From the NCBI GenBank assembly GCA_001791745.1, contig MGFG01000032.1:3775-67774 (forward strand): a stretch of 64,000 nucleotides of DNA, in the 5' to 3' direction. The notes under the pieces were generated by a model. That model worked only from the letters and a program-made list of their open reading frames with translations, was not told the DNA's origin and ran no database searches. Positions within the stretch are counted from its first letter, which is position 1. Each line of letters opens with the position of its first letter. The position numbers and the translations under genes are program-made. Positions 1-64,000 of this stretch are shown one piece after another. Origin of the DNA: Candidatus Uhrbacteria bacterium RIFOXYC2_FULL_47_19. GTDB lineage: Bacteria > Patescibacteriota > Patescibacteriia > SG8-24.

Positions 1-586
1 TGGATCTACCGATGGGACAGAAGAAATACTTCGTCCTTTTTTGTCGAGGATTTCTTATGTCTGGCAGGAGAATCAAGGTGCGAATTCAGCCAGAAATCGC
101 GGTTACCGCGAAGCTCGTGGCAGGTTGGTTTTATTTTGTGATGCTGACATCGTTATGAAACCTAATTGCCTAAAGAAGATGGTTCAGATTCTTGAATCAC
201 AGCCTGATGCAGCTTATGTTTATTGTTCATTCATGTATGGCTGGAAGAAGTTTCGACTTTGGCCTTTCGATCCAGTTCGATTACGACGAATAAATTATAT
301 TCACACCACTTCATTGATTCGACGAGAGTACTTTCCTGGTTTCGATGAAGCTATCCATAAACTACAAGACTGGGATTTATGGCTAACCATGCTTGAGCGT
401 GGACAGTTTGGGGTTTGGATACCCGAGTATTTGTTCTTAGCCATACCACATCGAGGTGGTATTAGTACTTGGATACCAGGAATTTTTTATCGTATACCGT
501 GGATTAGACTAGGTCTTCGAATGCGAGCTGTAGAAAGGTTTCAAATAGCGGAACGTATCATTAAAAAGAAACATCATTTGAACTGA
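1..586 (+). CDS. Family 2 glycosyltransferase, 5'-truncated by the window edge. The frame is open from nt 2, with the first in-window Met at 41.
   Basis: Translation shows a GT2 core. The DxD-like motif is CDADIV, followed by the conserved C-terminal GT2 region (DWDLWLTMLERG). There is no stop codon upstream in frame. Confidence 0.7.
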   Translation, partial: GSTDGTEEILRPFLSRISYVWQENQGANSARNRGYREARGRLVLFCDADIVMKPNCLKKMVQILESQPDAAYVYCSFMYGWKKFRLWPFDPVRLRRINYIHTTSLIRREYFPGFDEAIHKLQDWDLWLTMLERGQFGVWIPEYLFLAIPHRGGISTWIPGIFYRIPWIRLGLRMRAVERFQIAERIIKKKHHLN

Positions 587-590
587 GAAT

Positions 591-3053
591 ATGGATTTAA
601 GCGTTATTATTCTCAATTGGAAGGTTAGAGAGTTATTGCGTCGTTGCTTGGCTTCAATTTTTGAACAGACTGCTGGATTAAGCTTTGAGGTTATTGTCGT
701 AGACAACAACTCCGGCGACGGTAGTGCGGAAATGGTTCGACGGGAGTTTCCACAAGTGCGACTCATTGAGAATTCAAGCAATGTAGGATTTGCTGCTGGC
801 AACAATCCTGGCATCGCCGCAGCTAAAGGAGAATTTATATTATTGTTAAACCCAGATACTGAACTGCGAGGCAATGCTTTGTTTGGGATGGTTAGAGTCA
901 TGCGTGATCAACCGGATTTAGGGGTGCTAGGTCCTCGCTTATTAAATCCAGACGGGTCACTACAAGAGTCGGTTCGGGCTTTTCCTGGTTTAGTGGACCA
1001 AGCCATGATTATGTTAAAACTACATCGTCTTTTTCCAGACTGCGCTTCACTACGTCGTTATTTATGTGCCGATTTTGATTATTCAGTCACAGCGGATGTT
1101 GATCAGGTTATGGGTGCAGCTTTTTTAACCCGGCGGTCAGTGTTAGATCAGATCGGTTCGCTCGATGAAGATTATTTTATTTGGTTTGAGGAGGTTGATT
1201 TTTGTCGGCGTGTGCAGATGGCTGGATTGCGAGTTGGTTATACTCCCGAAGCCGAGGTGGTGCATCATGGTGGAGAGAGTTTTGCTCAGAAGATGGGTCC
1301 AATCAAACAACGTTTTTGGAATACCAGTCTACGGACTTACATGCGTAAACATGGAAACTTATTGTCGCGATTAGTAGTATCTTTATTGCATCCAGTATCT
1401 ATGCTACTTTCATGGGTTATATATTTAATTCCCAGCCTGTTTTGTAGAGGTGTTGACCCCAAGAGTCGGCAATTGTCTGGTTCGCACCTCTTTTTAATTT
1501 TATTAGCTGGCTACACTCTTTTAGAGCTCGTATCCTGGATTGGCTACAATTTTTCATGGTTGAATCAAGTAGCATTTTTTATTGTAGTTTTGGTTGTAGC
1601 TATACTAACTTGGTTTCGACCATGGTTGGGGGTTGTAGCAGTTTTGGGTGAGCTGTTTATTGGGTCGCAGGGCGGCTATCTATTGGCAGTTGGACCAGCT
1701 GATGTTGATGGTGCCATTCTGTCGTTACGAATGGGTTTATTTTTGACCGTGTTTGGAGTTTGGGCGGCTCGAAATATACTAATGTTGGTTACGGGACTTA
1801 GACATCGTTCTATTAAAGCACCAGCTTGGTATAAGGAGATGCAGTCGTCCGGTTTATTATGGCCGTATTTAATTTTTTTGGTCATGTTAGTTTTTAGTGG
1901 ACTGCGTGGGCTATTGGCTAGTAATGGTTTTAGTAATGTTTTCTTTGACGCCAATGGTTACGCTTTTTTTGTCTTATTTCCGGCTTTTATTGATGGTTGG
2001 CCAGGACTTAAAACTGGACGAGTGCTGTTTTATGTATTGGCTGCGGCCATGACAGTGTCGGTTGCAAAATCACTGGCTACACTTTATTTCTTTTCACACC
2101 ATCTTTTTTATGTTGCTGCCAATATGTATGTTTGGGTCCGCGACACCAGAGTAGGGGAGGTGACCATAATGACTGCGGATTTTCATCGGGTATTTTTTCA
2201 ATCACATCTCTTTGTACTGACTAGTATTTTTGTCGTGCTACTTTTAGCTGCGACTGCACCTCGCATATTTCGTCGGCGATCATTTTGGCTTCCGTTTGGA
2301 TTGTTAGCCTGGGGCTTAATTGGTTTGTTACTAGGGTTATCAAGAAGTTTTTGGTTTGGTGGGTTCATTGGGACCGGTGTGATGATTGGATTGCTACTCT
2401 GGACCGGTGGTGGGCGTGGTCTTTGGCATAGGATGATACTTATTGCTCCATTATCGTTGATTGCATCCACAGCGATCATTACTGCAGTCTATATTTTTCC
2501 GTTTCCCAATAAGACCGGAGACATGTCGTTAACCTCATTGTTGGGAGAAAGGGTCTTTTCTGTATCCGGTGAGGCAGCAGCTAATAGTCGTTGGGCATTA
2601 TTGCCGGAGTTATGGACTGCCGGTTGGCGACATCCAATATTTGGGTCAGGACTCGGTACCGAAGTTACTTATACCACTAGTGATCCTCGTCTACTCGTCG
2701 ATAATCCGACAGGACGTTACACTACCTTCGCCTTCGAGTGGGGCTATCATGATCTTTGGATAAAATTTGGATTATTAGGGCTTGTAATTTATGCTTGGTT
2801 AATCGCTGTTGTATTGAAACCCATCATGCTTTTCATTTGGGAAGGATCAATACGAAAGAGTGGGTCGGTCGATAAAGGTCGATTGGTTTCTCGTGAAGTA
2901 CTAGTTGCTATCGGTGTAGTGTCGGGTGTAGCAGCGTTACTTGGAACCCATATTTTTAGTCCATATTTGAATCATCCATTAGGTATTGGTTTACTAATGG
3001 CAGTTGCGGCTTGGGGTATTTCATTGAGAAAAGTTGGTGATTCTAAGATATAA
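591..3053 (+). CDS. Fusion protein: N-terminal GT2 glycosyltransferase (about 250 aa) plus a roughly 570-aa polytopic membrane domain with a Wzy_C / O-antigen-ligase-like motif.
   Basis: The N-terminus (VIILNWKVRELLRRCLASIFEQT...VIVVDNNSGDGS...NVGFAAGNN...DEDYFIWFEEVDFC) is a typical GT2. The C-terminal half has many TM helices and the WaaL/Wzy_C-like segment RWALLPELWTAGWRHPIFGSGLGTE...EWGYHDLW. Confidence 0.65.
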   Translation: MDLSVIILNWKVRELLRRCLASIFEQTAGLSFEVIVVDNNSGDGSAEMVRREFPQVRLIENSSNVGFAAGNNPGIAAAKGEFILLLNPDTELRGNALFGMVRVMRDQPDLGVLGPRLLNPDGSLQESVRAFPGLVDQAMIMLKLHRLFPDCASLRRYLCADFDYSVTADVDQVMGAAFLTRRSVLDQIGSLDEDYFIWFEEVDFCRRVQMAGLRVGYTPEAEVVHHGGESFAQKMGPIKQRFWNTSLRTYMRKHGNLLSRLVVSLLHPVSMLLSWVIYLIPSLFCRGVDPKSRQLSGSHLFLILLAGYTLLELVSWIGYNFSWLNQVAFFIVVLVVAILTWFRPWLGVVAVLGELFIGSQGGYLLAVGPADVDGAILSLRMGLFLTVFGVWAARNILMLVTGLRHRSIKAPAWYKEMQSSGLLWPYLIFLVMLVFSGLRGLLASNGFSNVFFDANGYAFFVLFPAFIDGWPGLKTGRVLFYVLAAAMTVSVAKSLATLYFFSHHLFYVAANMYVWVRDTRVGEVTIMTADFHRVFFQSHLFVLTSIFVVLLLAATAPRIFRRRSFWLPFGLLAWGLIGLLLGLSRSFWFGGFIGTGVMIGLLLWTGGGRGLWHRMILIAPLSLIASTAIITAVYIFPFPNKTGDMSLTSLLGERVFSVSGEAAANSRWALLPELWTAGWRHPIFGSGLGTEVTYTTSDPRLLVDNPTGRYTTFAFEWGYHDLWIKFGLLGLVIYAWLIAVVLKPIMLFIWEGSIRKSGSVDKGRLVSREVLVAIGVVSGVAALLGTHIFSPYLNHPLGIGLLMAVAAWGISLRKVGDSKI

Positions 3054-3082
3054 CATCTTCATCGGACTAAAAGCCATGAATC

Positions 3083-3116
3083 AAAATACCGCCCTTATTG
3101 GGCGGCTATTTTTTAA
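3083..3116. terminator. Bidirectional rho-independent terminator between the convergent GT2-fusion gene and fmt.
   Basis: The hairpin is CCGCCC-ttatt-GGGCGG, with an A-run on one side and a T-run (ctatttttt) on the other. Confidence 0.6.
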
Positions 3117-3117
3117 G

Positions 3118-4068
3118 TCAGATTAATTTTGGGGGTGGATAGCCATGTAAGAAGTCGGTGCCAGACATGGCTCTACGCCCCTCAGGTTGGACTGCTATTA
3201 GTTGTACTGCCTCATCGTTCATAACGACTACAGCAGGCAGGCCATCTTTGGTCTCGATAACTGTGCCAGGGGTTTGACCATTTGCATGAATAATTTCGGC
3301 ACGAAGTAGTGCAGTACGTACTTTTTTATTATTCCTGGTTATCCAATCGAAACGAACACCAGGCCATGGACGATAGGCTCTGATCTGACGTTCGATTCTC
3401 CAGGCATTAGCCGTAGTCCAGTTTATTAATGCATCCTCTTTTCGGATCATTTTAGTAAAGGTCGCCAACTCGTGATTTTGTTCTTGAGGAAGTAAGGTTC
3501 GATCAGCTAGCATGGGTAGACTTTCAACAAGTAGTCCGGCGGCAGCTTCGGACAAACGACCAGTCAGTGATAGATAGTCGTCATCTTCTTTAATGTTTTC
3601 AATTGTAGTGGCTAAAATTGGACCATGGTCCATTTTCTCGTCCATTAGAATTAGAGTAACCCCGGTTTCGGTCTCGCCTTCGAGAATGGCAGTTTGAATA
3701 GGGGAAGCACCTCGATATTTTGGTAGCAGTGAACCATGGAGATTTATTGAACCAAGCTTCGGCATTTCGATAACCTGGCGTGGTAATATTCGTCCGTAGG
3801 CAGCTACAATAAATAGGTCAGCTTGTAATTTGTGCAGGGTTTTCAAGAAGGATGAGTCAATATTCTCTGGTTGGAGCAAGAGTAGGTTTGATTGGCGGGC
3901 GACTATGCTCACTGGCGAAGATTGGTTTTCTTGATGTCGACCCACGAGTCGGTCCGGCTGTGAGACCACTGCTATAACATCGAAGACTTCTGGGTGAGTG
4001 AGTAGTGATTGGAGTGATGGTACAGCGAAGTCTGCTGTTCCAAAGTAAACGATATGAATTGGTTCCAT
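3118..4068 (-). CDS. fmt: Methionyl-tRNA formyltransferase.
   Basis: Formyltransferase core motifs SINLHGSLLPKYRGASPIQ, and a C-terminal Fmt domain. Confidence 0.9.
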   Translation of the reverse strand: MEPIHIVYFGTADFAVPSLQSLLTHPEVFDVIAVVSQPDRLVGRHQENQSSPVSIVARQSNLLLLQPENIDSSFLKTLHKLQADLFIVAAYGRILPRQVIEMPKLGSINLHGSLLPKYRGASPIQTAILEGETETGVTLILMDEKMDHGPILATTIENIKEDDDYLSLTGRLSEAAAGLLVESLPMLADRTLLPQEQNHELATFTKMIRKEDALINWTTANAWRIERQIRAYRPWPGVRFDWITRNNKKVRTALLRAEIIHANGQTPGTVIETKDGLPAVVVMNDEAVQLIAVQPEGRRAMSGTDFLHGYPPPKLI

Positions 4069-4112
4069 GCGTTTGATTATAAAAAATCGTAACCGAAGTA
4101 CAAGAAAAGACG

Positions 4113-4577
4113 TTAGGTCCGATTTTGTTCTTCAATGCGGTCGACGAATAATATGCCATCAAGGTGGTCCATTTCATGTTGCATGACTCGAGCAAAGAAT
4201 CCTTTGGCAGTGAAAGTTATCTTTTTGTCTTCGAGTGTCAAAGCCTCAATATCCACTTCTGTTGCTCGTCGAACTAAACCGTATTTTCCGGGAATAGATA
4301 GGCAACCTTCCTCATAGGGAGTAGTTTTTTTTGACATCTTGGTGAACTTGGGATTGATGAGGGCAATTGGTCCAGCTGAGGTTTCAGCCACAAAAACACG
4401 TTGGTTGATTCCTATTTGTGGGGCGGCCAGGCCAACTCCTTGGGCAGCGCGCATTGTTTCGATCATGTTTTCTACTAAACATCTAAAAACATCAGTCCGA
4501 ATTTCATCAAGATCGATTTCGTTGGCACGTTGGCGTAGTATTGACTCGCCGATGGTTACTATCTTTTTTATTGACAT
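4113..4577 (-). CDS. def: Peptide deformylase.
   Basis: The three PDF motifs are present: GVGLAAPQIG, EGCLSIPG and HEMDHLDG. Confidence 0.9.
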   Translation of the reverse strand: MSIKKIVTIGESILRQRANEIDLDEIRTDVFRCLVENMIETMRAAQGVGLAAPQIGINQRVFVAETSAGPIALINPKFTKMSKKTTPYEEGCLSIPGKYGLVRRATEVDIEALTLEDKKITFTAKGFFARVMQHEMDHLDGILFVDRIEEQNRT

Positions 4578-4590
4578 ACAATTTTATTGC

Positions 4591-6471
4591 TCAGCCAATC
4601 ATTTCTGGATTACGGTCCACAATATAGCTTTCTGGTAAGTTGGTGAGTGCTTGTTGGATACTTGGTGGGATGTTTATTTCGGTTTTGACTACAACCACGC
4701 TTCTCCATAGTCCATCACGAAATGGACGGCGGTGGCGTAGCGGACCAGCAACGATTCCATGTTCCGAAGCTATCGTCTTTTTAAGTGTGGTGAGTAATTC
4801 TTTTGCTTGTCGTTCAGTTTCGTTCTGATCAGGATTTCTGACAGTAATTGTTAGAAGTGTACCAAATGGAGGATAGGCTGAATTTTGTCTAGCTTCTAGT
4901 TCTGCTGTTACAAAGTCATGTTCGTTCGAGTTGAGTAATTTGATTTTGGTGCCATCTGGATCAAGTGTCTGCATTAGGAGTGATGCATTAGATGAAGCAG
5001 CAATATCTTTAAGTGTTCGAATGGTTCGCCAGGCGTCTTCCATTACACGGAAGCCAGGAAATGTTAGTAGTCCATCTAGATCAGTTACAACTACACAACC
5101 CCAGTCGCTTCGTGAAGGTAGTTCAGCTAGGTCGTGCAGCATTAAACGGGTACCGATAAGTATATCGGATTCATCGATAGTTCTGTCATGCTTCTCATTC
5201 AAGAGATCTGAATCGTAGGCAGCTACTTTATTTTTTGGGAACTCTCTTTGTAGAGCCGTTTCAAGTGACTTAGTACCCAGGCCTATGTTGTGTAAATTAA
5301 CATCGCCACATTTGGGACAGACTATCGGCAGGGTTGAGATGGTAGCGCAGCGTGGGCAGCGTAGATTACCGTTACCAACACCCAGTGCAATGTCGCACCG
5401 CTCACAACGGAACACTAATCGACAACCATTGCAGATTAAGGCTCCAGCTGTGCCGAGGCGGTTATGGTAAACTAGCACCTTTTTCCCTTGATGTAAAGAC
5501 TCGACTGCTCGATCCATAACCACCGGTGATAGTGGATGATCATAACCTTTTGGATTGCCAGTGATATTGATCAACACTGTTTTTGGATCAGAGGTTGGTG
5601 TGGCTAGTCGAGACAATTGATTTTTAGCAGCCAGAGCATACTCTTCTAGACGTGGAGCATGTGATAGATAAGCCAGACTAGCCTTAGACTCGTCTGCTCG
5701 CCAGAGTGCGATTTCTCGGGAGTCGTAACGAGGATTTTGATCATATTGACGTAGATCAGGACTATCAGACTCAAGTACTAAAAACAGACCTGGATTGCGA
5801 ACTGGAGCAAGAGCAGCTAGTCGAGTTCCGATCACAATCGCGATTGGTTCAGCTAGAAGGCGTTTCCAATTAGTACGTAGCTGTGAGTTCGTTAATTTAC
5901 CATGGATTTCCACGACAGGCGGACCATCAGGAAAGGTCAGTGCTTTGTTTAGCCTAGTGATTTCAGTGCTGTGTGGTGTAATTATAATGACACCATGACC
6001 AGAATTAATAGTACTCTTTGTTAGACGTATTGTTTCGGCAATTTTTTCATCAGAATGTCGGTATCTGATCAGCGATCGTTCGGTAGAATTAATCTTCGTC
6101 CCAACGATTTGTTCTGATAATCCTTTAGGGTCGTCGGTTAGTAATTTGGTCTTAGGTGTTCTAGGTAGGAAAGATTTTAGGGCTGTGGCTGGCGAGACCA
6201 AATAATGGTCTGACATTTTTTGCGGCAAATTAAGTAAATCTTCTCCTAGAACATGATAGTCGCCGAATCCGAGTAATTCAACGATTTGTTTATTTTTGAA
6301 CGTTGTGGTTTCGGAAAGTTCAATTACCAATCCATCGACCGGTCGTCCTCGCCAGGGGACGACAACCCATGAGCCGCGCTGCACCAAACCGCGGTACCTT
6401 TCTGGTACCGCGTAATCATACGCTCCTAAGTTTTTTGGTAGGCGGACGGCTGGGATGATTTTAGCGAACAT
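4591..6471 (-). CDS. priA: Primosomal protein N' (PriA) homolog with degenerate helicase ATPase motifs.
   Basis: An N-terminal 3'-DNA-binding-like region. A four-CxxC zinc module (CNGC...CERC...CPRC...CPKC). A C-terminal PriA domain. The Walker A position reads RYRHSDEK instead of GxTGSGKT, and the DExH position reads LVLESD. Confidence 0.75.
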   Translation of the reverse strand: MFAKIIPAVRLPKNLGAYDYAVPERYRGLVQRGSWVVVPWRGRPVDGLVIELSETTTFKNKQIVELLGFGDYHVLGEDLLNLPQKMSDHYLVSPATALKSFLPRTPKTKLLTDDPKGLSEQIVGTKINSTERSLIRYRHSDEKIAETIRLTKSTINSGHGVIIITPHSTEITRLNKALTFPDGPPVVEIHGKLTNSQLRTNWKRLLAEPIAIVIGTRLAALAPVRNPGLFLVLESDSPDLRQYDQNPRYDSREIALWRADESKASLAYLSHAPRLEEYALAAKNQLSRLATPTSDPKTVLINITGNPKGYDHPLSPVVMDRAVESLHQGKKVLVYHNRLGTAGALICNGCRLVFRCERCDIALGVGNGNLRCPRCATISTLPIVCPKCGDVNLHNIGLGTKSLETALQREFPKNKVAAYDSDLLNEKHDRTIDESDILIGTRLMLHDLAELPSRSDWGCVVVTDLDGLLTFPGFRVMEDAWRTIRTLKDIAASSNASLLMQTLDPDGTKIKLLNSNEHDFVTAELEARQNSAYPPFGTLLTITVRNPDQNETERQAKELLTTLKKTIASEHGIVAGPLRHRRPFRDGLWRSVVVVKTEINIPPSIQQALTNLPESYIVDRNPEMIG

Positions 6472-6488
6472 GGCACATATCCGATTAA

Positions 6489-7289
6489 TCAGGAGGTTTT
6501 GATACTAGCGACTAGGTAGCCGACGCCCAATGGTTTTTCGTAGGAAAAAATTTGTGGTTCGACATTCATACCATCGAGTAATCCAAAGAGCAGGGCTAAT
6601 GGTGCTGCACCACAGGCCTGGGCCTCTTTAGCCCAATCATCATCGACATCTAAGATGCCTATTGGGTTTCGCTCCTTGAGTAGTTCAACGATCTTATCGT
6701 CAAAAGCCACTCCTTTCGGGGACAAGCCACTAGGAGAATCTTCACCTACACGATGGGATAGATCTGCAGAAGCAATAACAGCTATTCTAGAAGTGGAATC
6801 CATTATTTCTGACTTAAGTGCTGTACCGATTTCAAAATGGGCCTTTAGACCTAATTCTGACGATGGACGTAGAGGTACAATGCGTACCTCCTTAAGACTT
6901 TCAGTTAGATAGTGTAGAGGTACCGAGGAACCGTAATCTAGAAAATCCTCACTCGTTAGCGTTAGTGGTAAATGTAATCGTTTAAAATCCTCGCGCAGTC
7001 TGTCTATGAGCATGGTGGCTGGTCGCCATTCGTCCTTAGTTACCAGATCACCAAACTCATCAAAGCGGCTGACATATTTGGAGTTAAAATTGATGGTAAT
7101 AGCGTCGACTAGCATCTCACCGTGGGGTGAGATTATAACAATAATATCCGGTCGGGCTGCTAAGAGCTCTTGTTCTAGTTGTTTCATTGATTGACTAGTC
7201 TTTTCTATTATTTTGAGACCCTCAACCTTGCCAATCTTTGGCATTAGAATAGGGGTATGGGCGGCAATACCGCTGAAAATTAAAGTCAT
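6489..7289 (-). CDS. Memo-like / LigB-superfamily (class III extradiol dioxygenase fold) protein.
   Basis: Segment DIIVIISPHGEM resembles the Memo/LigB metal-binding His motif. Its size of 266 aa fits the family. Confidence 0.4.
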   Translation of the reverse strand: MTLIFSGIAAHTPILMPKIGKVEGLKIIEKTSQSMKQLEQELLAARPDIIVIISPHGEMLVDAITINFNSKYVSRFDEFGDLVTKDEWRPATMLIDRLREDFKRLHLPLTLTSEDFLDYGSSVPLHYLTESLKEVRIVPLRPSSELGLKAHFEIGTALKSEIMDSTSRIAVIASADLSHRVGEDSPSGLSPKGVAFDDKIVELLKERNPIGILDVDDDWAKEAQACGAAPLALLFGLLDGMNVEPQIFSYEKPLGVGYLVASIKTS

Positions 7290-7401
7290 ATGGATAATTT
7301 ATACCATTTTAAAAGTCAAAAGACGATTCCTGTCTAGCGATATTAGACTAGATATTATTGGGTGTATGTAACCAATTCCTTGGTTGTACACAGGGGAGTC
7401 T

Positions 7402-7430
7402 TTGACGTTCGGTTTTTGTTCGGGTATGAT
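7402..7430 (+). promoter_or_regulatory. Sigma70-like promoter of lexA: -35 TTGACG (7402-7407), a 17-nt spacer, and -10 TATGAT (7425-7430). The spacer contains a direct repeat GTTCGG-N5-GTTCGG.
   Basis: Read directly from the sequence, about 20-35 nt upstream of the lexA start. Confidence 0.4.
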
Positions 7431-7449
7431 TTAGTTAGGTCTGAAGAGG

Positions 7450-8088
7450 GTGTGGATAGATTTTATGAACAGACAAGAAAAATTAACAAAAAAACAACAT
7501 CAGATTCTTGAGTATGTGACCGGATACATCCGGGGGAACGGCTACGCTCCATCCTATCGGGATATAGGTGAAGCGCTTGGCTTGTCCTCGACTGCTACGG
7601 TCCACGAGCATATCAAGAATTTGAAAGAGAAAGGGTGTTTGTCGAGCGGTAATGGTGAAGCACGAGCCTTGGAAGTAGATCCGGAGTTGTCTAGGATTGC
7701 GGTAGCTGTGACCTTACCACTCCTAGGTTTGATAACGGCTGGGGAGCCGATTGAGGCGGTAGAGGGTAAAGAGACCATGGATATTCCAGCAACACTAGTC
7801 AGAAAGCCGGATGATACTTTCGTCTTACGGGTAAGAGGGGAGTCAATGAAAGATGATGGTATTTTATCCGGCGATTTAGTGATCGTAGAGAAGAATCCTG
7901 CACCTCGTGATGGAGATACAGTAGTGGCTCTATTGGATAATGAGTATGCAACACTGAAGCGTTTCTATCGAGAGAAGGGAAGGGTGAGACTGCAGCCGGC
8001 GAATAGTTCTATGGAACCAATTTACGTAAAGGAATTGGCGGTTCAGGGTGTAGTTAGAGCGGTGATTAGAGATTTTCGGTCGGGTTAA
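7450..8088 (+). CDS. lexA: LexA repressor (S24 peptidase). The ORF-track start at 7450 is GTG, and the ATG at 7465 is the likelier start.
   Basis: An N-terminal winged HTH (YAPSYRDIGEALGLSSTATVHEHIKNL), the cleavage region, and the S24 catalytic motifs VRGESM...LKRF. Confidence 0.85.
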   Translation: MWIDFMNRQEKLTKKQHQILEYVTGYIRGNGYAPSYRDIGEALGLSSTATVHEHIKNLKEKGCLSSGNGEARALEVDPELSRIAVAVTLPLLGLITAGEPIEAVEGKETMDIPATLVRKPDDTFVLRVRGESMKDDGILSGDLVIVEKNPAPRDGDTVVALLDNEYATLKRFYREKGRVRLQPANSSMEPIYVKELAVQGVVRAVIRDFRSG

Positions 8089-8137
8089 ACTTCAGGCTAT
8101 CACCCTTGTTTCATTAAAGGTCGTTTTAATAAACAAA

Positions 8138-8176
8138 AACGTCACGCCCGTGGGAGAGTGGCGCGACGTTTTCCCG
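8138..8176 (+). terminator. Candidate lexA terminator hairpin.
   Basis: An 11-bp stem AACGTCACGCC / GGCGCGACGTT with one mismatch and a 12-nt loop, followed by TTTTCCC. Confidence 0.4.
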
Positions 8177-8382
8177 GGACGAGCCTTTTGGTTCGACCCG
8201 ATCCACGCACTGTGGCACCATTATTTTAGCATGGTGCCGTAACTTAGCCAAGTTATGGTTAGGAGGAAAGTTAGAGCGATGTGGCGTCAATATTTCGGCG
8301 CCGTCATCGATGTAATAATTGCTCGCTAGAATGCGAGTCGCGAGGTCGCCGCCGAATATTGAGCAGGCCTCAACAATGCGGC
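8177..8382 (+). ncRNA. Candidate structured small RNA or structured 3' UTR in the lexA-clpB convergent spacer. Strand is uncertain.
   Basis: Several perfect hairpins read directly: GGCACCAT-N9-ATGGTGCC (8213-8237), CTCGC-tagaat-GCGAG nested inside TTCGGCGCCG...CGCCGCCGAA, and TTGAG-caggcc-TCAA. It ends at a strong terminator. No ORF longer than 31 codons. Confidence 0.2.
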
Positions 8383-8421
8383 GAAAACCCCCGGTCTCCT
8401 TTCGGGGGTTTTGTTTTTTTT
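8383..8421. terminator. Strong bidirectional rho-independent terminator, serving clpB on the minus strand and the spacer transcript on the plus strand.
   Basis: ACCCCCG-gtctccttt-CGGGGGT, flanked by AAAA on the 5' side and TTTTGTTTTTTTT on the 3' side. Confidence 0.7.
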
Positions 8422-8436
8422 AAATAAGATTAATGG

Positions 8437-11088
8437 CTAATGGACATTAGTCTTTTTTGAAATTTTGATCGTTAATTCGCTGTTTTTTGCGTCAACCTTA
8501 GCTTGATCGCCGGATTCCAATCGTCCATCGATGATCATCATAGCTAGAGGGTCGAGGATTTCATGTTGAATTACACGTTTGAGTGGTCTGGCTCCGAAGG
8601 ATGGGTCGTATCCTTTTTTAGCGATAAGTTCTCGGGCTATATTGGAGACACTTAATCCAATATGTTGTTCTGCCAATCGAATAGCCACTCGATCGAGTTG
8701 AATCTGTGCTATTTGAGTTATCTCAGTTTCGTTCAGTGATCCAAAGACGATTACTTCGTCCAAACGGTTCAAGAATTCCGGTTTCATTTGATCCTTTAGG
8801 AGTTCTAGTATTTTACTGCGAACCGAGTCTTCTTCATGTACATCGGAATCGGAGAAGCCAAGGTGTCCACGGTGATCAGCTTCGAGTATGGTATCCGAGC
8901 CAATGTTGGAGGTCATGATAATGACTGTATTTTTGAAGTTGACCTTACGTCCTTTAGAGTCAGTTACTCGACCCTCATCCAATATTTGTAGAAAAGTATT
9001 CCAGACATCTGGATGAGCTTTTTCGATCTCGTCCAGTAGAACAACTGAGTATGGACGACGGCGGACTTGTTCGGTTAGTTGGCCACCTTCATCGTGGCCG
9101 ATATAGCCAGGAGGGGATCCAAGCATTCGGGAGACGGTATGTCTTTCGCCATATTCAGACATATCGAGCCTAATCATCGCATTTTCATCATTGAACATGA
9201 ATTCAGCCAGGGCTCGGGCTAATTCGGTTTTTCCCACACCAGTTGGTCCGAGGAAGAGGAAAGATCCAATAGGCCGATTTTCTTCGGCTACACCGGCCCT
9301 AGATCGACGGATGGCACCTGCGACCGCGTGTACAGCCTCCTTTTGTCCAACAACACGCTTTTCTAATTCTTCCTCCATGTTAGCCATTTTTGTCGCCTCC
9401 TCGCGGAGCATTTTAGAGACTGGTATGCCTGTCCAACGAGAGACAACCTTAGCTACGTCCTCCTCATTTACCTCTTCCTTTAGAAAGCGATGTCCGTGTT
9501 GTAGTTCAGCTAATCTTTGAGTAGCTCGATCTAAGTTTTTTTGAGCCTCTGGTATTTCGCGATGTAGTATCTCACCAGCTCGAATCATGCTACGATCATC
9601 GCCACTTCTTTGAGCAATTTCCGCTTCTTGTCTGAGCTCATCTGTGCGTCTGCGACTGGAGCGTATCTCAGCAATAGCCTCTCGTTCATTTTTCCATGAC
9701 AATTCGAGTGAGGAATAGCGTTCATTGAGTTCAGCTAGATCTTTTTCTATCTCTGATAACCGTTCCTTGGAATCATTATCTTCTTCTTTTTCCAGGGCTA
9801 ATTTTTCTAGCTTTAGACGCATTAAACTACGCTTAAGCGCGTCGATTTCCTGTGGCTCGGAGTCAATCTCCATACGTAAAGCCGAAGCAGCTTCATCAAT
9901 TACGTCGACTGCCTTGTCTGGCAAAAAACGGTCTTGGATGTAGCGTGTGGAAAGTTCTACTGTTGTAACTACTGCTGGATCGGTAATGCGAACACCATGA
10001 TGTAGCTCGTAGCGTTCTTTGATACCACGAAGAATGGCGACTGCATCTTCGAAAGACGGTTCAGCTACTGAGACTGGTTGAAAACGGCGTTCGAGTGCTG
10101 CATCCTTTTCGATATATTTTTGATATTCCTTTGGTGTTGTAGCACCGATTGCTCGTAACTCGCCTCGAGCCAAGGCTGGCTTTAACATGTTGGAGGCATC
10201 AAGCGGTGAACCATCACTTGATCCGGCACCGACTAGAGTATGTAATTCGTCAATAAAGAGAATAATTCGTCCAGCTGAATTCTCGATTTCTTTAAGAAGA
10301 GCCTTGAGACGATCCTCAAATTCACCACGAAACTTTGATCCAGCCACTAATGAACCAAGATCCAAAGCTGCAATTTCTTTGTCTTTTAAAAGTTCTGGCA
10401 CATCACCTTGGACAATACGCTGGGCCAAACCTTCAACGATTGCTGTTTTACCAGTACCGGCTTCACCAATTAATACTGGATTATTTTTAGTTCGTCGCGA
10501 TAAGACTTGCATTACTCGACGTATTTCCTCATCACGTCCAATAACTGGATCAAGCTTCTCTTGGCGAGCAAGTTCAGTTAAATTGCGGGAGTATTTTTTT
10601 AGAGCTTGATACTTTTGTTCCGGTTCTGGAGAGTCTACTTTTTGAGAACCTCTAATTTCGACTAAGACCTTCATTACCCCATCATGAACTATTCCAGCTT
10701 CATCGAGCAGAGTCTTAGCTGGAGAGGGGATCTCGAGCAGTGCCAGTAGTAGGTGTTCGGTTGAAATATATTCATCACCGAAACTCTTAGCTTCTTTTTC
10801 AGCCTGACGAAGGACACGAACCGTAGTTGGGTTTAATGCTAGTGGGGCAGTATCGGACGAGGGTTCTTGTTTAGGTAGTCGAGAAATGAGATTTTGTGTT
10901 CGACGGTCCAGATCCGATCGATCGGCCTCTAATTTATCACAAACTGATCCAATAACCCCTTCAGACTGTTCCAATAGTGCAGCTAGGAGATGTAGTGGGT
11001 TTAGCTCCAAGTTGCCGTTCTCAAAAGCTTGAATTTGGGCCGACTCTATGGCCTCGCGAGATTTGGTGGTGAAGTTTTTTGGAAGCAT
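8437..11088 (-). CDS. clpB: ATP-dependent chaperone ClpB.
   Basis: Two AAA+ modules (GEAGTGKT and GPTGVGKT Walker A), a long coiled-coil middle domain, and a Clp N-domain. Confidence 0.9.
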
Positions 11089-11126
11089 AGGCTTTTAGCC
11101 GGATTTTTAAGCAAGATTGGTTCTTT

Positions 11127-11153
11127 TTAGCACTCTCATATGGTGACTGCTAA
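11127..11153. promoter_or_regulatory. CIRCE-like inverted repeat (HrcA operator), 39 nt upstream of the clpB start.
   Basis: TTAGCACTC-N9-GACTGCTAA, against the consensus TTAGCACTC-N9-GAGTGCTAA. That is 17/18 matches, and the left half is perfect. Confidence 0.55.
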
Positions 11154-11236
11154 TAATATTGTTATATCTAACCAGAACTGTGTCAAGTTAAGAACTTCGC
11201 CTTTTCTTTTTTAGGCATGCTATTCTTCATGCTGTT

Positions 11237-12013
11237 ATGAGAATTCGATTATTGGGGGTTCCAATTGATACCCTGACCAATCAGGAGGTTGAGCACAAAA
11301 TAGCTGATTTTTTAGTTAAAAAAGTGGGTAGGGCAGTTTTTACTCCAAATCCGGAGATGCTTGTTAGAGCTAGGAAGAATCAGTCGTTTTGCGACACTTT
11401 GCAAAAAGGCGATCTAAATATACCCGATGGAGTAGGACTACTTTGGGCTGCCAGCCTTTTCGGACTAAAGATCCCTGAACGAGTAACCGGCACTGATCTA
11501 ATGGACGTGGTTTGTCGTTTAGCAGCAGAACGTGGTCGAACTGTTTATTTTTTGGGTGGTGAAGATGGAGTAGCCAGTCGAGCTGCACGACGAATGCAAG
11601 ATCGTCATCCGACCCTGAAGGTTGTCGGAGCTTTAGGAGGTGGTCGTGTTTCAATTAATGCGGACGGCGAACCGTTATTAAGTCCAGAAGTAGAAAAATC
11701 TATTTTGATTACTGCGCCGGATGTTCTCCTTGTCGCTTTTGGACACGAGATTCAGGAGAGGTGGATCGCCTCGCATCTACAGAAATTTTTCTCGGTTAGG
11801 GTAGCCATGGGAATTGGTGGCGCTTTCGATTTTTGGGCTGGAGACGTGTCTCGGGCACCTCGTTGGGTTCAAAAAATATGGTTAGAGTGGTGTTGGCGCC
11901 TTATCTTGCAGCCACGACGTATTGGTCGCATACTAACAGCCGTGATACTCTTTCCAGCCTTGGTCTTAGGGGTGCGGCTTGGTATCATTAAGGCAGAAAG
12001 TAACAAACTATGA
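11237..12013 (+). CDS. WecB/TagA/CpsF-family glycosyltransferase (N-acetylmannosaminyltransferase family).
   Basis: Family hallmarks: VFTPNPEMLV...DGVGLLWAA...RTVYFLGG...VASHLQK. Confidence 0.8.
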   Translation: MRIRLLGVPIDTLTNQEVEHKIADFLVKKVGRAVFTPNPEMLVRARKNQSFCDTLQKGDLNIPDGVGLLWAASLFGLKIPERVTGTDLMDVVCRLAAERGRTVYFLGGEDGVASRAARRMQDRHPTLKVVGALGGGRVSINADGEPLLSPEVEKSILITAPDVLLVAFGHEIQERWIASHLQKFFSVRVAMGIGGAFDFWAGDVSRAPRWVQKIWLEWCWRLILQPRRIGRILTAVILFPALVLGVRLGIIKAESNKL

Positions 12014-13476
12014 CTAGAATCAGATTTGCGCCTTCGCCAACTGGATTTTTACATGTTGGCGGATTACGTACTGCACTCTATTGCGAACTTTTCGCCCGGA
12101 AGAATAATGGGCGACTTATTTTGCGTATTGAGGACACTGATCGTACTAGGTTAGTGGATGGTGGTGTTGAGAATATCATTAGAACATTGGAGTGGGCTGG
12201 GATTAAGCCGGATGAAGGTCCTTATGTAGACGATAAGGGTCAATTGAAGCAACGGGGTGATTATGGACCCTACATACAATCCGAAAGATTAGACATCTAC
12301 AAAAAGTATATTGATCAACTTTTAGAGAATGGCAAGGCTTATCGTTGTTATTGTACACCAGAAAGACTAGAGGAGATGCGAGATCATCAGAAGTCTGAAG
12401 GGACTCAGACTATGTATGATCGTCGTTGTCGCAACTTGGATTATGAGATTTGTAAAAAATTGGAAGATGAAGGTCGACCATTTGTTGTTAGATTAGCAAT
12501 GCCAACAGAAGGTGTAACAGTTTGGGATGACCTAATACGTGGTCATATTGAGATTTCGAATGATCAAATTGATGATCAGGTATTACTAAAATCAGATGGA
12601 TTTCCGACCTATCATCTAGCTGTTGTGGTCGACGACCATCTTATGGGAATAACACATGTTATTCGGGGTGAGGAATGGTGTCCTTCAACACCTAAGCATG
12701 TTGTGCTCTATGAAGCTTTTGGTTGGGAACAGCCAAAGTTTGCACATCTTCCATTACTTTTGAATCGGGATCGTTCTAAGCTCTCAAAGCGTCAAGGTGA
12801 TGTAGCCGTTGAGGATTATCGTGATAAGGGCTATCTATCTGAAGCCTTGGTTAATTTTGTAGCTTTGTTGGGTTGGAACCCGAATGGTGACCGGGAAATT
12901 TATGATCGTCAGGAACTAGTTGACTCTTTTGATCTATCTAAAATTAATCGTGGTGGAGCTGTCTTTGATTTAGAGAAACTTAATTGGATGAATGGTGAGT
13001 ACATAAAAAAACTATCAGATGAAGAATTGGTTGATTTAGTAAAACCATTCTTTGAGAAGGTAGGTTTGGGAACAGATCAAGAGATAATTGCTAAAGCCGC
13101 GTTACTTGAGCGTAGTCGAGCTAAGACACTATCAGAGATACCGGCTGCATTACTTTTCATATTTGTCGATCCTGAAGTGGATCCAGATTTACTTCCATGG
13201 AAGAAATCAACGCCAGAGATTGCCAAGGATCGTTTGGTGGGGCTAAGAGAATATATTTTGGGGTTGGATTCAAAAATTTTTGATAGCCAGGAGTTGATTG
13301 AAATGGAATTATTGGGCTTTATTACTAAGATGGGTTGGACCAATGCTGAGACACTTTGGCCGATGCGTGTGGCATTAACTGGATTGTCTGTATCGCCAGG
13401 TCCGTTCGAAGTAGCCTGGGTTTTAGGCCAAAAGGTAACTATTCAGCGTCTTGAGTCGGCAATAGTCAAACTTTAG
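12010..13476 (+). CDS. gltX: Glutamyl-tRNA synthetase.
   Basis: Class I HIGH region (PSPTGFLHVGG) and the KMSKS variant KLSKRQG. Its start overlaps the preceding stop (ATGA). Confidence 0.9.
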   Translation: MTRIRFAPSPTGFLHVGGLRTALYCELFARKNNGRLILRIEDTDRTRLVDGGVENIIRTLEWAGIKPDEGPYVDDKGQLKQRGDYGPYIQSERLDIYKKYIDQLLENGKAYRCYCTPERLEEMRDHQKSEGTQTMYDRRCRNLDYEICKKLEDEGRPFVVRLAMPTEGVTVWDDLIRGHIEISNDQIDDQVLLKSDGFPTYHLAVVVDDHLMGITHVIRGEEWCPSTPKHVVLYEAFGWEQPKFAHLPLLLNRDRSKLSKRQGDVAVEDYRDKGYLSEALVNFVALLGWNPNGDREIYDRQELVDSFDLSKINRGGAVFDLEKLNWMNGEYIKKLSDEELVDLVKPFFEKVGLGTDQEIIAKAALLERSRAKTLSEIPAALLFIFVDPEVDPDLLPWKKSTPEIAKDRLVGLREYILGLDSKIFDSQELIEMELLGFITKMGWTNAETLWPMRVALTGLSVSPGPFEVAWVLGQKVTIQRLESAIVKL

Positions 13477-13480
13477 TTAG

Positions 13481-14740
13481 ATGACAAAAAGTTGGTTTAT
13501 AAAATTAAGGACATCAAGATTGAATGCGTTGTTGTTTGTTTTTATTGTTTTTGTTTTATTCATTGGTTTTTTGATTCCTATTAATTCAGCTTTTGCTGAA
13601 AGTTCAGACGTTAAGAGTGAAATAGAGGAAATGAATTCCGAAGTACAGAAAAAAAAGACACAAGTTAAGGAACTCAATGATCGGATAGAGCACTATCGAC
13701 AGCTAATTTCTCAGAAGAAGATTGAGGGTGCATCAATAGAGGATCAGATTAATTTGATAGAGAGCCAGGTAGCCAAAACTAAGGTTAGTATTGAGGTCTC
13801 TGAGCAGGAAATTAAAGTCATTGAACTTCAGGTTAGTGGTCTAGATGTCAGAATTGGTGAAGCAGAGGCTCGAATAGAGCACGAACGATTATTGTTAACC
13901 TCTTTAATTCGTGACCTTCATCGTCGCCAATCAAATTCAAGCGTTCTAGGAATTCTACTTTCGCATGATACTTTTTCAGATTTCTTTGATGAGCTTTATG
14001 CCGTAGTTTCTCTACAACGCAATCTAGACCTATCTCTTAAAAATATTTCTGAGTTGAAATTAAGTTTAGAGAGCGAGCGTCAAGATAGAGAGAATAAGCG
14101 TATTGAAACTGTATCTCGTCGATTAACCTTGGAGTCAACCAGAAGAAAGATGGAAGACGAGTTAATGCTCAAAGATACTTTGCTCTCTGAGACCATGTCG
14201 TCTGAGCTTGAATATCGCTACATGCTAGCTGAATTGAAGCGTGAACAGAATGAGGCAGACTCAGAAATAACTTCTTTAGAGAGAACCCTACGAGAAAAGA
14301 TGGATCTTTCTGAGCGTTTAGGTGCGTCTTCTACTGTGTTGGCTTGGCCAGTCAATCCGGAACGTGGTCTATCGACTATTTTTCATGATCCAGATTATCC
14401 ATTTCGCAATATTTTCGAACATCCCGGTATAGACATTCGAGCTTATCAAGGAACTCCGATACGAGCTGTTGCATCTGGAGTTGTAGGTCGGGCCAAAAAT
14501 GCTGGCATGGGTTATAGCTATGTATTGTTAGTGCACGGTAATAATCTTTCCTCGGTTTATGGACATCTGAGCCGCATTACTGTAAAGGAAGATACTTTTG
14601 TCGAAAGAGGGGAACTAATTGGTTATTCTGGAGGAATGCCAGGGACACCTGGTGCCGGACAACTGACCACTGGTCCTCATCTTCATTTTGAAGTTCGTCT
14701 TAATGGTATTCCGGTTAATCCGATGCAATATTTGCCATAA
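13481..14740 (+). CDS. M23 family metallopeptidase with an N-terminal signal/TM segment and a long coiled coil (EnvC-like murein hydrolase or activator).
   Basis: A C-terminal LytM/M23 domain (HPGIDIRA...GHLSRITV...TGPHLHFEV), preceded by about 250 aa of heptad-rich sequence. Confidence 0.8.
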   Translation: MTKSWFIKLRTSRLNALLFVFIVFVLFIGFLIPINSAFAESSDVKSEIEEMNSEVQKKKTQVKELNDRIEHYRQLISQKKIEGASIEDQINLIESQVAKTKVSIEVSEQEIKVIELQVSGLDVRIGEAEARIEHERLLLTSLIRDLHRRQSNSSVLGILLSHDTFSDFFDELYAVVSLQRNLDLSLKNISELKLSLESERQDRENKRIETVSRRLTLESTRRKMEDELMLKDTLLSETMSSELEYRYMLAELKREQNEADSEITSLERTLREKMDLSERLGASSTVLAWPVNPERGLSTIFHDPDYPFRNIFEHPGIDIRAYQGTPIRAVASGVVGRAKNAGMGYSYVLLVHGNNLSSVYGHLSRITVKEDTFVERGELIGYSGGMPGTPGAGQLTTGPHLHFEVRLNGIPVNPMQYLP

Positions 14741-15242
14741 AAAGAAATGGTGTCGTAAAATAGAAAAAGGGGGATTTAGGAGATTAGATAGGAGATTAGA
14801 GAAGGTGGAAAAAGTAGGTCAAGCAAGAAGAATTATTGTTATGGATCTCGGTCCATGATTTTTATTTTTGGTAGAGGATGATGATTAAGATAGGAATTTT
14901 TGCCCAAGAATCGAATCTGGGATTTAGTCAGATTATTATCAGCGATCTTCAAGGTCGTATTAGGGGCCTAAAATAGGGTCAAAATTTCAACTTTGAGCCA
15001 TTTTATGAGGCGTTTAAACGCGCTGTGTTATTTTGGAAGGTACTAGGGGGTTATGATTTTTAAAAAGGAGAATGGTGTTTTTGAAGAAGTTATTGTTAGG
15101 GCCTAAAAAACATTTCTGGTGTCGTTTAAGGTATATTGTGCGTCACAAGATATAAGTGATTAACCTCACTAAAAGTTAAAGAGTGATTTGTCTTCTATTC
15201 CCTACTTTTATTTCCAACTTTACTTTGTACTTTGTTAATTAT

Positions 15243-15275
15243 TAAAAAAGGTCCGGAAGCTCGGACCTTAGTTTC
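15243..15275 (-). terminator. Rho-independent terminator of the 82-aa ORF.
   Basis: GGTCCG-gaagct-CGGACC, followed on the minus strand by a T-run. Confidence 0.6.
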
Positions 15276-15300
15276 GTCACTTAATTCTTCTTTACTTTGT

Positions 15301-15549
15301 TCAATTAGCGACCGAGACTGACGTGAATCCATCAACGTGCCTAATCTGAGTGATTGTTTCATCGTCGATCGGACCTTCTAGCAAGAAGATGCTAGGATGG
15401 TCCTCTCTTAAGTAGAAAACATCTCTTCGATCACCTAGCAGCTCTTCTAATTGTTTTGCTACGTGTTTCTTGGTTGTACCTTGACTGGCTATTATTTTGA
15501 TAACCATACCCTCTCCATCTCCATTCTTGTTTGGGGCCAACATTAACAA
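15301..15549 (-). CDS. Small hypothetical protein (82 aa, or 68 aa from the internal Met).
   Basis: An isolated ORF with its own flanking terminators. No family recognised. Confidence 0.4.
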   Translation of the reverse strand: MLMLAPNKNGDGEGMVIKIIASQGTTKKHVAKQLEELLGDRRDVFYLREDHPSIFLLEGPIDDETITQIRHVDGFTSVSVAN

Positions 15550-15594
15550 AGATATGTTATTGAGGCAAGGATTAGTTGTTTTTGGATTTAGTAA

Positions 15595-15628
15595 ATAAAA
15601 ACCCGACTAATGAAGTCGGGTTTTTATG
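15595..15628 (-). terminator. Rho-independent terminator of the DsbA-like gene.
   Basis: ACCCGAC-taatgaa-GTCGGGT, flanked by A- and T-runs. Confidence 0.6.
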
Positions 15629-15639
15629 CCTAGGGGTTA

Positions 15640-16383
15640 TTAGAGGACCGCTTCAAGCATAGCTTTCAATTGGTCGTAAGGAATAGCTCCAGGTACAAGA
15701 GTTGGTTGTCCATCAGAGCCAACAATGATAGTACCAGGGGTTCCTTGAACCCCTGCTGTCATTCCACCTGATAGGTCAGCACTGATTTTACTGTCGTACT
15801 TCGAGGAAGTAATACAATCGTCAAATTTACTTAGATTGAGTTTCAAGTTTTTCGCTAGAGTCTCATATCTGTCTGAACCTAAGATGGTTTGATCTTCAAA
15901 GAGGCCATCAGCAAACTCCCAAAATTTACCTTGCTCAGCTGCACACTCAGCAGCATTGGCTGCAGTTCGGGCATTAGGATGAAAGGATAATGGGAAATGA
16001 CGGAAGACTACTTGGATTCGTCCCTCATATTCGTCCATCAACTGTTTAAAAGATGTGTGAAATCGTCCACAATATGGACACTCGAAGTCGGAGTAAAGAT
16101 AGACTGTGGCTTCAGCATCGTCTGGGCCGACGATATGATCAGTGTCGTCGATGGGTTTGATTTCTCCAACCTCGTCGGATAAACCATCATCGACCGGTGA
16201 AGGGTAGGTGTCATCGTAAGCCAGATTTTGATCTGAATTAGATAGATCCGAGCTAGCTTGGTTATTAAACACGTAACTTAGCAAGATAAAAAAACCAATA
16301 GTACACAGTACTAGCACTCCGCCTATTAAACCAAGGGCGAAACTGGTTTTTGGTGAGATGACTACATTACCGTCATGACTCAT
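15640..16383 (-). CDS. DsbA-family thiol:disulfide oxidoreductase with an N-terminal TM anchor.
   Basis: Thioredoxin-fold CxxC active site FECPYCGRFH, and an N-terminal hydrophobic helix. Confidence 0.75.
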   Translation of the reverse strand: MSHDGNVVISPKTSFALGLIGGVLVLCTIGFFILLSYVFNNQASSDLSNSDQNLAYDDTYPSPVDDGLSDEVGEIKPIDDTDHIVGPDDAEATVYLYSDFECPYCGRFHTSFKQLMDEYEGRIQVVFRHFPLSFHPNARTAANAAECAAEQGKFWEFADGLFEDQTILGSDRYETLAKNLKLNLSKFDDCITSSKYDSKISADLSGGMTAGVQGTPGTIIVGSDGQPTLVPGAIPYDQLKAMLEAVL

Positions 16384-16587
16384 ACAAATCTTTTGGGTAG
16401 ATGATAATTAGTTTGATTGGCTCGCCCACTGGATTTATCCAAACATGGACGGTGAGAATTTACTTTATCAGAAAAGATCCTCCAACAACAAGAAACTTAT
16501 TCACTCTGGTAGATTTGTAGATTAGTTTTTTAGCCAAAAACTAGAACCCATTAAATTTTTCTTTAGTTTAAGCCATTTTTTGCATAG

Positions 16588-17595
16588 CTAATTATCACCT
16601 CCAATAAAACGGAAAAATATTCTTTCATCATAGCGTAAATCGACATATTCTAGTTCACCTCGTCTTTCTCCTATCTTTTCCCTTAAAACCAATGATAATC
16701 TTGTGGCTTGTGTCTCAAAAGGAATGAGTGTGGTTAGGTAGACGTGCCAACCTTCCTTAAGCATTACATCGACAGTGTCAGCTGCTGGGTCAAGCACGAA
16801 CCACCTTACTCCTGTACCAGACACATCTGATAGTTGATTATAGGCTTGTAAAACAAGTTTTAACATTTCATTTGCAACTGCCGTTCCACTTGGTTCATAG
16901 TCACCCCCAACCTTATCCCAGTCTAGTATTAGTGGTATTGGATTGCTATTTTTTCGATCTTTATCAGGATCGGTGATTGTATTTGGATCTATGTCCCCCA
17001 CTCCGACCGATTCTGCTCCGAGTTCACCTGCTGCCACACCTTCGAATCCTTCCGGTAAATCGATTAGGGCAATTCTTTCTCTTTTTGTTAGCTCTCTAAT
17101 TACATAACCTTCCTCATCAATAGCCAAAAATTGACCTTTAGCCAAAAAAGCTCCAACTGACGTTTTTTCTTCTGCCTTAACTAAGATTGTACCAGGAAGT
17201 TTTTTTCTAATTTCTAAGGAATTAAGATAAAACTTTTGAGTAATATCTGATTCTGCTGTTTTAGTATCAAAGATAAAAATTGAAGCTTGTGGTAAAAAAA
17301 TCAAACGTCTTTTTTGTAGACGACTCTCCATTAATTCCCTAATTATGGTTGAAGTATCAGCTGATACACCTTCGATTGTTATGTTTGAAATACGAAAAGA
17401 CTGACTCCAAAATAAGTACCAACCTACAAATAGTAATAGAGCAAAACTTATCGTTATTAAAACGATAATCTTAAGAAGGCGTGGATCACGTGTCTTTCGT
17501 TTATTGTTTTGTCCACCAAAAAGCGGATTACCGTAATTGCGTCGACTGTAGTCGCGAGTGCTCCGTAACGATTTTTTGCTATGATAATCCTTCAT
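16588..17595 (-). CDS. ftsQ: Cell division protein FtsQ/DivIB-like (POTRA domain).
   Basis: A basic cytoplasmic tail, a single TM, and a POTRA-like segment (ISNITIEGVS...TSTIIREL). It sits immediately downstream of the ddl remnant, as in dcw clusters. Confidence 0.65.
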   Translation of the reverse strand: MKDYHSKKSLRSTRDYSRRNYGNPLFGGQNNKRKTRDPRLLKIIVLITISFALLLFVGWYLFWSQSFRISNITIEGVSADTSTIIRELMESRLQKRRLIFLPQASIFIFDTKTAESDITQKFYLNSLEIRKKLPGTILVKAEEKTSVGAFLAKGQFLAIDEEGYVIRELTKRERIALIDLPEGFEGVAAGELGAESVGVGDIDPNTITDPDKDRKNSNPIPLILDWDKVGGDYEPSGTAVANEMLKLVLQAYNQLSDVSGTGVRWFVLDPAADTVDVMLKEGWHVYLTTLIPFETQATRLSLVLREKIGERRGELEYVDLRYDERIFFRFIGGDN

Positions 17596-17607
17596 GAGAG
17601 CGGTTAA

Positions 17608-17886
17608 TCAATTAAGTTCTCTCTTAAGGTTGGATGTAGTATAAGAACGTTCTTCCGCTGTCCTGATTAGTCGATCAAGTAAGGTCTGATAATGAATACC
17701 ACTAGCTGCTAATAGTTTTGGAAACATGCTGAATTGAGTAAATCCAGGCATTGTATTGATTTCATTGAGGTAAAGTTCATCAGACTTTGGATTGAGTGTC
17801 TTGGCAATTGAAATAGCAGAACGTACAGATACTTCATGTTCACTGGATTTTCCTCCGTACAGCAGTAGCAGTGATTTCTTCGGCAT
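17608..17886 (-). pseudogene. ddl: D-alanine--D-alanine ligase remnant. An in-frame internal deletion has left 92 aa.
   Basis: Residues 5-27 ([26 protein letters not shown]) match the Ddl N-terminus. Residues 39-75 ([39 protein letters not shown]) match the extreme Ddl C-terminus. The central ATP-grasp region, about 220 aa, is absent. Confidence 0.7.
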
Positions 17887-17895
17887 AGAAGTCGA

Positions 17896-19035
17896 TTAGC
17901 GTACAACAATGCGCGGCAGCATAGGGTTAATTCTAGTTACTGCTTCGTAGTTTACTGTACCTATACGTTCGGCGAATTCTTCTGCTGAAATTTCTTCTCT
18001 CCCTTGTCGACCAATGATCACTACTTCATCCTCCTCGTAGACACGATGTATGTCGGTCACGTCAACAATTGTCATATTCATACAAACTCTTCCTAGAACT
18101 TTGGCTCTAGATCCATTTATTAAAACATTACCAACCGATGATTGGCCACGATCAAAACCATCCCAATAACCGACAGGGATGATTGCGACAATCGAGTCAC
18201 GTCTAACTTTTTCTGTTAAGCCGTAGCTCACTGGGGTTCCGGATCGGATTTTTTTTACTTGAGCCACTATGGTTTTCCAAGTTAATGCCGGTTTGAGTTG
18301 GATATTGATTCCCCGGTCTACTGCTGCACCCTTCGTGATCTTGGATGACCAAAGGCCGTAAAGTGAGATTCCAGTTCTAATTAGATCAAATTGGGTTTCC
18401 GGATAAATTATAGCTGCTGCGCTGCAGGCAGTATGGAGGAAGGGAGGTTTTTTACCTAGTCTTTCAACAATTTTGACTGCTTCTTTAAAGCGTTTGAGTT
18501 GAAGGAAGGCATAGGCTGGGTCGGCTGTGTCTTCAATATTGGCAAAATGGGTCGATAAACCCTCAACTATTAAATTAGGGCGTCGATAAATGTAGCGCAA
18601 AAATGTTGGCAGTTCCTTAGTTTCTATTCCTTGTCGTGAGGTACCGGTTTCTAGTTTTATGTGCACCTTAGCTGGTCGACTTTTAGTAGCGTGTCGACTT
18701 AGTAGGTCGATTGTTGGACGACTGTAGACTACTTGACTGAACCCTTGCTTAACTACAGATTTCAATAATTGATACGGAACATAGCCCAGGATCAGAGTTG
18801 GTTTTTTTGACTTCGCCTCTCTAACTATTTCTGCTTCCTCTAAAGAATCCACACCAAACCAGTCTGCTTGTCGATTAACAGCTTTTACTGTCTGGCGGAT
18901 TCCGTGACCGTAGGCGTTTGACTTGACTACAGCCATGAACGCTGAATCTCCCGCCAGGCGTTTTAACTCATTAGCGTTTGAGACCAGAGCTGAGGATGAA
19001 ACATCCACCCAGCTTTTTGCTGTTCCATTTTTCAT
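17896..19035 (-). CDS. alr: Alanine racemase.
   Basis: PLP-lysine motif AVVKSNAYGHG and a C-terminal beta domain. Confidence 0.85.
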   Translation of the reverse strand: MKNGTAKSWVDVSSSALVSNANELKRLAGDSAFMAVVKSNAYGHGIRQTVKAVNRQADWFGVDSLEEAEIVREAKSKKPTLILGYVPYQLLKSVVKQGFSQVVYSRPTIDLLSRHATKSRPAKVHIKLETGTSRQGIETKELPTFLRYIYRRPNLIVEGLSTHFANIEDTADPAYAFLQLKRFKEAVKIVERLGKKPPFLHTACSAAAIIYPETQFDLIRTGISLYGLWSSKITKGAAVDRGINIQLKPALTWKTIVAQVKKIRSGTPVSYGLTEKVRRDSIVAIIPVGYWDGFDRGQSSVGNVLINGSRAKVLGRVCMNMTIVDVTDIHRVYEEDEVVIIGRQGREEISAEEFAERIGTVNYEAVTRINPMLPRIVVR

Positions 19036-19039
19036 GGGT

Positions 19040-20353
19040 TTATTGGCCGATACTTTCTTGACCTCCCATAAGTGGAATTAGGATCTTTGGAATTGCTATC
19101 TTTCCGTTGGATTGCTGATTATTCTCCATTATTGCTACCAATATTCGACCCATAGCTAAGGCTGTAGCATCATTCATGTGTACGTATTGAACACTACCGT
19201 CATTTCTTTTTACTCGCGTAGATAATCGTCTAGCTTGGTAATCAGTCATAAGGTCGGCTGAGTGTGTCTCACGATACTTTTCCTGTCCCGGCATCCAGCA
19301 CTCCATGTCTATTTGTCGTGCATCAGGTTTACCCATGTCTCCAGTACAGACATTCATAACTCGATATGGAATCTCTAGGTCACGTAGGAAGTATTCTTGA
19401 ATGGCTACCAATAAATCCTGTTCTTTTCGTGATTGCTCTGGTAGACAGAAAGTTTCCATTTCAATTTTATCGAACTGGTGCTGACGGATGATACCGCGAG
19501 TATCCTTGCCATAGGAACCGGCTTCTCGTCGGAAGGCTGCAGTGTAGGCCACATAACGAAGAGGTAGATCAGCTTCTTTGAGCAGCTGATCCATGTGTAG
19601 TGGCCCCAGAGTATGTTCAGCACTGCCGATTAAGTAAAGATCATCAGATTCAATGTGATAGCGTTCGTCACGTGGTTCTAGACGATCCATACGTCCAAAA
19701 GCCTCAGGGCGGATCATGAGTGGTGGTACAACCGGTATAAATGGCGTATCTGGTAAATCAAGACCTGTCTCAGTAATAATTCGACCGATCTCCTTTCGGC
19801 TAGTGAGGAGGTTCAGTGCATACTGCAATAGAGCAAACTGCATTCTGGCCAAGTCACCCATAATGTAGGCAAAGCGACTACCAGTGACTTCAGCTGCCCG
19901 TTGGGAATTTAGTAGTCCTAAAGTTTCGCCAAGTTCAGTATGATCCTTGATTTCGAAGTCGAATTTTTTTGGTTCACCCCAAGATCGCAATATTTCATTG
20001 CCGGATTCGTCCGCACCAACTGGTACATCTTCCAGTGGAACATTAGGTAAATCTAGAAGTAGTGCGTTAAATTCTTGCTGGATAGGCTCCAATAATTCTT
20101 CGGCTTCTTTCAGTCCATCTTTAAGCTCACGCATCCTTTCGATTGCCGCTTGCTTTATCTTTGGATCAGACTCTTTGGCAATATCTTCGCTAGTACGGTT
20201 TTGCTCACTCCTTCGGCCCTCAATATCTGTTATTAGTTGCCGTCTTTTTTCGTCAAGAGTAAGCAGCTGGTCGAGGTCGACCTTAACATTCTTATTTTTG
20301 ATGGCCGCCCGAATTTTTGGCTGATTTTCTCTAATGTAGTTTATGTCTAACAT
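19040..20353 (-). CDS. serS: Seryl-tRNA synthetase.
   Basis: An N-terminal coiled-coil arm and class II motifs (FRREAGSYGKDTRGIIRQHQF, GSAEHTLG). Confidence 0.9.
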   Translation of the reverse strand: MLDINYIRENQPKIRAAIKNKNVKVDLDQLLTLDEKRRQLITDIEGRRSEQNRTSEDIAKESDPKIKQAAIERMRELKDGLKEAEELLEPIQQEFNALLLDLPNVPLEDVPVGADESGNEILRSWGEPKKFDFEIKDHTELGETLGLLNSQRAAEVTGSRFAYIMGDLARMQFALLQYALNLLTSRKEIGRIITETGLDLPDTPFIPVVPPLMIRPEAFGRMDRLEPRDERYHIESDDLYLIGSAEHTLGPLHMDQLLKEADLPLRYVAYTAAFRREAGSYGKDTRGIIRQHQFDKIEMETFCLPEQSRKEQDLLVAIQEYFLRDLEIPYRVMNVCTGDMGKPDARQIDMECWMPGQEKYRETHSADLMTDYQARRLSTRVKRNDGSVQYVHMNDATALAMGRILVAIMENNQQSNGKIAIPKILIPLMGGQESIGQ

Positions 20354-20480
20354 ATGGGGTGTTTTAGCTCGGTAAATACCCGAGTAATGATGCCATCTGC
20401 GGCACCGAGCCGCAAGAAATCGGTTTTTGGGATGAATGGTTTGTAAATTTGTAGTTTTTGCTTAGATGATACATTTAAGA

Positions 20481-20510
20481 AAAGAAAATCCCCCTTACGG
20501 GGGTTTACTT
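20481..20510 (-). terminator. Rho-independent terminator downstream of the nucleotidyltransferase gene.
   Basis: CCCCC-ttac-GGGGG, followed on the minus strand by TTTTCTTTT. Confidence 0.55.
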
Positions 20511-20620
20511 CGGATTTTTGGCAGTCCAAAGTCACCCCCGATTAGACTGAGGATGACGACGAGTTAAAGGTATTATTACTTTGATTATTCATGTTTTTAA
20601 TCTACCTTCGATGACTTAGA

Positions 20621-21079
20621 CTAGTCAAGTAATCGTCGTCTAAGAATCGAACTAGAGAGTTCTTTACCATTACGCCTTGGTAGTTTGATGATTTTAGGTG
20701 TTTGAGGCAATGCGCTTATCTGTTGTTGTATCTCTGGCCGATCGGTGGATTGATCAAAACCTAGGCAGATGATGTTTGGTTGGTAACGGGTAATAATGGA
20801 CCATTCTCCTGGTGCATCTCCAGGTACAGCTTCATCAACCGATTTGAGAGCGCGAATTAGTTCTAGTCTTTCCTCTAGCGAGAGTACCGGTCGTCGGCCC
20901 TTCGAGTTTTCGGCTCGGTCATCGCGGCAGACAACCACGACTAGGTGGTCACCATATCTCCTAGCCTGTTCGAGAAAGAAGATGTGACCGGGATGTAGTA
21001 AATCAAAAACACCGAACACCAAAACAGTTTTTAGCCGTTCGACATTCGATGTTTTTGGATGAAGGTTTACTGGGGTCAT
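20621..21079 (-). CDS. Cytidylyltransferase-like (HxGH) nucleotidyltransferase, TagD/RibL-like.
   Basis: Motif VFGVFDLLHPGHIFFLEQAR. Size 152 aa. Confidence 0.6.
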   Translation of the reverse strand: MTPVNLHPKTSNVERLKTVLVFGVFDLLHPGHIFFLEQARRYGDHLVVVVCRDDRAENSKGRRPVLSLEERLELIRALKSVDEAVPGDAPGEWSIITRYQPNIICLGFDQSTDRPEIQQQISALPQTPKIIKLPRRNGKELSSSILRRRLLD

Positions 21080-21111
21080 GGTAGCTGTGGATCGTCTCTG
21101 GCTTTTTAAGA

Positions 21112-22623
21112 CTAGGACGACTCCCCTCCTCCAGATTTTTCATCTTGGTCATCTTCTGGGCGCATGGTTGGGAACAGTATTACCTCCTTGAGACTATGTG
21201 AGCCGGTTAGAATAGCGGCTAGACGGTCGATACCCATACCAAAACCGGCCGTTGGTGGCAATCCCGTTTCCAGTGCTTCAATGAAGTCTTCGTCCATTCG
21301 TTGAGCTTCATCATTACCGTCCTTGCGGAGGTTTTCTTCTTCAAGAAAACGATTCCTTTGATCTATCGGGTCATTGAGCTCCGAATAAGCATTGCAAAGT
21401 TCGCTACCGCGCCCTAACACCAGGTGAAAGCGTTCAGTATATCGTTCGTCTGAGGATAGTTTTTTGGCCAATGGAGACAGTTCGATCGGATCGTTGATGA
21501 CGAACGTTGGATTAACAATATGGGGTCGGACAAACTTTTTATAAATGTTGTCCATTATATCTCCACGACCATGCGAGCTCTCGACTTTAACCCCAGCTTC
21601 TTCCGCTGCCTTAGCTAATGAAGCGCGATCCGTGAAAATCTGAATGTCTGGACCACCACGTTCCACGATGGCCTCTCTGAAGCTAATCCGTGGGTAAGGT
21701 GGAGTGAAGTCAATCGTTTCGTCGTCAAACTCGACTTGCAGCGATCCATTAACTTCTTGGGCTATTTTTGGCATCAGCCTTTCAGTTAGGTCCATCAGGT
21801 CGTTGTAGTCGGCGTAGGCCTGGTAAAACTCGACCTGGGTAAACTCCGGGTTATGCAGGTGATCAATGCCCTCATTACGAAAGCAACGGGCGATTTCGAA
21901 GACTTTCTCCATTCCACCGACAACCAATCGTTTTAGATAGAGTTCTGGCGCTACACGGAGGAATAGATCAATATCTAGGGCATTGTGGTGGGTGACAAAT
22001 GGACGGGCTGTAGCTCCACCGGCCAGTGGTTGCAAGATTGGCGTTTCAACCTCAATGAAACCCTCAGACTGAAAGAAGTCCCGAATCGTTTTGACTATCA
22101 GACTACGCTTCAGGAAGTTATTTTTTACTTCTGGATTGGATATCAAGTCAAGATATCTTTTTCGATAGCGGATTTCGGTGTCAGTTAGACCGTGCCATTT
22201 ATCAGGCAATGGTCTTAGTGATTTACTAAGCATTACCACCTCTTGACTCTCAATACTTTTTTCTCCACGGCGAGTCGTAAACACTTTGCCAGTCACTTGA
22301 GCAAAGTCACCCAAGTCGAAGTCACTCTCAAAGAGGTCGTAGGCTGAAGCTCCGACTACATCTTGACGTAGATGTATCTGAATTCTGCCCGAACTATCCT
22401 CTAGATCGAAGAAACTAGCTCCTCCATGTCCTCGTTTAGCTCTGATCCTGCCAGCTACGGTCAGCCTTTCACTTGATTTTTCTAATAATTCGAAGTCAGC
22501 TAGAACCTTACTAATCAAATGTGTTCGTTGTGATCCAGATGGATATGGATCGACGCCATTTTCGATTAGATGATGCAGTTTTTCTAATCGGACGACCGAT
22601 TCGTCGTTGGGCAAACTCGTCAT
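21112..22623 (-). CDS. lysS: Lysyl-tRNA synthetase (class II).
   Basis: An N-terminal OB anticodon-binding domain and a class II catalytic core (motifs 2 and 3: FRNEGID..., GMGIDRL). Confidence 0.9.
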
Positions 22624-22634
22624 ATGCTTGTTGG

Positions 22635-23096
22635 TCAGCTGATTTCAATGACAGTATAAGTCAGTTCGCCGGCAGGTACTTTTACAGTGACATTATCGCC
22701 GACTTTTTTGCCGATTAATTCTTGTCCTAATGGTGATTCATTAGAGATGATACCACGACTTGGTTCTGCCTCAGTGGCACCTACTATTATGATTGATTTT
22801 TCTTTGCTGTTGCTACTAAGTTTAACACTGGAGCCGATACCAATCGTTGTACTGTCACCTTTTTCTACGATTTGGGAACGTGCAATCTGATCTTCAATAC
22901 GACGAATGCGTCCCATAACCATGCTCATTTCATCCCTAGCATCGTGATACTCAAAGTTTTCTTTTAGGTCACCCATTTCTTTGGCTCGACCGATACGTTC
23001 GGATAACTCCTTTTGTTTGGTGCTTTTTAGAAACTCAAGCTCTTTTTTTAGCTTAAGTAGTCCTTCTTTAGAAATGAAGACCGTCTGGTTCTGCAT
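22635..23096 (-). CDS. greA: Transcription elongation factor GreA.
   Basis: An N-terminal coiled coil carrying the acidic tip ([11 protein letters not shown]), and a C-terminal FKBP-like domain. Confidence 0.85.
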
Positions 23097-23187
23097 AGTT
23101 ATCTTGCCTTAACTTTGGTCGCGAACAACATTGAGAATACGGTTGGTTGGCTGGGGTGTCAAGCCTTAAAAACTACACGAAAAGGGT

Positions 23188-25155
23188 TTATTCTTGTCTT
23201 CCAGCAAAAAAGCTCTCAAGAATCTTGCGGGCTACAGGTACTGCTGTACGTGATCCTTCTCCACCTTCTTCGATCATAACAGTGACTACAACCTCTGGTT
23301 GATCATAGGGTGCGAAGGCAGTAAACCAAGCATGATTATCGTGTTGACTACTCCATTGGGCGGTTCCTGTTTTTCCTGCAGCTGACACAGGTAGAAGCGA
23401 AAGTCCGCGGGAACTACCATAAAGAACAGAGTCACGCATTCCCTGACGTACTGCTGCGATGTGCTCTGATGGGACAACTTGACGAGCAATAGGTTCAGGT
23501 GTGAGATTTTGGCGTTGACCATCTCCAGAAATTAGAGCGCGGACAACATGAGGATGTACTAGGTCACCACCATTAGCAAACGTTGCAGTCATAACTGCTA
23601 CTTGCAGTGGTGTAACTAGTAAGTCACCCTGTCCGATTGAAAGATGATAGGTGTCACCAATGAACCATTGTTCGCCTTTCGTCTCTAACTTCCACTCTTC
23701 TGAAGGAAGAAAGCCAGCTCCCTCACTCGGAAGATCGATACCGGTCTTAGATCCAAACCCAAAAAGTCTTGCATATTTTGTTATGCGTTCTGGACCCAGT
23801 CCTTCACCTCCTTCGTATCCACCGCCAATGATGTAGAAGTAAGTATTGACTGACTCAGAGAGTGCTTTGGCTAAGTTGGTTGATCCGTGTCCACCAGCTT
23901 TCCAGTCAGGAAAGAACCATTGTCCGACATAAAAGCCACCAACTGAAAGGAAAGTTGTTTGAGGTGTAACGATCTTTTCGGTTAATGCTGCCGCTGCTAG
24001 TACTGGTTTGAAGACCGAGCCGGAAGGTAGAGAAGCTCCGATTGCTCGCGAGAAAAGTGGTGCGTCTATGTCTTCTGACAATACTGCGTAATCCTCACTC
24101 GAAATTCCACTAGCAAATTGATTATTATCATAAGCTGGCCAGCTCACAAGTGCTAACATCTCACCATTATGTGGGCGCATGATGACAACACTTCCTCGAT
24201 TTAAGCCAGCCGTCTCTAACTCCTGTTGTAATGCATTCTGCGCTGCTTGTTGTAGTTCGGTATCGATAGTTAGGATTAAATTTTGTCCAGCAGAACCTGG
24301 CTCTTCGGCAATCGTCGTTTTACGATGACCTAGTGCGTCGACCTCGACCCGTCTTCGACCGTACTTACCTCGTAACTCAGTCTCGTAACTACGTTCTAAT
24401 CCAGTCCGTCCTATCCGATCAGTGGGGAGAAAGTCACCCGATTCAACATCTTCAGCTGTGACTCCACTCTCGAAACCAATAATGTGCGACATTGATGAGA
24501 TTTCTGTTGCTTGTGGATATTCACGCTTGGTTCCACGTAACAATTGTACCCCCATCCAGCGCGAGGACATGATTTCAACTAGAATGGCTTGTTCATGGTT
24601 GATATCTTCAGCTATTGGTACAGCAACCGAATCTAAACTATTAGCATAAATCAGTTTTTCCTCGATATCGCGTGGTGTCAATTCAACTATTTCAGCAAGT
24701 CGTCCGAGCACCAAACGTCTATCTGCTTCGTTCGTTGGGAGGTCAGAGGGAATTACCGTTGCTGTAAATTTGGGCATGTTCTGAACTAAAATTAAGTCAT
24801 TACGGTCAAAAACAACCCCTCTTTCAGCTGGTATTCGTTCAATACGACTACGGTTTCCTTCAGCTAACGCAGCAAATTGCGCTCGTTTTATGATTTGTAT
24901 TTGTCCACATCTGATCAATACTACAATTAGACCGACCAACAGAATCAACCAAATTGGTAGTAATTTGTCCGTCCCTACTGAAGTACCAATACGTCTATTC
25001 TTCTCATTTTCTGGAGCACTTCGTCCTCCCCAGTCAGCCAAAGTATCGTCAACAAAAATTAATCCTTCATCAGTAATCACTGATCCGATTTTTTCATTAA
25101 GACTTATCGGAAATGCAGAGATGTCATCCGGAATACTGTTTTCATCTAACTTCAT
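23188..25155 (-). CDS. mrdA: Penicillin-binding protein 2 (class B transpeptidase).
   Basis: SxxK (SGSVFK), SxN (SESVN) and KTG (KTGTA) motifs. An N-terminal TM. Located downstream of mreBCD. Confidence 0.85.
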   Translation of the reverse strand: MKLDENSIPDDISAFPISLNEKIGSVITDEGLIFVDDTLADWGGRSAPENEKNRRIGTSVGTDKLLPIWLILLVGLIVVLIRCGQIQIIKRAQFAALAEGNRSRIERIPAERGVVFDRNDLILVQNMPKFTATVIPSDLPTNEADRRLVLGRLAEIVELTPRDIEEKLIYANSLDSVAVPIAEDINHEQAILVEIMSSRWMGVQLLRGTKREYPQATEISSMSHIIGFESGVTAEDVESGDFLPTDRIGRTGLERSYETELRGKYGRRRVEVDALGHRKTTIAEEPGSAGQNLILTIDTELQQAAQNALQQELETAGLNRGSVVIMRPHNGEMLALVSWPAYDNNQFASGISSEDYAVLSEDIDAPLFSRAIGASLPSGSVFKPVLAAAALTEKIVTPQTTFLSVGGFYVGQWFFPDWKAGGHGSTNLAKALSESVNTYFYIIGGGYEGGEGLGPERITKYARLFGFGSKTGIDLPSEGAGFLPSEEWKLETKGEQWFIGDTYHLSIGQGDLLVTPLQVAVMTATFANGGDLVHPHVVRALISGDGQRQNLTPEPIARQVVPSEHIAAVRQGMRDSVLYGSSRGLSLLPVSAAGKTGTAQWSSQHDNHAWFTAFAPYDQPEVVVTVMIEEGGEGSRTAVPVARKILESFFAGRQE

Positions 25156-25694
25156 AGTCTGTCGAATTCAGAGGTGATCAGAACTAGTTTTCTGAGTTTG
25201 CTACCAGTTTTGGTTACCAACCATCTCATCATTAACACCACTCCGCATTGAATTGGTAAGGCCAGAGCGACATAACCTGCAGCTAGGACTGAAGCTGGAT
25301 GCAGGAATGGACCGCCAGAAATTGCTCTGGCTATTGCTTCGATTATAAATGTCATTGTATAAAAAAGAAGAAAAGACACTGCGTTTGTACCGACACTAGA
25401 AACGGCAGTCCGATGACTGACAAATCTTGTAACTAGGAACGACACAATTATCACAGTAAACAATAAGGCAAATGTATAGGTTCCTATCTGGCGAGAAATT
25501 AAAGAATCACCAACTAACCCAGCTACGATAGCTAAAAAAAAGGCCAATCGAAAACGGAAGGATAAGGTCAGACCAATGATTATTATTAATACTGGGTTTA
25601 TGATGGCTAATGACGTTGGTAATGAAGATAAGGTAGTCGCTTGGAACAGTGCCAGAACAAAAATTAAGACCGTAAACAACAGAGATTTTTTCAT
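25152..25694 (-). CDS. mreD: Rod shape-determining protein MreD.
   Basis: A 180-aa polytopic membrane protein overlapping the mreC stop, in the mreBCD-mrdA context. Confidence 0.6.
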   Translation of the reverse strand: MKKSLLFTVLIFVLALFQATTLSSLPTSLAIINPVLIIIIGLTLSFRFRLAFFLAIVAGLVGDSLISRQIGTYTFALLFTVIIVSFLVTRFVSHRTAVSSVGTNAVSFLLFYTMTFIIEAIARAISGGPFLHPASVLAAGYVALALPIQCGVVLMMRWLVTKTGSKLRKLVLITSEFDRL

Positions 25695-26533
25695 GGTCTT
25701 TCGTCTGATAGTGAATCCAACTTCTGATCTTCATCGATTGAGTTGGGAGTAACATCAGAAATCAAGGTTTGAACCAAAATTGGTCGGGCAGTGCTTTCGA
25801 AAGGTTTGACGATAGCTGTCTGGAAGGGTTCTTGACTATCCTTTTGGACTCTTTCGACAGTGCCAACGATTAGGCCAGCCCTGATTCCTGGCTCTAATCC
25901 AGAGGTTACAACAATATCTCCTGGTGCGATTCGTTCAGCCTGAGGTATTAGAGTTATGGCTAGGCTTATACCACGATCACCCTCTAATACACCCAAGGTA
26001 CCAGAGCCTCCTTGGACAGCTACTGCTAGACGACTTAATGAGTCATTGAGAAATAAAACCGAAGCGGACTTCCGCCAAACATCCTGAATTTTGCCGACTA
26101 TAATTCCATCACCAATCAAAACTGGTTGACCTGGGGCCAGGCCAATGTCATGGCCGCCATCAATTATTAATCCAGAAAAGGTGGGGTCGACCGACTGAGA
26201 TAGCACTCTGGTCATGACCAGATGTCCAGACTCTCTATCTCTGAAGTCTAGTGCAGTTTTTAAAGCGGCGTTTTCTGATACTAGACTGCGCAGTCTAGAG
26301 TTTTCTAATTTTAAAGTTTCTATTTCTACGGCTATTTCATTACAGTTTCCATTATCATTAGCCTCTGGCTGAACTATAGATGAAATGCGATGCATTGGTG
26401 CAGCGATTCCATGTAGCAAAAAAACTCCAGCGTCGGATAGTGCGGATAAAACACCTAAGAGTTTGAGAGCTACGAGTATTGTAGCCATGATTACAGCTAC
26501 GGCCGCAACTCGTTGTATTTTTTCCGGTCGCAT
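25691..26533 (-). CDS. mreC: Rod shape-determining protein MreC.
   Basis: An N-terminal TM, a coiled coil (LENSRLRSLVSENAALKTAL) and the MreC beta domain. Confidence 0.75.
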   Translation of the reverse strand: MRPEKIQRVAAVAVIMATILVALKLLGVLSALSDAGVFLLHGIAAPMHRISSIVQPEANDNGNCNEIAVEIETLKLENSRLRSLVSENAALKTALDFRDRESGHLVMTRVLSQSVDPTFSGLIIDGGHDIGLAPGQPVLIGDGIIVGKIQDVWRKSASVLFLNDSLSRLAVAVQGGSGTLGVLEGDRGISLAITLIPQAERIAPGDIVVTSGLEPGIRAGLIVGTVERVQKDSQEPFQTAIVKPFESTARPILVQTLISDVTPNSIDEDQKLDSLSDERP

Positions 26534-26598
26534 TATTCTGCAGTTATCTTTATAGAGCGCAGTCGACCGATATTTTATTACAGAAGAATTGTAATCTG

Positions 26599-27669
26599 CT
26601 ATCTGAAGGCAGTGTAGGCCTCCTTCTGAGTTTCTTGAGACGAGGGCAATGCTACTGTTTGTAAAAGGTTTCTATCTTCGAGGAGCATGCCAGTACCTCG
26701 AACTACGCAAGTTAGTGGATCGTCGGTGATACGGACTGGGACTTCAGCCGCTCGTGAGATGACTGCATCCATCCCACGTAGCAGTGCTCCTCCACCAGTC
26801 ATAACGATTCCTCGTTCGTAAATATCTGCTACTAATTCAGGTGGTGTGCTCTCTAGAGCGATTTTTACACTGTCGACGATAGTCTTAACTGATCGGCTTA
26901 ATGCTTGTCGTATTTGAGAATCGTTGACAATAATTTCTTTAGGTAGACCAGTAATCATGTCACGACCACGCATTTCAATCTCTAATGGTTCTTCTGGTTC
27001 GGCAGCTGTACCAACACGGATTTTGATATCTTCAGCTACGCGTTCGCCTAGGAGTAGGTTAAAAGTCTCGCGTGCGTATTTGATAATGTTTCTAGTCATT
27101 TCGTCTCCAGCCACTCGTAACGACTTCCAAGTTACTACGCCACCAAGTGAGATTATTGCGATTTCCGTCATTCCACCACCAATGTCGACTATCATATTTC
27201 CGACGGGTTCGGTGATCGGTAGACGTGAACCAATCGCTGCCGCCATAGGTTCTTCGACCAGGTAAACTTCACGAGAGCCGGCGTTAAGAGCAGCGTCTTC
27301 AACAGCTTTTCGTTCTACTTCAGTTAGATCGAGTGGTACGCTAACCACAACTCGCGGACGTGGCATGAAGAAGAAACTGTCACGATGAACGCGTTCGATA
27401 AAAAATTTTAGCATTTTTTCGGTGACCTCGAAGTCAGAAATAATCCCTGACACCAGTGGTTTGACGGTGCTAATATGGGCTGGTGTCTTACCGATCATGT
27501 CTTTAGCATTCCGACCGACAGCTACAATCTGTCCGGTTCGGATGTTTAGGGCAACAACCGATGGTTCGTTGATCACAATCCCCTTGTCTCGGCAGTAGAC
27601 CAGAGTATTTGAAGTACCCAAATCAATGCCTAAATCCTTTGAAAATTTGCCCAGGTAGTTCTTGAACAT
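26599..27669 (-). CDS. mreB: Rod shape-determining protein MreB (actin homolog).
   Basis: DLGIDLGTSNTLVY phosphate-1 motif and a DIGGGMTEIA adenosine motif. Confidence 0.9.
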   Translation of the reverse strand: MFKNYLGKFSKDLGIDLGTSNTLVYCRDKGIVINEPSVVALNIRTGQIVAVGRNAKDMIGKTPAHISTVKPLVSGIISDFEVTEKMLKFFIERVHRDSFFFMPRPRVVVSVPLDLTEVERKAVEDAALNAGSREVYLVEEPMAAAIGSRLPITEPVGNMIVDIGGGMTEIAIISLGGVVTWKSLRVAGDEMTRNIIKYARETFNLLLGERVAEDIKIRVGTAAEPEEPLEIEMRGRDMITGLPKEIIVNDSQIRQALSRSVKTIVDSVKIALESTPPELVADIYERGIVMTGGGALLRGMDAVISRAAEVPVRITDDPLTCVVRGTGMLLEDRNLLQTVALPSSQETQKEAYTAFR

Positions 27670-27775
27670 CTTTGTTGTTCATCAATGATAGTGCCTTGCA
27701 AAGGCAGGCCCAGTATACACAGGGTGTTACCTTAGTACAATAACAAAAAGAGCGTTTTTGGACGCCCCTTAAATC

Positions 27776-28159
27776 CTAAGGTCGACCACTGGCTGAGATA
27801 AAGAAGGATTCAAGGGCGGTAGCCGCTCCTACGATGAGTAGCGCATTCCACCAAGTAAGGACGTCGTGACTCCGTAAAAAGAGAGCAAAGACCAAAATTA
27901 AGGCTAATATGAAGGCCTGGCGAAAAGAAACTGCCACTTGTCTTGAGAGTTGTTCTCGTTTTCCTAAGGTGGTCACCCTAGTGACAAATCCGATTAAAGA
28001 GAAGGTTCCAGTCAAAGCCAAAAGGAGACTGATATAGAAAATTGCAAAAACCGCTGGACGAGAGACAGTTGGGTCAATCATTGTGACCATTAATCCGACA
28101 GCACCCCAAGACAAGGCAGTGCCTACGGCCATCATGATTAGGTATTGGCGTAGGGTCAT
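27776..28159 (-). CDS. Small integral membrane protein (four predicted TM helices), function unknown.
   Basis: Hydrophobicity pattern only. Confidence 0.4.
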   Translation of the reverse strand: MTLRQYLIMMAVGTALSWGAVGLMVTMIDPTVSRPAVFAIFYISLLLALTGTFSLIGFVTRVTTLGKREQLSRQVAVSFRQAFILALILVFALFLRSHDVLTWWNALLIVGAATALESFFISASGRP

Positions 28160-28195
28160 AACTAACTCAACATGTGACTATCATACCACTGAGTT

Positions 28196-28489
28196 TCAAG
28201 TCACGGCCACTAGTTGCTTAACAACATCAGATTCTAGGTGGTGATTAATCTCCTCAATTAGTTCATTGGCGACTAGACGGATATCTTCGGCTAGTACTGA
28301 TGTGCCACAGACTAGCGTCACCTTTCCATCTTTAAAACGGCGAACAATCAACTGATCAGTTTTTGAACCAAACCTTTCTTTTATTACCAATAAGGTGGTA
28401 TTAGCCACGATGGCCGCTCGGACTTTACCAGCAGCACCAGCCCGTTGGAGTGAACCGCTCATCAAGTTATCCAGTTTTTCGAAAGGCAT
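28196..28489 (-). CDS. DciA (DUF721)-like protein. Shortened from the ORF-track call. The start MPFEKL lies 4 nt after the upstream stop.
   Basis: The C-terminal segment RRFKDGKVTLVCGTSVLAEDIRLVANELIEEIN matches the DUF721 pattern (G-T-L-x-V...S-x-W/L-A-x-E-L...N). Confidence 0.45.
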   Translation of the reverse strand: MPFEKLDNLMSGSLQRAGAAGKVRAAIVANTTLLVIKERFGSKTDQLIVRRFKDGKVTLVCGTSVLAEDIRLVANELIEEINHHLESDVVKQLVAVT

Positions 28490-28493
28490 GGAC

Positions 28494-31484
28494 TTAAGAT
28501 TTGAGGTTGAATTCACAAATACCAGCAAAATCGCAATTTTGGCAGTTGATTGAACTAGGGTTGGGGGTGAAGTCTCCAGAGTTGATTTTTTCGATAGTGG
28601 TCTCAATTTCTTCTTCTAGCTTTCCTAAATCATCATCATTACCAATAAAGCTCTGTCGAGAGCCGTCTTTGAGATAATGAAAAGTTAGTCTAGTTGGTTG
28701 AAGCTCAAGAACACGGGCAGTAGCGAGCTGGTACAGAAGTAATTGACGCTTGTCATCTTTTGATAACTTTTCTTTAGGCGATCCGGTCTTATAATCAATA
28801 ATTTCGTGCGTACCATCGCAGAGTAAATCTATTCGATCGATTTTGCCGCGAAAAACACAGCCACCGAGTTTTAGTCGAAAATCCTGCTCGAGTAGAAATG
28901 GGTTTGGATGCTCGATGGTTAGTTGTTCGTAAAAACGTTCCAACATCTGACGGCCTTTTACACGAAAATTTTCTCTTTCTGTGTCGTCTTTATACCAATC
29001 ATTAATCCAACAGTCGTCGTATGTCTGAAGTAGCTCTTTTAAGGTTAGTGGTAGGCTAGAAAGGTTAGAAGAATCTTTTGAATCGCTGTTAAATAGATTG
29101 GTCTGCTTAGTAGAGGTTCGGACCACTAGTTCATCCATAAATTTCTCTAGAGTTGCATGCATGGTCTTACCGAAACTCATTGATGCTTTACCAAAGACCG
29201 GTAAACGTAAGACGTGTGCAAATTTGTATTGAAGAGGACACCGGTCATAGGCCTCGAGTTGAGAGAAACTAAACGAGTTAGGTGGTTGGTAGTCAGGGGG
29301 TGCAGAATTAATTTGAGGTGTTGGTTTTATCTCTTCGAGGAGTTCCATAGAGGGAGCGATCGGTGTTCGGTCGAAGCCTAATTCGGACAGGAAACGCGAT
29401 GGTTTCTTTTTTCGTCGACCGCCGTAATCCTCAGCTGAGGTTAGGAACAAACCATCTTTGGCACGGGTCATGGCCACGTAAAATAACCGACGTTCTTCTT
29501 CTAAGTGCATGTCGCCCTCTGGAATGATCTCCTTGGTAAGCGCGTCCGGTAGCTCAATCTCTCCTCCTCGTCGGTTGGTTGGGAAGCGTTGATCCACCAG
29601 ATTAACCACGAAGACATAAGGGAATTCTAGTCCTTTAGAAGAATGTACAGTCATGATTCGAACCATGTCTGGACCTGTGTTGATATCGAAAGCCAGTGTA
29701 CCAGCATTACCTCCTTCGCGTTCTAGCTCTAATTCTTGCATGAAGTGGCGTAAATTGGGGTCATCATGTCCATCCTCATAGCGTTTAATTCGGTCTAGGA
29801 ATTGTTTTAAAAGAGCCAAACTTTCGTGTTTCTCGGCTGTATCTGCAGCCTTGAGATGGTTGACATAGCCAGAGTCGTACAACCAGCGTACGGCTGCTTC
29901 TCTGACTCCTTGTCGTCGAACGACGTCGGTGTGTCCTGCCAAGTGCCCCATGAGTCGGTCAAGCAGTGCTTGACCCTCTGGTGTAATAGTCGTTAACTCA
30001 TGACGTCGTTTAATCACTTCGTAGAGTGATTCCCCTTTCAATCGGTCAGCGGTATGGGTTAACTCGATTAAGTCTGGTCCAGGTAGTGAGTATGGCGGGC
30101 AGACCAGAATGCGATACAGGGCCGCACTTTCATGATAGTTATCGAGCAGTTTTAGATAAGCAATGCAGTCGAGTACTACCGGTTTAGTGTAAAGACCTTT
30201 GAGAGCTAAGTATTGGAATGGAATACTACGACGTTGGAGTTCAGCAGCAAAAGGATCAGCTTGGCTATGTGAACGGACTAAAATAGCAAAATCGCTCCAA
30301 GAGTGTTCATCTGAGCTGCCCTTGATTTCGGAGATAACTTGTATGGTCTCTCGGACCTCATCTTGGAGTGTGGCGTAGTGTAAGTGAGCCACACGAGCTT
30401 GACCTGGCCGGTGTGCAGTAAGTCGTTTGGAAAGTCCTTGACCATCAGGTCCAGCTAGTCTGATTTCTAGACGATTAGGGTTGTTGCCTTGGATAAAGCG
30501 ATAAGAGATATCTAAAATTTCTTGCAACGAACGATAATTGATGTTCAAAATTACCTCTCGTGAATTTGGAAAATCATCCTTGAACTGAAGAATGTTAGAG
30601 ATGGATGCTCCACGGAATTTATAGATTGATTGATCATCATCACCTACAACCGTGACATTTTTAGTATCTCCTGCCAAAGCTTTTACTAGTTCGTATTGCG
30701 CCCAATTAGTGTCTTGAAATTCATCAATAATTATGTAGCGGAAACGTTCCTGTAATTCTTTAAGTACGGTTGGTCGTCTCCTCAATAATTCGAGGACGTA
30801 CATGTTGAGATCACCAAAGTCCAGATCTCCATGTTCTAACAGTAATCGTTGATAGGTGTGATAGGCATCGGCTTGTTCTTGTAGTCGTGAAGCTTCATCA
30901 GCGTCTGCACTGCCGGAACGGTCCTGATCCAGAGCCACGCCTTTCGCATATTCTAGATATTCATCTGGCGTCACTGCTTCATCTTTGGCACGGGAAAAGT
31001 GTTTTAGTAAAGCTTGGACAAATTTAGTCGGATTGCCAGCCGGTCGATAATAGTCCAAATCAAACTGACTAAAATTGCTTCTAACTAACAAGTATTGGTC
31101 AATTTCATTTAGCAGATGAAAATCATTCGGTAGGCCAATTTGTAAGCCGTATTCTTGAAGGATACGTTGGCAGAATGAATGGAAGGTCGAGATCCAGAGG
31201 TCTACATAACCCATCGGCATCAATCGATCTACTCGTTCCTCCATTTCTTCGGCCGATTTGTCAGTAAAAGTTAGGGCTAAAATTTGATCCGGCTTAGCTC
31301 GTCCAGTAGCTACCAACCAGGCGATCCGCTTGGTTACTACCATTGTTTTTCCAGTACCGGCCCCAGCCACAATAATTTGTGGTCCATCACCATGAGTTAC
31401 AGCTGACAACTGACGATCATTAAGGCTATCGAGTAGCCCATCGACATTAATGTCTTTCTCATTTTTGGCGTTAAGTATAGACAT
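28494..31484 (-). CDS. UvrD/PcrA-like SF1 helicase fused to a C-terminal RecB-family PD-(D/E)XK nuclease with a Cas4/AddB-type Fe-S cysteine cluster.
   Basis: The N-terminus carries Walker A (AGAGTGKT) and helicase motifs. The last roughly 250 aa carry CPLQYKF...DRIDL...IIDYKTG...CQNCDFAGIC. Confidence 0.8.
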   Translation of the reverse strand: MSILNAKNEKDINVDGLLDSLNDRQLSAVTHGDGPQIIVAGAGTGKTMVVTKRIAWLVATGRAKPDQILALTFTDKSAEEMEERVDRLMPMGYVDLWISTFHSFCQRILQEYGLQIGLPNDFHLLNEIDQYLLVRSNFSQFDLDYYRPAGNPTKFVQALLKHFSRAKDEAVTPDEYLEYAKGVALDQDRSGSADADEASRLQEQADAYHTYQRLLLEHGDLDFGDLNMYVLELLRRRPTVLKELQERFRYIIIDEFQDTNWAQYELVKALAGDTKNVTVVGDDDQSIYKFRGASISNILQFKDDFPNSREVILNINYRSLQEILDISYRFIQGNNPNRLEIRLAGPDGQGLSKRLTAHRPGQARVAHLHYATLQDEVRETIQVISEIKGSSDEHSWSDFAILVRSHSQADPFAAELQRRSIPFQYLALKGLYTKPVVLDCIAYLKLLDNYHESAALYRILVCPPYSLPGPDLIELTHTADRLKGESLYEVIKRRHELTTITPEGQALLDRLMGHLAGHTDVVRRQGVREAAVRWLYDSGYVNHLKAADTAEKHESLALLKQFLDRIKRYEDGHDDPNLRHFMQELELEREGGNAGTLAFDINTGPDMVRIMTVHSSKGLEFPYVFVVNLVDQRFPTNRRGGEIELPDALTKEIIPEGDMHLEEERRLFYVAMTRAKDGLFLTSAEDYGGRRKKKPSRFLSELGFDRTPIAPSMELLEEIKPTPQINSAPPDYQPPNSFSFSQLEAYDRCPLQYKFAHVLRLPVFGKASMSFGKTMHATLEKFMDELVVRTSTKQTNLFNSDSKDSSNLSSLPLTLKELLQTYDDCWINDWYKDDTERENFRVKGRQMLERFYEQLTIEHPNPFLLEQDFRLKLGGCVFRGKIDRIDLLCDGTHEIIDYKTGSPKEKLSKDDKRQLLLYQLATARVLELQPTRLTFHYLKDGSRQSFIGNDDDLGKLEEEIETTIEKINSGDFTPNPSSINCQNCDFAGICEFNLKS

Positions 31485-31624
31485 TTTTCTAAGTATAATA
31501 TGGTTTTTGGGTAAAAAGATGCATTCTGATGAATTTTGTACAAAAATTCAAAATTCGATTGCCTTCTGTCCGCTGTGGCGGATTTTATTTTATCCGTTTA
31601 GCTGTAAACAATGAATAGCCGGGT

Positions 31625-31655
31625 AAGAAAAGATCCCGAAAAGCTTCGGGATTCG
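31625..31655 (-). terminator. Candidate terminator of the small nuclease-fold gene.
   Basis: ATCCCGAA-aagc-TTCGGGAT, an 8-bp perfect stem. Confidence 0.45.
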
Positions 31656-31674
31656 GTAACAGTTTGAGGTCGAT

Positions 31675-32133
31675 TTATTGAATCGAATACAAGGGTAGAT
31701 AGGCCATTTTCCTGGCCGCCATTTCGTCAACCAGTCTAATGCGAATACCACGGTACCGCAGCAAATCGGTAATTTTTTTCAATCCGATCTTTGGATATTG
31801 TCCGTCGGAACAACGTTGTTTAAGCTCCAGTCCATGTATGGGCTCTAGACTACCATCACCGATCCAGAAGTAGGCTTTCCCCACGAAGATAAAATCCGGC
31901 ACATAGACGAACTCACGATCACCCCCTAGTGGCTGCCAGCTGGTCCGTACATCTGGCACGAACGGAATTCTTTGTTTCGTCAATAGTTGAGCTACACGTA
32001 GTTCACCGAGTGAGGCATAGCTAACTTCATTGAAACTCAAGTCGGGCCTTTTTCCTACTGGAGTACTTACTAACTTTATACCTGACCAGTCGACTTCGTC
32101 ACCAGGTTGATCTATTTCAATAGCCTGGGCCAA
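31675..32133 (-). CDS. Small PD-(D/E)XK / Vsr-DUF559-like endonuclease-fold protein.
   Basis: YVPDFIFVGKAYFWIGDG...LELK resembles the DUF559 core (vDF...aiEvDGg), with the expected Glu replaced by Ile. Confidence 0.35.
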   Translation of the reverse strand: MAQAIEIDQPGDEVDWSGIKLVSTPVGKRPDLSFNEVSYASLGELRVAQLLTKQRIPFVPDVRTSWQPLGGDREFVYVPDFIFVGKAYFWIGDGSLEPIHGLELKQRCSDGQYPKIGLKKITDLLRYRGIRIRLVDEMAARKMAYLPLYSIQ

Positions 32134-32270
32134 AACCGCCTCCTCTCTAGTTTAAGGAACCAACAACAGCTTACCGATAGTTGTTTTAGGTTGCAACTAC
32201 TCTGTTTAGATGACGATTTTAAATACAAAAGCCGCCTACTTTGGACGGCTTTTGATCGATTAATGTCTAG

Positions 32271-32714
32271 CTACTGAGAAATGGGACGCTTTTTGAGATC
32301 ACGATACCTTTTGACTGTACGTTCACGCGCTAATTCGCGTTCTAGAGCAGCAAAAGCGGCTGCACTCGATACTTCGTCCAAACCACGTTTTTCCTCGAGT
32401 GCTAGACGAGCACGCTCTCTAGCTTCTTCAACTTTTTCTAAATCGAGTTCCTCGGCGCGATCAGCAGTATCAGCTAAAATAATCACTCGACCATCTGGCC
32501 GTATTTCAACAAAGCCGCCAGATACAGCCAAAAAAGTCTCTTCGGTGCCATGACGCAAGGTGATCATGCCGGATTTGAGTGTTGCCACTAGTGGGATATG
32601 TCCTGGCAGGACAGTAATTTCCCCTTCTTGGGTTGGTAAGGTGACCGATTCGGCTGGCCGGTCCTCAACTACCCGCTCCGGAGTGGTGAGTTCAAATTTT
32701 AACTGTTTGGCCAT
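32271..32714 (-). CDS. atpC: F1 ATP synthase epsilon subunit.
   Basis: An N-terminal beta-sandwich (VTLPTQEGEITVLPGHIPLV) and a C-terminal helical hairpin. Confidence 0.8.
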   Translation of the reverse strand: MAKQLKFELTTPERVVEDRPAESVTLPTQEGEITVLPGHIPLVATLKSGMITLRHGTEETFLAVSGGFVEIRPDGRVIILADTADRAEELDLEKVEEARERARLALEEKRGLDEVSSAAAFAALERELARERTVKRYRDLKKRPISQ

Positions 32715-32744
32715 AGGTTCATTCAGTAAACCGCACCAGCAGTC

Positions 32745-34148
<1,404 letters not shown>

Positions 34149-34158
34149 TTAGTCACCA

Positions 34159-35088
34159 CTAGCGGCTTTTTTCGAGTGCGGCCTTGCCAGAGGAAATCTC
34201 CGCGATCTCCGCGGTGATACCCGCCTGTCGGGCCTGGTTATAGCTTAAAGTCAAACTATCGATCATCTCTTCAGCTGAGTCTGATGCGGTTCGCATGGCC
34301 AACATTCGGGCCGAGTGTTCCGATGCTGACGACTCGAGTAGTGCCTGATAGATTTGTGATTCAACTAATCGTGGCAGCATAACATCAAGAACTTCGCTGG
34401 GTGAAGGCTCGAATAGATATTCATGACTTGGGTCGGTGATGTTGAGTTCATTCTTTTCGTTTTGACTTTGAGCTAGAGCCTCACCGACCTCTCCTAGGCC
34501 TTCAATTCTAGCGACGGGTAATAACTGGCTAACTCTCGGCTTTTGCACTAAGGCCGAAACGTAGTCAGTAAAAGCCAGATAAATAGCTCGGCATTTACCA
34601 GCAGTGAAGTCACCAACAGCCAGATCAGCAATTGGTCTCATCTCAGCCACTGTTGGATGACTCGCCAATTCATTGAAGGTAGCAATCAAACTAAGACCTT
34701 GTCTTTGGATAGCGACCTGCCCCTTGCGTCCGATGGTAACAAAATCTACAGGTAGGTCTTTTGGCAACTTTCCTGTAAATTGGCTTACCTGACGTAGTAA
34801 TTGAGAATTAAATCCGCCACACAGTCCACGTTCAGAAGTAAACAGTATAACCATTACTCGTTCGGCGTCTGGTTTAGTCGAAAGTAATGGGTGAAGTCCA
34901 GCGTCTGTAACCTTAGCCATCTCTTTAATGGCCGTCCAAGCGGCCTCGGCGTAAGGTTGTGAGGCTAGTACTGAACTGACAGCCTTCCGCATTTTGGAAG
35001 CAGCCACTAACTCCATCGCTTTAGTGATTTTGCGAGTGCTAGTGACCGACTTGATGCGTCGACGAATTAATCTAGTCGAGATCGCCAT
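34159..35088 (-). CDS. atpG: F1 ATP synthase gamma subunit.
   Basis: Typical gamma N- and C-terminal helices, and its position in the operon. Confidence 0.85.
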   Translation of the reverse strand: MAISTRLIRRRIKSVTSTRKITKAMELVAASKMRKAVSSVLASQPYAEAAWTAIKEMAKVTDAGLHPLLSTKPDAERVMVILFTSERGLCGGFNSQLLRQVSQFTGKLPKDLPVDFVTIGRKGQVAIQRQGLSLIATFNELASHPTVAEMRPIADLAVGDFTAGKCRAIYLAFTDYVSALVQKPRVSQLLPVARIEGLGEVGEALAQSQNEKNELNITDPSHEYLFEPSPSEVLDVMLPRLVESQIYQALLESSASEHSARMLAMRTASDSAEEMIDSLTLSYNQARQAGITAEIAEISSGKAALEKSR

Positions 35089-35092
35089 ATAG

Positions 35093-36604
35093 CTAAGCTT
35101 CAGCCGTTACTGTTTTTTTGAATTCAGCGATAGCCTCTATTAGTTTGGCCTCAGTCTCTTCGTTAAGATCGCCAGTTTCTTCGATAATGGTCAGTACATC
35201 ACGTCGACTTCCGTCTAGGTAACGGTGGAAATCATTTTCCCACTCTCTAACCTTGTTAGTTTTGACGTCATCCAAGTAACCACGAGTGACAGCAAAAAGT
35301 ATTGCTACTTGTTGGGCTACTGTCATGGTCTCGTATTGGTCTTGTTTCAAGACCTCAACCGCACGTTTGCCACGTGAGATCTGTTTACGAGTGGATTCAT
35401 CAAGATCACTCGCGAATTGAGCGAAGGCCTCAAGTTCGCGGAACTGAGCCATATCTAAACGTAAGCGTCCAGCCACTTTTTTCATGGCTTTGACTTGGGC
35501 TGCTGAACCGACACGTGAGACAGAGATGCCAATGTTTAGTGCTGGTCTGATACCACGATAAAATAGATCTGGCTCTAGATAGATTTGACCATCAGTGATG
35601 GAGATGACGTTCGTTGGGATGTAGGCTGAGACGTCACCGGCCTGGGTTTCAATAACTGGAAGGGCAGTTAGTGAGCCGCCACCGTTGTCTTCGTTTAGTC
35701 GAGCTGAGCGTTCTAGTAAGCGAGAGTGCAAGTAGAAGACGTCACCAGGATAAGCCTCACGTCCCGGTGGGCGTCGTAGTAAAAGCGAAACTTCACGATA
35801 GGCCCAGGCATGCTTGGATAAGTCATCATGCACCACCAGTGCGTCTCGACCCTGATCCATAAAGTATTCGCCAATGGCTGTACCAGAATACGGTGCCAGG
35901 AACGATAGTGGAGCTGGATCTGAGGCACCAGCTACAACCACAATGGTGTTAGCCATAGCTCCAGATTCCTCGAGTTTGGCCACCATCTTAGCGACTTTCG
36001 ACTCTTTTTGACCAATGGCTACATAGATGCAAATGACACCGGTATCCTTTTGATTGATGATGGTGTCGATGGCTACAGCGGTCTTGCCGGTTTGACGGTC
36101 ACCAATAATCAATTCACGTTGTCCACGACCGATTGGAATCATGGAATCAATAGCCTTCAATCCAGTTTGAAGCGGTACGCTCACTGATTTTCGGGTAATG
36201 ACGCCTGGTGCGATTTTTTCAATTGGCATTTGTCGATCTTCGGCAATTGGACCACGACCATCAAGCGGTCTTCCTAGCGGATCAATTACCCGACCAATGG
36301 TCCCTTCGGAGACTGGAATCGATAACACTCGACCAGTAGTTTTAACTTCGTCCCCTTCTTTGATGTGGGTACAATCACCCAGAATCATGGCACCAACCGT
36401 TTCTTTTTCGATGTTTAAGGCTACACCAAAAGTACCGTCTGAAAATTCAAGCATTTCCATGGACAAACATTCAGATAGTCCAGTCATGCGAGCGATACCG
36501 TCTGCTACTTCGACTACAGTGCCGACCTTCTGGACCTTGGCTTCAATGTCCAATAGTCCGATCTCCTTTTTGAGGGATTCGATGATGAAATCTTTTGATG
36601 CCAT
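35093..36604 (-). CDS. atpA: F1 ATP synthase alpha subunit.
   Basis: P-loop GDRQTGKT. Confidence 0.95.
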
Positions 36605-36630
36605 ATGCAGTGTCTTATGGACAGTCGTTT

Positions 36631-37032
36631 TTAGGACGACCGAACGAACTTTTCCTTCAATGTAACTAAGTGGTTTTTGAGCGTAGCGTCATAAACTGTA
36701 TCGCGACCACGAACTCGAATGCCGCCGAGTAAGTCTGGATTGACGTGCATGGTGACCTCGGATTGATTTCGATCTCCTCCGATTAATCCAACCGCTCGAT
36801 CGGCTAACTCGGAGTTTAGTTCATGAGCAGATTCAACGGTTACTTCTTCGATACCGTCTAATTTTCTAGCTGCCGCCGGCAACCCCCGCAGGATTAGTGG
36901 TAATAGCGCGATTAAACCACGATCTTTCAATTTACCCACGAAGCGTTTGATGGATACTGTAGCTTCTTTATCCTTCAATCCACGTACTCCGGAATAGAGA
37001 GCTTCAGCATATTCTTTTGATGTGTACATCAT
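36631..37032 (-). CDS. atpH: ATP synthase delta (OSCP) subunit, shortened to 133 aa.
   Basis: Operon position between atpF and atpA, and helical composition. Confidence 0.55.
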
Positions 37033-37047
37033 AAAACAGTGGATCGA

Positions 37048-37590
37048 CTAAACAGATTGTTCTTCAGCCGATTTGATTGCCGACTCAACTAGTTCCAGGT
37101 CCTTTTTTGGGTCAATCTTTTCACGTAAGATCTTCTCTGTGGCGGCAATAACTAGACTAGCAATTTCTGATTTAGCTTCCTTGAGCATGGTTTCCTGTTC
37201 ATCTCGCAGACGACGCTTTCCATCTGTCACTATCCTCTCTACTTCGGTGCGAGTTTTAACTGCAGTCTCTTCTTGTCGACGCTTAGCATCAGCTTCGGTC
37301 GTCTCCATAATCTCTTTGGCCTGCCGACGTGCCTCAACGATCAATTTTTGTTTCTCGGTTTCCGCTAATTCACGCAAAGCCTTAGATTCTTCTGCGTCTT
37401 TAAGACCGCGTTCAATTTTACCCGAGCGTTCGTCCATGACCTTCATAAGTGGTCGATAGACAAATCGCCAAACAACAATCAAAACTAACCCGAAGTTAAC
37501 GAGCTGGGCAAGAAAAAGTTTCCAGTTTAGACCGAGGGTGGCTGCTACACCGACTCCTTCGACGACCTGTTGTGCTTCAGCTGGATCCAT
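37048..37590 (-). CDS. atpF: Fo ATP synthase b subunit.
   Basis: An N-terminal TM followed by a long charged helix. Confidence 0.75.
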   Translation of the reverse strand: MDPAEAQQVVEGVGVAATLGLNWKLFLAQLVNFGLVLIVVWRFVYRPLMKVMDERSGKIERGLKDAEESKALRELAETEKQKLIVEARRQAKEIMETTEADAKRRQEETAVKTRTEVERIVTDGKRRLRDEQETMLKEAKSEIASLVIAATEKILREKIDPKKDLELVESAIKSAEEQSV

Positions 37591-37710
37591 AGGCGTAAAA
37601 TTTACCGAGTGGAATTGTGATTACCTCTGCTAACGTCTGCCTTTGACTATAGTCGAAGGCAGACGTCAGCCCTGGTGTTACGGACACCAGGAGCTAGTTC
37701 GTGATTGCGA

Positions 37711-37998
<288 letters not shown>

Positions 37999-38116
37999 TC
38001 ACTTTTTGGATCGACAGGGGTTGGGGTTTAACGTCGTCCTGAGCGAAAGGCGGTTAAGATTAGGGCCGATAGTCTGATAGTCCATTCAGCAGACAATCGC
38101 CTCTGATCTCGACGAC

Positions 38117-38983
38117 CTAAGCAGTAGCCGAAGCTTTGACTGACAGTTCTTGAGATTTATGTTTCTGTTCGTGACCCTCCTCTTCGCCGTGCGGTTTAGA
38201 GGTGGCTATTGTTAGATAAACTAGGGTCAACAAAGAGAAGACTAATGCTTGAACAATACCTACGATTACTTCCATAAACATGAACGGAATGGGTACAACA
38301 AAAGCGATTAATGAAGAGATAACATGAATAAGCACCTCGCCAGCGAAGATATTACCAAAGAGACGTAGTGAGAGAGAGACCATTTTGGCTACTTCAGATA
38401 CTAGTTCAATCAATCCAACACCCAACTCAATAAAAGCAACAAAAATACCGAGTAGATAATCAACTGGAGATTTGTGACGGAATCCGATCAAAGCCTTCCA
38501 GAAGGTTCCGAGTTGAATGAATTTGTTCCAATGACGGAAAAAGCCAAGGCTGACGATACCGAAAGCATGTGACATGACCACAGCAGCAATGCCCATGGCC
38601 AGGGTCATGTTCAGATCGCTAGTTGCTGGACGAAAGATCGGGATTAAGTGGCCATGCTCACCATTCAGACCGAAGGTGCCAACACCAGGCAGTAACCCCA
38701 TCCAATTTGAGAGTACAATAAAAAGAAAAAGAGTACCGACTAATGGGAAAAATCGTCGCGATTTAGCACGGTCCCCGGTTACTTGGTCCATAAACCCAAG
38801 CATGAATTCAAGGAGTGCTTCGACGGCATTTTGAATTCCTCGCGGCGCACCGTTTTTTGGGCGTCTTAGTAACCAGGCTAAAACAACAAAAGCGGCGATA
38901 GCAACCCAGGCGTTGACCATTGAATTGGTCACCGGCAGGTCTCCGATCAAGAATAGCTTCTCGGCTGGGACTGGTACGGCCAT
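38117..38983 (-). CDS. atpB: Fo ATP synthase a subunit.
   Basis: A conserved Arg-containing helix (LSLRLFGNIFAGEV). Confidence 0.85.
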   Translation of the reverse strand: MAVPVPAEKLFLIGDLPVTNSMVNAWVAIAAFVVLAWLLRRPKNGAPRGIQNAVEALLEFMLGFMDQVTGDRAKSRRFFPLVGTLFLFIVLSNWMGLLPGVGTFGLNGEHGHLIPIFRPATSDLNMTLAMGIAAVVMSHAFGIVSLGFFRHWNKFIQLGTFWKALIGFRHKSPVDYLLGIFVAFIELGVGLIELVSEVAKMVSLSLRLFGNIFAGEVLIHVISSLIAFVVPIPFMFMEVIVGIVQALVFSLLTLVYLTIATSKPHGEEEGHEQKHKSQELSVKASATA

Positions 38984-39021
38984 ATTCTTTTAATGTGTAG
39001 TCAGATGAAAATCGGTATAGC

Positions 39022-39423
39022 TTAGTGATCAGATTCTTCGTCCCTTGTTCTTGTTTGAGGGGTCGAAGCAGAATTTTTCAAGACGTTCTTTTGAACGTGC
39101 TCGATCGTCTGATACTCATGGCCAAACTGTTTTGCTCGACGGTAAATACTAACACTAGACAGAACTGCTGCCAAAACAAAACCAGCAATCAAGAAGATTG
39201 GTGAGGTTTCATAGCGTGCATCCACATATCTACCAAGTAAAGTTAGAAGTACTATGGGTACTGCGATAATGGCACCAAATTCACCTACAATTCGTAGGCC
39301 TAATTGGATGTACTTTCGGTCTTGATCTGAAGTGGACATTAAGGCAGCTTCTGAAAAAGAGAAACGCCAACCGTAGTATCGGAATGGCGCGACAATTTTA
39401 GGCCATGAGCGATCAACAGTCAA
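39022..39423 (-). CDS. AtpI/AtpZ-like small membrane protein leading the atp operon.
   Basis: Two TM helices, basic flanks, and its position immediately upstream of atpB. Confidence 0.4.
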   Translation of the reverse strand: MTVDRSWPKIVAPFRYYGWRFSFSEAALMSTSDQDRKYIQLGLRIVGEFGAIIAVPIVLLTLLGRYVDARYETSPIFLIAGFVLAAVLSSVSIYRRAKQFGHEYQTIEHVQKNVLKNSASTPQTRTRDEESDH

Positions 39424-39493
39424 GCTGGTTTTCCACTTAGTTAAGCGTGAAAGTTGGTCAGATCGTCTTGACAGAGCTAGAAAAATGGCTTAG

Positions 39494-40090
39494 TCAGGCC
39501 AGTTCCTTAACTACAGCTCCGAGTATTACTTGCTCTCTTTTGCGTTGCATCTTCCGTCCGAACCAGGCACACCAAGTGGTAGTTTGATAGTAGTGTTTGT
39601 CCTGAGTTACTAGCTCTAATATGGAGACCGGCATGATATTTGGGTCGCCGAAATAGGGATCGTCCAATTCTGTATGTTCTTCAATTTGAATTGGATCGGT
39701 TTGCCAGCGTCCTCGACAACGATAACGCCACTTTGGACGTAATGTGCCATCAACTTGTGGGTCGAAGAAGATTTTTAATCCATCCTGGTCAATCTCTTTC
39801 CTAAGACTCGACAACACAGCTGCTAGTAATTGACGTACTTGTAAATTTGAGATTAAACGGTCACGTGACTCAGTTGATAACTCGTCGAGTTTAGCCCTAG
39901 ATTCTTTAGCTATATATTGCCCAGACAAAGGTTCGTGCTCTTCGTATCGATCTACTAGTTCTAGGTTTGATTCCGTAACTTCTAGGTCATAGCGTAAAAA
40001 ACGACGACGTAATGGCCGGTTAGTCAAATGATCGCTACCCCTCAAATAGCTTTTACGGAAAGAAGTCATTGTTCCCAACCAACCTTGCAT
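39494..40090 (-). CDS. Hypothetical protein (198 aa, charged and soluble).
   Basis: ORF only. No family recognised. Confidence 0.4.
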   Translation of the reverse strand: MQGWLGTMTSFRKSYLRGSDHLTNRPLRRRFLRYDLEVTESNLELVDRYEEHEPLSGQYIAKESRAKLDELSTESRDRLISNLQVRQLLAAVLSSLRKEIDQDGLKIFFDPQVDGTLRPKWRYRCRGRWQTDPIQIEEHTELDDPYFGDPNIMPVSILELVTQDKHYYQTTTWCAWFGRKMQRKREQVILGAVVKELA

Positions 40091-40138
40091 ACAGCGTCAA
40101 TATGTGGTTTTAGAGCAATTAAATAACCAGCCAAGTGA

Positions 40139-41044
40139 TCAGATTCTGAATAGATTTTGTGTATTTTTAAGTGTTTGACTATAAACCTCATCCAGATCTA
40201 GGTTCTTGATTTCAGCGATCTTGTTTGCTACGAGACGCACAAAAGCTGGTTCGTTTTTTTCTCCACGATGAGGTACTGGAGTCAAATATGGTGCATCGGT
40301 TTCTATAATTAGCCGTTCGATAGGTATGGCTCGCACTACATCATGAAGCGTTTCTTCGGTGTTTGGTGAAACCTTGCGTGGTTTGTAGGTTACATTGCCA
40401 GTAAATGATAGATACAAACCGAGATCCAGATACGACTCTGCTTCAGCGATCGTACCAGAAAAACAGTGTACATCGCCGCGCGGCAATCTTCCTGCCACTC
40501 GATGGTCGTTCAGGATTCTTAGAACCTCTCCGTGTACATCAGTCGAACCGTCGGCTGCATTTCGAGTATGGATCATTAGTGCTAGTCCACGCTCAAAAGC
40601 TAAGTCAATCTGAAGACGAAAAAGCTCTTCTTGTTTGGCACGAAAAATTAATGGATCAACATTGACTGGGACATGGTAGTAGTCCAAACCACACTCCCCT
40701 ATTCCAACTGTTTTGGAACTTTGATCGATCAATGAATTATAATAATTCGGATCAAAAATTTCAGCTCGACTGCGGAAGTGAACTAACTCGCCACCTTCTT
40801 CCTCGCTTTCATCGACCTCTTGTTCAAATAAATGAAGCGGGTGTAGCCCAACTACAGCCCAAACATTGTCGTATCGTTCAGCACATTCAACCGCTCGTTG
40901 GCTAGTCGAAGACTGCGAACCAACAACAACTAAACCGATACGATCATTAGCTGCTCGTTGAATAACATCTTCGAGATCATTGCGGTAGGCACTGAAGTTA
41001 GTGTGACAGTGTGCATCAATGAGTTGTAATTCAGTAGTGTTCAT
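40139..41044 (-). CDS. TatD-family metal-dependent hydrolase (paralog 2).
   Basis: N-terminal HxH (IDAHCH) and TatD-family His/Asp signature positions. Confidence 0.8.
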   Translation of the reverse strand: MNTTELQLIDAHCHTNFSAYRNDLEDVIQRAANDRIGLVVVGSQSSTSQRAVECAERYDNVWAVVGLHPLHLFEQEVDESEEEGGELVHFRSRAEIFDPNYYNSLIDQSSKTVGIGECGLDYYHVPVNVDPLIFRAKQEELFRLQIDLAFERGLALMIHTRNAADGSTDVHGEVLRILNDHRVAGRLPRGDVHCFSGTIAEAESYLDLGLYLSFTGNVTYKPRKVSPNTEETLHDVVRAIPIERLIIETDAPYLTPVPHRGEKNEPAFVRLVANKIAEIKNLDLDEVYSQTLKNTQNLFRI

Positions 41045-41140
41045 GGTTTTGATATTAAATCAGGTAGGAGTACATAATTTACAATAAAAAATCCGGCTAA
41101 AGCAACCAGATGATGGACCGTTCTGAATGAATGATCGAAC

Positions 41141-41983
41141 TTAGGAACCGATGCGTCTAAAAATCTTATGAGCATTGGCTGATAGTTGCTTCTCTACTTC
41201 GATAACCGACAAATGGCGTAAGCTCGCAATATTATCGGCTACTTGACGTACATAAGCCGGCTCACTTCTTCTTTGACTCCAAGGAGTCGTGGTTTGAAAA
41301 GGACAGTCACTTTCTGCAAGTAAATTGGATAACGGTGCTTTTTTGAGTAGTTCACTCTGATAACCACCATGCGCAATGATGCCAGTGACTGAAATCATGA
41401 AGCCGAGACTGAAATACTTGCGAGCTTGTTTCCAAGTACCAGAGAAACAATGCACTACACCACGCGAGTCAAACCCTGTTGTACTTTGATCCCAGTTCGT
41501 GAGCAATTTTAGCATTTCATCGTGTGCATCGCGACAATGTAATAGTACCGGCAATCGAAGCTCACGTGATAATTGAAGAAATAAACCGAAGGTGCGAATT
41601 TGATTACGTCGAATGCGCTCAGCTAATTCAATCTCTGGTCCGCCACGCCGTCCGGTTGGTAAATCATGATAATCTAAACCGGTTTCACCGATGGCTACCA
41701 CCTTAGATCGACTGGCTAAATGACGATAGGCTCCAAAGTCGATCAGTTTATCATCTGCAATTAGGTCACCAGTTACTTTTGATGGATGTAGTCCAACTGC
41801 GGCATAGACTCCTTCGTGTTTTTCGGCGATACCTACCGCTAGCGTCGAGGTGACGTAGTCGCAACCCAAAGTCACAACTCCGACATTTTCGTGTCTAGCA
41901 TGTTCGACCACAACTTCAAGATCCCGATCAAAAATCGGGTCATCCAGATGAGCATGGGTATCGATCAAACGATATGATTTCAT
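41141..41983 (-). CDS. TatD-family metal-dependent hydrolase (paralog 1).
   Basis: N-terminal HxH (IDTHAHLD) and conserved His/Asp positions. Confidence 0.8.
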   Translation of the reverse strand: MKSYRLIDTHAHLDDPIFDRDLEVVVEHARHENVGVVTLGCDYVTSTLAVGIAEKHEGVYAAVGLHPSKVTGDLIADDKLIDFGAYRHLASRSKVVAIGETGLDYHDLPTGRRGGPEIELAERIRRNQIRTFGLFLQLSRELRLPVLLHCRDAHDEMLKLLTNWDQSTTGFDSRGVVHCFSGTWKQARKYFSLGFMISVTGIIAHGGYQSELLKKAPLSNLLAESDCPFQTTTPWSQRRSEPAYVRQVADNIASLRHLSVIEVEKQLSANAHKIFRRIGS

Positions 41984-42003
41984 GGTGAAAGGGAGAGACT
42001 GGA

Positions 42004-42516
42004 TTACAGCACTGAGTGCAGCATCTGAATCGCTTGAGGTAAGAGTGGAGAAACAGCTAAACCAACTAAGTTCAAAGCATCAGCCAAGATCGATTCGTCC
42101 AACATTGGTCCAAAACCTTCAAAAAATGGAAATCGACCAGAGAAGTAAACTGCTAGTCCTAAGACCAAGGTTCCTTCGATTAGACCGAAGAGTGCACCCA
42201 ATAATCGATTGAAGGTCTTAAGAAAAGGCAAAAAGGAAACAACATCGAAGATTTTTTCTAGTAGAGAGAACAATACTCCAACCAGCCGAGTAATTAGGAG
42301 GAACAAGACAAAAAAAGCAATGATGTCTGCTAAGTTTTGATTACCACCAATAAATCGAATCAGAACATCACCAACCTGCTCATAGAGACGACCAGCAATG
42401 AAAGCTCCAACCACGAAGCCAACCAATGAGCCAACCATGTGAATAATACCGAACCACAAACCGTATAGGACGAAACCACACAGTACGATTAGCGCTATCA
42501 GGTCGATGATGTTCAT
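42004..42516 (-). CDS. CvpA-family membrane protein.
   Basis: Four TM helices. The N-terminus (MNIIDLIALIVLCGFVLYGLWFG) is typical of CvpA. Confidence 0.65.
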   Translation of the reverse strand: MNIIDLIALIVLCGFVLYGLWFGIIHMVGSLVGFVVGAFIAGRLYEQVGDVLIRFIGGNQNLADIIAFFVLFLLITRLVGVLFSLLEKIFDVVSFLPFLKTFNRLLGALFGLIEGTLVLGLAVYFSGRFPFFEGFGPMLDESILADALNLVGLAVSPLLPQAIQMLHSVL

Positions 42517-42602
42517 GTCTTTAGAAAATGATGGGACTTACTTCGTGTTAGGCACACAAAGCACCCTCCTGGCCCCATTGTATCATTTTTTACTCGTCTG
42601 CG

Positions 42603-44135
42603 TCAGACGGAAAGGCGTGGGAAGAGTATCTCATTCTTGCTCACCTTGGTGCCTGGTTCGAGTCCGCCCCATTTACTACCTTCGGGTAGTCGGGCCGCGA
42701 CGACATCAATCGATAGTTGGGCCAAAGTTTTTTCGGCAGTGTTTGGCACTATCGGCAATAAGGCCAATCCGATCTGACGTAATGCCTCAGCGATTTGGTA
42801 CATGAACGGTGATACGTCGATCCCCTCCTTGGCTTTCTTAAACGGCGCTTCAGTGTCGATCGCCTGGTTAACCGAAGTTACATAGCGTTCGATTGTTCGA
42901 ACTGCCTCGTCGAAACGAAAAGTAGACAGTGCACTTTCGTAGGCTGACCAGAAGGCCGGAGTCTCGAAACGATCTGGCTGTTTGACTGGAACCTGGCCGT
43001 CACAGTACTTCTCGACCATGGTCGCGGTCCGAGCCGCTAGATTGCCTATACCGTTTACCAGTTTGGAAGTGTAGATCTCCTCGAAAGTGCGGGCAGAGAA
43101 GTCTCCATCTTCGTACGAGGGTAGGCCGCCAAGTAGAAAATAACGGACTGCATCGGTACCGTACTTTTCTACCAGATCGTAGGGATTGACTACGTTGCCG
43201 AGCGACTTAGACATTTTTTGTCCGTCCGCAGTGATGAAGCCGTGAATGAACACCTGTCGCGATATCGGCAAACCGGCCGACAGCAGCATTGCCTGCCACA
43301 TAGCCGACTGCTGGCGTAGATTGTCTTTACCTGCAACCTGCACGCCGGGCCAAAAAGCCTCGAAGTTTGTCTGATCATCGGGCCAACCCAAGGTTGAAAT
43401 ATAGTTGACCAGTGCATCGAACCAAACGTACATGACATGCTCGTTATCGTCCGGTACTGCTATGCCCCACGGCATCTTGGCTTTGAGGCGCGAAATACTG
43501 AAGTCCTGCAGTCCACCACGCACGAACGAAGTGATTTCATTAAATCGTGATGTTGGTATTACGAAGTCCGGCTGAGCGGCGTAGTGCTTGAGTAGACGAT
43601 CGGCGTAGTTCGACCAGCGGAAGAAGTAGTTCTCCTCGTCGCGTAGCTCTATCTCTAAATTGGGGTGCACTGGACAGTGTCCATCCTCCAATTCAGAGTC
43701 GGTCTTCTCTAACTCGCAGCCGACACAGTACTTGTTTTGGTAGTGCGCTTTGTAGATGTCGCCAGACGCGGTGCAGCGACGCCAAAATTCCTGGGCTGCA
43801 GTGATGTGATGCTCATCGGTCGTGCGGATGAAGTTGGTGTAAGTCAAATTGAGCGACTCTTTGAGTCCGTCGAATCTAACCGCGAAGCCATCACAGTATT
43901 CCTTCGGATCAAGTTCAGCCTCCTGCGCTTTAAGGTAAATTTTCTGTCCGTGCTCATCCGTACCGGTGTTAAAAATCACCTCGTCACCCAAGAGTCGTCG
44001 CCAACGCGCTAATGTGTCGGCTTGGATTATCTCCAAGGCAAAACCAATGTGTGGCTCGGCGTTGACGTAGGGCAAGGTAGTTGTGATGTAGTATTTTCCC
44101 ATATGATCAGTTCTTTCCGTCAATGACGATGACAA
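42603..44135 (-). CDS. metG: Methionyl-tRNA synthetase (short form).
   Basis: HIGH-region variant (NAEPHIGF), a zinc-knuckle cysteine segment, and KMSKS. Confidence 0.9.
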   Translation of the reverse strand: MSSSLTERTDHMGKYYITTTLPYVNAEPHIGFALEIIQADTLARWRRLLGDEVIFNTGTDEHGQKIYLKAQEAELDPKEYCDGFAVRFDGLKESLNLTYTNFIRTTDEHHITAAQEFWRRCTASGDIYKAHYQNKYCVGCELEKTDSELEDGHCPVHPNLEIELRDEENYFFRWSNYADRLLKHYAAQPDFVIPTSRFNEITSFVRGGLQDFSISRLKAKMPWGIAVPDDNEHVMYVWFDALVNYISTLGWPDDQTNFEAFWPGVQVAGKDNLRQQSAMWQAMLLSAGLPISRQVFIHGFITADGQKMSKSLGNVVNPYDLVEKYGTDAVRYFLLGGLPSYEDGDFSARTFEEIYTSKLVNGIGNLAARTATMVEKYCDGQVPVKQPDRFETPAFWSAYESALSTFRFDEAVRTIERYVTSVNQAIDTEAPFKKAKEGIDVSPFMYQIAEALRQIGLALLPIVPNTAEKTLAQLSIDVVAARLPEGSKWGGLEPGTKVSKNEILFPRLSV

Positions 44136-44784
44136 ATTCTCCTTTGATGCTGCCTTTCGCTAGTCCAGCCATAACTTCAACCGCTGTCCCGCGGTAGGCC
44201 GTCTCGTGAATTTTAGTTAGTTCTCTAAGGACACAGATTCGGCGTTCTGGATCGAGTTCACTAATTGACTCCAATGCCTTATTAATGCGATGTGGTGACT
44301 CGTAAACCACGATCGGATGCGGATTCTCAAGAGCTATTCTAAAAAACGCCCCACGCCCTTTCTTGTGCGGTGGGAAACCGAGGAAAGTGAAGGCAGATGA
44401 TGGGAAGCCAGCAACTGAAACCGCTGCTAAGGCTGCACTCGGTCCAGGAATCGGAATAATCTTAAGCTCCGGTTCCTCGGCCAGTAGGTCGCGAATTAGC
44501 AACGAACCAGGATCACTAACTCCAGGTGTTCCGGCATCGCTCACTAATCCCACTTTCCTACCCTCCCGTAACAGCTCTAGAACACGACCAAGCTTTCGAC
44601 CATGCACTTGTTCACGATAGCTTTCGGCGACGATCTTGATTTCATATCTATCAAGTAGTCGTCGTGTCACTCGAGTGTCTTCACAAAAAAGTACATCAAC
44701 TTTTTTCAAGATTTCAAGAGTTCTTAGAGTTACGTCTCCAAGGTTACCGATCGGAGTGGCAATGACGTAAAGAATTCCTAACAT
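44107..44784 (-). CDS. rsmI: 16S rRNA (cytidine1402-2'-O)-methyltransferase RsmI.
   Basis: LYVIATPIGNLGDVTLR N-terminal signature of the tetrapyrrole-methylase-fold RsmI. Confidence 0.85.
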   Translation of the reverse strand: MLGILYVIATPIGNLGDVTLRTLEILKKVDVLFCEDTRVTRRLLDRYEIKIVAESYREQVHGRKLGRVLELLREGRKVGLVSDAGTPGVSDPGSLLIRDLLAEEPELKIIPIPGPSAALAAVSVAGFPSSAFTFLGFPPHKKGRGAFFRIALENPHPIVVYESPHRINKALESISELDPERRICVLRELTKIHETAYRGTAVEVMAGLAKGSIKGEFVIVIDGKN

Positions 44785-44804
44785 AGTCTAAATATTGTAC
44801 CCGT

Positions 44805-46070
44805 TTATTGACCCAACGTCTCACGTTCAGTTTGAGTCAATGCAGTTTCGAGTAAGTGGTTGTAATCGAGTTTTGACTCCTCAGCTGCGACTTGCTCTGG
44901 ATTGGAACGTAGTTCGGGATGGTCGGGTACGAACAGCGAACAACAATCGTCATGCGGTTCAATCGAGATGGTATAAGTGCCGATAGTGCGAGCTAGATCT
45001 ACAATATCACGTTTATCTTCGCCGATGAGTGGTCGATAAATTGGTAGTTTTGTGGCAACACTTACGGTTAGTAGATTTTCTGGCGTCTGTGAGGCGACCT
45101 GGCCTAAACTATCGCCGGTCACTAAACCAAGTGCTCCTTCATGAATAGCCAGTCGTTCGGCCAGCCGCATCATTAAACGACGGTACATAATGATCCTCAA
45201 GGCTTGATCAGTCTTGGTTGTGATTTCCCGTTGCGCTTCGGCAATTGGCACAGTGTACAGGACAGAGCGTCCTTGGAAGCGATCGAGAGATTCAGCTAGT
45301 CGTCGAACTTTATCGATGGACTCACGTCCAACGTGCGGATAGCTGTGGAAGTGAACGAACACCGTTCGGCAACCGCGACGCATTAGTTTCCAGGCTGCAA
45401 CCGGCGAGTCGATTCCGCCAGAGAGCAGTACGACCATGGTGCCGGTTGTACCGGTTGGTAGTCCACCTGGACCCTGCTGTCGATTTACTGCCACGAATGC
45501 CCCATCGATATTGATTTCGATAAAGATGGTGTGATCTGGATTGGTTAAATCAACCTGTAGGGCAGGGTTCGCCTCTAGAACTCCAGCTCCGACCACCCTG
45601 GCGACTTCGACTGAGTTAAGTGGAAAAGATTTGTCGGCTCGCTTAGCTGTAACACGAAACGAACCGGACTTAGTGGTCATTGACTGGCTAGCCGTACGGG
45701 AGATTTCTTCAATTTGGCAAGGACAGCTCTGGGCGAAGGTGAAATTGCTGATACCGAACACTTCGGACAGTGCGGTTCGGAGCTGATCGATCTTGGGAGT
45801 CAGGTCACGGTCTGACCTCAACAGCATCAATCCCTTGCGGAAACTGATCTTGAGGTCAGGAAATTCGCCCAGCCGTCGGCGAGCGTTGTCTCGAAGTTGA
45901 CGCTCAAAAAAAGCTCGGTTATTGCCCTTGAGTGCGATCTCGTCGGTATGTATGAGTATCGAATCGATCATAGAGAGATAGGATAGCGTGCTCGTCAGAT
46001 TTTGGCTAGGTTTGCGACATCCAGACAAAAAGAAAAGCGGCCCGTTTGTGGACCGCCGGAGAGGTTCCAT
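44805..46070 (-). CDS. thiI: tRNA 4-thiouridine synthase ThiI (THUMP plus PP-loop, no rhodanese domain). The likely true start is the internal Met near 45971.
   Basis: PP-loop SGGIDSPVAAW and an N-terminal THUMP-like region (IHTDEIALKGNNR). Confidence 0.8.
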   Translation of the reverse strand: MEPLRRSTNGPLFFLSGCRKPSQNLTSTLSYLSMIDSILIHTDEIALKGNNRAFFERQLRDNARRRLGEFPDLKISFRKGLMLLRSDRDLTPKIDQLRTALSEVFGISNFTFAQSCPCQIEEISRTASQSMTTKSGSFRVTAKRADKSFPLNSVEVARVVGAGVLEANPALQVDLTNPDHTIFIEINIDGAFVAVNRQQGPGGLPTGTTGTMVVLLSGGIDSPVAAWKLMRRGCRTVFVHFHSYPHVGRESIDKVRRLAESLDRFQGRSVLYTVPIAEAQREITTKTDQALRIIMYRRLMMRLAERLAIHEGALGLVTGDSLGQVASQTPENLLTVSVATKLPIYRPLIGEDKRDIVDLARTIGTYTISIEPHDDCCSLFVPDHPELRSNPEQVAAEESKLDYNHLLETALTQTERETLGQ

Positions 46071-46088
46071 CGTCCGTCTCGGATTCGT

Positions 46089-46952
46089 TTAGGAAGGGTT
46101 AGTTGTCAGGTGCAGCACGCGTTTGGAGACGACTTCCCAGTTGAGGATGCCGAAAGCTGCACCGAGCAGTCCACCAAAGATCACCATTGTTGCCTGTTGA
46201 GCGAACGATCCGGTTGACTGGGCCAGCCAGAGGTAGCTGACCGTCCCACCGAGAGTCCCGTCGATCGCACACAGAACTCGCTTTTGCGAATGAATCAGCT
46301 TGAACAGATGCCAGCCGACTAGAACGACGAATTTAGCTGCCAAGAAGATACTGATAGCGACGTATTTCCACAACGTCCAGGCGGAGAACTTGATGATGGC
46401 CATCATTCCCCGTAGGACCATCGTCGCCACGATACTGTAACCGGCGTTTTCCAAAAAATCTTCTTGACTTGGTCTTTTCCAAATCACAAAGTCGTCGACT
46501 ACTATGCCAAATTCAGCCAGTGCATATAACACCACAGAAGTCATGATAGCCACTCCAACAGCAATGAGGACGGAAAGGGAGAAAACAAAAAAATATATCT
46601 GCAACTGCTCCACTAAAGAATTGGCCGAATTTCTCTGTAAGACATCAACAGCGAAGACCGTAGCAGAAACAAACCCCACTACGGCTCCGAAATAAACGAA
46701 CGGATGCGGCTTTCGGAGCCACTGCCAGGCTATCTTCCTCCCTTCGGTCAGCCCCCGATCGGTTCCCTCAGCCGCCCGGCGAAGGGCCGTTGGTATGGCC
46801 CGCAGCACCTGCCGGAACTCGTAGCCCAGGTAGCCGCCAGCCCCTCCGGCCAACAAGCCCAGATACCAAAACTTGGGAGTGAACAGGAGCGCCACCAAGC
46901 AGCACAGTGCGCCACCCACGAAACAGGCCAATGCGATCTTTTTCGTCTCCAT
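46089..46952 (-). CDS. Polytopic membrane protein, function unknown.
   Basis: Hydrophobicity only. The N-terminal 80 aa are encoded by an unusually GC-rich stretch. Confidence 0.4.
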   Translation of the reverse strand: METKKIALACFVGGALCCLVALLFTPKFWYLGLLAGGAGGYLGYEFRQVLRAIPTALRRAAEGTDRGLTEGRKIAWQWLRKPHPFVYFGAVVGFVSATVFAVDVLQRNSANSLVEQLQIYFFVFSLSVLIAVGVAIMTSVVLYALAEFGIVVDDFVIWKRPSQEDFLENAGYSIVATMVLRGMMAIIKFSAWTLWKYVAISIFLAAKFVVLVGWHLFKLIHSQKRVLCAIDGTLGGTVSYLWLAQSTGSFAQQATMVIFGGLLGAAFGILNWEVVSKRVLHLTTNPS

Positions 46953-47079
46953 CGGAGACCTCCTTCCTTTTTCAAGGTGCGTAGTTTTGGCTTAGACGGG
47001 CGTATTCCCATCTTCGCCTGAAGGAAGGAAAGCGGATTTCGGAGGAATCGTCAAGACTTTAATTACCGCTAGTTTTAAA

Positions 47080-47112
47080 ACCAAAAACGCCCAATCAAGG
47101 GCGTCTTTTTAT
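47080..47112 (-). terminator. Rho-independent terminator of the glutaredoxin-like gene.
   Basis: ACGCCC-aatcaa-GGGCGT, flanked by an A-run and a T-run. Confidence 0.6.
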
Positions 47113-47123
47113 CTCCTTATCTT

Positions 47124-47375
47124 TTATTCCAGTCCCAGTGTCTTGATGATCGCTTCTTGATCGAAACCAATAATAACTGTTTCACCGATCATGATCACTG
47201 GTACGCCCATTTGCCCGGTCTTCTCGACCATTTCACGAGCGGCCTCCTCGTCAGTCGCTACGTTAATATCGCGGTAATCAATCCCCCTTTCTTTGAGAAA
47301 CGATTTGACCATGACACAGTACGGACAGGTCGGAGTCGAATAGACAGTAACTTTTTTCTGGTTCTCTTCTTCCAT
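47124..47375 (-). CDS. Glutaredoxin / NrdH-like redoxin.
   Basis: CPYC active site within a thioredoxin fold (VTVYSTPTCPYCV...GVPVIMIG). Confidence 0.7.
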   Translation of the reverse strand: MEEENQKKVTVYSTPTCPYCVMVKSFLKERGIDYRDINVATDEEAAREMVEKTGQMGVPVIMIGETVIIGFDQEAIIKTLGLE

Positions 47376-47460
47376 AAAAGAATGCGATTGACGAGTTAAA
47401 TACCTGAACGGAGGATAGCATGGTCATAATTACCGGACCAGCAAAAACACTTTTACTTAA

Positions 47461-48195
47461 CTAAATATTACTAAATCCCTTTTCCTCGATCTCTAGCGCT
47501 AACTCCGGACCTCCATTGCGGACAATTAGACCATCTTTCATTACTAGTACCCGATTCGGTTTAAGATAGTTGAGAATTCGGGTGTGATGAGTAATGAGCA
47601 ACAAGCCGGTTCCTTCGGATTGCAGCGCGCCGACTCCCTCAGCCACCAACTTGAGCGCGTCAACATCTAAACCTGAATCGGTCTCGTCGAGTACGGCGTA
47701 CTTGGGCGAGAGTACCGCAAGTTGCAACATCTCCGCTTTCTTGCGCTCACCGCCGGAGAAACCCTCATTGACCCCACGATCGGCGAATGAGGCCGGCAAA
47801 CTGAATCGCTTGAGCTGCACCTCGAGCATCTGCCGAAAGTCGATCGAGTCAATATCTTGATCGTGTACAGCGTTGTAGGCTAGACGCAAAAATTCAGCCA
47901 GTGGCACACCTGGTATCTCGGGCGGTGACTGCAGCGACAGTAGTAATCCGAGTTTAGCCCGTCGGTCCGGTGTTAGGGACGTAATGTCTTCGCTGTCCAG
48001 CAAGACACTGCCATCCGTAATTGTGTAATCGGGATGCCCCATGAGTGCATTTGCCAGCGAGCTCTTACCTGATCCGTTCGGACCCATTAAAACCTGAATT
48101 GTACCAGCTGGTATTTCAAACGAGATACCATGAACGATTTCTTGTTCATTACGACTTACTTTTAAGTTTTTTATTTTCAATATCTTCTTAGACAT
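47461..48195 (-). CDS. sufC: Fe-S cluster assembly ATPase SufC.
   Basis: ABC ATPase Walker A (GPNGSGKS), signature (FSGGERKK) and Walker B. Confidence 0.9.
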   Translation of the reverse strand: MSKKILKIKNLKVSRNEQEIVHGISFEIPAGTIQVLMGPNGSGKSSLANALMGHPDYTITDGSVLLDSEDITSLTPDRRAKLGLLLSLQSPPEIPGVPLAEFLRLAYNAVHDQDIDSIDFRQMLEVQLKRFSLPASFADRGVNEGFSGGERKKAEMLQLAVLSPKYAVLDETDSGLDVDALKLVAEGVGALQSEGTGLLLITHHTRILNYLKPNRVLVMKDGLIVRNGGPELALEIEEKGFSNI

Positions 48196-48199
48196 AAAA

Positions 48200-48610
48200 T
48201 CATTGTTTCTTTTCGGAAATATCTTGCAGTGCCTTTTTTAATGTCTCTAAACCTAGTAATGCGCATTTTAATCGTGCTGGTCCAACTTCTACACCTAATA
48301 ATTCAAAGATAAAACCTCTGCCAAGTGTCAATACCTCGGTAGTGGTTAAACCTTTAGCCTTCTCGGTTAGCATCGAAGTTGCGGCCTGACTGATAGCACA
48401 ACCAACACCATCGAAGCTTAGATCGGTAATACGGTCATCCTCTATCCGGACAAAAATCTCTACGTCATCGCCACAGCTCATGTTGACCTCGCGTTGGCTA
48501 ATCGTCGCATTATCCATTCGTCGCTTATTGCGCGGCGAACGATTGTGGTCCAAGATGTTCTGCCGATAAAGATCAGCTCGCCCAATTCGGTCGTGATCGA
48601 TACTGTTCAT
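48200..48610 (-). CDS. sufU: SufU/IscU-like Fe-S scaffold / sulfur acceptor.
   Basis: Conserved cysteines within MSCGDDV and GVGCAISQA. Confidence 0.75.
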   Translation of the reverse strand: MNSIDHDRIGRADLYRQNILDHNRSPRNKRRMDNATISQREVNMSCGDDVEIFVRIEDDRITDLSFDGVGCAISQAATSMLTEKAKGLTTTEVLTLGRGFIFELLGVEVGPARLKCALLGLETLKKALQDISEKKQ

Positions 48611-49860
48611 GCCTTTAAGGTCTTAATGGCTTTCAGGATAGCACTGTGCAGTGCCTCGATGTCTTTCTCGCAGTTGTACAGACCAAAACTAGCTCGGGTT
48701 GTACCTGGTAACCCCAATCGCCGCATGAGCGGCATAGCACAATGATGTCCGCCTCGCGTACAGACACCCTCGCCACCCAGAATATCAGTCATATCGTGCG
48801 GATGGATACCTTCGACATTGAAAGATACAACTCCACCACGATCTAACCCTTCATCTGAAGGTCCGTAAATTTTTAATCCCGGAACAGTAGTCAGTCGATT
48901 GAGTGCCTCACGAGCTAATGTCCTCTCGTGTTTCTCAATATTCTCCACACCAATTGAAGTTACAAAGTCTACCGCTGCGCCCAGACCGATCGCTCCAGCA
49001 ATATTCGGTGTGCCAGCCTCAAACTTGTGTGGCAGCTCGTTCCATTTTGAGTCTTCTTCAGTCACCTCTAAGATCATATCACCACCATAGAGGAAAGGAT
49101 TGAGTGCATTAAGTTGTTCGCGCTTACCATATAACGCACCAATACCAGTTGGCCCATACATCTTGTGTCCAGAGAAAGCTAAAAAGTCACAATCCATTGC
49201 TTTAACATCGACTGGCCGATGACCAATTGACTGTGCAGCGTCAACTACAAATAGTGCACCATTCTGTCGTGCCAGATTACGTAATTCGGTCAAAGGTAGA
49301 ACAGTACCGAGCGCATTCGAGATTTGCATCACTGAAACCACCTTAGTTTGCGGACCAATTAAACGCCGAGCTTCCTCTATATCTAGAGTAAAATCATCTT
49401 TTAGACTAATAAATTTCACCTTGAACCCGTACTGTTTAGCGAACTGCTGCCAAGTAACCAGGTTGGCATGATGTTCCATGATCGAGATAACCACCTCATC
49501 ACCCGGCCCGAGTTGTGGGGCTATTTTATAGGCAACCAAATTGAGAGATTCAGTGGCACCGCGAGTGAAAATAATTTCCTCTGACGTGGCGTTCAATAGT
49601 CCGGCGACCTTAGCACGGGCCGTCTCATACTCTTCTGTAGCTCTGGCGCTTTCATCGTACATACCGCGATGCACGTTACAGCGATATTGTCGGTAGTAAC
49701 CATCCATGGCACGTAAAACAGATTCCGGTGTCAGAGCTGAAGCTGCTGAATCGAGATAATGAAAAGGCCGACCGTTACGATCACGACAAGCAACGTCTTG
49801 AAGCATTGGAAATTCCTGACTAGCTAGTCCGACGGCAATGATAGGTTTCTGTTCATTCAT
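48607..49860 (-). CDS. sufS: Cysteine desulfurase SufS (class V aminotransferase).
   Basis: PLP-lysine motif FSGHKMYGPTG and a C-terminal catalytic Cys region. Confidence 0.9.
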   Translation of the reverse strand: MNEQKPIIAVGLASQEFPMLQDVACRDRNGRPFHYLDSAASALTPESVLRAMDGYYRQYRCNVHRGMYDESARATEEYETARAKVAGLLNATSEEIIFTRGATESLNLVAYKIAPQLGPGDEVVISIMEHHANLVTWQQFAKQYGFKVKFISLKDDFTLDIEEARRLIGPQTKVVSVMQISNALGTVLPLTELRNLARQNGALFVVDAAQSIGHRPVDVKAMDCDFLAFSGHKMYGPTGIGALYGKREQLNALNPFLYGGDMILEVTEEDSKWNELPHKFEAGTPNIAGAIGLGAAVDFVTSIGVENIEKHERTLAREALNRLTTVPGLKIYGPSDEGLDRGGVVSFNVEGIHPHDMTDILGGEGVCTRGGHHCAMPLMRRLGLPGTTRASFGLYNCEKDIEALHSAILKAIKTLKA

Positions 49861-49864
49861 AGGT

Positions 49865-50881
49865 TTAATCTGTTCGACACTCTAGTCGCGATTCAATCAT
49901 ACTCAAAACTGTTTCTTGGGTCTCGTCATCCCAGACCTGATTGGCAAGTGGGCGAAAGAACCCCAAAGCAATCAATTGTCTCGCTTGTTTCATCGATAAA
50001 CCGCGTGATCTCAGATAAAACAATGATTGTATGTCGGGTTGACCAATCGATGCACTATGCGAACAAATCACATCATCAGTGCCGATCTCTAATGATGGTG
50101 TGATTTCGGCCTGCGCTGTGGGTGAGAGTAATAAAATTTGACTGTCCTGGCGTCCATTGCAGTTGTTGATCCTTGATCCAATATTAGTTAATAATTTCCA
50201 ATCGGCAAACGCGGTATCAGTCAAAACGCCCCTGGTCATAATATATGAAGATGTCCCGACGGCGAAATGTCGAATCGTATCGCTTATCTTATGGCGTCCA
50301 TTCTCGGTTCCTAGAACCAATCCATACCTCTCGACCACTGCGTTCTGACCTTCGAGTAAGATTTCTGTCTGGCAATCCAAGCGTCCTCCACCCAACAACC
50401 CAGAAAAGAGTTTTAGTTGTCCATTTTTAGCCACCGAGGCCCAGATTTTTCCATTGAATCGCTGACCTTCAGACAAACAGCGTAATTCAGCTAAACGAAC
50501 CGTTGCATTTTGACCGACAAGAATAAAAAGTTTGGTTTCCTGTTTTTTATCACCACAACCACAACGTGCCGTATCAAGTAAAGTGAGATTACTATTAGCT
50601 TCAGTCACAACTACTAAAGTTTCATTTGATGAATTGCAGGCAGCGAGTTGAATTGGATCTTTGGTTTGCTGACCAGCTGGAACGAAAACCACTGTTCCAT
50701 CAGTCAAAGTAAGATTACTTGGTAATTTAGCTAGGACTGCTTTGATCGTCTGATGTTGTACAGCCTCTGACCAGCTCAAAATTTGTACCTCCTTCTCATT
50801 GGAGGGTTTAATCTTGCACATCCTACAATTGTTTGTTGAACAATCCACTGTGCTACATTTTTTATTTATAACTGTCTTCAT
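49865..50881 (-). CDS. sufD: SufD-like Fe-S assembly protein carrying an atypical N-terminal four-Cys cluster.
   Basis: SufB/D beta-helix family C-terminus (SMKQARQLIALGFF). The N-terminus reads KKCSTVDCSTNNCRMCK. Confidence 0.7.
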   Translation of the reverse strand: MKTVINKKCSTVDCSTNNCRMCKIKPSNEKEVQILSWSEAVQHQTIKAVLAKLPSNLTLTDGTVVFVPAGQQTKDPIQLAACNSSNETLVVVTEANSNLTLLDTARCGCGDKKQETKLFILVGQNATVRLAELRCLSEGQRFNGKIWASVAKNGQLKLFSGLLGGGRLDCQTEILLEGQNAVVERYGLVLGTENGRHKISDTIRHFAVGTSSYIMTRGVLTDTAFADWKLLTNIGSRINNCNGRQDSQILLLSPTAQAEITPSLEIGTDDVICSHSASIGQPDIQSLFYLRSRGLSMKQARQLIALGFFRPLANQVWDDETQETVLSMIESRLECRTD

Positions 50882-50885
50882 AGTT

Positions 50886-52298
50886 TCATCCGACAGTACT
50901 TTCCATCTCTAACTCAACTAGACGATTAAGTTCAACCGCATACTCGAGTGGTAGTCGCCGCACCACTGGATCGATAAAGCCACCAATAATAATTTTAACT
51001 GCCTCATCTGCTGTTAGTCCGCGACTCATCAAATAAAATACTTCCTCAGTACCGATTCGTCCGACTCGCGCTTCATGAGTGAGCTCGGAATCACCACGAG
51101 CCGTTCGCATAGTCGGCCAGGTATCAGAACCCGACCCAGAACCGATAATCAATGCATCACAATTAACTGATGAACGTGCTGCAGTTGCCTCCGGTCCGAT
51201 CTGAACCAGGCCACGATATGAGGCCCGCCCCTCGTCCTTGCTAATACTTCTGGTTCTGATCGTTGAGGTTGTGTCTGGTGCTAGATGGATTGCCTTGAAA
51301 CCAGTGTCTTGATGTTGTCCGGTACCAGCCATAGCAATACCCAGGGCATCTGAACGTGCTCCCCGTCCTGCCAGGACACTGCAAGGGTAGAGCATAGTGA
51401 TACAACTCCCTAAATTACCAGATAACCATTCAATTGTGCCCCCCTCTTCAACTACAGCGCGTTTAGTGTTTAGGTTATAGACGTTCTTGCTCCAATTCTC
51501 AATTGATGAGTAGTGCACGGTAGCGTTACGCCCAATGAAAATCTCGACGCAACCGGCGTGCAATGAGCTGGTCGAGTAGTTCGGCGCTGAACAACCCTCG
51601 ATGTATTCGACTGTACTACCTTCGTCGGCGATGATCAGCGTGTGTTCAAATTGCCCACCACGCTCCGAGTTCATACGAAAGTAAGCTTGCATTGGCACTG
51701 TGACTTCCACCCCTGGCGGCACGTAGATGAAAGTTCCACCACTCCAGACTGCGGCATGTAAAGCGGTGAATTTATGTTCGCCGATTGGAACGCAGTGATT
51801 CATGAATTTTCCTTGTACCAATTCTGGATACTTGCGCACTGCCACGTCCATACTTTCAAAAATCACACCTAACCTTTCCCACTCCTCTTTCAAATTATGA
51901 TAAACAACATCAGAGTCAAACTGTGCGCCCACGCCGGAGAGTGCTTTTTGTTCAGCTTGAGGTAGACCCAGCTGATCGAAAGTTCGTCGAATCTCCATTG
52001 GTACATCCTCCCAGGACCGTGATTCTTCGGCATCCGGACGGACGAAGTAGGATAGTTTGTTCAGCTCTAATCCATCGAGCGACGGACCCCAAGTTGGCAT
52101 CGATTTATCTTCCCATAACTTTAACCCGCGCAACCGCTTCTTGAGCATCCATTCCGGTTCTTCTTTCTGTCTTGAAATCTCAATTACCAACTCTCTAGTT
52201 AGTCCTGGAGTAGATTGAAATCTAGCTGGTAATCGTGAAGCCCGGGCTAATTCCTGATTCAGCCTCGAATCTTCTTTTTTTATTTGACCATCAGTCAT
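50886..52298 (-). CDS. sufB: Fe-S cluster assembly protein SufB.
   Basis: A 470-aa SufB-family sequence with the conserved C-terminal region (FIDPVVRRLPLEYAVELNRL). Confidence 0.9.
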   Translation of the reverse strand: MTDGQIKKEDSRLNQELARASRLPARFQSTPGLTRELVIEISRQKEEPEWMLKKRLRGLKLWEDKSMPTWGPSLDGLELNKLSYFVRPDAEESRSWEDVPMEIRRTFDQLGLPQAEQKALSGVGAQFDSDVVYHNLKEEWERLGVIFESMDVAVRKYPELVQGKFMNHCVPIGEHKFTALHAAVWSGGTFIYVPPGVEVTVPMQAYFRMNSERGGQFEHTLIIADEGSTVEYIEGCSAPNYSTSSLHAGCVEIFIGRNATVHYSSIENWSKNVYNLNTKRAVVEEGGTIEWLSGNLGSCITMLYPCSVLAGRGARSDALGIAMAGTGQHQDTGFKAIHLAPDTTSTIRTRSISKDEGRASYRGLVQIGPEATAARSSVNCDALIIGSGSGSDTWPTMRTARGDSELTHEARVGRIGTEEVFYLMSRGLTADEAVKIIIGGFIDPVVRRLPLEYAVELNRLVELEMESTVG

Positions 52299-52744
52299 AA
52301 GTCAGAGGATCTACCGAGTACATCAGCCAAAGTCATTTCGGTCATAGATTCTTCAACTCGTTTTTGGACGTTGGCCCAAACCTGTCGAGTTGAGCATTTG
52401 CTGGACATGTTGCAAGATCCACCGCCTAAGCAGTCAATAAAAGCCATTGGTCCTTCGACTGCAGTTACAATATCGGAAATAGTAATATGTTTTGCCGAAC
52501 GAGATAAAACATAGCCACCACTCGCTCCACGCCGAGCCTCAATCAAACCAGCTTCTTTAAGCAGAACCGCGATCTTCTCTAAGAAGCCGCGTGATAATCC
52601 ATTTCTCTCAGCCACCTCGTTTAAGGACACCAAAATACCGTCTCGCCCATGCTCGGCCAGGTCGGTCATTAAGATAACCGCATTGTGGATCCGTTGAGGC
52701 ACCTTTAGGAATTGACGCATTGGGCTTAATTCACAGTTAAACAC
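52295..52744 (-). CDS. Rrf2-family transcriptional regulator (IscR/SufR-like). The likely start is the internal Met near 52720.
   Basis: An N-terminal wHTH, and three cysteines (CLGGGSC...C) positioned as in IscR cluster ligation. Confidence 0.75.
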   Translation of the reverse strand: MFNCELSPMRQFLKVPQRIHNAVILMTDLAEHGRDGILVSLNEVAERNGLSRGFLEKIAVLLKEAGLIEARRGASGGYVLSRSAKHITISDIVTAVEGPMAFIDCLGGGSCNMSSKCSTRQVWANVQKRVEESMTEMTLADVLGRSSDL

Positions 52745-52917
52745 TATGATTTAATCTTAATGGAAGAAGATCGTCAAGTATTGGAAGGGTTTTTTGGAAT
52801 GGAGAAAGAAAACAAAATTTGCAAGTGTCGCAAAACTTACTAGCTGTATCTTTGAATCTAAAAAGAGACCGTTACCTTTACGATCTCTCTCTCTCTTCTT
52901 CACTTATACCTACTGGA

Positions 52918-53595
52918 TCAATCAAGCTCTGAGCTCAATCGATTCTGCCAACCACAGTACTCACAGCGAGTATGAGCCTCCGGCTCTGTTCCTCTTAGGC
53001 AGGCCACTGCTCGCTCCAAGGTTTTCCTGGCCCGCTTTACGTCAACTTTGATCTCAACCGTTTCAACTCCAAACTTTACTGTTCCCTGCCCGTAGACACT
53101 CAACGGATAATAATAAATCAAAAAACCACTTCGACCAGCAGTAAAACCATTAGTGTCCAAAAGAAGAGCGTAGCAGTCTAGCTGATTACGATAATAAGAT
53201 TCCATGCCGTTACTCTTCTCTGGTTTAAAACCACGAGTTTTGTAATCGAGTGGGAGGTACTCTTGATTATCAACAAGACAATCATCAAGTGCTCCAAACA
53301 AAATCGTGTCTAACTCAGTAATCGATACTTCCAGTCCAGTCTTCCAGTTACGCCAACAGTCCATCAACTTCTGATCGCTAACCAATCGACCATGCACTCG
53401 TCCATCAATCTCAGGTGGGAGTTCATTCTGACTTCGATACCGATCAAAGTAATCTTTGATCACTAGATCCATCCCGCCCGGCAGTGATGGAAAGAAGGTC
53501 TTGGGACGATGTATGTCTTGATTGAACTGCAACCAAAAACAGCGTGGACAATTAAGAAACAGATTTAAACTGGTTGGAGAAAGTCGATAGCTCAT
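52918..53595 (-). CDS. Standalone Cas4-like / DUF83 PD-(D/E)XK nuclease with Fe-S cysteines.
   Basis: N-terminal CPRC. A PD-(D/E)XK core (DDCLVDNQEYLPLDYK). C-terminal C-x12-C-x2-C. No CRISPR array or cas genes are present in the window. Confidence 0.6.
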   Translation of the reverse strand: MSYRLSPTSLNLFLNCPRCFWLQFNQDIHRPKTFFPSLPGGMDLVIKDYFDRYRSQNELPPEIDGRVHGRLVSDQKLMDCWRNWKTGLEVSITELDTILFGALDDCLVDNQEYLPLDYKTRGFKPEKSNGMESYYRNQLDCYALLLDTNGFTAGRSGFLIYYYPLSVYGQGTVKFGVETVEIKVDVKRARKTLERAVACLRGTEPEAHTRCEYCGWQNRLSSELD

Positions 53596-53598
53596 ACT

Positions 53599-54321
53599 TT
53601 AAGCGACCACCTCTATACCAGTCAAAATAGCTACAACTTTACCGATAATGAATCCAACGATTCCAGCCGAGGCCGCCACTGTCATCATTTCGAACGCACC
53701 TTTCCAGGTGGAAGTATTAGTCTTACCTGCTTTCCACCAACCAATCGCAAACAATGTGACCAAAAATAAAACCACAGTGGTTACAACCGCCATGTGGATG
53801 GGTAAAAATAAAAATGGTACTAACGGAATTATTCCTCCAGCCATGTTGGCTAGCCACATAACCAGAGCATTCCCCTTACCCTGCTCCAACTCATGCAACC
53901 CTACACCTAGGTCTTTACAAGAAATTTCCTCTAGCCAAACCTCATGATCACTGGTCATGAGTTGAATTAATGCTTCTGTCTCAGCTGTATCAAAACCGCG
54001 TCGAAGATAGATCTCACGTAACTCTTCACGTTTTTTGTTCGGGTCATCGGCAATTTGTTTCCTGGCCCGCTCTACTTTATTCTCAATCACCTGCCGAGCA
54101 GATTTGGTTGATAAATAGGAACCTGATGCCATCGACAGAGCTTCAACTACAACTACAACGAATCCAGATAGCACCACTATTCGACTATCCCCTGTCCCAG
54201 CAGCGATGCCGATCGTTACTCCGCCAGAAGAAACCATTCCATCTTCCAATCCAAAGATCACCTCACGCATGAATGGTCCAATCCCCTCCTCTAATGAATG
54301 GCGATGCTTCCAACGAAACAT
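53599..54321 (-). CDS. VIT1/CCC1-family iron/manganese transporter.
   Basis: GLEDGMVSSGGVTIGIAAG, and a second membrane repeat with the same signature. Confidence 0.65.
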   Translation of the reverse strand: MFRWKHRHSLEEGIGPFMREVIFGLEDGMVSSGGVTIGIAAGTGDSRIVVLSGFVVVVVEALSMASGSYLSTKSARQVIENKVERARKQIADDPNKKREELREIYLRRGFDTAETEALIQLMTSDHEVWLEEISCKDLGVGLHELEQGKGNALVMWLANMAGGIIPLVPFLFLPIHMAVVTTVVLFLVTLFAIGWWKAGKTNTSTWKGAFEMMTVAASAGIVGFIIGKVVAILTGIEVVA

Positions 54322-54445
54322 ACTTAGTGATGAATGAATCTAATAAACTGCGGCCAGTTTACCATGATGCGAACCGTAACGAGAACAGACTATTCAACTA
54401 CAGTCGCTTTCCTAGGAAGGGGGTCAGGTTATATAATGCCCCCGT

Positions 54446-55897
54446 ATGACTGATCATAAAAAGCCTCCAAGAAAAACCTGGCTGATAGTCTTTTTGCTTA
54501 TCACTGCCAGTCTAGTGCCCGGACAGACGCCGGCTGTCGCCGCTCACTTCAATCCTAACTATATTATCTCTGACAGTGAGATGCGCGACGCCAACGCTAT
54601 GTCGTTTGGTGATATCTACAGCTTCCTCGGTCAACGAGGTAGTTTAAATAATCAATTCGACATCGACCCTGCCGATGGATTACTAAAAGGCACAGCTCAG
54701 TTAGTAGACGATGCGGCTAAGCGCTACAGCATCAACCCCAAATACGTACTGGTATTAATGCAAAAAGAATCTGGAGTAATAGAATCCACAGCTCCGACTG
54801 CTAAGCGACTTGAGTGGGCAACCGGTTATGCGCTTTGTGATGGTTGCTACAAATCAAGCGATCTAGCTCAAAAGTATAAAGGTTTCTCCAAACAGATCGA
54901 TGCCGGCGCAGGTTGGATGGATTGGTACCTAACCAATGCCACGAATTTTTCCTATCTCAAACAACCTGGCATTACCTATGCCCTGAGTGGTACTCAAATT
55001 ACCCCAGCTAACCTAGCTACCGCTGGTCTTTATAGCTACACACCACACCTGCATGGAAATCAACTTTTTTGGAACATCTGGCAGCGTTGGTTTGGTGAGG
55101 GAGCAGCCGATATTAGATTTCCAGATGGTACTCTTTTGACTAACGTCACAACTGGTGAATTTGCCGTAATTCAAGGTAGTCAGTTCCGCCTTATTACTAA
55201 TTTATCTGTACTAGAAAGTCGATTCCGTTACCTAACACCGATTGAACTTAGTAATAATGACTTTCAGACAGTTAGTCAGGCCAATCCAGGTCAACCCATC
55301 GCCTTTGCTGACTTGACTCTGGTTCGAGACGAAACTGGTGCCATCTTCTTACTTTCCGGTAACGAACGCCGACCAATAGAATCCCAAGAAACTTTCCGAT
55401 TAATCGGTTTCAATCCAGAAGAGATAGAAGATGTACTAGCGGCAGATATCGAAGATTACGAATTAGGACTACCTATCATGCCGGAAGAGTCATATCCACT
55501 TGGTCAGTTAGTTCAAGACAACATCAGTGGTGCTGTCTTTTGGGTAAACTCCGGTGTTCGTCATCCAATTTGGGATAAATCGATCCTAGGTGTCAGATTT
55601 TCTGGACAACCAATCGTTCAAGCTACCCCAAATCAACTCGAATTGTTCATTATCGGTGAACCAGTCACCATTCCTGACGGAACACTCATTAAAGCTCCTG
55701 ATGATCCAACCGTCTATGTCGTCGAATTGGGACGTCGCCGCCCTATCCCCTCCGAAGAGGTCTTCTTAGGTTATGGCTACCGTTGGACCTCGATCGTCAC
55801 TTGTAGCCCCGGTGTACTAGCTCTACACCCAATCGGTGACGCATTACTCTTGATCTCCGAAGATGAACAAGTCACAGCCGCTGCAGTTGGACTCTAA
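54446..55897 (+). CDS. Secreted protein (signal peptide) with four tandem repeats of about 45 aa. Possibly a cell-wall-associated binding or hydrolase protein.
   Basis: N-terminal signal MTDHKKPPRKTWLIVFLLITASLVPGQTPAVAA. Repeats centred on ...RRPI..E.F... Confidence 0.5.
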   Translation: MTDHKKPPRKTWLIVFLLITASLVPGQTPAVAAHFNPNYIISDSEMRDANAMSFGDIYSFLGQRGSLNNQFDIDPADGLLKGTAQLVDDAAKRYSINPKYVLVLMQKESGVIESTAPTAKRLEWATGYALCDGCYKSSDLAQKYKGFSKQIDAGAGWMDWYLTNATNFSYLKQPGITYALSGTQITPANLATAGLYSYTPHLHGNQLFWNIWQRWFGEGAADIRFPDGTLLTNVTTGEFAVIQGSQFRLITNLSVLESRFRYLTPIELSNNDFQTVSQANPGQPIAFADLTLVRDETGAIFLLSGNERRPIESQETFRLIGFNPEEIEDVLAADIEDYELGLPIMPEESYPLGQLVQDNISGAVFWVNSGVRHPIWDKSILGVRFSGQPIVQATPNQLELFIIGEPVTIPDGTLIKAPDDPTVYVVELGRRRPIPSEEVFLGYGYRWTSIVTCSPGVLALHPIGDALLLISEDEQVTAAAVGL

Positions 55898-55955
55898 AGT
55901 ACGGTTATGAAATCAAAAAGCCCGGCCTTCTCAGGTCGGACTTTTTATTTTGACA

Positions 55956-56552
55956 CTACCTTAGAACAACAGCAGTTTCTGGATGTTCTAGAAACAGTGG
56001 TGAGCTCCATTTACGATCTCCCCAACGTAGAGCTGAGGCAGCATAACCATTGTTGATGTTACAACCGTTATGACACTGCACAGCGTAAGTCACATAACGA
56101 GGATAACCGTTCTGTTCCAGGTAGCTAAGCGTCCAGTTAGACGAACAATGTAGGTCCTCGGCACAACCGACCGGAATCCCATGTAGACGATAGTGAATCT
56201 GAAAGTAACCACGAGCACGGCCACTATCACCAATCGCCTTGGCGTCGTTCAGTGATTCCTTCCATAGCATGCCCAACAGTGTCCGTGCGCAATCCTCTCC
56301 ATAACCGCGAGATTCACACACGTCGAGCAGTACACCTTGTACAGTTTCAAAAATCTTGGTCGTAGGCAGCTCGGCCGTAATAGAAGAGTCTTCTAACTCC
56401 TCTGATTGCACGGCGGCACTTACATAATGGACCCCCGGCAACGCATCCCCATCCCACGCACCAACCGCCCGGTCGATAGACACAGCCACGACCAAACAGG
56501 CCAATATAAGGATAAGATTGATATGCTTTGGATCATTTCTCATGTTGTTCAT
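55956..56552 (-). CDS. Secreted SLT-domain lytic transglycosylase-like protein, cysteine-rich.
   Basis: SLT motif ...MLWKESLNDAKAIGDSGRARGYFQI (an E-S...GY/LMQI pattern) after a signal peptide. Confidence 0.6.
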   Translation of the reverse strand: MNNMRNDPKHINLILILACLVVAVSIDRAVGAWDGDALPGVHYVSAAVQSEELEDSSITAELPTTKIFETVQGVLLDVCESRGYGEDCARTLLGMLWKESLNDAKAIGDSGRARGYFQIHYRLHGIPVGCAEDLHCSSNWTLSYLEQNGYPRYVTYAVQCHNGCNINNGYAASALRWGDRKWSSPLFLEHPETAVVLR

Positions 56553-56714
56553 GGGTTTGATTCAAAAGACTGACTCTCTCCGGGTCAGTCAACCACGCAG
56601 TATGGCACAAAAAACCCTTTTTGTCAAGATTGACAAGCGAATTCTGGGCTAAGATTAGCCAAAAATACTAAAACTTTTTGATCGATCGGGTAGATATTCA
56701 TCCTGGTTGCAAAA

Positions 56715-57476
56715 TTGACCAACCGACCAGCCAACGGTACGATATCTGGCATGAATACCAGACTAAATAAATACCTTTCCATTAACGGTTTTTGCTCCCG
56801 GCGTCAGGCCGACGAGTTAATCGCTGCTGGTCGGGTCAAAATCAACGGTCAGTTGGCAAAAGTGGGTCAAGTAGTCGAACCGAACGATCGAGTGACAGTC
56901 GATAATAAGGCTGTTCAACAGTCCGTCGGGCATACTTATCTAATGGTCAATAAGCCGATCGGTGTAATCTGTACCTCCGACCGCCGGGCTAAAGACAATG
57001 TCCTTGATTTAGTCGGCTCCAACCAGCGCCTTTTTCCAGTTGGACGACTGGATGTCGAATCCTCGGGTCTGCTGATTCTGACCGATGATGGCGAACTAAC
57101 CAACCGACTAACCCACCCTCGCTACGGCCACGAGAAGGAGTATTTAGTTCGATTAGCTGAAGACATCTCCGACGCTGACTTAGCTGTACTAGCCACTGGA
57201 ATCGAACTCGATGGCACTAAAACTCAACCGGCCGATATCCGACGTATTGATACCAATCGTCTGACCATCACTATTAGAGAAGGACGTAATCGGCAGATCC
57301 GACGCATGTGCGAAGCAGTCGGACATCGAGTCATTGGACTCAGGCGCGTCCGTATCCATACCTTAATGCTCGGTCAGTTGCCACCAGGAGCCTGGCGCGA
57401 ACTAACCAAACAAGAGGTAGCTCAACTAAAAACTGATAGTCGCCCCAAACCACTAACCGATCGACGTCGTCGATAA
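56715..57476 (+). CDS. RsuA/RluB-family rRNA pseudouridine synthase.
   Basis: An N-terminal S4 domain and a catalytic Asp motif GRLDVESSGLLILTDDG. Confidence 0.85.
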   Translation: MTNRPANGTISGMNTRLNKYLSINGFCSRRQADELIAAGRVKINGQLAKVGQVVEPNDRVTVDNKAVQQSVGHTYLMVNKPIGVICTSDRRAKDNVLDLVGSNQRLFPVGRLDVESSGLLILTDDGELTNRLTHPRYGHEKEYLVRLAEDISDADLAVLATGIELDGTKTQPADIRRIDTNRLTITIREGRNRQIRRMCEAVGHRVIGLRRVRIHTLMLGQLPPGAWRELTKQEVAQLKTDSRPKPLTDRRRR

Positions 57477-57556
57477 AAGTTATCCACATTATGATGGGGC
57501 CGATCACCTAGTTCGTTCGGCACCACGACAGATTACATAATTGTCGAAAGAAAAAC

Positions 57557-59395
57557 ATGCACAGCCCCGAAAACAACCCAAATGAAATACTTGGTACTAA
57601 CTCGTCTGTCTGGGACCTATCCGAGCTCTACTCCGGACCAAATGATCCAAAAATTGACACCGACTTGGCCGAATTCCGACAGTTAGCCGAACGATTTGCC
57701 GCCAAATATCGCGGTCGACTCGACGAATTACTGAGCGAAGCAATCAATGACTATCGTGCCTTGTCCACTCTAGCCGAACAGCCAATTGTCTTTTTGGAAC
57801 TATGTCGAGCATTGGATACTGGCGAACAGACGATCAAAAAACGTTTAGCCGAGGTCCAGGAATTACTCTCCATCGTATCCGGTGAACATTTAACCTTTTT
57901 AGAAATCGAGTTAGCGTCTCTCTCTGAAGATGTTATTACTAGACAAGCCGAAGCTAACCCGATAGTTAAGCATCATCTACCCTGGCTCAAAAAAATACGT
58001 CTTTTCCGAGATCACTTACTATCCGAACCAGTTGAGCAAGCACTTACTAAACGTGAACCATTCGGTCCGTCATCTTGGGCTCAATTTTACAACGAGGTGG
58101 AAGCCGATCTTCGTGTCGTATTACCAAGTGGAGAACTGACACTACCACAAGCTCTACATGAGCTAACTGAAAACAAGAATCAAGAACATCGTACTGATGT
58201 GCTCAAATCTATTCATGATTCCTTAGGTGGATTTTTTCTAAAATACTCGACCGAAACTCTAATGGCTACGGTACGCAGTAAGTCATTGGAGGATCAAGAG
58301 CGCGGCTACGCCCATCCCATGGCCCTCCGCAATTTATCTAACTTACTTGATGATCACACTGTAGAGGCTCTGCATAAAACCGTTGCTGATCGCGCTGCAC
58401 CGGCCATGCTTAAATACTACCGACTCAAGGCTGCTCACTTAGGAATAGAACGACTGGCCTGGAGCGATCGTAGCGCCCCACTACCTTTCCATAACAACAC
58501 AATTATTCCATTTTTCGAGGCTCGACAATTAGTCGAGTCAGCCTATGAGTCGTTCAGTCCAACACTAGCTCGATTAGTTAAGGATCAATTCGATAATCAT
58601 CGAGTTGATGCACCACACCAACCCGGCAAACAGGGCGGGGCCTTCAATCTATCGTTCTGCCTACCTGATGGCCGACCACTATCTTTCACTCTGCTCAACT
58701 ATCTAGGATCACCGCGAGATGTGGCTACCTTGGCTCATGAGCTAGGACATGGCGTACACGGACTTCTGGCCGGTGAGGCACAGGGTTCACTAATGCAGCA
58801 TGCACCAATAGCCTATGCTGAGACCGCTAGTATTTTTGGTGAGATGATAACTTTCGATTTTATATTGAAAAGATTAAGACAATCTGGAGACAATCGAGCA
58901 GCACTCGCCCTGCTTATGGAAAAATGTGAGGACTTTGCCAATTCTGTAGTCAGACAAATCGGTTTTTCCAACTTCGAACGTCAGGTCCATGACGCAAATG
59001 TTCGTCTGTCACCCACAGAACTAAATGACGTCTGGTTACAAACCACTCAAGAACTCTATGGCCCACCAGGAGAAGTCTTCACCTACAACCATACTGAACG
59101 ACTTTGGTCCTATGTCAGTCATTTTCACCGCCCTTTCTATGTCTACGCTTATGCGATTGGCGAACTACTAACCAGAACTCTCTATCGTTTACGTGAAAAA
59201 TTCGGTGATCAATTTGAACCAATGTACTTAAATCTTTTACGTGCTGGTGGTACTCAGTCACTCACCGATCTATTACGCCCGTTCGGTGAGAATCCAACCA
59301 ATCCACATTTCTGGGAAATAGGCATCGAAACATTCGAGTCACAGATAGATGAGGCCATACGATTGTCAGCCGAGATGGGTATATCGGTGAACTAG
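57557..59395 (+). CDS. pepF: Oligoendopeptidase F (M3B family).
   Basis: HELGHGVHG zinc-binding HExxH plus the downstream Glu region. Size 612 aa. Confidence 0.85.
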   Translation: MHSPENNPNEILGTNSSVWDLSELYSGPNDPKIDTDLAEFRQLAERFAAKYRGRLDELLSEAINDYRALSTLAEQPIVFLELCRALDTGEQTIKKRLAEVQELLSIVSGEHLTFLEIELASLSEDVITRQAEANPIVKHHLPWLKKIRLFRDHLLSEPVEQALTKREPFGPSSWAQFYNEVEADLRVVLPSGELTLPQALHELTENKNQEHRTDVLKSIHDSLGGFFLKYSTETLMATVRSKSLEDQERGYAHPMALRNLSNLLDDHTVEALHKTVADRAAPAMLKYYRLKAAHLGIERLAWSDRSAPLPFHNNTIIPFFEARQLVESAYESFSPTLARLVKDQFDNHRVDAPHQPGKQGGAFNLSFCLPDGRPLSFTLLNYLGSPRDVATLAHELGHGVHGLLAGEAQGSLMQHAPIAYAETASIFGEMITFDFILKRLRQSGDNRAALALLMEKCEDFANSVVRQIGFSNFERQVHDANVRLSPTELNDVWLQTTQELYGPPGEVFTYNHTERLWSYVSHFHRPFYVYAYAIGELLTRTLYRLREKFGDQFEPMYLNLLRAGGTQSLTDLLRPFGENPTNPHFWEIGIETFESQIDEAIRLSAEMGISVN

Positions 59396-59403
59396 CAACG
59401 AAT

Positions 59404-59436
59404 AAAAAAGGAGGGCTGTGAAGCTCTCCTTTTTGT
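59404..59436. terminator. Bidirectional terminator between pepF and the small zinc-ribbon gene.
   Basis: GGAGGGCT-gtga-AGCTCTCC, flanked by AAAAAA and TTTTT. Confidence 0.5.
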
Positions 59437-59444
59437 ACGAGGGA

Positions 59445-59582
59445 CTACTCTTCGTCATCGTCCGACTCGAAGTCGTCGTCCTCGTCGTCCATGTCCTCAT
59501 CGTCGGACCCAACGGACTCGCAGTCTGAGCAGAGCTGGTCCTGATTCGGTTCCAGCTCGGCGCCACAGGAAACACATTCCAT
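59445..59582 (-). CDS. Un-called 45-aa zinc-ribbon protein with a poly-acidic C-terminal tail.
   Basis: Manual translation gives MECVSCGAELEPNQDQLCSDCESVGSDDEDMDDEDDDFESDDDEE. It has a CxxC-x11-CxxC motif. The locally GC-rich codon-like composition stands out against AT-rich flanks. It has its own terminator and promoter. Confidence 0.5.
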   Translation of the reverse strand: MECVSCGAELEPNQDQLCSDCESVGSDDEDMDDEDDDFESDDDEE

Positions 59583-59622
59583 ATTCGGCAGCGTACGAAT
59601 TATTGAATGATTTAGCGACCGG

Positions 59623-59650
59623 ATTATACCAATCCGAATATATTGTGCAA
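59623..59650 (-). promoter_or_regulatory. Sigma70-like promoter for the zinc-ribbon ORF: -35 TTGCAC, a 16-nt spacer, and a perfect -10 TATAAT (minus-strand sense).
   Basis: The reverse complement of 59623-59628 is TATAAT, and the reverse complement of 59645-59650 is TTGCAC. Confidence 0.4.
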
Positions 59651-59808
59651 GACCCCTTTTAAGGTCAATTTTTACCCAAGAATTAGCGAATTTTTTCTAA
59701 CCAACCTAATCGTTTATCGTGAGCTAGCAGAGTTATCCACGACTTCTAGCCTTCTAAAATACCTTAGACCTTGTCCGCTCATAGCTACAACGCTACTCTA
59801 ATTTCCAT

Positions 59809-60180
59809 ATGGACATCCTCGTTTTTGGCAACACAGTATACGAACCAGACTCACTACCGCTTAAAGTTCTACCTGATTTACGTCGTCAACTACCTGGCAA
59901 TCGTTTTCTAACTCTTGATCCTAATGAAGAGTGGGACATAAGTGGTGATCTGATTGTCATTGACACAGTCATCAATCTGAGTGAACCAACAATCTTTAAG
60001 TCACTCAATGCTTTCCAGACGTCACCACGCTGCTCGACCCATGACTTTGACGCGCTAGCCCAGCTACGACTACTCGACAAACTAGGCCGAATCGGCCGAG
60101 TGACGGTAATCGGCCTGCCGCCGCAGATGAGTGAAGCTGCAGCTTCGGACTTCATTGCTACCGTATTGGCGGAATTATGA
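59809..60180 (+). CDS. [NiFe]-hydrogenase maturation endopeptidase (HycI/HoxW family).
   Basis: MDILVFGNTVYEPD...LIVIDTV...STHDFDALAQLRLL...RVTVIGLPP aligns with HycI. The conserved Glu/Asp/His nickel ligands are in place. Confidence 0.7.
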   Translation: MDILVFGNTVYEPDSLPLKVLPDLRRQLPGNRFLTLDPNEEWDISGDLIVIDTVINLSEPTIFKSLNAFQTSPRCSTHDFDALAQLRLLDKLGRIGRVTVIGLPPQMSEAAASDFIATVLAEL

Positions 60181-60191
60181 TATCGATTACA

Positions 60192-60228
60192 GAAAAACGC
60201 CCTATTTGGGAGCGTTTCTTTTTTTCTA
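60192..60228. terminator. Bidirectional terminator between the maturation protease gene and the hydrogenase operon 3' end.
   Basis: AAACGCCC-tattt-GGGAGCGTTT, followed by TCTTTTTTTC. Confidence 0.5.
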
Positions 60229-60233
60229 TATTT

Positions 60234-60437
60234 TCAAGAACACTCACTTAATTGACTCGCAAGGCAGGGCACTAGATTTTTCAACAACACAATGCGTTCG
60301 TCCGTATCGTTAATGAACGTCAACTTGTCATCAAGTAAGTAAAAGAACAGTCTAGCTGAGGTTAATAATGTAAAGATACCAATAATCAACCCGAGAACAA
60401 CGACCGGAATCAGGAGCAGGAGTCTTGCCTTACTCAT
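60234..60437 (-). CDS. Small single-TM protein (67 aa), translationally coupled (ATGA overlap) to the 3' end of the hydrogenase large-subunit gene.
   Basis: A 4-nt start/stop overlap with the large-subunit gene, and a hydrophobic helix LLLLIPVVVLGLIIGIFTLL. Confidence 0.35.
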   Translation of the reverse strand: MSKARLLLLIPVVVLGLIIGIFTLLTSARLFFYLLDDKLTFINDTDERIVLLKNLVPCLASQLSECS

Positions 60438-61729
60438 ACCAAATCCCAGTTAACTTTTAGGAAGTGCGTGGCGCAACTCATACAAGGGTCGTAGGCTCGG
60501 ATGAGTTTCTCGATCTCATGCTCAATGGTCGACCTATCCGTGTCAGGCAGCAGTCCATCGACCAATCCGGCGATGTCACGCTCGATGTTAATTTGATTTT
60601 GCCCAGTAGGAACGATGACCTCGCCACGTCGAACCAAACCATCTTCTCCGACTACAATCTTGTGATAGAGCGTCCCGCGTGGCGCCTCGACTACGCCAAT
60701 TCCCTCTCCTTCACAAATCTCCGGCTTGATAGGCGTCTCGATCACAAATTCACGCCCCTGCAATAGTTCGATCGCATGATCAATGCTATGCAAAAGTTCG
60801 ATCGCCTGTGCCAAGTTATTGCGGTAGATGTTGGTAGAAGGAAAAAGCTTAAGTGTCTTGCTAAGTGACTTCCTAGTCTGCGGGTGTAACGTCTCTTTAG
60901 CTAGATTTAATCGAGCCAGCGAACCAACCATAAATGGTCTCCCTTCGTGTGTATAGGCCGAAGCGGTCGAGTACGGTAACACTACGTGTTCCAGTAGATC
61001 CGGATAACGCTTCTCGTTATACCGTTCGCCCTGACTCGTAACCACCTCACCGTCTAGGAACCAATAATTTCCCTCCGGTACCAACGCCTGATAGTCCATG
61101 TCGCGATCGAAACTCCAGTCGCAACGTTCAAAGGTCGCGATGCAACGCAAAGCCGCCGGACGTGCTGCCTCCAATTTGCGCACTGCTTCCTCGATCTCCT
61201 CTTTGGATGGCAAATGATTGAATCCACCGAGAGTGGGAAAAGTCGCATGAACCGACCGACCGGCCACGATCTGAGCCAGGTAATTACCTGCTGCCTTAAT
61301 TTCAAAACAATCGTGCAAATGCTGATGCTGTTCTTCATCATTCTCATCGAAAGAGAGAAAATTGTCTTTGTTGTATAGATCCGGCATGACAAAAATGTAC
61401 AGATGTAGAGCGTGATCGCGAATGTTCAATCCGTACATGGTTAGATGGCGAAGATCCATGGTCTGAAGCGACGGCTGCAAGCCAATTGCATTCTCACAAG
61501 CTTCAATAGCACACATGATATGAGCATTCGAACAAGTACCACAGATTCTCGATAGTAACGGCGGAATAGCCACGAGTGGTTTACCCTCAACCGCTTTAGA
61601 AAAGAAACGTTTATACTCCTGAATCTGATAGTGAACATGCTCTACCTTACCATCGCGAATACGTAAGTCGAGTTTGGCGTGACCTTCAACCTTACTAATG
61701 GCGTCGAGCGAGATGTCTTGAGAATGCAT
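60434..61729 (-). CDS. [NiFe]-hydrogenase large subunit (group 3-type, cytoplasmic).
   Basis: N-terminal RICGTCSNAH (RxCGxCxxxH) and C-terminal DPCMSCATH (DPCxxCxxH), followed by a 9-aa extension (FLKVNWDLV) typical of the protease-cleaved tail. Confidence 0.85.
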   Translation of the reverse strand: MHSQDISLDAISKVEGHAKLDLRIRDGKVEHVHYQIQEYKRFFSKAVEGKPLVAIPPLLSRICGTCSNAHIMCAIEACENAIGLQPSLQTMDLRHLTMYGLNIRDHALHLYIFVMPDLYNKDNFLSFDENDEEQHQHLHDCFEIKAAGNYLAQIVAGRSVHATFPTLGGFNHLPSKEEIEEAVRKLEAARPAALRCIATFERCDWSFDRDMDYQALVPEGNYWFLDGEVVTSQGERYNEKRYPDLLEHVVLPYSTASAYTHEGRPFMVGSLARLNLAKETLHPQTRKSLSKTLKLFPSTNIYRNNLAQAIELLHSIDHAIELLQGREFVIETPIKPEICEGEGIGVVEAPRGTLYHKIVVGEDGLVRRGEVIVPTGQNQINIERDIAGLVDGLLPDTDRSTIEHEIEKLIRAYDPCMSCATHFLKVNWDLV

Positions 61730-61741
61730 AGGCTTCAGGTA

Positions 61742-62251
61742 TTACTTTTCTGAGGACCAACTGGCCTTAATCTGAGCCACAGCCGAGTCAACCGTATCGA
61801 GAAAACGCTGTGGATCCATTGGACAACCTGGTACTTCGGCGTCAACCTTAATCACATCACTCAACTTGAGTACCTGATCCAAGTGACCGAAGCGTTCGAC
61901 TAGAAACTCAACATCCTGCTTCTGTTCGTCACTAAACAAATTACGTTGAGCTGATGGCATGCCAGTTACAGCACAAGAACCGATTGCAACTACCAAAGTC
62001 GCTAACTTTCTAATTTCGCGAATCTTCTCAGCTTGTGGTTCACCAGCTACAGCTCCTTCAATGAAGGCGATGTCCATTTGATCAAGAACATTGTTGGTTT
62101 GTAGTACACGAGCATGCCGGAAATCAAATAACTCACGCCACTCCTGCCAACGCTCATTTAGGAGCTCCGTCATGACAATGGTGTTATCCTCGCAACAAGC
62201 GAAACTAAACCAGCCAATACGCACTTTCCTGGGCTTGTCTTGTTCATTCAT
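61742..62251 (-). CDS. [NiFe]-hydrogenase small subunit, short HoxY-like form with the proximal cluster only.
   Basis: Cys ligands at FACCED, IGSCAVTG and VPGCPM. Size 169 aa. Confidence 0.8.
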   Translation of the reverse strand: MNEQDKPRKVRIGWFSFACCEDNTIVMTELLNERWQEWRELFDFRHARVLQTNNVLDQMDIAFIEGAVAGEPQAEKIREIRKLATLVVAIGSCAVTGMPSAQRNLFSDEQKQDVEFLVERFGHLDQVLKLSDVIKVDAEVPGCPMDPQRFLDTVDSAVAQIKASWSSEK

Positions 62252-62260
62252 AAAAATCGT

Positions 62261-63505
62261 TTAGTCTTTCGGTAAAAGTGCCATCAAATCTGATTCCGGA
62301 TCTGATAATAACTCTAGTTGATTAGAGATATTAACAGCACTCTCAATAGCCGACTTAATCGGAGCTAAATCCTCGCCACGATTAATCAGGAAAGCGCCAG
62401 CAATTCGTTGATTATTTCGAACAACTAGACAACCGTACGAGTTAGACTCCACTCGGCCACGAGGAAAAAGTTGACTATCTTTGCATCTAACCTGGCCAAC
62501 AAAAACTAAACTCAAACCAAAGCCATGAGAAGTGTATGACGACACGATCCGATAAGGCAGACGCTTGCCAAGCATATTAAGTGCAGCAGTCCGCCCTTGC
62601 TCTTGAGCATCCAACCAAGTTCCGCAAATATACGGCTCACCAATAGCTGGATCGTTTAGCTCGGCAACATCACCCGCTGCCCAAATTCCATCTAGGTTAG
62701 TTTTTAAATACTCATTGGTTCTGATACCACGACCAACCGTAATTCCAGCTTGCTCCAGCCAACCACCATCAAACTGCACACCGATACCAATTACTAGCAA
62801 ATCACAATCGATACTGGTTCCATCCTTCAATTTAACACCTTCAACTTTATCCTGACCCAAAACCTCAGCAATTTCAGAATTTAGACGAACCGTAACTCCA
62901 CCACCAATTAATGCTCGCTCGATGATCTGGCCGGCATCTTGATCCAGAACTGGTTCCCAAAAGTAAGATTCACGCACTACTACGTCAACTCCCAAGCCAG
63001 CTAATCGTAATAAGTTACACATCTCAAAACTGACGAAACCAGCACCGATGACTACCGCCCTTTTGGCGTGCTTAATTTCCGTCATGACCGCCTGTGCATC
63101 ATTTACTGTCTTCATATAGCTGACGCCGGTCTTTTCTGCCAGTCCTGGCACATTTAATTGTCTAACCGGACAACCAGTGGCCAAAAGTAATTGACCAAAA
63201 CCAAGTTCAATACCATCATCAAGTGTCACCTTATTATCTTTAGTAGAAAGCTGTTCAGCACGATGCCCAGATAAAAAATCAATTCCCCGTTCAGCATAGT
63301 GTTCCGGCTGTCTCATCCAGATTGTCTCGAACGGTATTTTACCTAAAAAAAGATTTGGTTTAGATAATAAAATACGCGAATAGAGCGGATACGGCTCATC
63401 CGAAACAATAGCCACCCGTGCGGAAGGTTTCTCTTTCTTTAACGTTTCAGCGGCGGTCGTCCCTGCGATACCGCCGCCAATAATCAGATAATCGTACTTT
63501 TCCAT
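62261..63505 (-). CDS. FAD-dependent pyridine nucleotide-disulfide-oxidoreductase-family flavoprotein (ferredoxin/rubredoxin-NAD(P) reductase-like). No redox-active CxxxxC.
   Basis: Two Rossmann dinucleotide motifs (YLIIGGGIAGTTAA and AVVIGAGFVSFE) and the GD motif (AAGDVAE). Confidence 0.75.
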   Translation of the reverse strand: MEKYDYLIIGGGIAGTTAAETLKKEKPSARVAIVSDEPYPLYSRILLSKPNLFLGKIPFETIWMRQPEHYAERGIDFLSGHRAEQLSTKDNKVTLDDGIELGFGQLLLATGCPVRQLNVPGLAEKTGVSYMKTVNDAQAVMTEIKHAKRAVVIGAGFVSFEMCNLLRLAGLGVDVVVRESYFWEPVLDQDAGQIIERALIGGGVTVRLNSEIAEVLGQDKVEGVKLKDGTSIDCDLLVIGIGVQFDGGWLEQAGITVGRGIRTNEYLKTNLDGIWAAGDVAELNDPAIGEPYICGTWLDAQEQGRTAALNMLGKRLPYRIVSSYTSHGFGLSLVFVGQVRCKDSQLFPRGRVESNSYGCLVVRNNQRIAGAFLINRGEDLAPIKSAIESAVNISNQLELLSDPESDLMALLPKD

Positions 63506-63519
63506 CTGTCGAAATTTTA

Positions 63520-63801
63520 TTAGGCCGGAAAGATCTGGTTACCGGATTCATCATAAAGATAGATGGCTCGAACCGGACAGGATTGAGCTGCAGCTAAAAG
63601 CGTATCATCAGAAATATCTCCATCTTCGAGGTCGATTTTACCAGTTTGGTCCGAAACTCGTTCACCGCTCTTTCTCTTTAATACAGCCTTTTGCTCAGCA
63701 TCGAGTTCAAATACACTACCAGCTGCTGCTACACAAGGTGCAGCTCCAATGCAACTGTCACGATCAACTTTGATACTAGCGATCTTTTTCTCTTCTGACA
63801 T
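63520..63801 (-). CDS. Small monocluster ferredoxin, likely [3Fe-4S] (three Cys).
   Basis: CIGAAPC...SCPVRAI, the Pyrococcus-type Fd pattern with Ala in place of the Asp/Cys second ligand. Confidence 0.7.
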   Translation of the reverse strand: MSEEKKIASIKVDRDSCIGAAPCVAAAGSVFELDAEQKAVLKRKSGERVSDQTGKIDLEDGDISDDTLLAAAQSCPVRAIYLYDESGNQIFPA

Positions 63802-63835
63802 AAATGTAGGATTAATTTTAAATACCTAAAAAATT

Positions 63836-64000
63836 TTATTTATCCGATTTAACCTTAGCAGCCCGTTCCCTTAATAGCCGCTCAGTTTTCTTATTACAAA
63901 TCTCAATCGCTGCATCTGGACAAATCTGCTCACAAAGTTCACAGCCAATGCAGATGGCAGTATCGATTTTGATTGCTGGTTCACCTAGTAAGCCCAGTTC
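63836..64000 (-). CDS. C-terminal part of a 4Fe-4S ferredoxin-domain protein. The gene runs off the window edge.
   Basis: Manual translation of the minus strand gives ...ELGLLGEPAIKIDTAICIGCELCEQICPDAAIEICNKKTERLLRERAAKVKSDK*, which carries a CxxCxxCxxxCP motif. Confidence 0.6.
   Translation of the reverse strand, partial: ELGLLGEPAIKIDTAICIGCELCEQICPDAAIEICNKKTERLLRERAAKVKSDK

Follow-up and report, generated by a model that had tools for sequence, protein, structure and literature searches.

The window, that is, the whole 64,000-nucleotide (64-kb) stretch of DNA analysed here, derives from a groundwater Candidatus Uhrbacteria (Parcubacteria/CPR). Near one end of it, a small open reading frame (ORF) on the minus strand is convergent with pepF, which ends at 59395, and divergent from a gene for a 123-aa protein. 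The features of the locus are listed below.

59404..59434, both strands: bidirectional intrinsic terminator with an 8-bp stem, a GTGA loop, an A-run and a T-run, recognised from folding and conserved hairpins.
59445..59447, minus strand: stop codon TAG, read from the sequence.
59445-59582, minus strand: small-protein ORF, MECVSCGAELEPNQDQLCSDCESVGSDDEDMDDEDDDFESDDDEE, with an ATG start, 45 aa.
59448..59504, minus strand: polyanionic tail, codons 27-45, Asp/Glu at 16 of 19 residues, F38 as its single conserved aromatic/hydrophobic anchor 8 residues before the C-terminus.
59505..59582, minus strand: putative C4 metal-binding module, codons 1-26 (CVSCG ... LCSDC), acidic and without basic residues.
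59583..59616, minus strand: 5' untranslated leader of about 34 nt with a conserved CGCTAAATCATTC block, running from the inferred transcription start and lacking a Shine-Dalgarno sequence.
59623..59631, minus strand: extended -10 element TGgTATAAT (TGGTATAAT), an exact match and conserved.
59645..59650, minus strand: -35-like hexamer TTGCAC, 3 of 6 positions matching TTGACA, 16 nt upstream of the -10 element.
Starting at 59809, divergent from the small gene: 123-aa gene for a probable divergent HycI-type protease, assigned from family matches.

No in-frame ATG, GTG or TTG occurs between the preceding stop and position 59582. The GC content of the ORF is 58% (GC3 0.76), compared with 45% for the window and 39% for the spacer toward the next gene, in agreement with the original prediction of a GC-rich ORF in an AT-rich spacer. 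The encoded protein contains 22 Asp/Glu and no Lys, Arg or His, giving a computed pI of about 4 and a net charge of about -22. When all six frames of the 64-kb window were scanned, only one stretch with at least 11 Asp/Glu in 20 residues was found, that of this ORF, and the pattern CxxC-x8-20-CxxC occurred three times, against 0.65 in shuffles. An identical protein has been called as a gene on 19 contigs (NCBI, JGI, ENA, Logan), and the orthologue from locus L016 is deposited as MFH2062974.1, labelled 'hypothetical protein'; the ORF had been described as unannotated, whereas public gene callers already predict it, with no function assigned.

The syntenic orthologues were inspected for stops and frameshifts. 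The frame stays open and all four Cys are kept, the only length changes being in-frame indels of 12 nt and 3 nt, and the Cys codons show synonymous changes among the relatives. The dN/dS values are 0.14 (window-L009), 0.26 (window-L016) and 0.17 (L009-L016), with synonymous changes enriched (Fisher p = 1e-4 to 2e-3). Population variation is uninformative on selection, since the eight contigs with the exact protein hardly differ anywhere in the locus. Altogether, the open frame, the retained Cys and the purifying selection in relatives uphold the earlier view of the ORF as gene-like, and we regard it as almost certainly a real protein-coding gene.

As read from its sequence signals, the gene appears to be transcribed separately, as a monocistronic unit. 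The -10 hexamer (59623-59628) is a perfect TATAAT with a TG extension, and the element is kept as TGrTATAAT in L009, L016, L019 and L101 and as TGcGATAAT in L106; the TTGC of the -35 hexamer is kept in the same five loci. The motif TGNTATAAT alone occurs in the window at chance frequency (2 found, 2.06 expected), and the evidence for a promoter is the block conserved at the orthologous position in these loci. A consensus promoter scan made no call here because the -35 hexamer is weak. Of the dedicated promoter proposed originally, with TATAAT and TTGCAC 16 nt apart, the -10 element and the spacing therefore stand, while the weak -35 hexamer makes it a candidate extended -10 promoter. A 6-bp palindrome around the -10 element (CGGATT..AATCCG), which a scan reported as terminator-like, was dismissed as an operator because neither L016 nor L019 retains it. 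The leader is 95% identical to that of L009, compared with 58% further upstream, and promoter and leader together form the best-conserved non-coding block of the locus. A Shine-Dalgarno sequence is also absent from 44 of the 49 large ORFs in the window.

Downstream, the arms of the terminator stem (59410-59417 and 59422-59429) are flanked by U-runs on both strands, with folding energies of -13.5 kcal/mol (z = -3.5) on the minus strand and -19.8 kcal/mol (z = -4.6) on the plus strand. Hairpins are found at the same place after the orthologues in L009, L016 and L019, and the terminator is thus conserved as a structure. The downstream terminator noted originally is present, but it does not belong to the small gene exclusively, being common to it and the convergent pepF.

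On one side of the small gene lie a SUF operon and VIT1, and on the other the HycI-like protease, a [NiFe] hydrogenase and ferredoxins. Of the neighbours only pepF is stable, a convergent gene that is not co-transcribed with the small gene; this adjacency is inseparable from plain synteny in so narrow a clade. In the family of the 123-aa protein, 24 of 41 members match Pfam HycI (best E = 5e-5), the only family to recur; the 123-aa protein itself falls below the cutoffs (HycI, PF01750: E = 0.11 with Pfam, 0.002-0.03 with NCBIfam). It has no match among PDB sequences, and its single-sequence AlphaFold model is unusable (pLDDT 37). A protease of this type is expected next to a [NiFe] large subunit that has a C-terminal extension, and the large subunit of the hydrogenase here ends in DPCMSCATHFLKVNWDLV. 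The divergent orientation noted originally stands, the neighbour being a probable divergent HycI-type protease.

The four Cys are arranged as C3-x2-C6, x11, C18-x2-C21, confirming the CxxC-x11-CxxC motif noted earlier. Eight family members share these Cys and the SCG and LC motifs without any change, while their loop varies from 11 to 16 residues. AlphaFold predicted residues 1-20 with pLDDT 85-89 and a helix at 19-26. In the model, the second CxxC sits at the helix start, as in treble-clef fingers, and the N-terminal 26 residues presumably form a knuckle/helix finger and putatively bind Zn. As a stand-alone protein, the finger module has a net charge of -7 to -10, and its lack of basic residues argues against direct nucleic-acid binding. 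For the 19-residue tail, pLDDT was 62-66 and no secondary structure was predicted, suggesting that it is intrinsically disordered. The acidic C-terminal run had been counted as 17 Asp/Glu in 20 residues; the run is real, and the number is 16, both in the last 20 and in the last 19 residues. A lone Phe, Tyr or Met lies 6-12 residues from the C-terminus in eight of nine acidic tails.

When the window protein and eight relatives were searched against Pfam, NCBIfam, PHROGs and PADLOC, all matches were to generic zinc ribbons and below threshold, the best Pfam match being DZR_2 (15.6 bits against a cutoff of 27; relatives at most 20.8 bits). The paired CxxC of C4 zinc-ribbon and treble-clef mini-domains (DZR, DZR_2, Zn_ribbon_3 and others) is present, with no profile of this kind above its cutoff. 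For FmdB / CxxC_CxxC_SSSS (PF09723, Zn_ribbon_8), the window protein was unmatched, and L102 and L018 scored 20.3 and 15.8 bits against a cutoff of 34.4. A word-indexed protein search recovered the query and one relative from the single sequence, and from a four-sequence alignment just those four sequences. Exhaustive HMMER against 1.84 billion representatives returned the protein's own clade and five basic multi-zinc-ribbon proteins (E = 4e-5 to 2e-4), which are not useful homologues; the search missed L104 and L106, reflecting limited sensitivity for short, biased proteins. Nothing significant was found in PDB by sequence with the window protein, and Foldseek of the AlphaFold model against PDB gave no match below E = 4. 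DksA appeared in the PDB search at E = 0.66 with the finger alone, and DksA/TraR was rejected because no residues precede the finger, leaving no coiled coil with a DxxDxA tip. No Rfam family reached threshold on the locus, no relative was found on viral contigs, and the small gene had no viral or defence-system match. The gene family therefore appears to be tiny and clade-restricted.

Within this family, the gene arrangements show that the two modules are separable. A pepF tree was computed for the loci. The fused finger-tail form is present in the window, L009, L016 and the outgroups L104 and L106, and the fusion is probably ancestral. In L018 and L102, a Zn-finger gene is followed by a separate poly-Asp/Glu gene of about 40 aa, each with its own terminator and the Zn genes also with an extended -10 element. 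In L019 and L101, the acidic gene stands alone behind the same promoter and leader. The coexistence of fused, split and tail-only forms indicates that the tail is autonomous and selected in its own right, the finger being an accessory capable of physical fusion with it. The stand-alone acidic genes keep composition and termini rather than exact sequence. In three AT-rich genomes, C or G at the end of Asp/Glu codons is far commoner than in pepF. The high GC3 of the gene is unlikely to stem from recent transfer out of a GC-rich relative, since dN equals that of the neighbours, the conserved block is exactly promoter-to-stop, and the same codon skew is found independently in L019 and L101; RNA structure was rejected as an explanation of the unusual codon choice (z = -1.4).

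The reading that we favour, at a probability of roughly one in three, is that the protein is a polyanionic protein-binding mimic or competitor, acting by electrostatic mimicry on a protein partner. By analogy with known systems, the acidic, non-basic finger would dock on the partner, and the polyanionic tail, anchored by F38, would occupy a basic surface that binds nucleic acid or another polyanion and would compete with the partner's natural ligand. The non-basic finger, the placed Phe/Tyr/Met and the AlphaFold model of a knuckle with an unstructured tail are pointers to a protein target, and the nucleic-acid mimic or regulator role suggested originally is compatible with these findings as a hypothesis. 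What the analysis shows is the gene with its signals, conservation, modularity and composition; the metal, the disorder of the tail, the existence and identity of the partner and the regulatory outcome are what we infer in this mechanism. Against this reading, neither experiments nor co-occurrence single out a partner, all known families stay below threshold, the structure search gave no significant match, and the one stable neighbour is pepF. Since the acidic-only orthologues show that the protein can do without the finger, docking through such a module would not be essential to function.

Several systems are comparable in part. The acidic C-terminal tails of SSB and phage T7 gp2.5 are disordered and use an aromatic or hydrophobic anchor to plug basic or hydrophobic pockets of their partners; their anchor lies at the very C-terminus (..DDDIPF), whereas here the Phe/Tyr/Met lies 6-12 residues before an all-acidic end, and the 45-aa protein has no OB fold. 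YacG, the E. coli gyrase inhibitor (PF03884), is likewise a small chromosomal protein with a C4 finger followed by a flexible C-terminal tail (PMC2490753), the tail occluding the DNA site of gyrase (PMC4083091): the finger docks on the enzyme, and the tail reaches the DNA-binding floor and blocks DNA binding (PMC4083091; PMC2490753). The 45-aa protein, which is not known to be connected with gyrase, differs in its 11-residue loop, in a much more acidic, nearly pure poly-Asp/Glu tail and in the existence of that tail as a separate gene in relatives, and PF03884 was absent from the Pfam matches at E <= 1 and YacG from the PDB sequence matches at E <= 10. The delta subunit of RNA polymerase (RNAP; Bacillus subtilis RpoE) also combines a folded anchor domain with a disordered poly-acidic region, which has a net charge of -47 and competes with nucleic acids on RNAP (PMC7749165); delta has a 90-residue helical N-terminal domain and no zinc finger, the 45-aa protein is a quarter of its size, and sequence similarity is nil. 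Ocr and ArdA are very acidic DNA mimics that compete with DNA for DNA-binding enzymes (PMC11317158), but they are folded, with carboxylates in a B-DNA-like array, and phage- or plasmid-borne, whereas here the tail is predicted to be disordered and the gene is chromosomal. Archaeal one-domain zinc-finger micro-proteins of the Haloferax HVO_2753 type are shorter than 70 aa, carry one or two CxxC pairs, are often acidic and lineage-restricted, as is the protein described here, and mostly have no assigned function (PMC6562870, PMC12704099); matches to them are only sub-threshold (HVO_2753_ZBP, E = 0.03-0.06 in relatives; DUF7129, E = 0.018), and the 45-aa protein differs in coming from bacteria (CPR) and in carrying a poly-Asp/Glu module that is separable.

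A rather unlikely alternative is metal handling, in which the four Cys and the carboxylate tail would act as a buffer for Fe, Ni or Zn or pass them on, for instance to the adjacent [NiFe] hydrogenase or to Fe-S proteins, in the manner of a minimal acidic metallochaperone akin to HypA or IscX/frataxin. As a matter of general chemistry, poly-carboxylate peptides bind divalent cations. The gene lies between the SUF operon and VIT1 and the protease, hydrogenase and ferredoxins, and the Fe/Fe-S-rich character of this region, with a tail that could bind cations, speaks against a mimic. The HypA zinc domain (PF01155 / TIGR00100) resembles the finger in its CxxC-x12-13-CxxC spacing of the CxxCG...CPxC type, and gave sub-threshold Pfam matches over its positions 70-108 (L018, E = 9.6e-4; L102, 2e-3; L033, 0.01; window, 0.14). 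However, the protein begins MEC, has no His and totals 45 aa, and so lacks the N-terminal Ni motif (MHE) and the Ni domain of about 70 residues; its scores (12.6 bits for the window and 19.6 for the best relative, against a cutoff of 28.9; TIGR00100, 11.9 against 88.1) are equalled by generic zinc-ribbon models, and HypA itself was rejected. The hydrogenase neighbour is not conserved; in its place L018, L101 and L102 have glycogen phosphorylase and L106 has DsbD. An association with the HycI-like protease was likewise rejected, as the acidic ORF was found in none of 80 metagenome loci with more distant HycI-like genes and a related zinc-finger gene in one of them (L033). Moreover, cation binding needs no conserved aromatic anchor.

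We consider it distinctly unlikely that the protein is a non-specific polyanionic shield or chaperone, an abundant disordered peptide that would keep basic (ribosomal or nucleoid) proteins soluble or protect under stress with no dedicated partner. The strong, conserved promoter, the conservation of composition and termini over exact sequence in the stand-alone genes of about 40 aa and the C/G-ending codons in three AT-rich genomes, which are compatible with selection on a highly expressed gene, favour such a role. Against it, the repeated retention and probably ancestral fusion of a Cys4 finger, together with the placed aromatic, suggests specific recognition.

More improbable still is a rubredoxin-like Fe(Cys)4 mini redox protein, whose tail would dock on a basic partner in the ferredoxin/NAD(P)H-oxidoreductase/hydrogenase module. 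The relatives have CxxCG and CPxC knuckles, and a Pyr_redox_2 protein with a Rubredoxin_C-like C-terminal domain is encoded at 62261-63505. There are sub-threshold matches to the NCBIfam rubrerythrin-like domain (E = 0.003-0.05; 13-17 bits against a cutoff of 32), RUBY_RBDX and PknG_rubred, and to a PDB rubredoxin (E = 0.96). Rubredoxin itself was rejected, as it requires CxxCG and CPxCG about 25-30 residues apart and an aromatic core, whereas the loop here is 11 residues (11-16 in the family) and the finger has no aromatic; the scores are far below thresholds, L019 and L101 lost the finger from the locus while keeping the tail, and linkage to the hydrogenase is not conserved.

That function does not reside in the protein product, the locus being instead a Mg2+ or ribosome-state sensor working through Asp/Glu translation (intrinsic ribosome destabilization, as in mgtL), an RNA unit or a spurious ORF, is very improbable. 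In favour of such readings, Asp/Glu runs near the N-terminus abort translation in E. coli, an effect counteracted by about 30 preceding residues (bioRxiv 10.1101/2021.02.02.429294), promoter and leader are more conserved than the ORF, and the codon choice is unusual. Against them, the terminator and a convergent gene follow and leave no downstream gene to regulate, the amino-acid sequence is under purifying selection with invariant Cys, and the mRNA is not unusually structured and has no Rfam match. A related variant takes the in-phase antisense hydrophobic ORF (59418..59528, plus strand) for the real gene, but that frame merely mirrors GAC/GAG codons, as would be expected, and L015 does not keep it open.

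Beyond the favoured reading of a polyanionic mimic or competitor, a bolder and rather doubtful proposal is that conservation centres on a free-standing poly-Asp/Glu peptide, about 20-40 residues long and with a strong conserved promoter, for which the Cys4 finger would serve as a targeting subunit that can be detached, having been fused and split in evolution. If so, bacteria would have in this peptide a counterpart of the polyanionic disordered regulators of eukaryotes, CPR bacteria would possess a previously undescribed two-part polyanion system, and CPR ribosomes would routinely translate N-terminal Asp/Glu runs of the kind that abort translation in E. coli.

Almost none of the small proteins of CPR bacteria have been characterised, although such organisms have very few genes to spare. 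The gene described here and its promoter are kept across species in which neighbour proteins are at about 55% identity, and it is therefore probably useful. With no Lys, Arg or His, the 45-aa protein is invisible to trypsin-based metaproteomics, a warning for small-protein surveys. The fused, split and tail-only versions at one locus provide a clean natural experiment on modularity, and the family is a test case for how ribosomes handle long acidic runs. If a partner is found, a new endogenous polyanionic regulator would join the short bacterial list of YacG, the delta subunit and SSB tails.

The small gene was examined together with the signals and genes around it in the window, of which the following are needed here:

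59445..59582, minus strand: small gene of 45 codons with an ATG start, product MECVSCGAELEPNQDQLCSDCESVGSDDEDMDDEDDDFESDDDEE
59623-59631, minus strand: extended -10 element, a perfect TATAAT with TG extension, TGGTATAAT
59645-59650, minus strand: -35 element TTGCAC, matching 3/6 consensus positions, at a spacing of 16 nt
10 bases past the small-gene stop codon, both strands: terminator hairpin with an 8-bp GC-rich stem, set between an A-run and a T-run
59809-60180, plus strand: 123-aa HycI-like gene
47461-52744, minus strand: Rrf2-SufB-SufD-SufS-SufU-SufC operon
53599-54321, minus strand: VIT1-family iron transporter
44805-46070, minus strand: ThiI

No alternative in-frame start was found further upstream of the ORF. 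The protein carries the predicted CxxC-x11-CxxC arrangement, as C3xxC6-x11-C18xxC21, and, with 22 Asp/Glu, lacks Lys, Arg and His altogether. The original prediction had counted 17 acidic residues among the last 20; the acidic tail is present, with 16/20. The ORF has a GC content of 58% (GC3 0.76) against 45% for the window and 39% for the adjoining spacer, in agreement with its description as a gene-like, GC-rich ORF in an AT-rich spacer, and across six frames of the 64-kb window no other stretch reaches 11 acidic residues in 20. In-phase antisense to the tail lies a 36-aa hydrophobic ORF (59418-59528, plus strand; ..VVVLVVHVLIV..), expected as the mirror image of the GAC/GAG codons; its start lies within the terminator hairpin, and the related locus L015 does not preserve it as an ORF.

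The exact protein is a called gene on 19 public aquifer-metagenome contigs (NCBI, JGI, ENA, Logan), and "unannotated" is therefore true of the ORF track behind the original prediction only. The source organism is a Candidatus Uhrbacteria/Parcubacteria bacterium. L009/L015 (49 aa; pepF 82% identical) and L016 (46 aa; pepF 68% identical) have orthologues at this position, which likewise lie downstream of the M3 oligoendopeptidase gene pepF and converge on it. All retain the reading frame and the four cysteines; 3/4 Cys codons differ synonymously between the window and L009. Their length differences are 12-nt and 3-nt in-frame indels. The three orthologue pairs (window, L009, L016) have dN/dS of 0.14, 0.26 and 0.17, with a significant excess of synonymous change (p = 1e-4 to 2e-3). 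The relatives thus carry neither stops nor frameshifts in this frame, and the small gene is real.

The consensus scan called no promoter for the small gene, because the -35 element matches only half of the consensus, and the extended -10 motif alone occurs at chance frequency within the window. However, no non-coding sequence at the locus is better conserved than the block from the -35 element to the start codon (identity between the window and L009 of 95% in the leader and 83% in the -35/-10 block, against 58% further upstream), and the promoter block is also recognisable in L016, L019, L101 and L106. On this comparative evidence the predicted promoter appears to be real, its -10 perfect and its -35 weak. 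A 6-bp inverted repeat straddling the -10 hexamer (CGGATT-N5-AATCCG, 59620-59636), flagged as terminator-like, is identical in L009; its disruption in L016 and L019 makes an operator improbable. The small-gene ATG has no Shine-Dalgarno sequence upstream. This is normal for the window, where such a motif lies upstream of 5/49 ORFs of at least 150 aa and is absent from the other 44/49; the organism seems to initiate translation largely without it. On either strand, the downstream hairpin is significantly more stable than shuffled sequence (z = -3.5 and -4.6), and equivalent hairpins lie 3' of the orthologues. With the small gene on one side and the convergent pepF on the other, it is common to both, so that a terminator exists as predicted but is not for the small gene alone.

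The codon composition of the small gene is anomalous. Close relatives have 60-63% GC against 45% in the window genome. When the small ORF is compared with window 54446-63505 and with L009, L016, L019 and L101, GC3 proves to have fallen to 0.36-0.51 (mostly about 0.4) in all eight neighbouring genes, whereas the small ORF retains its high value. A C/G ending is kept at 11/12 conserved D/E codons of the small ORF against 100/216 in the neighbours (p = 0.002). Such endings are far commoner in the acidic ORF than in pepF in three AT-rich genomes (p = 6e-4, 0.006 and 2e-4), including acid-only genes in L019 (p = 0.006) and L101 (p = 2e-4), while the skew is absent in GC-rich relatives. The small-gene mRNA has no unusual structure. 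The likeliest candidate cause is codon selection in acidic runs, for expression level or for avoidance of slippery GAT/GAA repeats. In E. coli, translation is aborted by N-terminal D/E runs unless about 30 residues precede them (bioRxiv 10.1101/2021.02.02.429294). As a lead only, in the fused form the finger, 26 residues long, would go some way towards supplying such residues; the acid-only genes begin directly with MDED... Elsewhere in the window, several genes at 42603-48195 clearly exceed the window's mean GC3 of 0.40, with values of 0.60-0.63, among them MetRS (42603-44102) and a 287-aa membrane protein (46089-46952).

The finger (codons 1-26) of the window protein contains no basic residues, and stand-alone fingers in relatives have net charges of -7 to -10. 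Such a charge is unlike that of ribbons that bind nucleic acids and is a pointer to a protein or a metal as the target. In the AlphaFold model, pLDDT is 85-89 over residues 1-20, with the second CxxC opening a short helix in a treble-clef-like arrangement, and no secondary structure in the tail (pLDDT 62-66). In 8/9 acidic tails a lone F, Y or M lies 6-12 residues before the all-acidic C-terminus (..DDDFESDDDEE, ..DDDFGSDEDEE, ..DDDFYGEDEE, ..DDDYSEDEE). Short linear motifs that bind basic or hydrophobic pockets usually take this form, a disordered acidic segment with a hydrophobic anchor. Our favoured reading, put tentatively at a probability of roughly 35%, is a polyanionic, protein-directed mimic or competitor, in which the finger would dock on a protein partner and the disordered tail would cover a basic surface whose normal ligand is nucleic acid or another polyanion. 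Precedents are the E. coli gyrase inhibitor YacG (PMC4083091) and, in Bacillus subtilis RNA polymerase, the acidic region of the delta subunit RpoE (PMC7749165).

The neighbourhood bears on a rival reading. The small gene is divergent (226 bp) from the 123-aa gene, a putative divergent member of the HycI-type hydrogenase-protease family, 24/41 members of which match Pfam HycI. Past that gene the window has a [NiFe] hydrogenase, an NAD(P)H oxidoreductase and ferredoxins; in the other direction lie pepF, RluB, two unknown genes, VIT1, a PD-(D/E)XK nuclease and the complete SUF operon. SUF, VIT1 and ThiI with the ferredoxins and hydrogenase form an iron/Fe-S-rich 20-kb neighbourhood. The predicted adjacency to a putative hydrogenase protease holds in the window but is not conserved, as the promoter-side neighbour is glycogen phosphorylase in L018, L101 and L102 and a DsbD-type membrane protein in L106; the setting looks metal-related in the window without being conserved on that side. 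None of 80 loci with more distant HycI-like genes contained an acidic ORF. The only constant neighbour is pepF, which may be plain synteny given the narrow clade. The HycI-like family itself (window gene plus 80 metagenome loci, L021-L100) is sizeable, short and divergent, with invariant G7, D14, D52/T53 and H78-D79-x-D81; single members fall mostly under curated cutoffs, and its profile matched no PDB sequence. Overlapping the hydrogenase large-subunit stop codon is an ORF of 67 aa in the window (60234-60437, minus strand), with only a hydrophobic N-terminus, against 150 aa in L009/L015 (L009:4887-5339); either a truncation or another gene end may account for this.

Metal handling by the window protein, favoured by this context and by recurrent sub-threshold HypA matches, is nevertheless unlikely, since the nickel motif is absent and the hydrogenase linkage is not conserved. 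Somewhat less probable still is a non-specific anti-aggregation polyanion, which would fit the strong promoter and the conservation of composition rather than exact sequence, but not the retention of a specific finger and a positioned aromatic residue. A rubredoxin-like redox carrier, suggested by the knuckle motifs and weak rubredoxin-type matches, is improbable given an unsuited loop length and the absent aromatic core. That the locus is non-protein or spurious, as leader conservation exceeding that of the ORF and odd codon use might imply, is very improbable with a protein under purifying selection and no gene downstream.

The small gene founds a small, clade-restricted family that matched no curated model. 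A word-indexed search of 5.8 billion clusters found no members outside its own clade, and exhaustive HMMER over 1.84 billion representatives added only a handful of basic proteins with multiple ribbons, all marginal in E-value. Further relatives were reached by walking outwards via pepF homologues, and they show four arrangements:

Window, L009, L016 and outgroups L104 and L106: fused finger and tail (L104 cut by the contig end; L106 49 aa, MGKTCTSCGADIDMPRKPDDEDELCPDCEAMEEGNADDMMGEFDEEDDM)
L018, 7558-7677 and 7816-7941, and L102, 3468-3632 and 3792-3905, minus strand: finger-only gene (37-41 aa), then separate acidic gene (39-49 aa)
L019, 5366-5494, and L101, 2372-2497, minus strand: acidic gene alone (41-42 aa, e.g. 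MDEDFDIKEDDETENGESGLDDLSEDQNDEDEDDDFYGEDEE)
L033: finger-only gene

The finger-only genes of L018 and L102 have their own extended -10 and terminator. The stand-alone poly-Asp/Glu genes encode about 40 aa starting MDE(D/E/N), and in L019 and L101 they follow a promoter and leader with clear homology to the fused gene's own. The called genes listed for the L101 contig do not include its acidic ORF. Between pepF and the acidic gene of L018 (7040-7380), tandem 15-nt repeats, which one frame reads as repeated EEAPV, flank a run of N; the assembly has a gap there, within repetitive sequence that codes for acidic residues.

When the states are mapped on a neighbour-joining tree of pepF, clade A and the outgroups are fused, clade B contains a paraphyletic set of split loci, and the two acid-only loci form a derived pair. 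This makes an ancestral fusion probable, followed by fission and by loss or relocation of the finger, a direction drawn from few taxa. The fusion of the two modules implies that finger and tail work together. Whichever the direction, both modules are independently maintained, and no new fact on the family is more informative than this modular fusion and fission.

Follow-up and report, generated by a model that had tools for sequence, protein, structure and literature searches.

The 64,000-nucleotide stretch of DNA analysed here (the window) comes from Candidatus Uhrbacteria RIFOXYC2_FULL_47_19, a groundwater member of the CPR/Patescibacteria. It carries a [NiFe]-hydrogenase operon on the minus strand, listed here in operon order and followed by the features downstream of it.

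63836..64000, minus strand: 3' end (54 codons plus stop) of a gene for a 2x[4Fe-4S] ferredoxin of 107 aa, at the edge of the window; PorD/OorD delta-like
63520..63801, minus strand: three-Cys single-cluster ferredoxin of 93 aa (Fd93); Pfam Fer4_15 and Fer4_13
62261..63505, minus strand: FAD flavoprotein of 414 aa; Pfam Pyr_redox_2 and Pyr_redox
61742..62251, minus strand: hydrogenase small subunit of 169 aa; Pfam Oxidored_q6, PF01058
60434..61729, minus strand: [NiFe]-hydrogenase large subunit of 431 aa; PF00374
60234..60437, minus strand: small membrane ORF (TM ORF) of 67 aa with one predicted TM helix
60193..60226, no strand assigned: hairpin flanked by T-runs on both strands, found by visual reading of the sequence
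59809..60180, plus strand: protein of 123 aa, modelled with AF2 and Foldseek as a HybD/HycI-fold maturation endopeptidase

The gaps between the operon genes in this order are 35, 14, 9, 12, and -4 nt. All ORFs named in the initial annotation were present where it had placed them, and its identification of the flavoprotein and the ferredoxins as the partners of the hydrogenase stands. However, since the operon lies on the minus strand, these partners precede the hydrogenase subunits and do not follow them. The 123-aa gene, described initially as divergent, is convergent (tail to tail) to the operon. The hairpin AAAAACGCCCTATTTGGGAGCGTTTCTTTTTTTC sits between the convergent genes and appears terminator-like in both directions. 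It was not listed by a simple consensus scan.

The large subunit contains the L1 motif RICGTCSNAH (R61 to H70) and the L2 motif DPCMSCATH (D414 to H422), the latter followed by a nine-residue C-terminal tail, FLKVNWDLV. Both motifs, including all four Ni-Fe Cys, are invariant in 18 clade members, which bears out the earlier description of the two Ni-Fe motifs and the tail. The best PDB match is the alpha subunit of P. furiosus sulfhydrogenase I (9nez_D, E 5e-63, 216 bits), followed by T. kodakarensis 5yxy and then by Mvh, Hox, and Frh. The NCBIfam models ShyA (240 bits) and HydA (222 bits) matched far under their equivalog cut-offs (240 vs 700). By sequence similarity, the protein is group-3-type and closest to the Pyrococcus sulfhydrogenase alpha subunit (group 3b); its scores against group 3d are 112-129 bits, compared with 216 bits against group 3b.

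The AF2 model of the 123-aa protein has a pLDDT of 89.2, and its best Foldseek match in the PDB is HybD (1cfz, E 4.6e-5, TMq 0.67). Further matches are 2kml, 3pu6 (uncharacterized protein), HycI 2e85 and 2i8l, and 5ttx. PF01750 is matched weakly by 21 of the 23 family members (best E 5e-5), and D14, D52, and H78 are invariant in the family. The protein thus models as a HybD/HycI-fold hydrogenase maturation endopeptidase, in agreement with the HycI/HoxW-type protease proposed at the outset. The window and the adjoining 10 kb are free of annotated hyp Pfam families, and tblastn with HypC/D/E of a relative gave no match in the window. The lack of hyp genes in the flank was therefore correctly noted but is unremarkable; hypC-hypD-hypE adjoin the hydrogenase in one clade member.

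This lack of maturation genes over 64 kb plus 10 kb, together with the reduced genomes of CPR bacteria, is the basis for supposing a non-catalytic or degenerate hydrogenase-like protein, a sensor or a relic. Ehr-like CPR proteins that lost metal-binding Cys have been reported by Jaffe et al. (PMC7304191). We regard such degeneration as very improbable here. The four Ni-Fe Cys and the whole of L1 and L2 are invariant, and the one clade member with adjacent hypC-hypD-hypE also argues against it. Moreover, of 40 related loci with full flanks, 38 have a protease homologue immediately after the large-subunit gene, and 32 keep DUF6390, with its HypC-like C-terminal domain.

The TM ORF overlaps the large-subunit stop by 4 nt. 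Of 78 related loci, only L011 has a homologue of it, and the large subunit of L011 is 93% identical. Counted from the matching ATG, the L011 counterpart is about 150 aa long, and BLAST coordinates indicate that the window ORF appears to have undergone an in-frame deletion of about 86 codons. No Pfam or NCBIfam matches to the TM ORF were found. It is lineage-specific and lies outside the conserved module.

Alignments of the small subunit with MvhG, SHI delta, FrhG, and HoxY are confined to the first ~150 residues of these proteins. The candidate Cys ligands of the small subunit are C19, C20, C93, and C143. The 79 homologues are held to four Cys and about 165 aa; C19, C93, and C143 are invariant wherever a homologue has a residue there, and position 20 is Cys in 72 and Ser in five. 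The alignments indicate that only the proximal-cluster domain is kept, and no twin-arginine motif was read in the N-terminal sequence. At 169 aa, the subunit is indeed HoxY-sized (189 aa in 5xf9_C), and in this it resembles group 3d Hox (HoxEFUYH), where the small subunit is also cut to the proximal cluster. The window enzyme, judged from synteny, would also be like Hox in being soluble and in handing its electrons to an NAD(P)-reducing flavoprotein. Unlike Hox, the operon has no NuoE/F/G-like HoxEFU module.

A further comparison is with group 3b (P. furiosus SHI HydBGDA and T. kodakarensis Hyh). The large subunit is nearest to the SHI and SHII alpha subunits, and the enzymes are alike in being cytoplasmic, in the short C-terminal extension, and in a presumed link to NAD(P). 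However, the small subunit of group 3b is 261 aa long, its medial and distal clusters are absent here, and its proximal-cluster motif is CxxC instead of CC. The HydB and HydG (AsrA/B-like) subunits are also missing from the operon. As the initial annotation had stated, NuoEF-type and HydBG-type Pfam families are annotated neither in the window nor in the 10 kb beyond. HyhB/G-like and NuoEF-like families were likewise absent from the window and from the neighbour families that recur at related loci. The NAD(P) module of group 3b is an FNR/PyrK-like protein, whereas that of the window operon would be a ferredoxin reductase of the glutathione-reductase fold.

The flavoprotein has an FAD motif, GGGIAG, at 10-15 and an NAD(P) motif, GAGFVS, at 154-159. 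In the stretch VVVRE at 175-179, an Arg followed by a Glu is kept in at least 90% of homologues. Pfam gives a clear Pyr_redox_2 match (E 9e-55) and a borderline Reductase_C match (24 bits vs a cut-off of 25). PDB matches include 3lxd, 3fg2, BphA4, TodA, and AorC (8c0z_E), and the best NCBIfam match is PadH. No conserved Cys is present among 47 homologues, so the protein is not a disulfide, persulfide, or peroxide reductase. It is a reductase of the ferredoxin/putidaredoxin/rubredoxin type, with ferredoxin-NAD reductases as the most similar enzymes, and it also resembles FAD subunits that dock on Fe-S subunits, namely AorC of Aromatoleum AOR and PadH of phenylglyoxylate:NAD+ oxidoreductase (phenylglyoxylate dehydrogenase). 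Fold and motifs are shared with these and with class-I ferredoxin reductases (BphA4, PdR, ArR). In all these systems, NAD(H) is linked by the flavoprotein to an Fe-S protein, either a small ferredoxin or a ferredoxin-like subunit within a larger enzyme. The redox partner enzyme of the window flavoprotein differs, being a [NiFe]-hydrogenase. Since the scores fall under the family cut-offs (PadH 202 vs 475 bits), the flavoprotein forms a distinct subfamily.

Fd93 has exactly three Cys (C17-x5-C23 and C75, which precedes a Pro), all invariant in 41 homologues. Its best PDB matches are P. furiosus ferredoxin structures 2z8q and 1siz, with CIGAAPC aligned to CIGDAIC; an Ala thus takes the place of the Asp14 ligand. 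A three-Cys ([3Fe-4S]-type) ferredoxin may have a potential too high for efficient H2 evolution, a point against the functional reading preferred below. The fragment at the window edge, whose translation ends ...CIGCELCEQICPDAAIEIC...SDK*, is the C-terminal 54 residues of the 107-aa ferredoxin. The rightward extension that had been recommended located the whole gene (L001 7571-7894 in the longer contigs) and found no hyp genes in a further 10 kb. Pfam assigns Fer4, Fer4_9, and Fer4_7 to this protein, and the best NCBIfam matches, both under cut-off, are 2-oxoglutarate:ferredoxin oxidoreductase delta and OorD. Among the related loci, it is present only in the four closest relatives (L011-L014) and is peculiar to the Uhrbacteria lineage of the window.

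These features match the Patescibacteria-specific clade "hyd2", related to group 3b, a widespread CPR clade named in 2020 by Jaffe et al. (BMC Biol 18:69, PMC7304191). As described in that paper, hyd2 has a truncated small subunit of ~164 aa, lacks the beta and gamma subunits, and has PF07992 and Fe-S neighbours and a hypC-like family nearby. Its genome table includes Candidatus Uhrbacteria RIFOXYC2_FULL_47_19, and subunit composition and function are left "uncertain". The window operon agrees in its Patescibacteria host, group 3b-related large subunit, truncated small subunit, missing AsrA/B-like subunits, and neighbours. There is no substantive difference; the 107-aa ferredoxin and the TM ORF are additions of the Uhrbacteria lineage. 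Since the unusual partners are standard in hyd2, the operon is a known variant, and the novelty implied by the initial annotation largely falls away: a large CPR-specific clade has the flavoprotein and the ferredoxin as its usual neighbours.

Relatives of the hydrogenase occur in at least 558 species-level Patescibacteria genomes. Of the 40 full-flank loci, 30 have the flavoprotein gene no more than 8 kb away, 13 have it immediately upstream of the small-subunit gene, and 10 lack it in this range. The partnership of flavoprotein and hydrogenase is not accidental. Fd93 is found in 26 of these loci, a two-subunit 2-oxoacid:ferredoxin oxidoreductase (OFOR) in 18, and an ADP-forming acetyl-CoA synthetase (ACD) in 14. 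Together with the protease and DUF6390 frequencies, these counts (ACD aside) add detail to the available text of PMC7304191. Of the 42 loci with an Fd93 gene, 40 have it beside the flavoprotein gene.

We consider it somewhat probable, mainly from synteny, that the window locus holds, as one operon, the structural genes for a hyd2 [NiFe]-hydrogenase that is cytoplasmic, probably bidirectional, and wired by ferredoxin(s) to NAD(P) via the flavoprotein. With no medial or distal clusters in the small subunit, electrons would have to pass straight from the proximal cluster to an Fe-S partner outside the enzyme. This partner would be the co-transcribed Fd93, plus the PorD-like 2x[4Fe-4S] ferredoxin in the Uhrbacteria lineage of the window. 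The flavoprotein would equilibrate ferredoxin with NAD(P)+/NAD(P)H and so replace the HyhB/HyhG (AsrA/B-like) module of classical group 3b. Against this reading, 10 of the 40 loci lack a flavoprotein in the surrounding 8 kb, and several have one but no Fd93. The ferredoxin is hence not obligatory, and the flavoprotein may dock directly or have its function elsewhere.

A less likely but still credible arrangement is an H2:NAD(P)+ oxidoreductase made of three or four stably associated subunits. The flavoprotein, with or without ferredoxin, would be a permanent diaphorase subunit on the small subunit, a structural swap for HyhBG analogous to AorABC or PadEFGHI, and the free ferredoxin pool and OFOR would have no role. 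The spacing of Fd93, flavoprotein, and small subunit in the window (9-14 nt) is consistent with this, as are the 13 loci with the flavoprotein directly upstream of the small subunit. So are loci such as L009, which has flavoprotein, small, and large subunits but no ferredoxin gene, and the best family matches, PadH and AorC, which are permanent FAD subunits of Fe-S complexes. However, about as many loci have the Fd-flavoprotein pair 5-7 kb off, or placed on the opposite side or strand, and OFOR and ACD genes intervene; in L026 and L054, for example, these separate it from the small-large pair. The 10 loci without a nearby flavoprotein also count against permanence, and the Fd-flavoprotein pairing is much tighter than the flavoprotein-hydrogenase pairing.

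The same variable position and strand, and the strong OFOR and ACD synteny, would suit a plain ferredoxin-dependent heterodimer. The flavoprotein-ferredoxin pair would then be a separate housekeeping NAD(P)H:ferredoxin system (e.g., for OFOR or oxidative-stress defence), co-located merely because ferredoxin is shared; the flavoprotein family also holds rubredoxin and NADH-oxidase-type reductases. We find this unlikely. Were there no functional link, it would be hard to see why pair and hydrogenase lie within 8 kb of each other in 75% of loci from highly diverged Patescibacteria lineages, and the window genes are packed into a single tight operon that has no OFOR in its vicinity.

Under the preferred ferredoxin-wired reading, a linear chain from H2 through ferredoxin and flavoprotein to NAD(P) is plausible, but the OFOR synteny suggests instead a hub role for ferredoxin, beyond that of a simple wire. 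Because the Fd-flavoprotein pair and the hydrogenase flank OFOR and ACD in many relatives, the most likely role is to balance redox during fermentation. Ferredoxin reduced by pyruvate/2-oxoacid oxidation would be reoxidized with release of H2, the flavoprotein would couple the ferredoxin and NAD(P) pools, and plentiful H2 could drive the module in the opposite direction.

The hydrogenase genes form a single minus-strand operon in the six-frame ORF list, in which each gene named by the initial annotation was found. The features, in operon order and ending with the adjacent plus-strand gene, are as follows.

Hydrogenase operon and adjacent protease-like gene in the window
64000-63836, minus strand: C-terminal fragment (54 aa) of an Fe-S protein, cut at the window edge
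63801-63520, minus strand: ferredoxin Fd93, 93 aa (Pfam Fer4_15)
63505-62261, minus strand: flavoprotein, 414 aa (Pfam Pyr_redox_2, Pyr_redox, borderline Reductase_C)
62251-61742, minus strand: hydrogenase small subunit, 169 aa (Pfam Oxidored_q6)
61729-60434, minus strand: hydrogenase large subunit, 431 aa (Pfam NiFeSe_Hases)
60437-60234, minus strand: ORF with one hydrophobic helix, 67 aa (no Pfam match)
59809-60180, plus strand: protease-like ORF, 123 aa (no Pfam match at default thresholds)

The intergenic gaps of the operon are, in order, 35, 14, 9, 12, and -4 nt. The 123-aa ORF converges on the operon. Between the two, at approximately 60193-60226, lies a hairpin with T-runs on both strands that looks like a bidirectional terminator; a simple consensus promoter/terminator scan was uninformative and missed it. 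Since the operon is on the minus strand and the 123-aa ORF is convergent, the initial annotation was in error on orientation when it described the protease as "divergently encoded" and the subunits as "followed by" the flavoprotein and ferredoxins.

The large subunit matches PF00374 with 88.5 bits (gathering score 25.8). The two Ni-Fe ligand motifs reported earlier are both present, L1 as RICGTCSNAH at residues 61-70 and L2 as DPCMSCATH at 414-422, in agreement with the patterns RxCGxCxxxH and DPCxxCxxH. Both are invariant across 18 clade members. The tail extends nine residues beyond the L2 histidine and contains a conserved FLKVNW. A rival explanation for the whole locus is that it is a non-catalytic relic; judged from its sequence, however, the large subunit looks catalytically competent. 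Among PDB sequences, it scores best against the alpha subunit of P. furiosus sulfhydrogenase I (SHI; 216 bits) and the cytosolic enzyme of T. kodakarensis (206 bits). The scores for Mvh (163 bits), Hox-type enzymes (112-129 bits), and Frh (104 bits) are lower. The best matches in both collections are group 3b enzymes, but those in NCBIfam, ShyA and HydA, reach only 240 and 222 bits versus equivalog cut-offs of 700 and 880.

The small subunit carries one cluster. It aligns solely with the N-terminal proximal-cluster part (approximately residues 1-150) of MvhG, SHI delta, FrhG, and HoxY, and only four Cys are conserved in 79 homologues, namely C19, C20 (Ser in five), C93, and C143. Residues 19-22 form a tandem CC-E-D, whereas SHI delta has CxxC at the same place. 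The tandem CC presumably resembles the CC ligation of cluster N2 in the complex I subunit NuoB. The small subunit is devoid of a Tat motif, which indicates a cytoplasmic enzyme.

This architecture differs from those of the canonical group 3 enzymes. Group 3b small subunits are approximately 250 aa long and hold proximal, medial, and distal clusters, in contrast to the 169 aa and four conserved Cys found here. The group 3b partners HyhB (an AsrA-like Fe-S subunit) and HyhG (an AsrB-like FAD/NAD(P) subunit) are absent by Pfam from the window and the 10 kb beyond it, and neither type occurs among the recurrent neighbor families of 78 related loci. As for the NuoE/NuoF/NuoG-like diaphorase of group 3d, no Complex1_51K, 2Fe-2S_thioredx, or NuoG-type family is present in the window or its extension. 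The absence of a NuoEF-type or HydBG-type module, remarked on from the first reading, thus holds by Pfam for the window and the 10 kb beyond.

A description of this type already exists. Jaffe et al. 2020 (PMC7304191) reported two CPR-specific clades of group-3b-related hydrogenases, hyd1 and hyd2, and placed hyd2 on a long branch beside 3b. In their account, hyd2 occurs in CPR hosts, has a truncated small subunit with a mean of 164 aa, and lacks proximal beta/gamma subunits. Its neighbors include some with a PF07992 FAD/NAD(P) domain; close to a subset lies an Fe-S family, and a hypC-like family is also found nearby. Every one of these features is matched by the window locus, and RIFOXYC2_FULL_47_19 itself is included in their genome table and species trees. 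They concluded of hyd2 that "Its function remains uncertain". The term hyd2 is not used in the later searchable literature. Valentin-Alvarado 2024 (PMC10811913) models CPR 3b enzymes possessing HyhB/HyhG, and these are hyd1-type. The window system is therefore a rediscovery of a published observation, a widespread hydrogenase type that is already named and still uncharacterized; the initial annotation was right in substance, but what it described was not new.

The type is common among Patescibacteria. Large-subunit homologues number in the thousands at 60-74% identity, and all named ones belong to Patescibacteria. A scan of one genome per species found a relative in at least 558 genomes; the best 80 of these are all CPR MAGs or evident mislabels. 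Identity to the large subunits of 80 related Patescibacteria loci is 57-93%, and a comparably short small subunit adjoins the large subunit in nearly all of them, in keeping with an expected placement of the window protein inside the hyd2 branch. The Patescibacteria-type locus and its neighbors also occur in several TPA_asm MAGs with the title "uncultured Gammaproteobacteria" and in many with the title "Saccharibacteria" (loci L013, L017, L037, L068, and L082); these labels are probably wrong.

Gene neighborhoods were compared by calling ORFs in the related loci and searching them with the window proteins, and counts were taken from the 40 loci flanked by 7.5 kb or more on each side. The small subunit is present in 40/40 of these loci and a protease homologue, convergent and just downstream, in 38. 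The flavoprotein is found within 8 kb in 30 loci (directly upstream of the small subunit in 13), Fd93 in 26, a two-subunit 2-oxoacid:ferredoxin oxidoreductase (OFOR) in 18, and an ADP-forming acetyl-CoA synthetase (ACD) in 14. In loci such as L026 (2849-7386) and L054 (2962-7473), it is exactly the space between the Fd93-flavoprotein and small-large pairs that is taken up by OFOR and ACD genes on the opposite strand, their identity confirmed by Pfam. The window contains no OFOR. The linkage to the flavoprotein, the three-Cys ferredoxin, and, in many genomes, OFOR and ACD is conserved; a rival explanation is simple co-location of the flavoprotein and ferredoxin with the hydrogenase. Genes for NifU-like proteins (NifU_N plus a BFD-type domain) and NifS-like cysteine desulfurases also lie near the hydrogenase in 15-16 of 78 loci (e.g., L074 916-1578 and L045 3712-4974), and in locus L042 an Nfu-like domain runs in frame into the Fd93 ORF.

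The flavoprotein matches Pyr_redox_2 (187 bits), Pyr_redox, and, just below the cut-off of 25, Reductase_C (24 bits). In the PDB it is most similar to ferredoxin, putidaredoxin, and rubredoxin reductases (3lxd, 3fg2, BphA4, TodA), and AorC, the FAD subunit of an aldehyde oxidoreductase (8c0z_E), is also among the best matches. Of the NCBIfam families, PadH (FAD subunit of NADH-dependent phenylglyoxylate dehydrogenase) scores highest. With two Rossmann domains, a C-terminal reductase domain, and no redox-active Cys, the protein appears to be a glutathione-reductase-fold ferredoxin-NAD(P)+ reductase of the BphA4/PdR/ArR type. The VVVRE motif does not decide between NAD and NADP. Because no Cys is conserved in 47 homologues, the protein cannot share the disulfide-, persulfide-, or peroxide-reductase chemistry known from the family at large; a sulfhydrogenase-like role in reducing sulfur, CoA-persulfide, peroxide, or disulfide is ruled out on this ground.

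Fd93 contains exactly three invariant Cys in 41 homologues, C17, C23, and C75 followed by Pro (CIGAxxC...CP). It aligns best with P. furiosus ferredoxin and has Ala20 at the position of the ligand Asp14, so that "three-Cys Pyrococcus-type" was a fair description. The cluster is probably [3Fe-4S], with [4Fe-4S] as the alternative that the sequence also allows. The second ferredoxin was cut at the window edge, and the initial annotation had proposed rightward extension of the contig. The identical large-subunit protein is present on 14 public contigs, and on the longer ones the edge gene encodes a complete 107-aa 2x[4Fe-4S] ferredoxin (Fd107). Its best NCBIfam matches, under the cut-off, are delta subunits of OFOR. 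Upstream of Fd107 are genes for a dihydroorotate dehydrogenase, an SRAP protein, a DUF6390 protein, and others. The Fd107 gene occurs only in the four closest relatives.

We consider it fairly probable that this is a hydrogenase wired through ferredoxin and flavoprotein. The electron acceptor of the proximal cluster would be a ferredoxin: Fd93 and, in this lineage, the PorD-like Fd107 as well, which may substitute for the absent medial and distal clusters. The flavoprotein would then equilibrate ferredoxin with NAD(P). The support for such enzymatic transfer is the tight pairing of the genes: of the 42 loci with Fd93, 40 have it adjoining the flavoprotein gene. A rival explanation is a permanent complex that contains the flavoprotein. 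In the ferredoxin-wired scheme, the synteny with OFOR and ACD suggests that, in an obligate fermenter, oxidation of 2-oxoacids would yield reduced ferredoxin from which H2 is evolved, with the flavoprotein keeping the NAD(P) pool in balance. In H2-rich groundwater, the enzyme may also run in the uptake direction.

The 67-aa ORF at 60234-60437 has a homologue only in the closest relative, L011 (9245-9745), where the equivalent ORF, counted from the matching ATG, is approximately 150 aa long and encodes a membrane-anchored protein. An in-frame internal deletion of approximately 86 codons appears to have shortened the window copy. A role as membrane anchor of the hydrogenase was rejected, since 76 of the 78 related loci lack the ORF and its window copy is apparently deleted internally.

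The 123-aa protein scores 12.8 bits on PF01750, under the cut-off of 23, although 21 of 23 members of its family match PF01750 weakly (best E 5e-5). An NCBIfam match to NiFeSe maturation protease has E 0.002, and searching PDB sequences with the family profile returned only noise. What settled its identity as the HycI/HoxW-type protease of the first reading was a fold search with a predicted structure. Modelled by AlphaFold2 from ten homologues (pLDDT 89), the protein has the HybD/HycI alpha/beta fold; the top Foldseek match in the PDB is HybD (1cfz; probability 1.00, E 4.6e-5, TMq 0.67), followed by 2kml, HycI (2e85, 2i8l), and the hydrogenase maturation peptidase 5ttx. D14, D52, and H78 are invariant in 23 homologues. 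They would correspond by sequence position to the acidic-acidic-His triad that binds metal in HybD (Glu16, Asp62, and His93).

The lack of hyp genes, also pointed out initially, was borne out, but it is unremarkable. Motif searches of the window gave only out-of-frame chance matches, tblastn with HypC/D/E of locus L023 found nothing in the window and elsewhere only L078, and no hyp genes lie upstream of Fd107 on the extended contigs. Unbiased clustering of neighboring ORFs in related loci likewise revealed no recurrent Hyp family. Pfam annotation of the called genes in the remainder of the window contains no Hyp, NuoEF-type, or HydBG-type families; it includes an F-type ATP synthase operon, a Suf system, tRNA synthetases, and cell-wall genes. 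Adjacent hyp genes are found in only two of 78 loci. In L023 (9865-11921), the protease gene is directly followed by canonical hypC and hypD genes and then by the beginning of a hypE-like (AIRS-domain) gene, and L078 (12637-12855) has HypC near the hydrogenase. The clade thus does have the canonical machinery, its genes usually lying away from the hydrogenase.

A more frequent neighbor is DUF6390, present in 32 of the 40 loci with full flanks. All named organisms among its 3115 homologues are Patescibacteria. In 14 loci, a family of approximately 150 aa without a Pfam match immediately follows the large subunit on the same strand (e.g., L053 9367-9828, L050 9325-9774, and L043 9346-9849). This family is a shortened relative of DUF6390 (hhalign probability 95.6%, E 1e-8), and one form or the other occurs in 35 of the 40 loci. 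In the AlphaFold2 model of DUF6390 (pLDDT 73.5), the N-domain is helical and the C-terminal part forms a beta-barrel. Near the start of the barrel, whose strands begin at residue 154, is an invariant Cys (C151 in the family member P0192). It resembles the essential N-terminal Cys of HypC, to which it may be functionally linked.

More tentatively, and with the odds somewhat against it, hyd2 could form a subgroup of its own within the group 3 [NiFe]-hydrogenases, functionally distinct and as yet unclassified. It would combine a minimal two-subunit core, whose proximal cluster has tandem-Cys (CC) ligation, with small ferredoxins that connect this core in modular fashion to a PadH/AorC-like FAD subunit and OFOR. 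It would also have its own accessory factor in DUF6390, in which a helical domain rich in Cys and His is joined to a HypC-like barrel containing an internal Cys, and which would act in large-subunit maturation. The residual novelty lies in the biochemistry of the enzyme and in DUF6390. With a core of approximately 600 residues, the enzyme could have some appeal as a minimal hydrogenase linked to NAD(P) or ferredoxin. Patescibacteria are abundant in groundwater and have minimal metabolism, and this hydrogenase type, carried by at least 558 species-level genomes, is therefore probably among their principal redox valves. If the wiring is true, it would represent a [NiFe] core that has exchanged its diaphorase for a different flavoprotein, and would offer a concrete model, open to testing, of how these fermenters get rid of reducing power or gain it.
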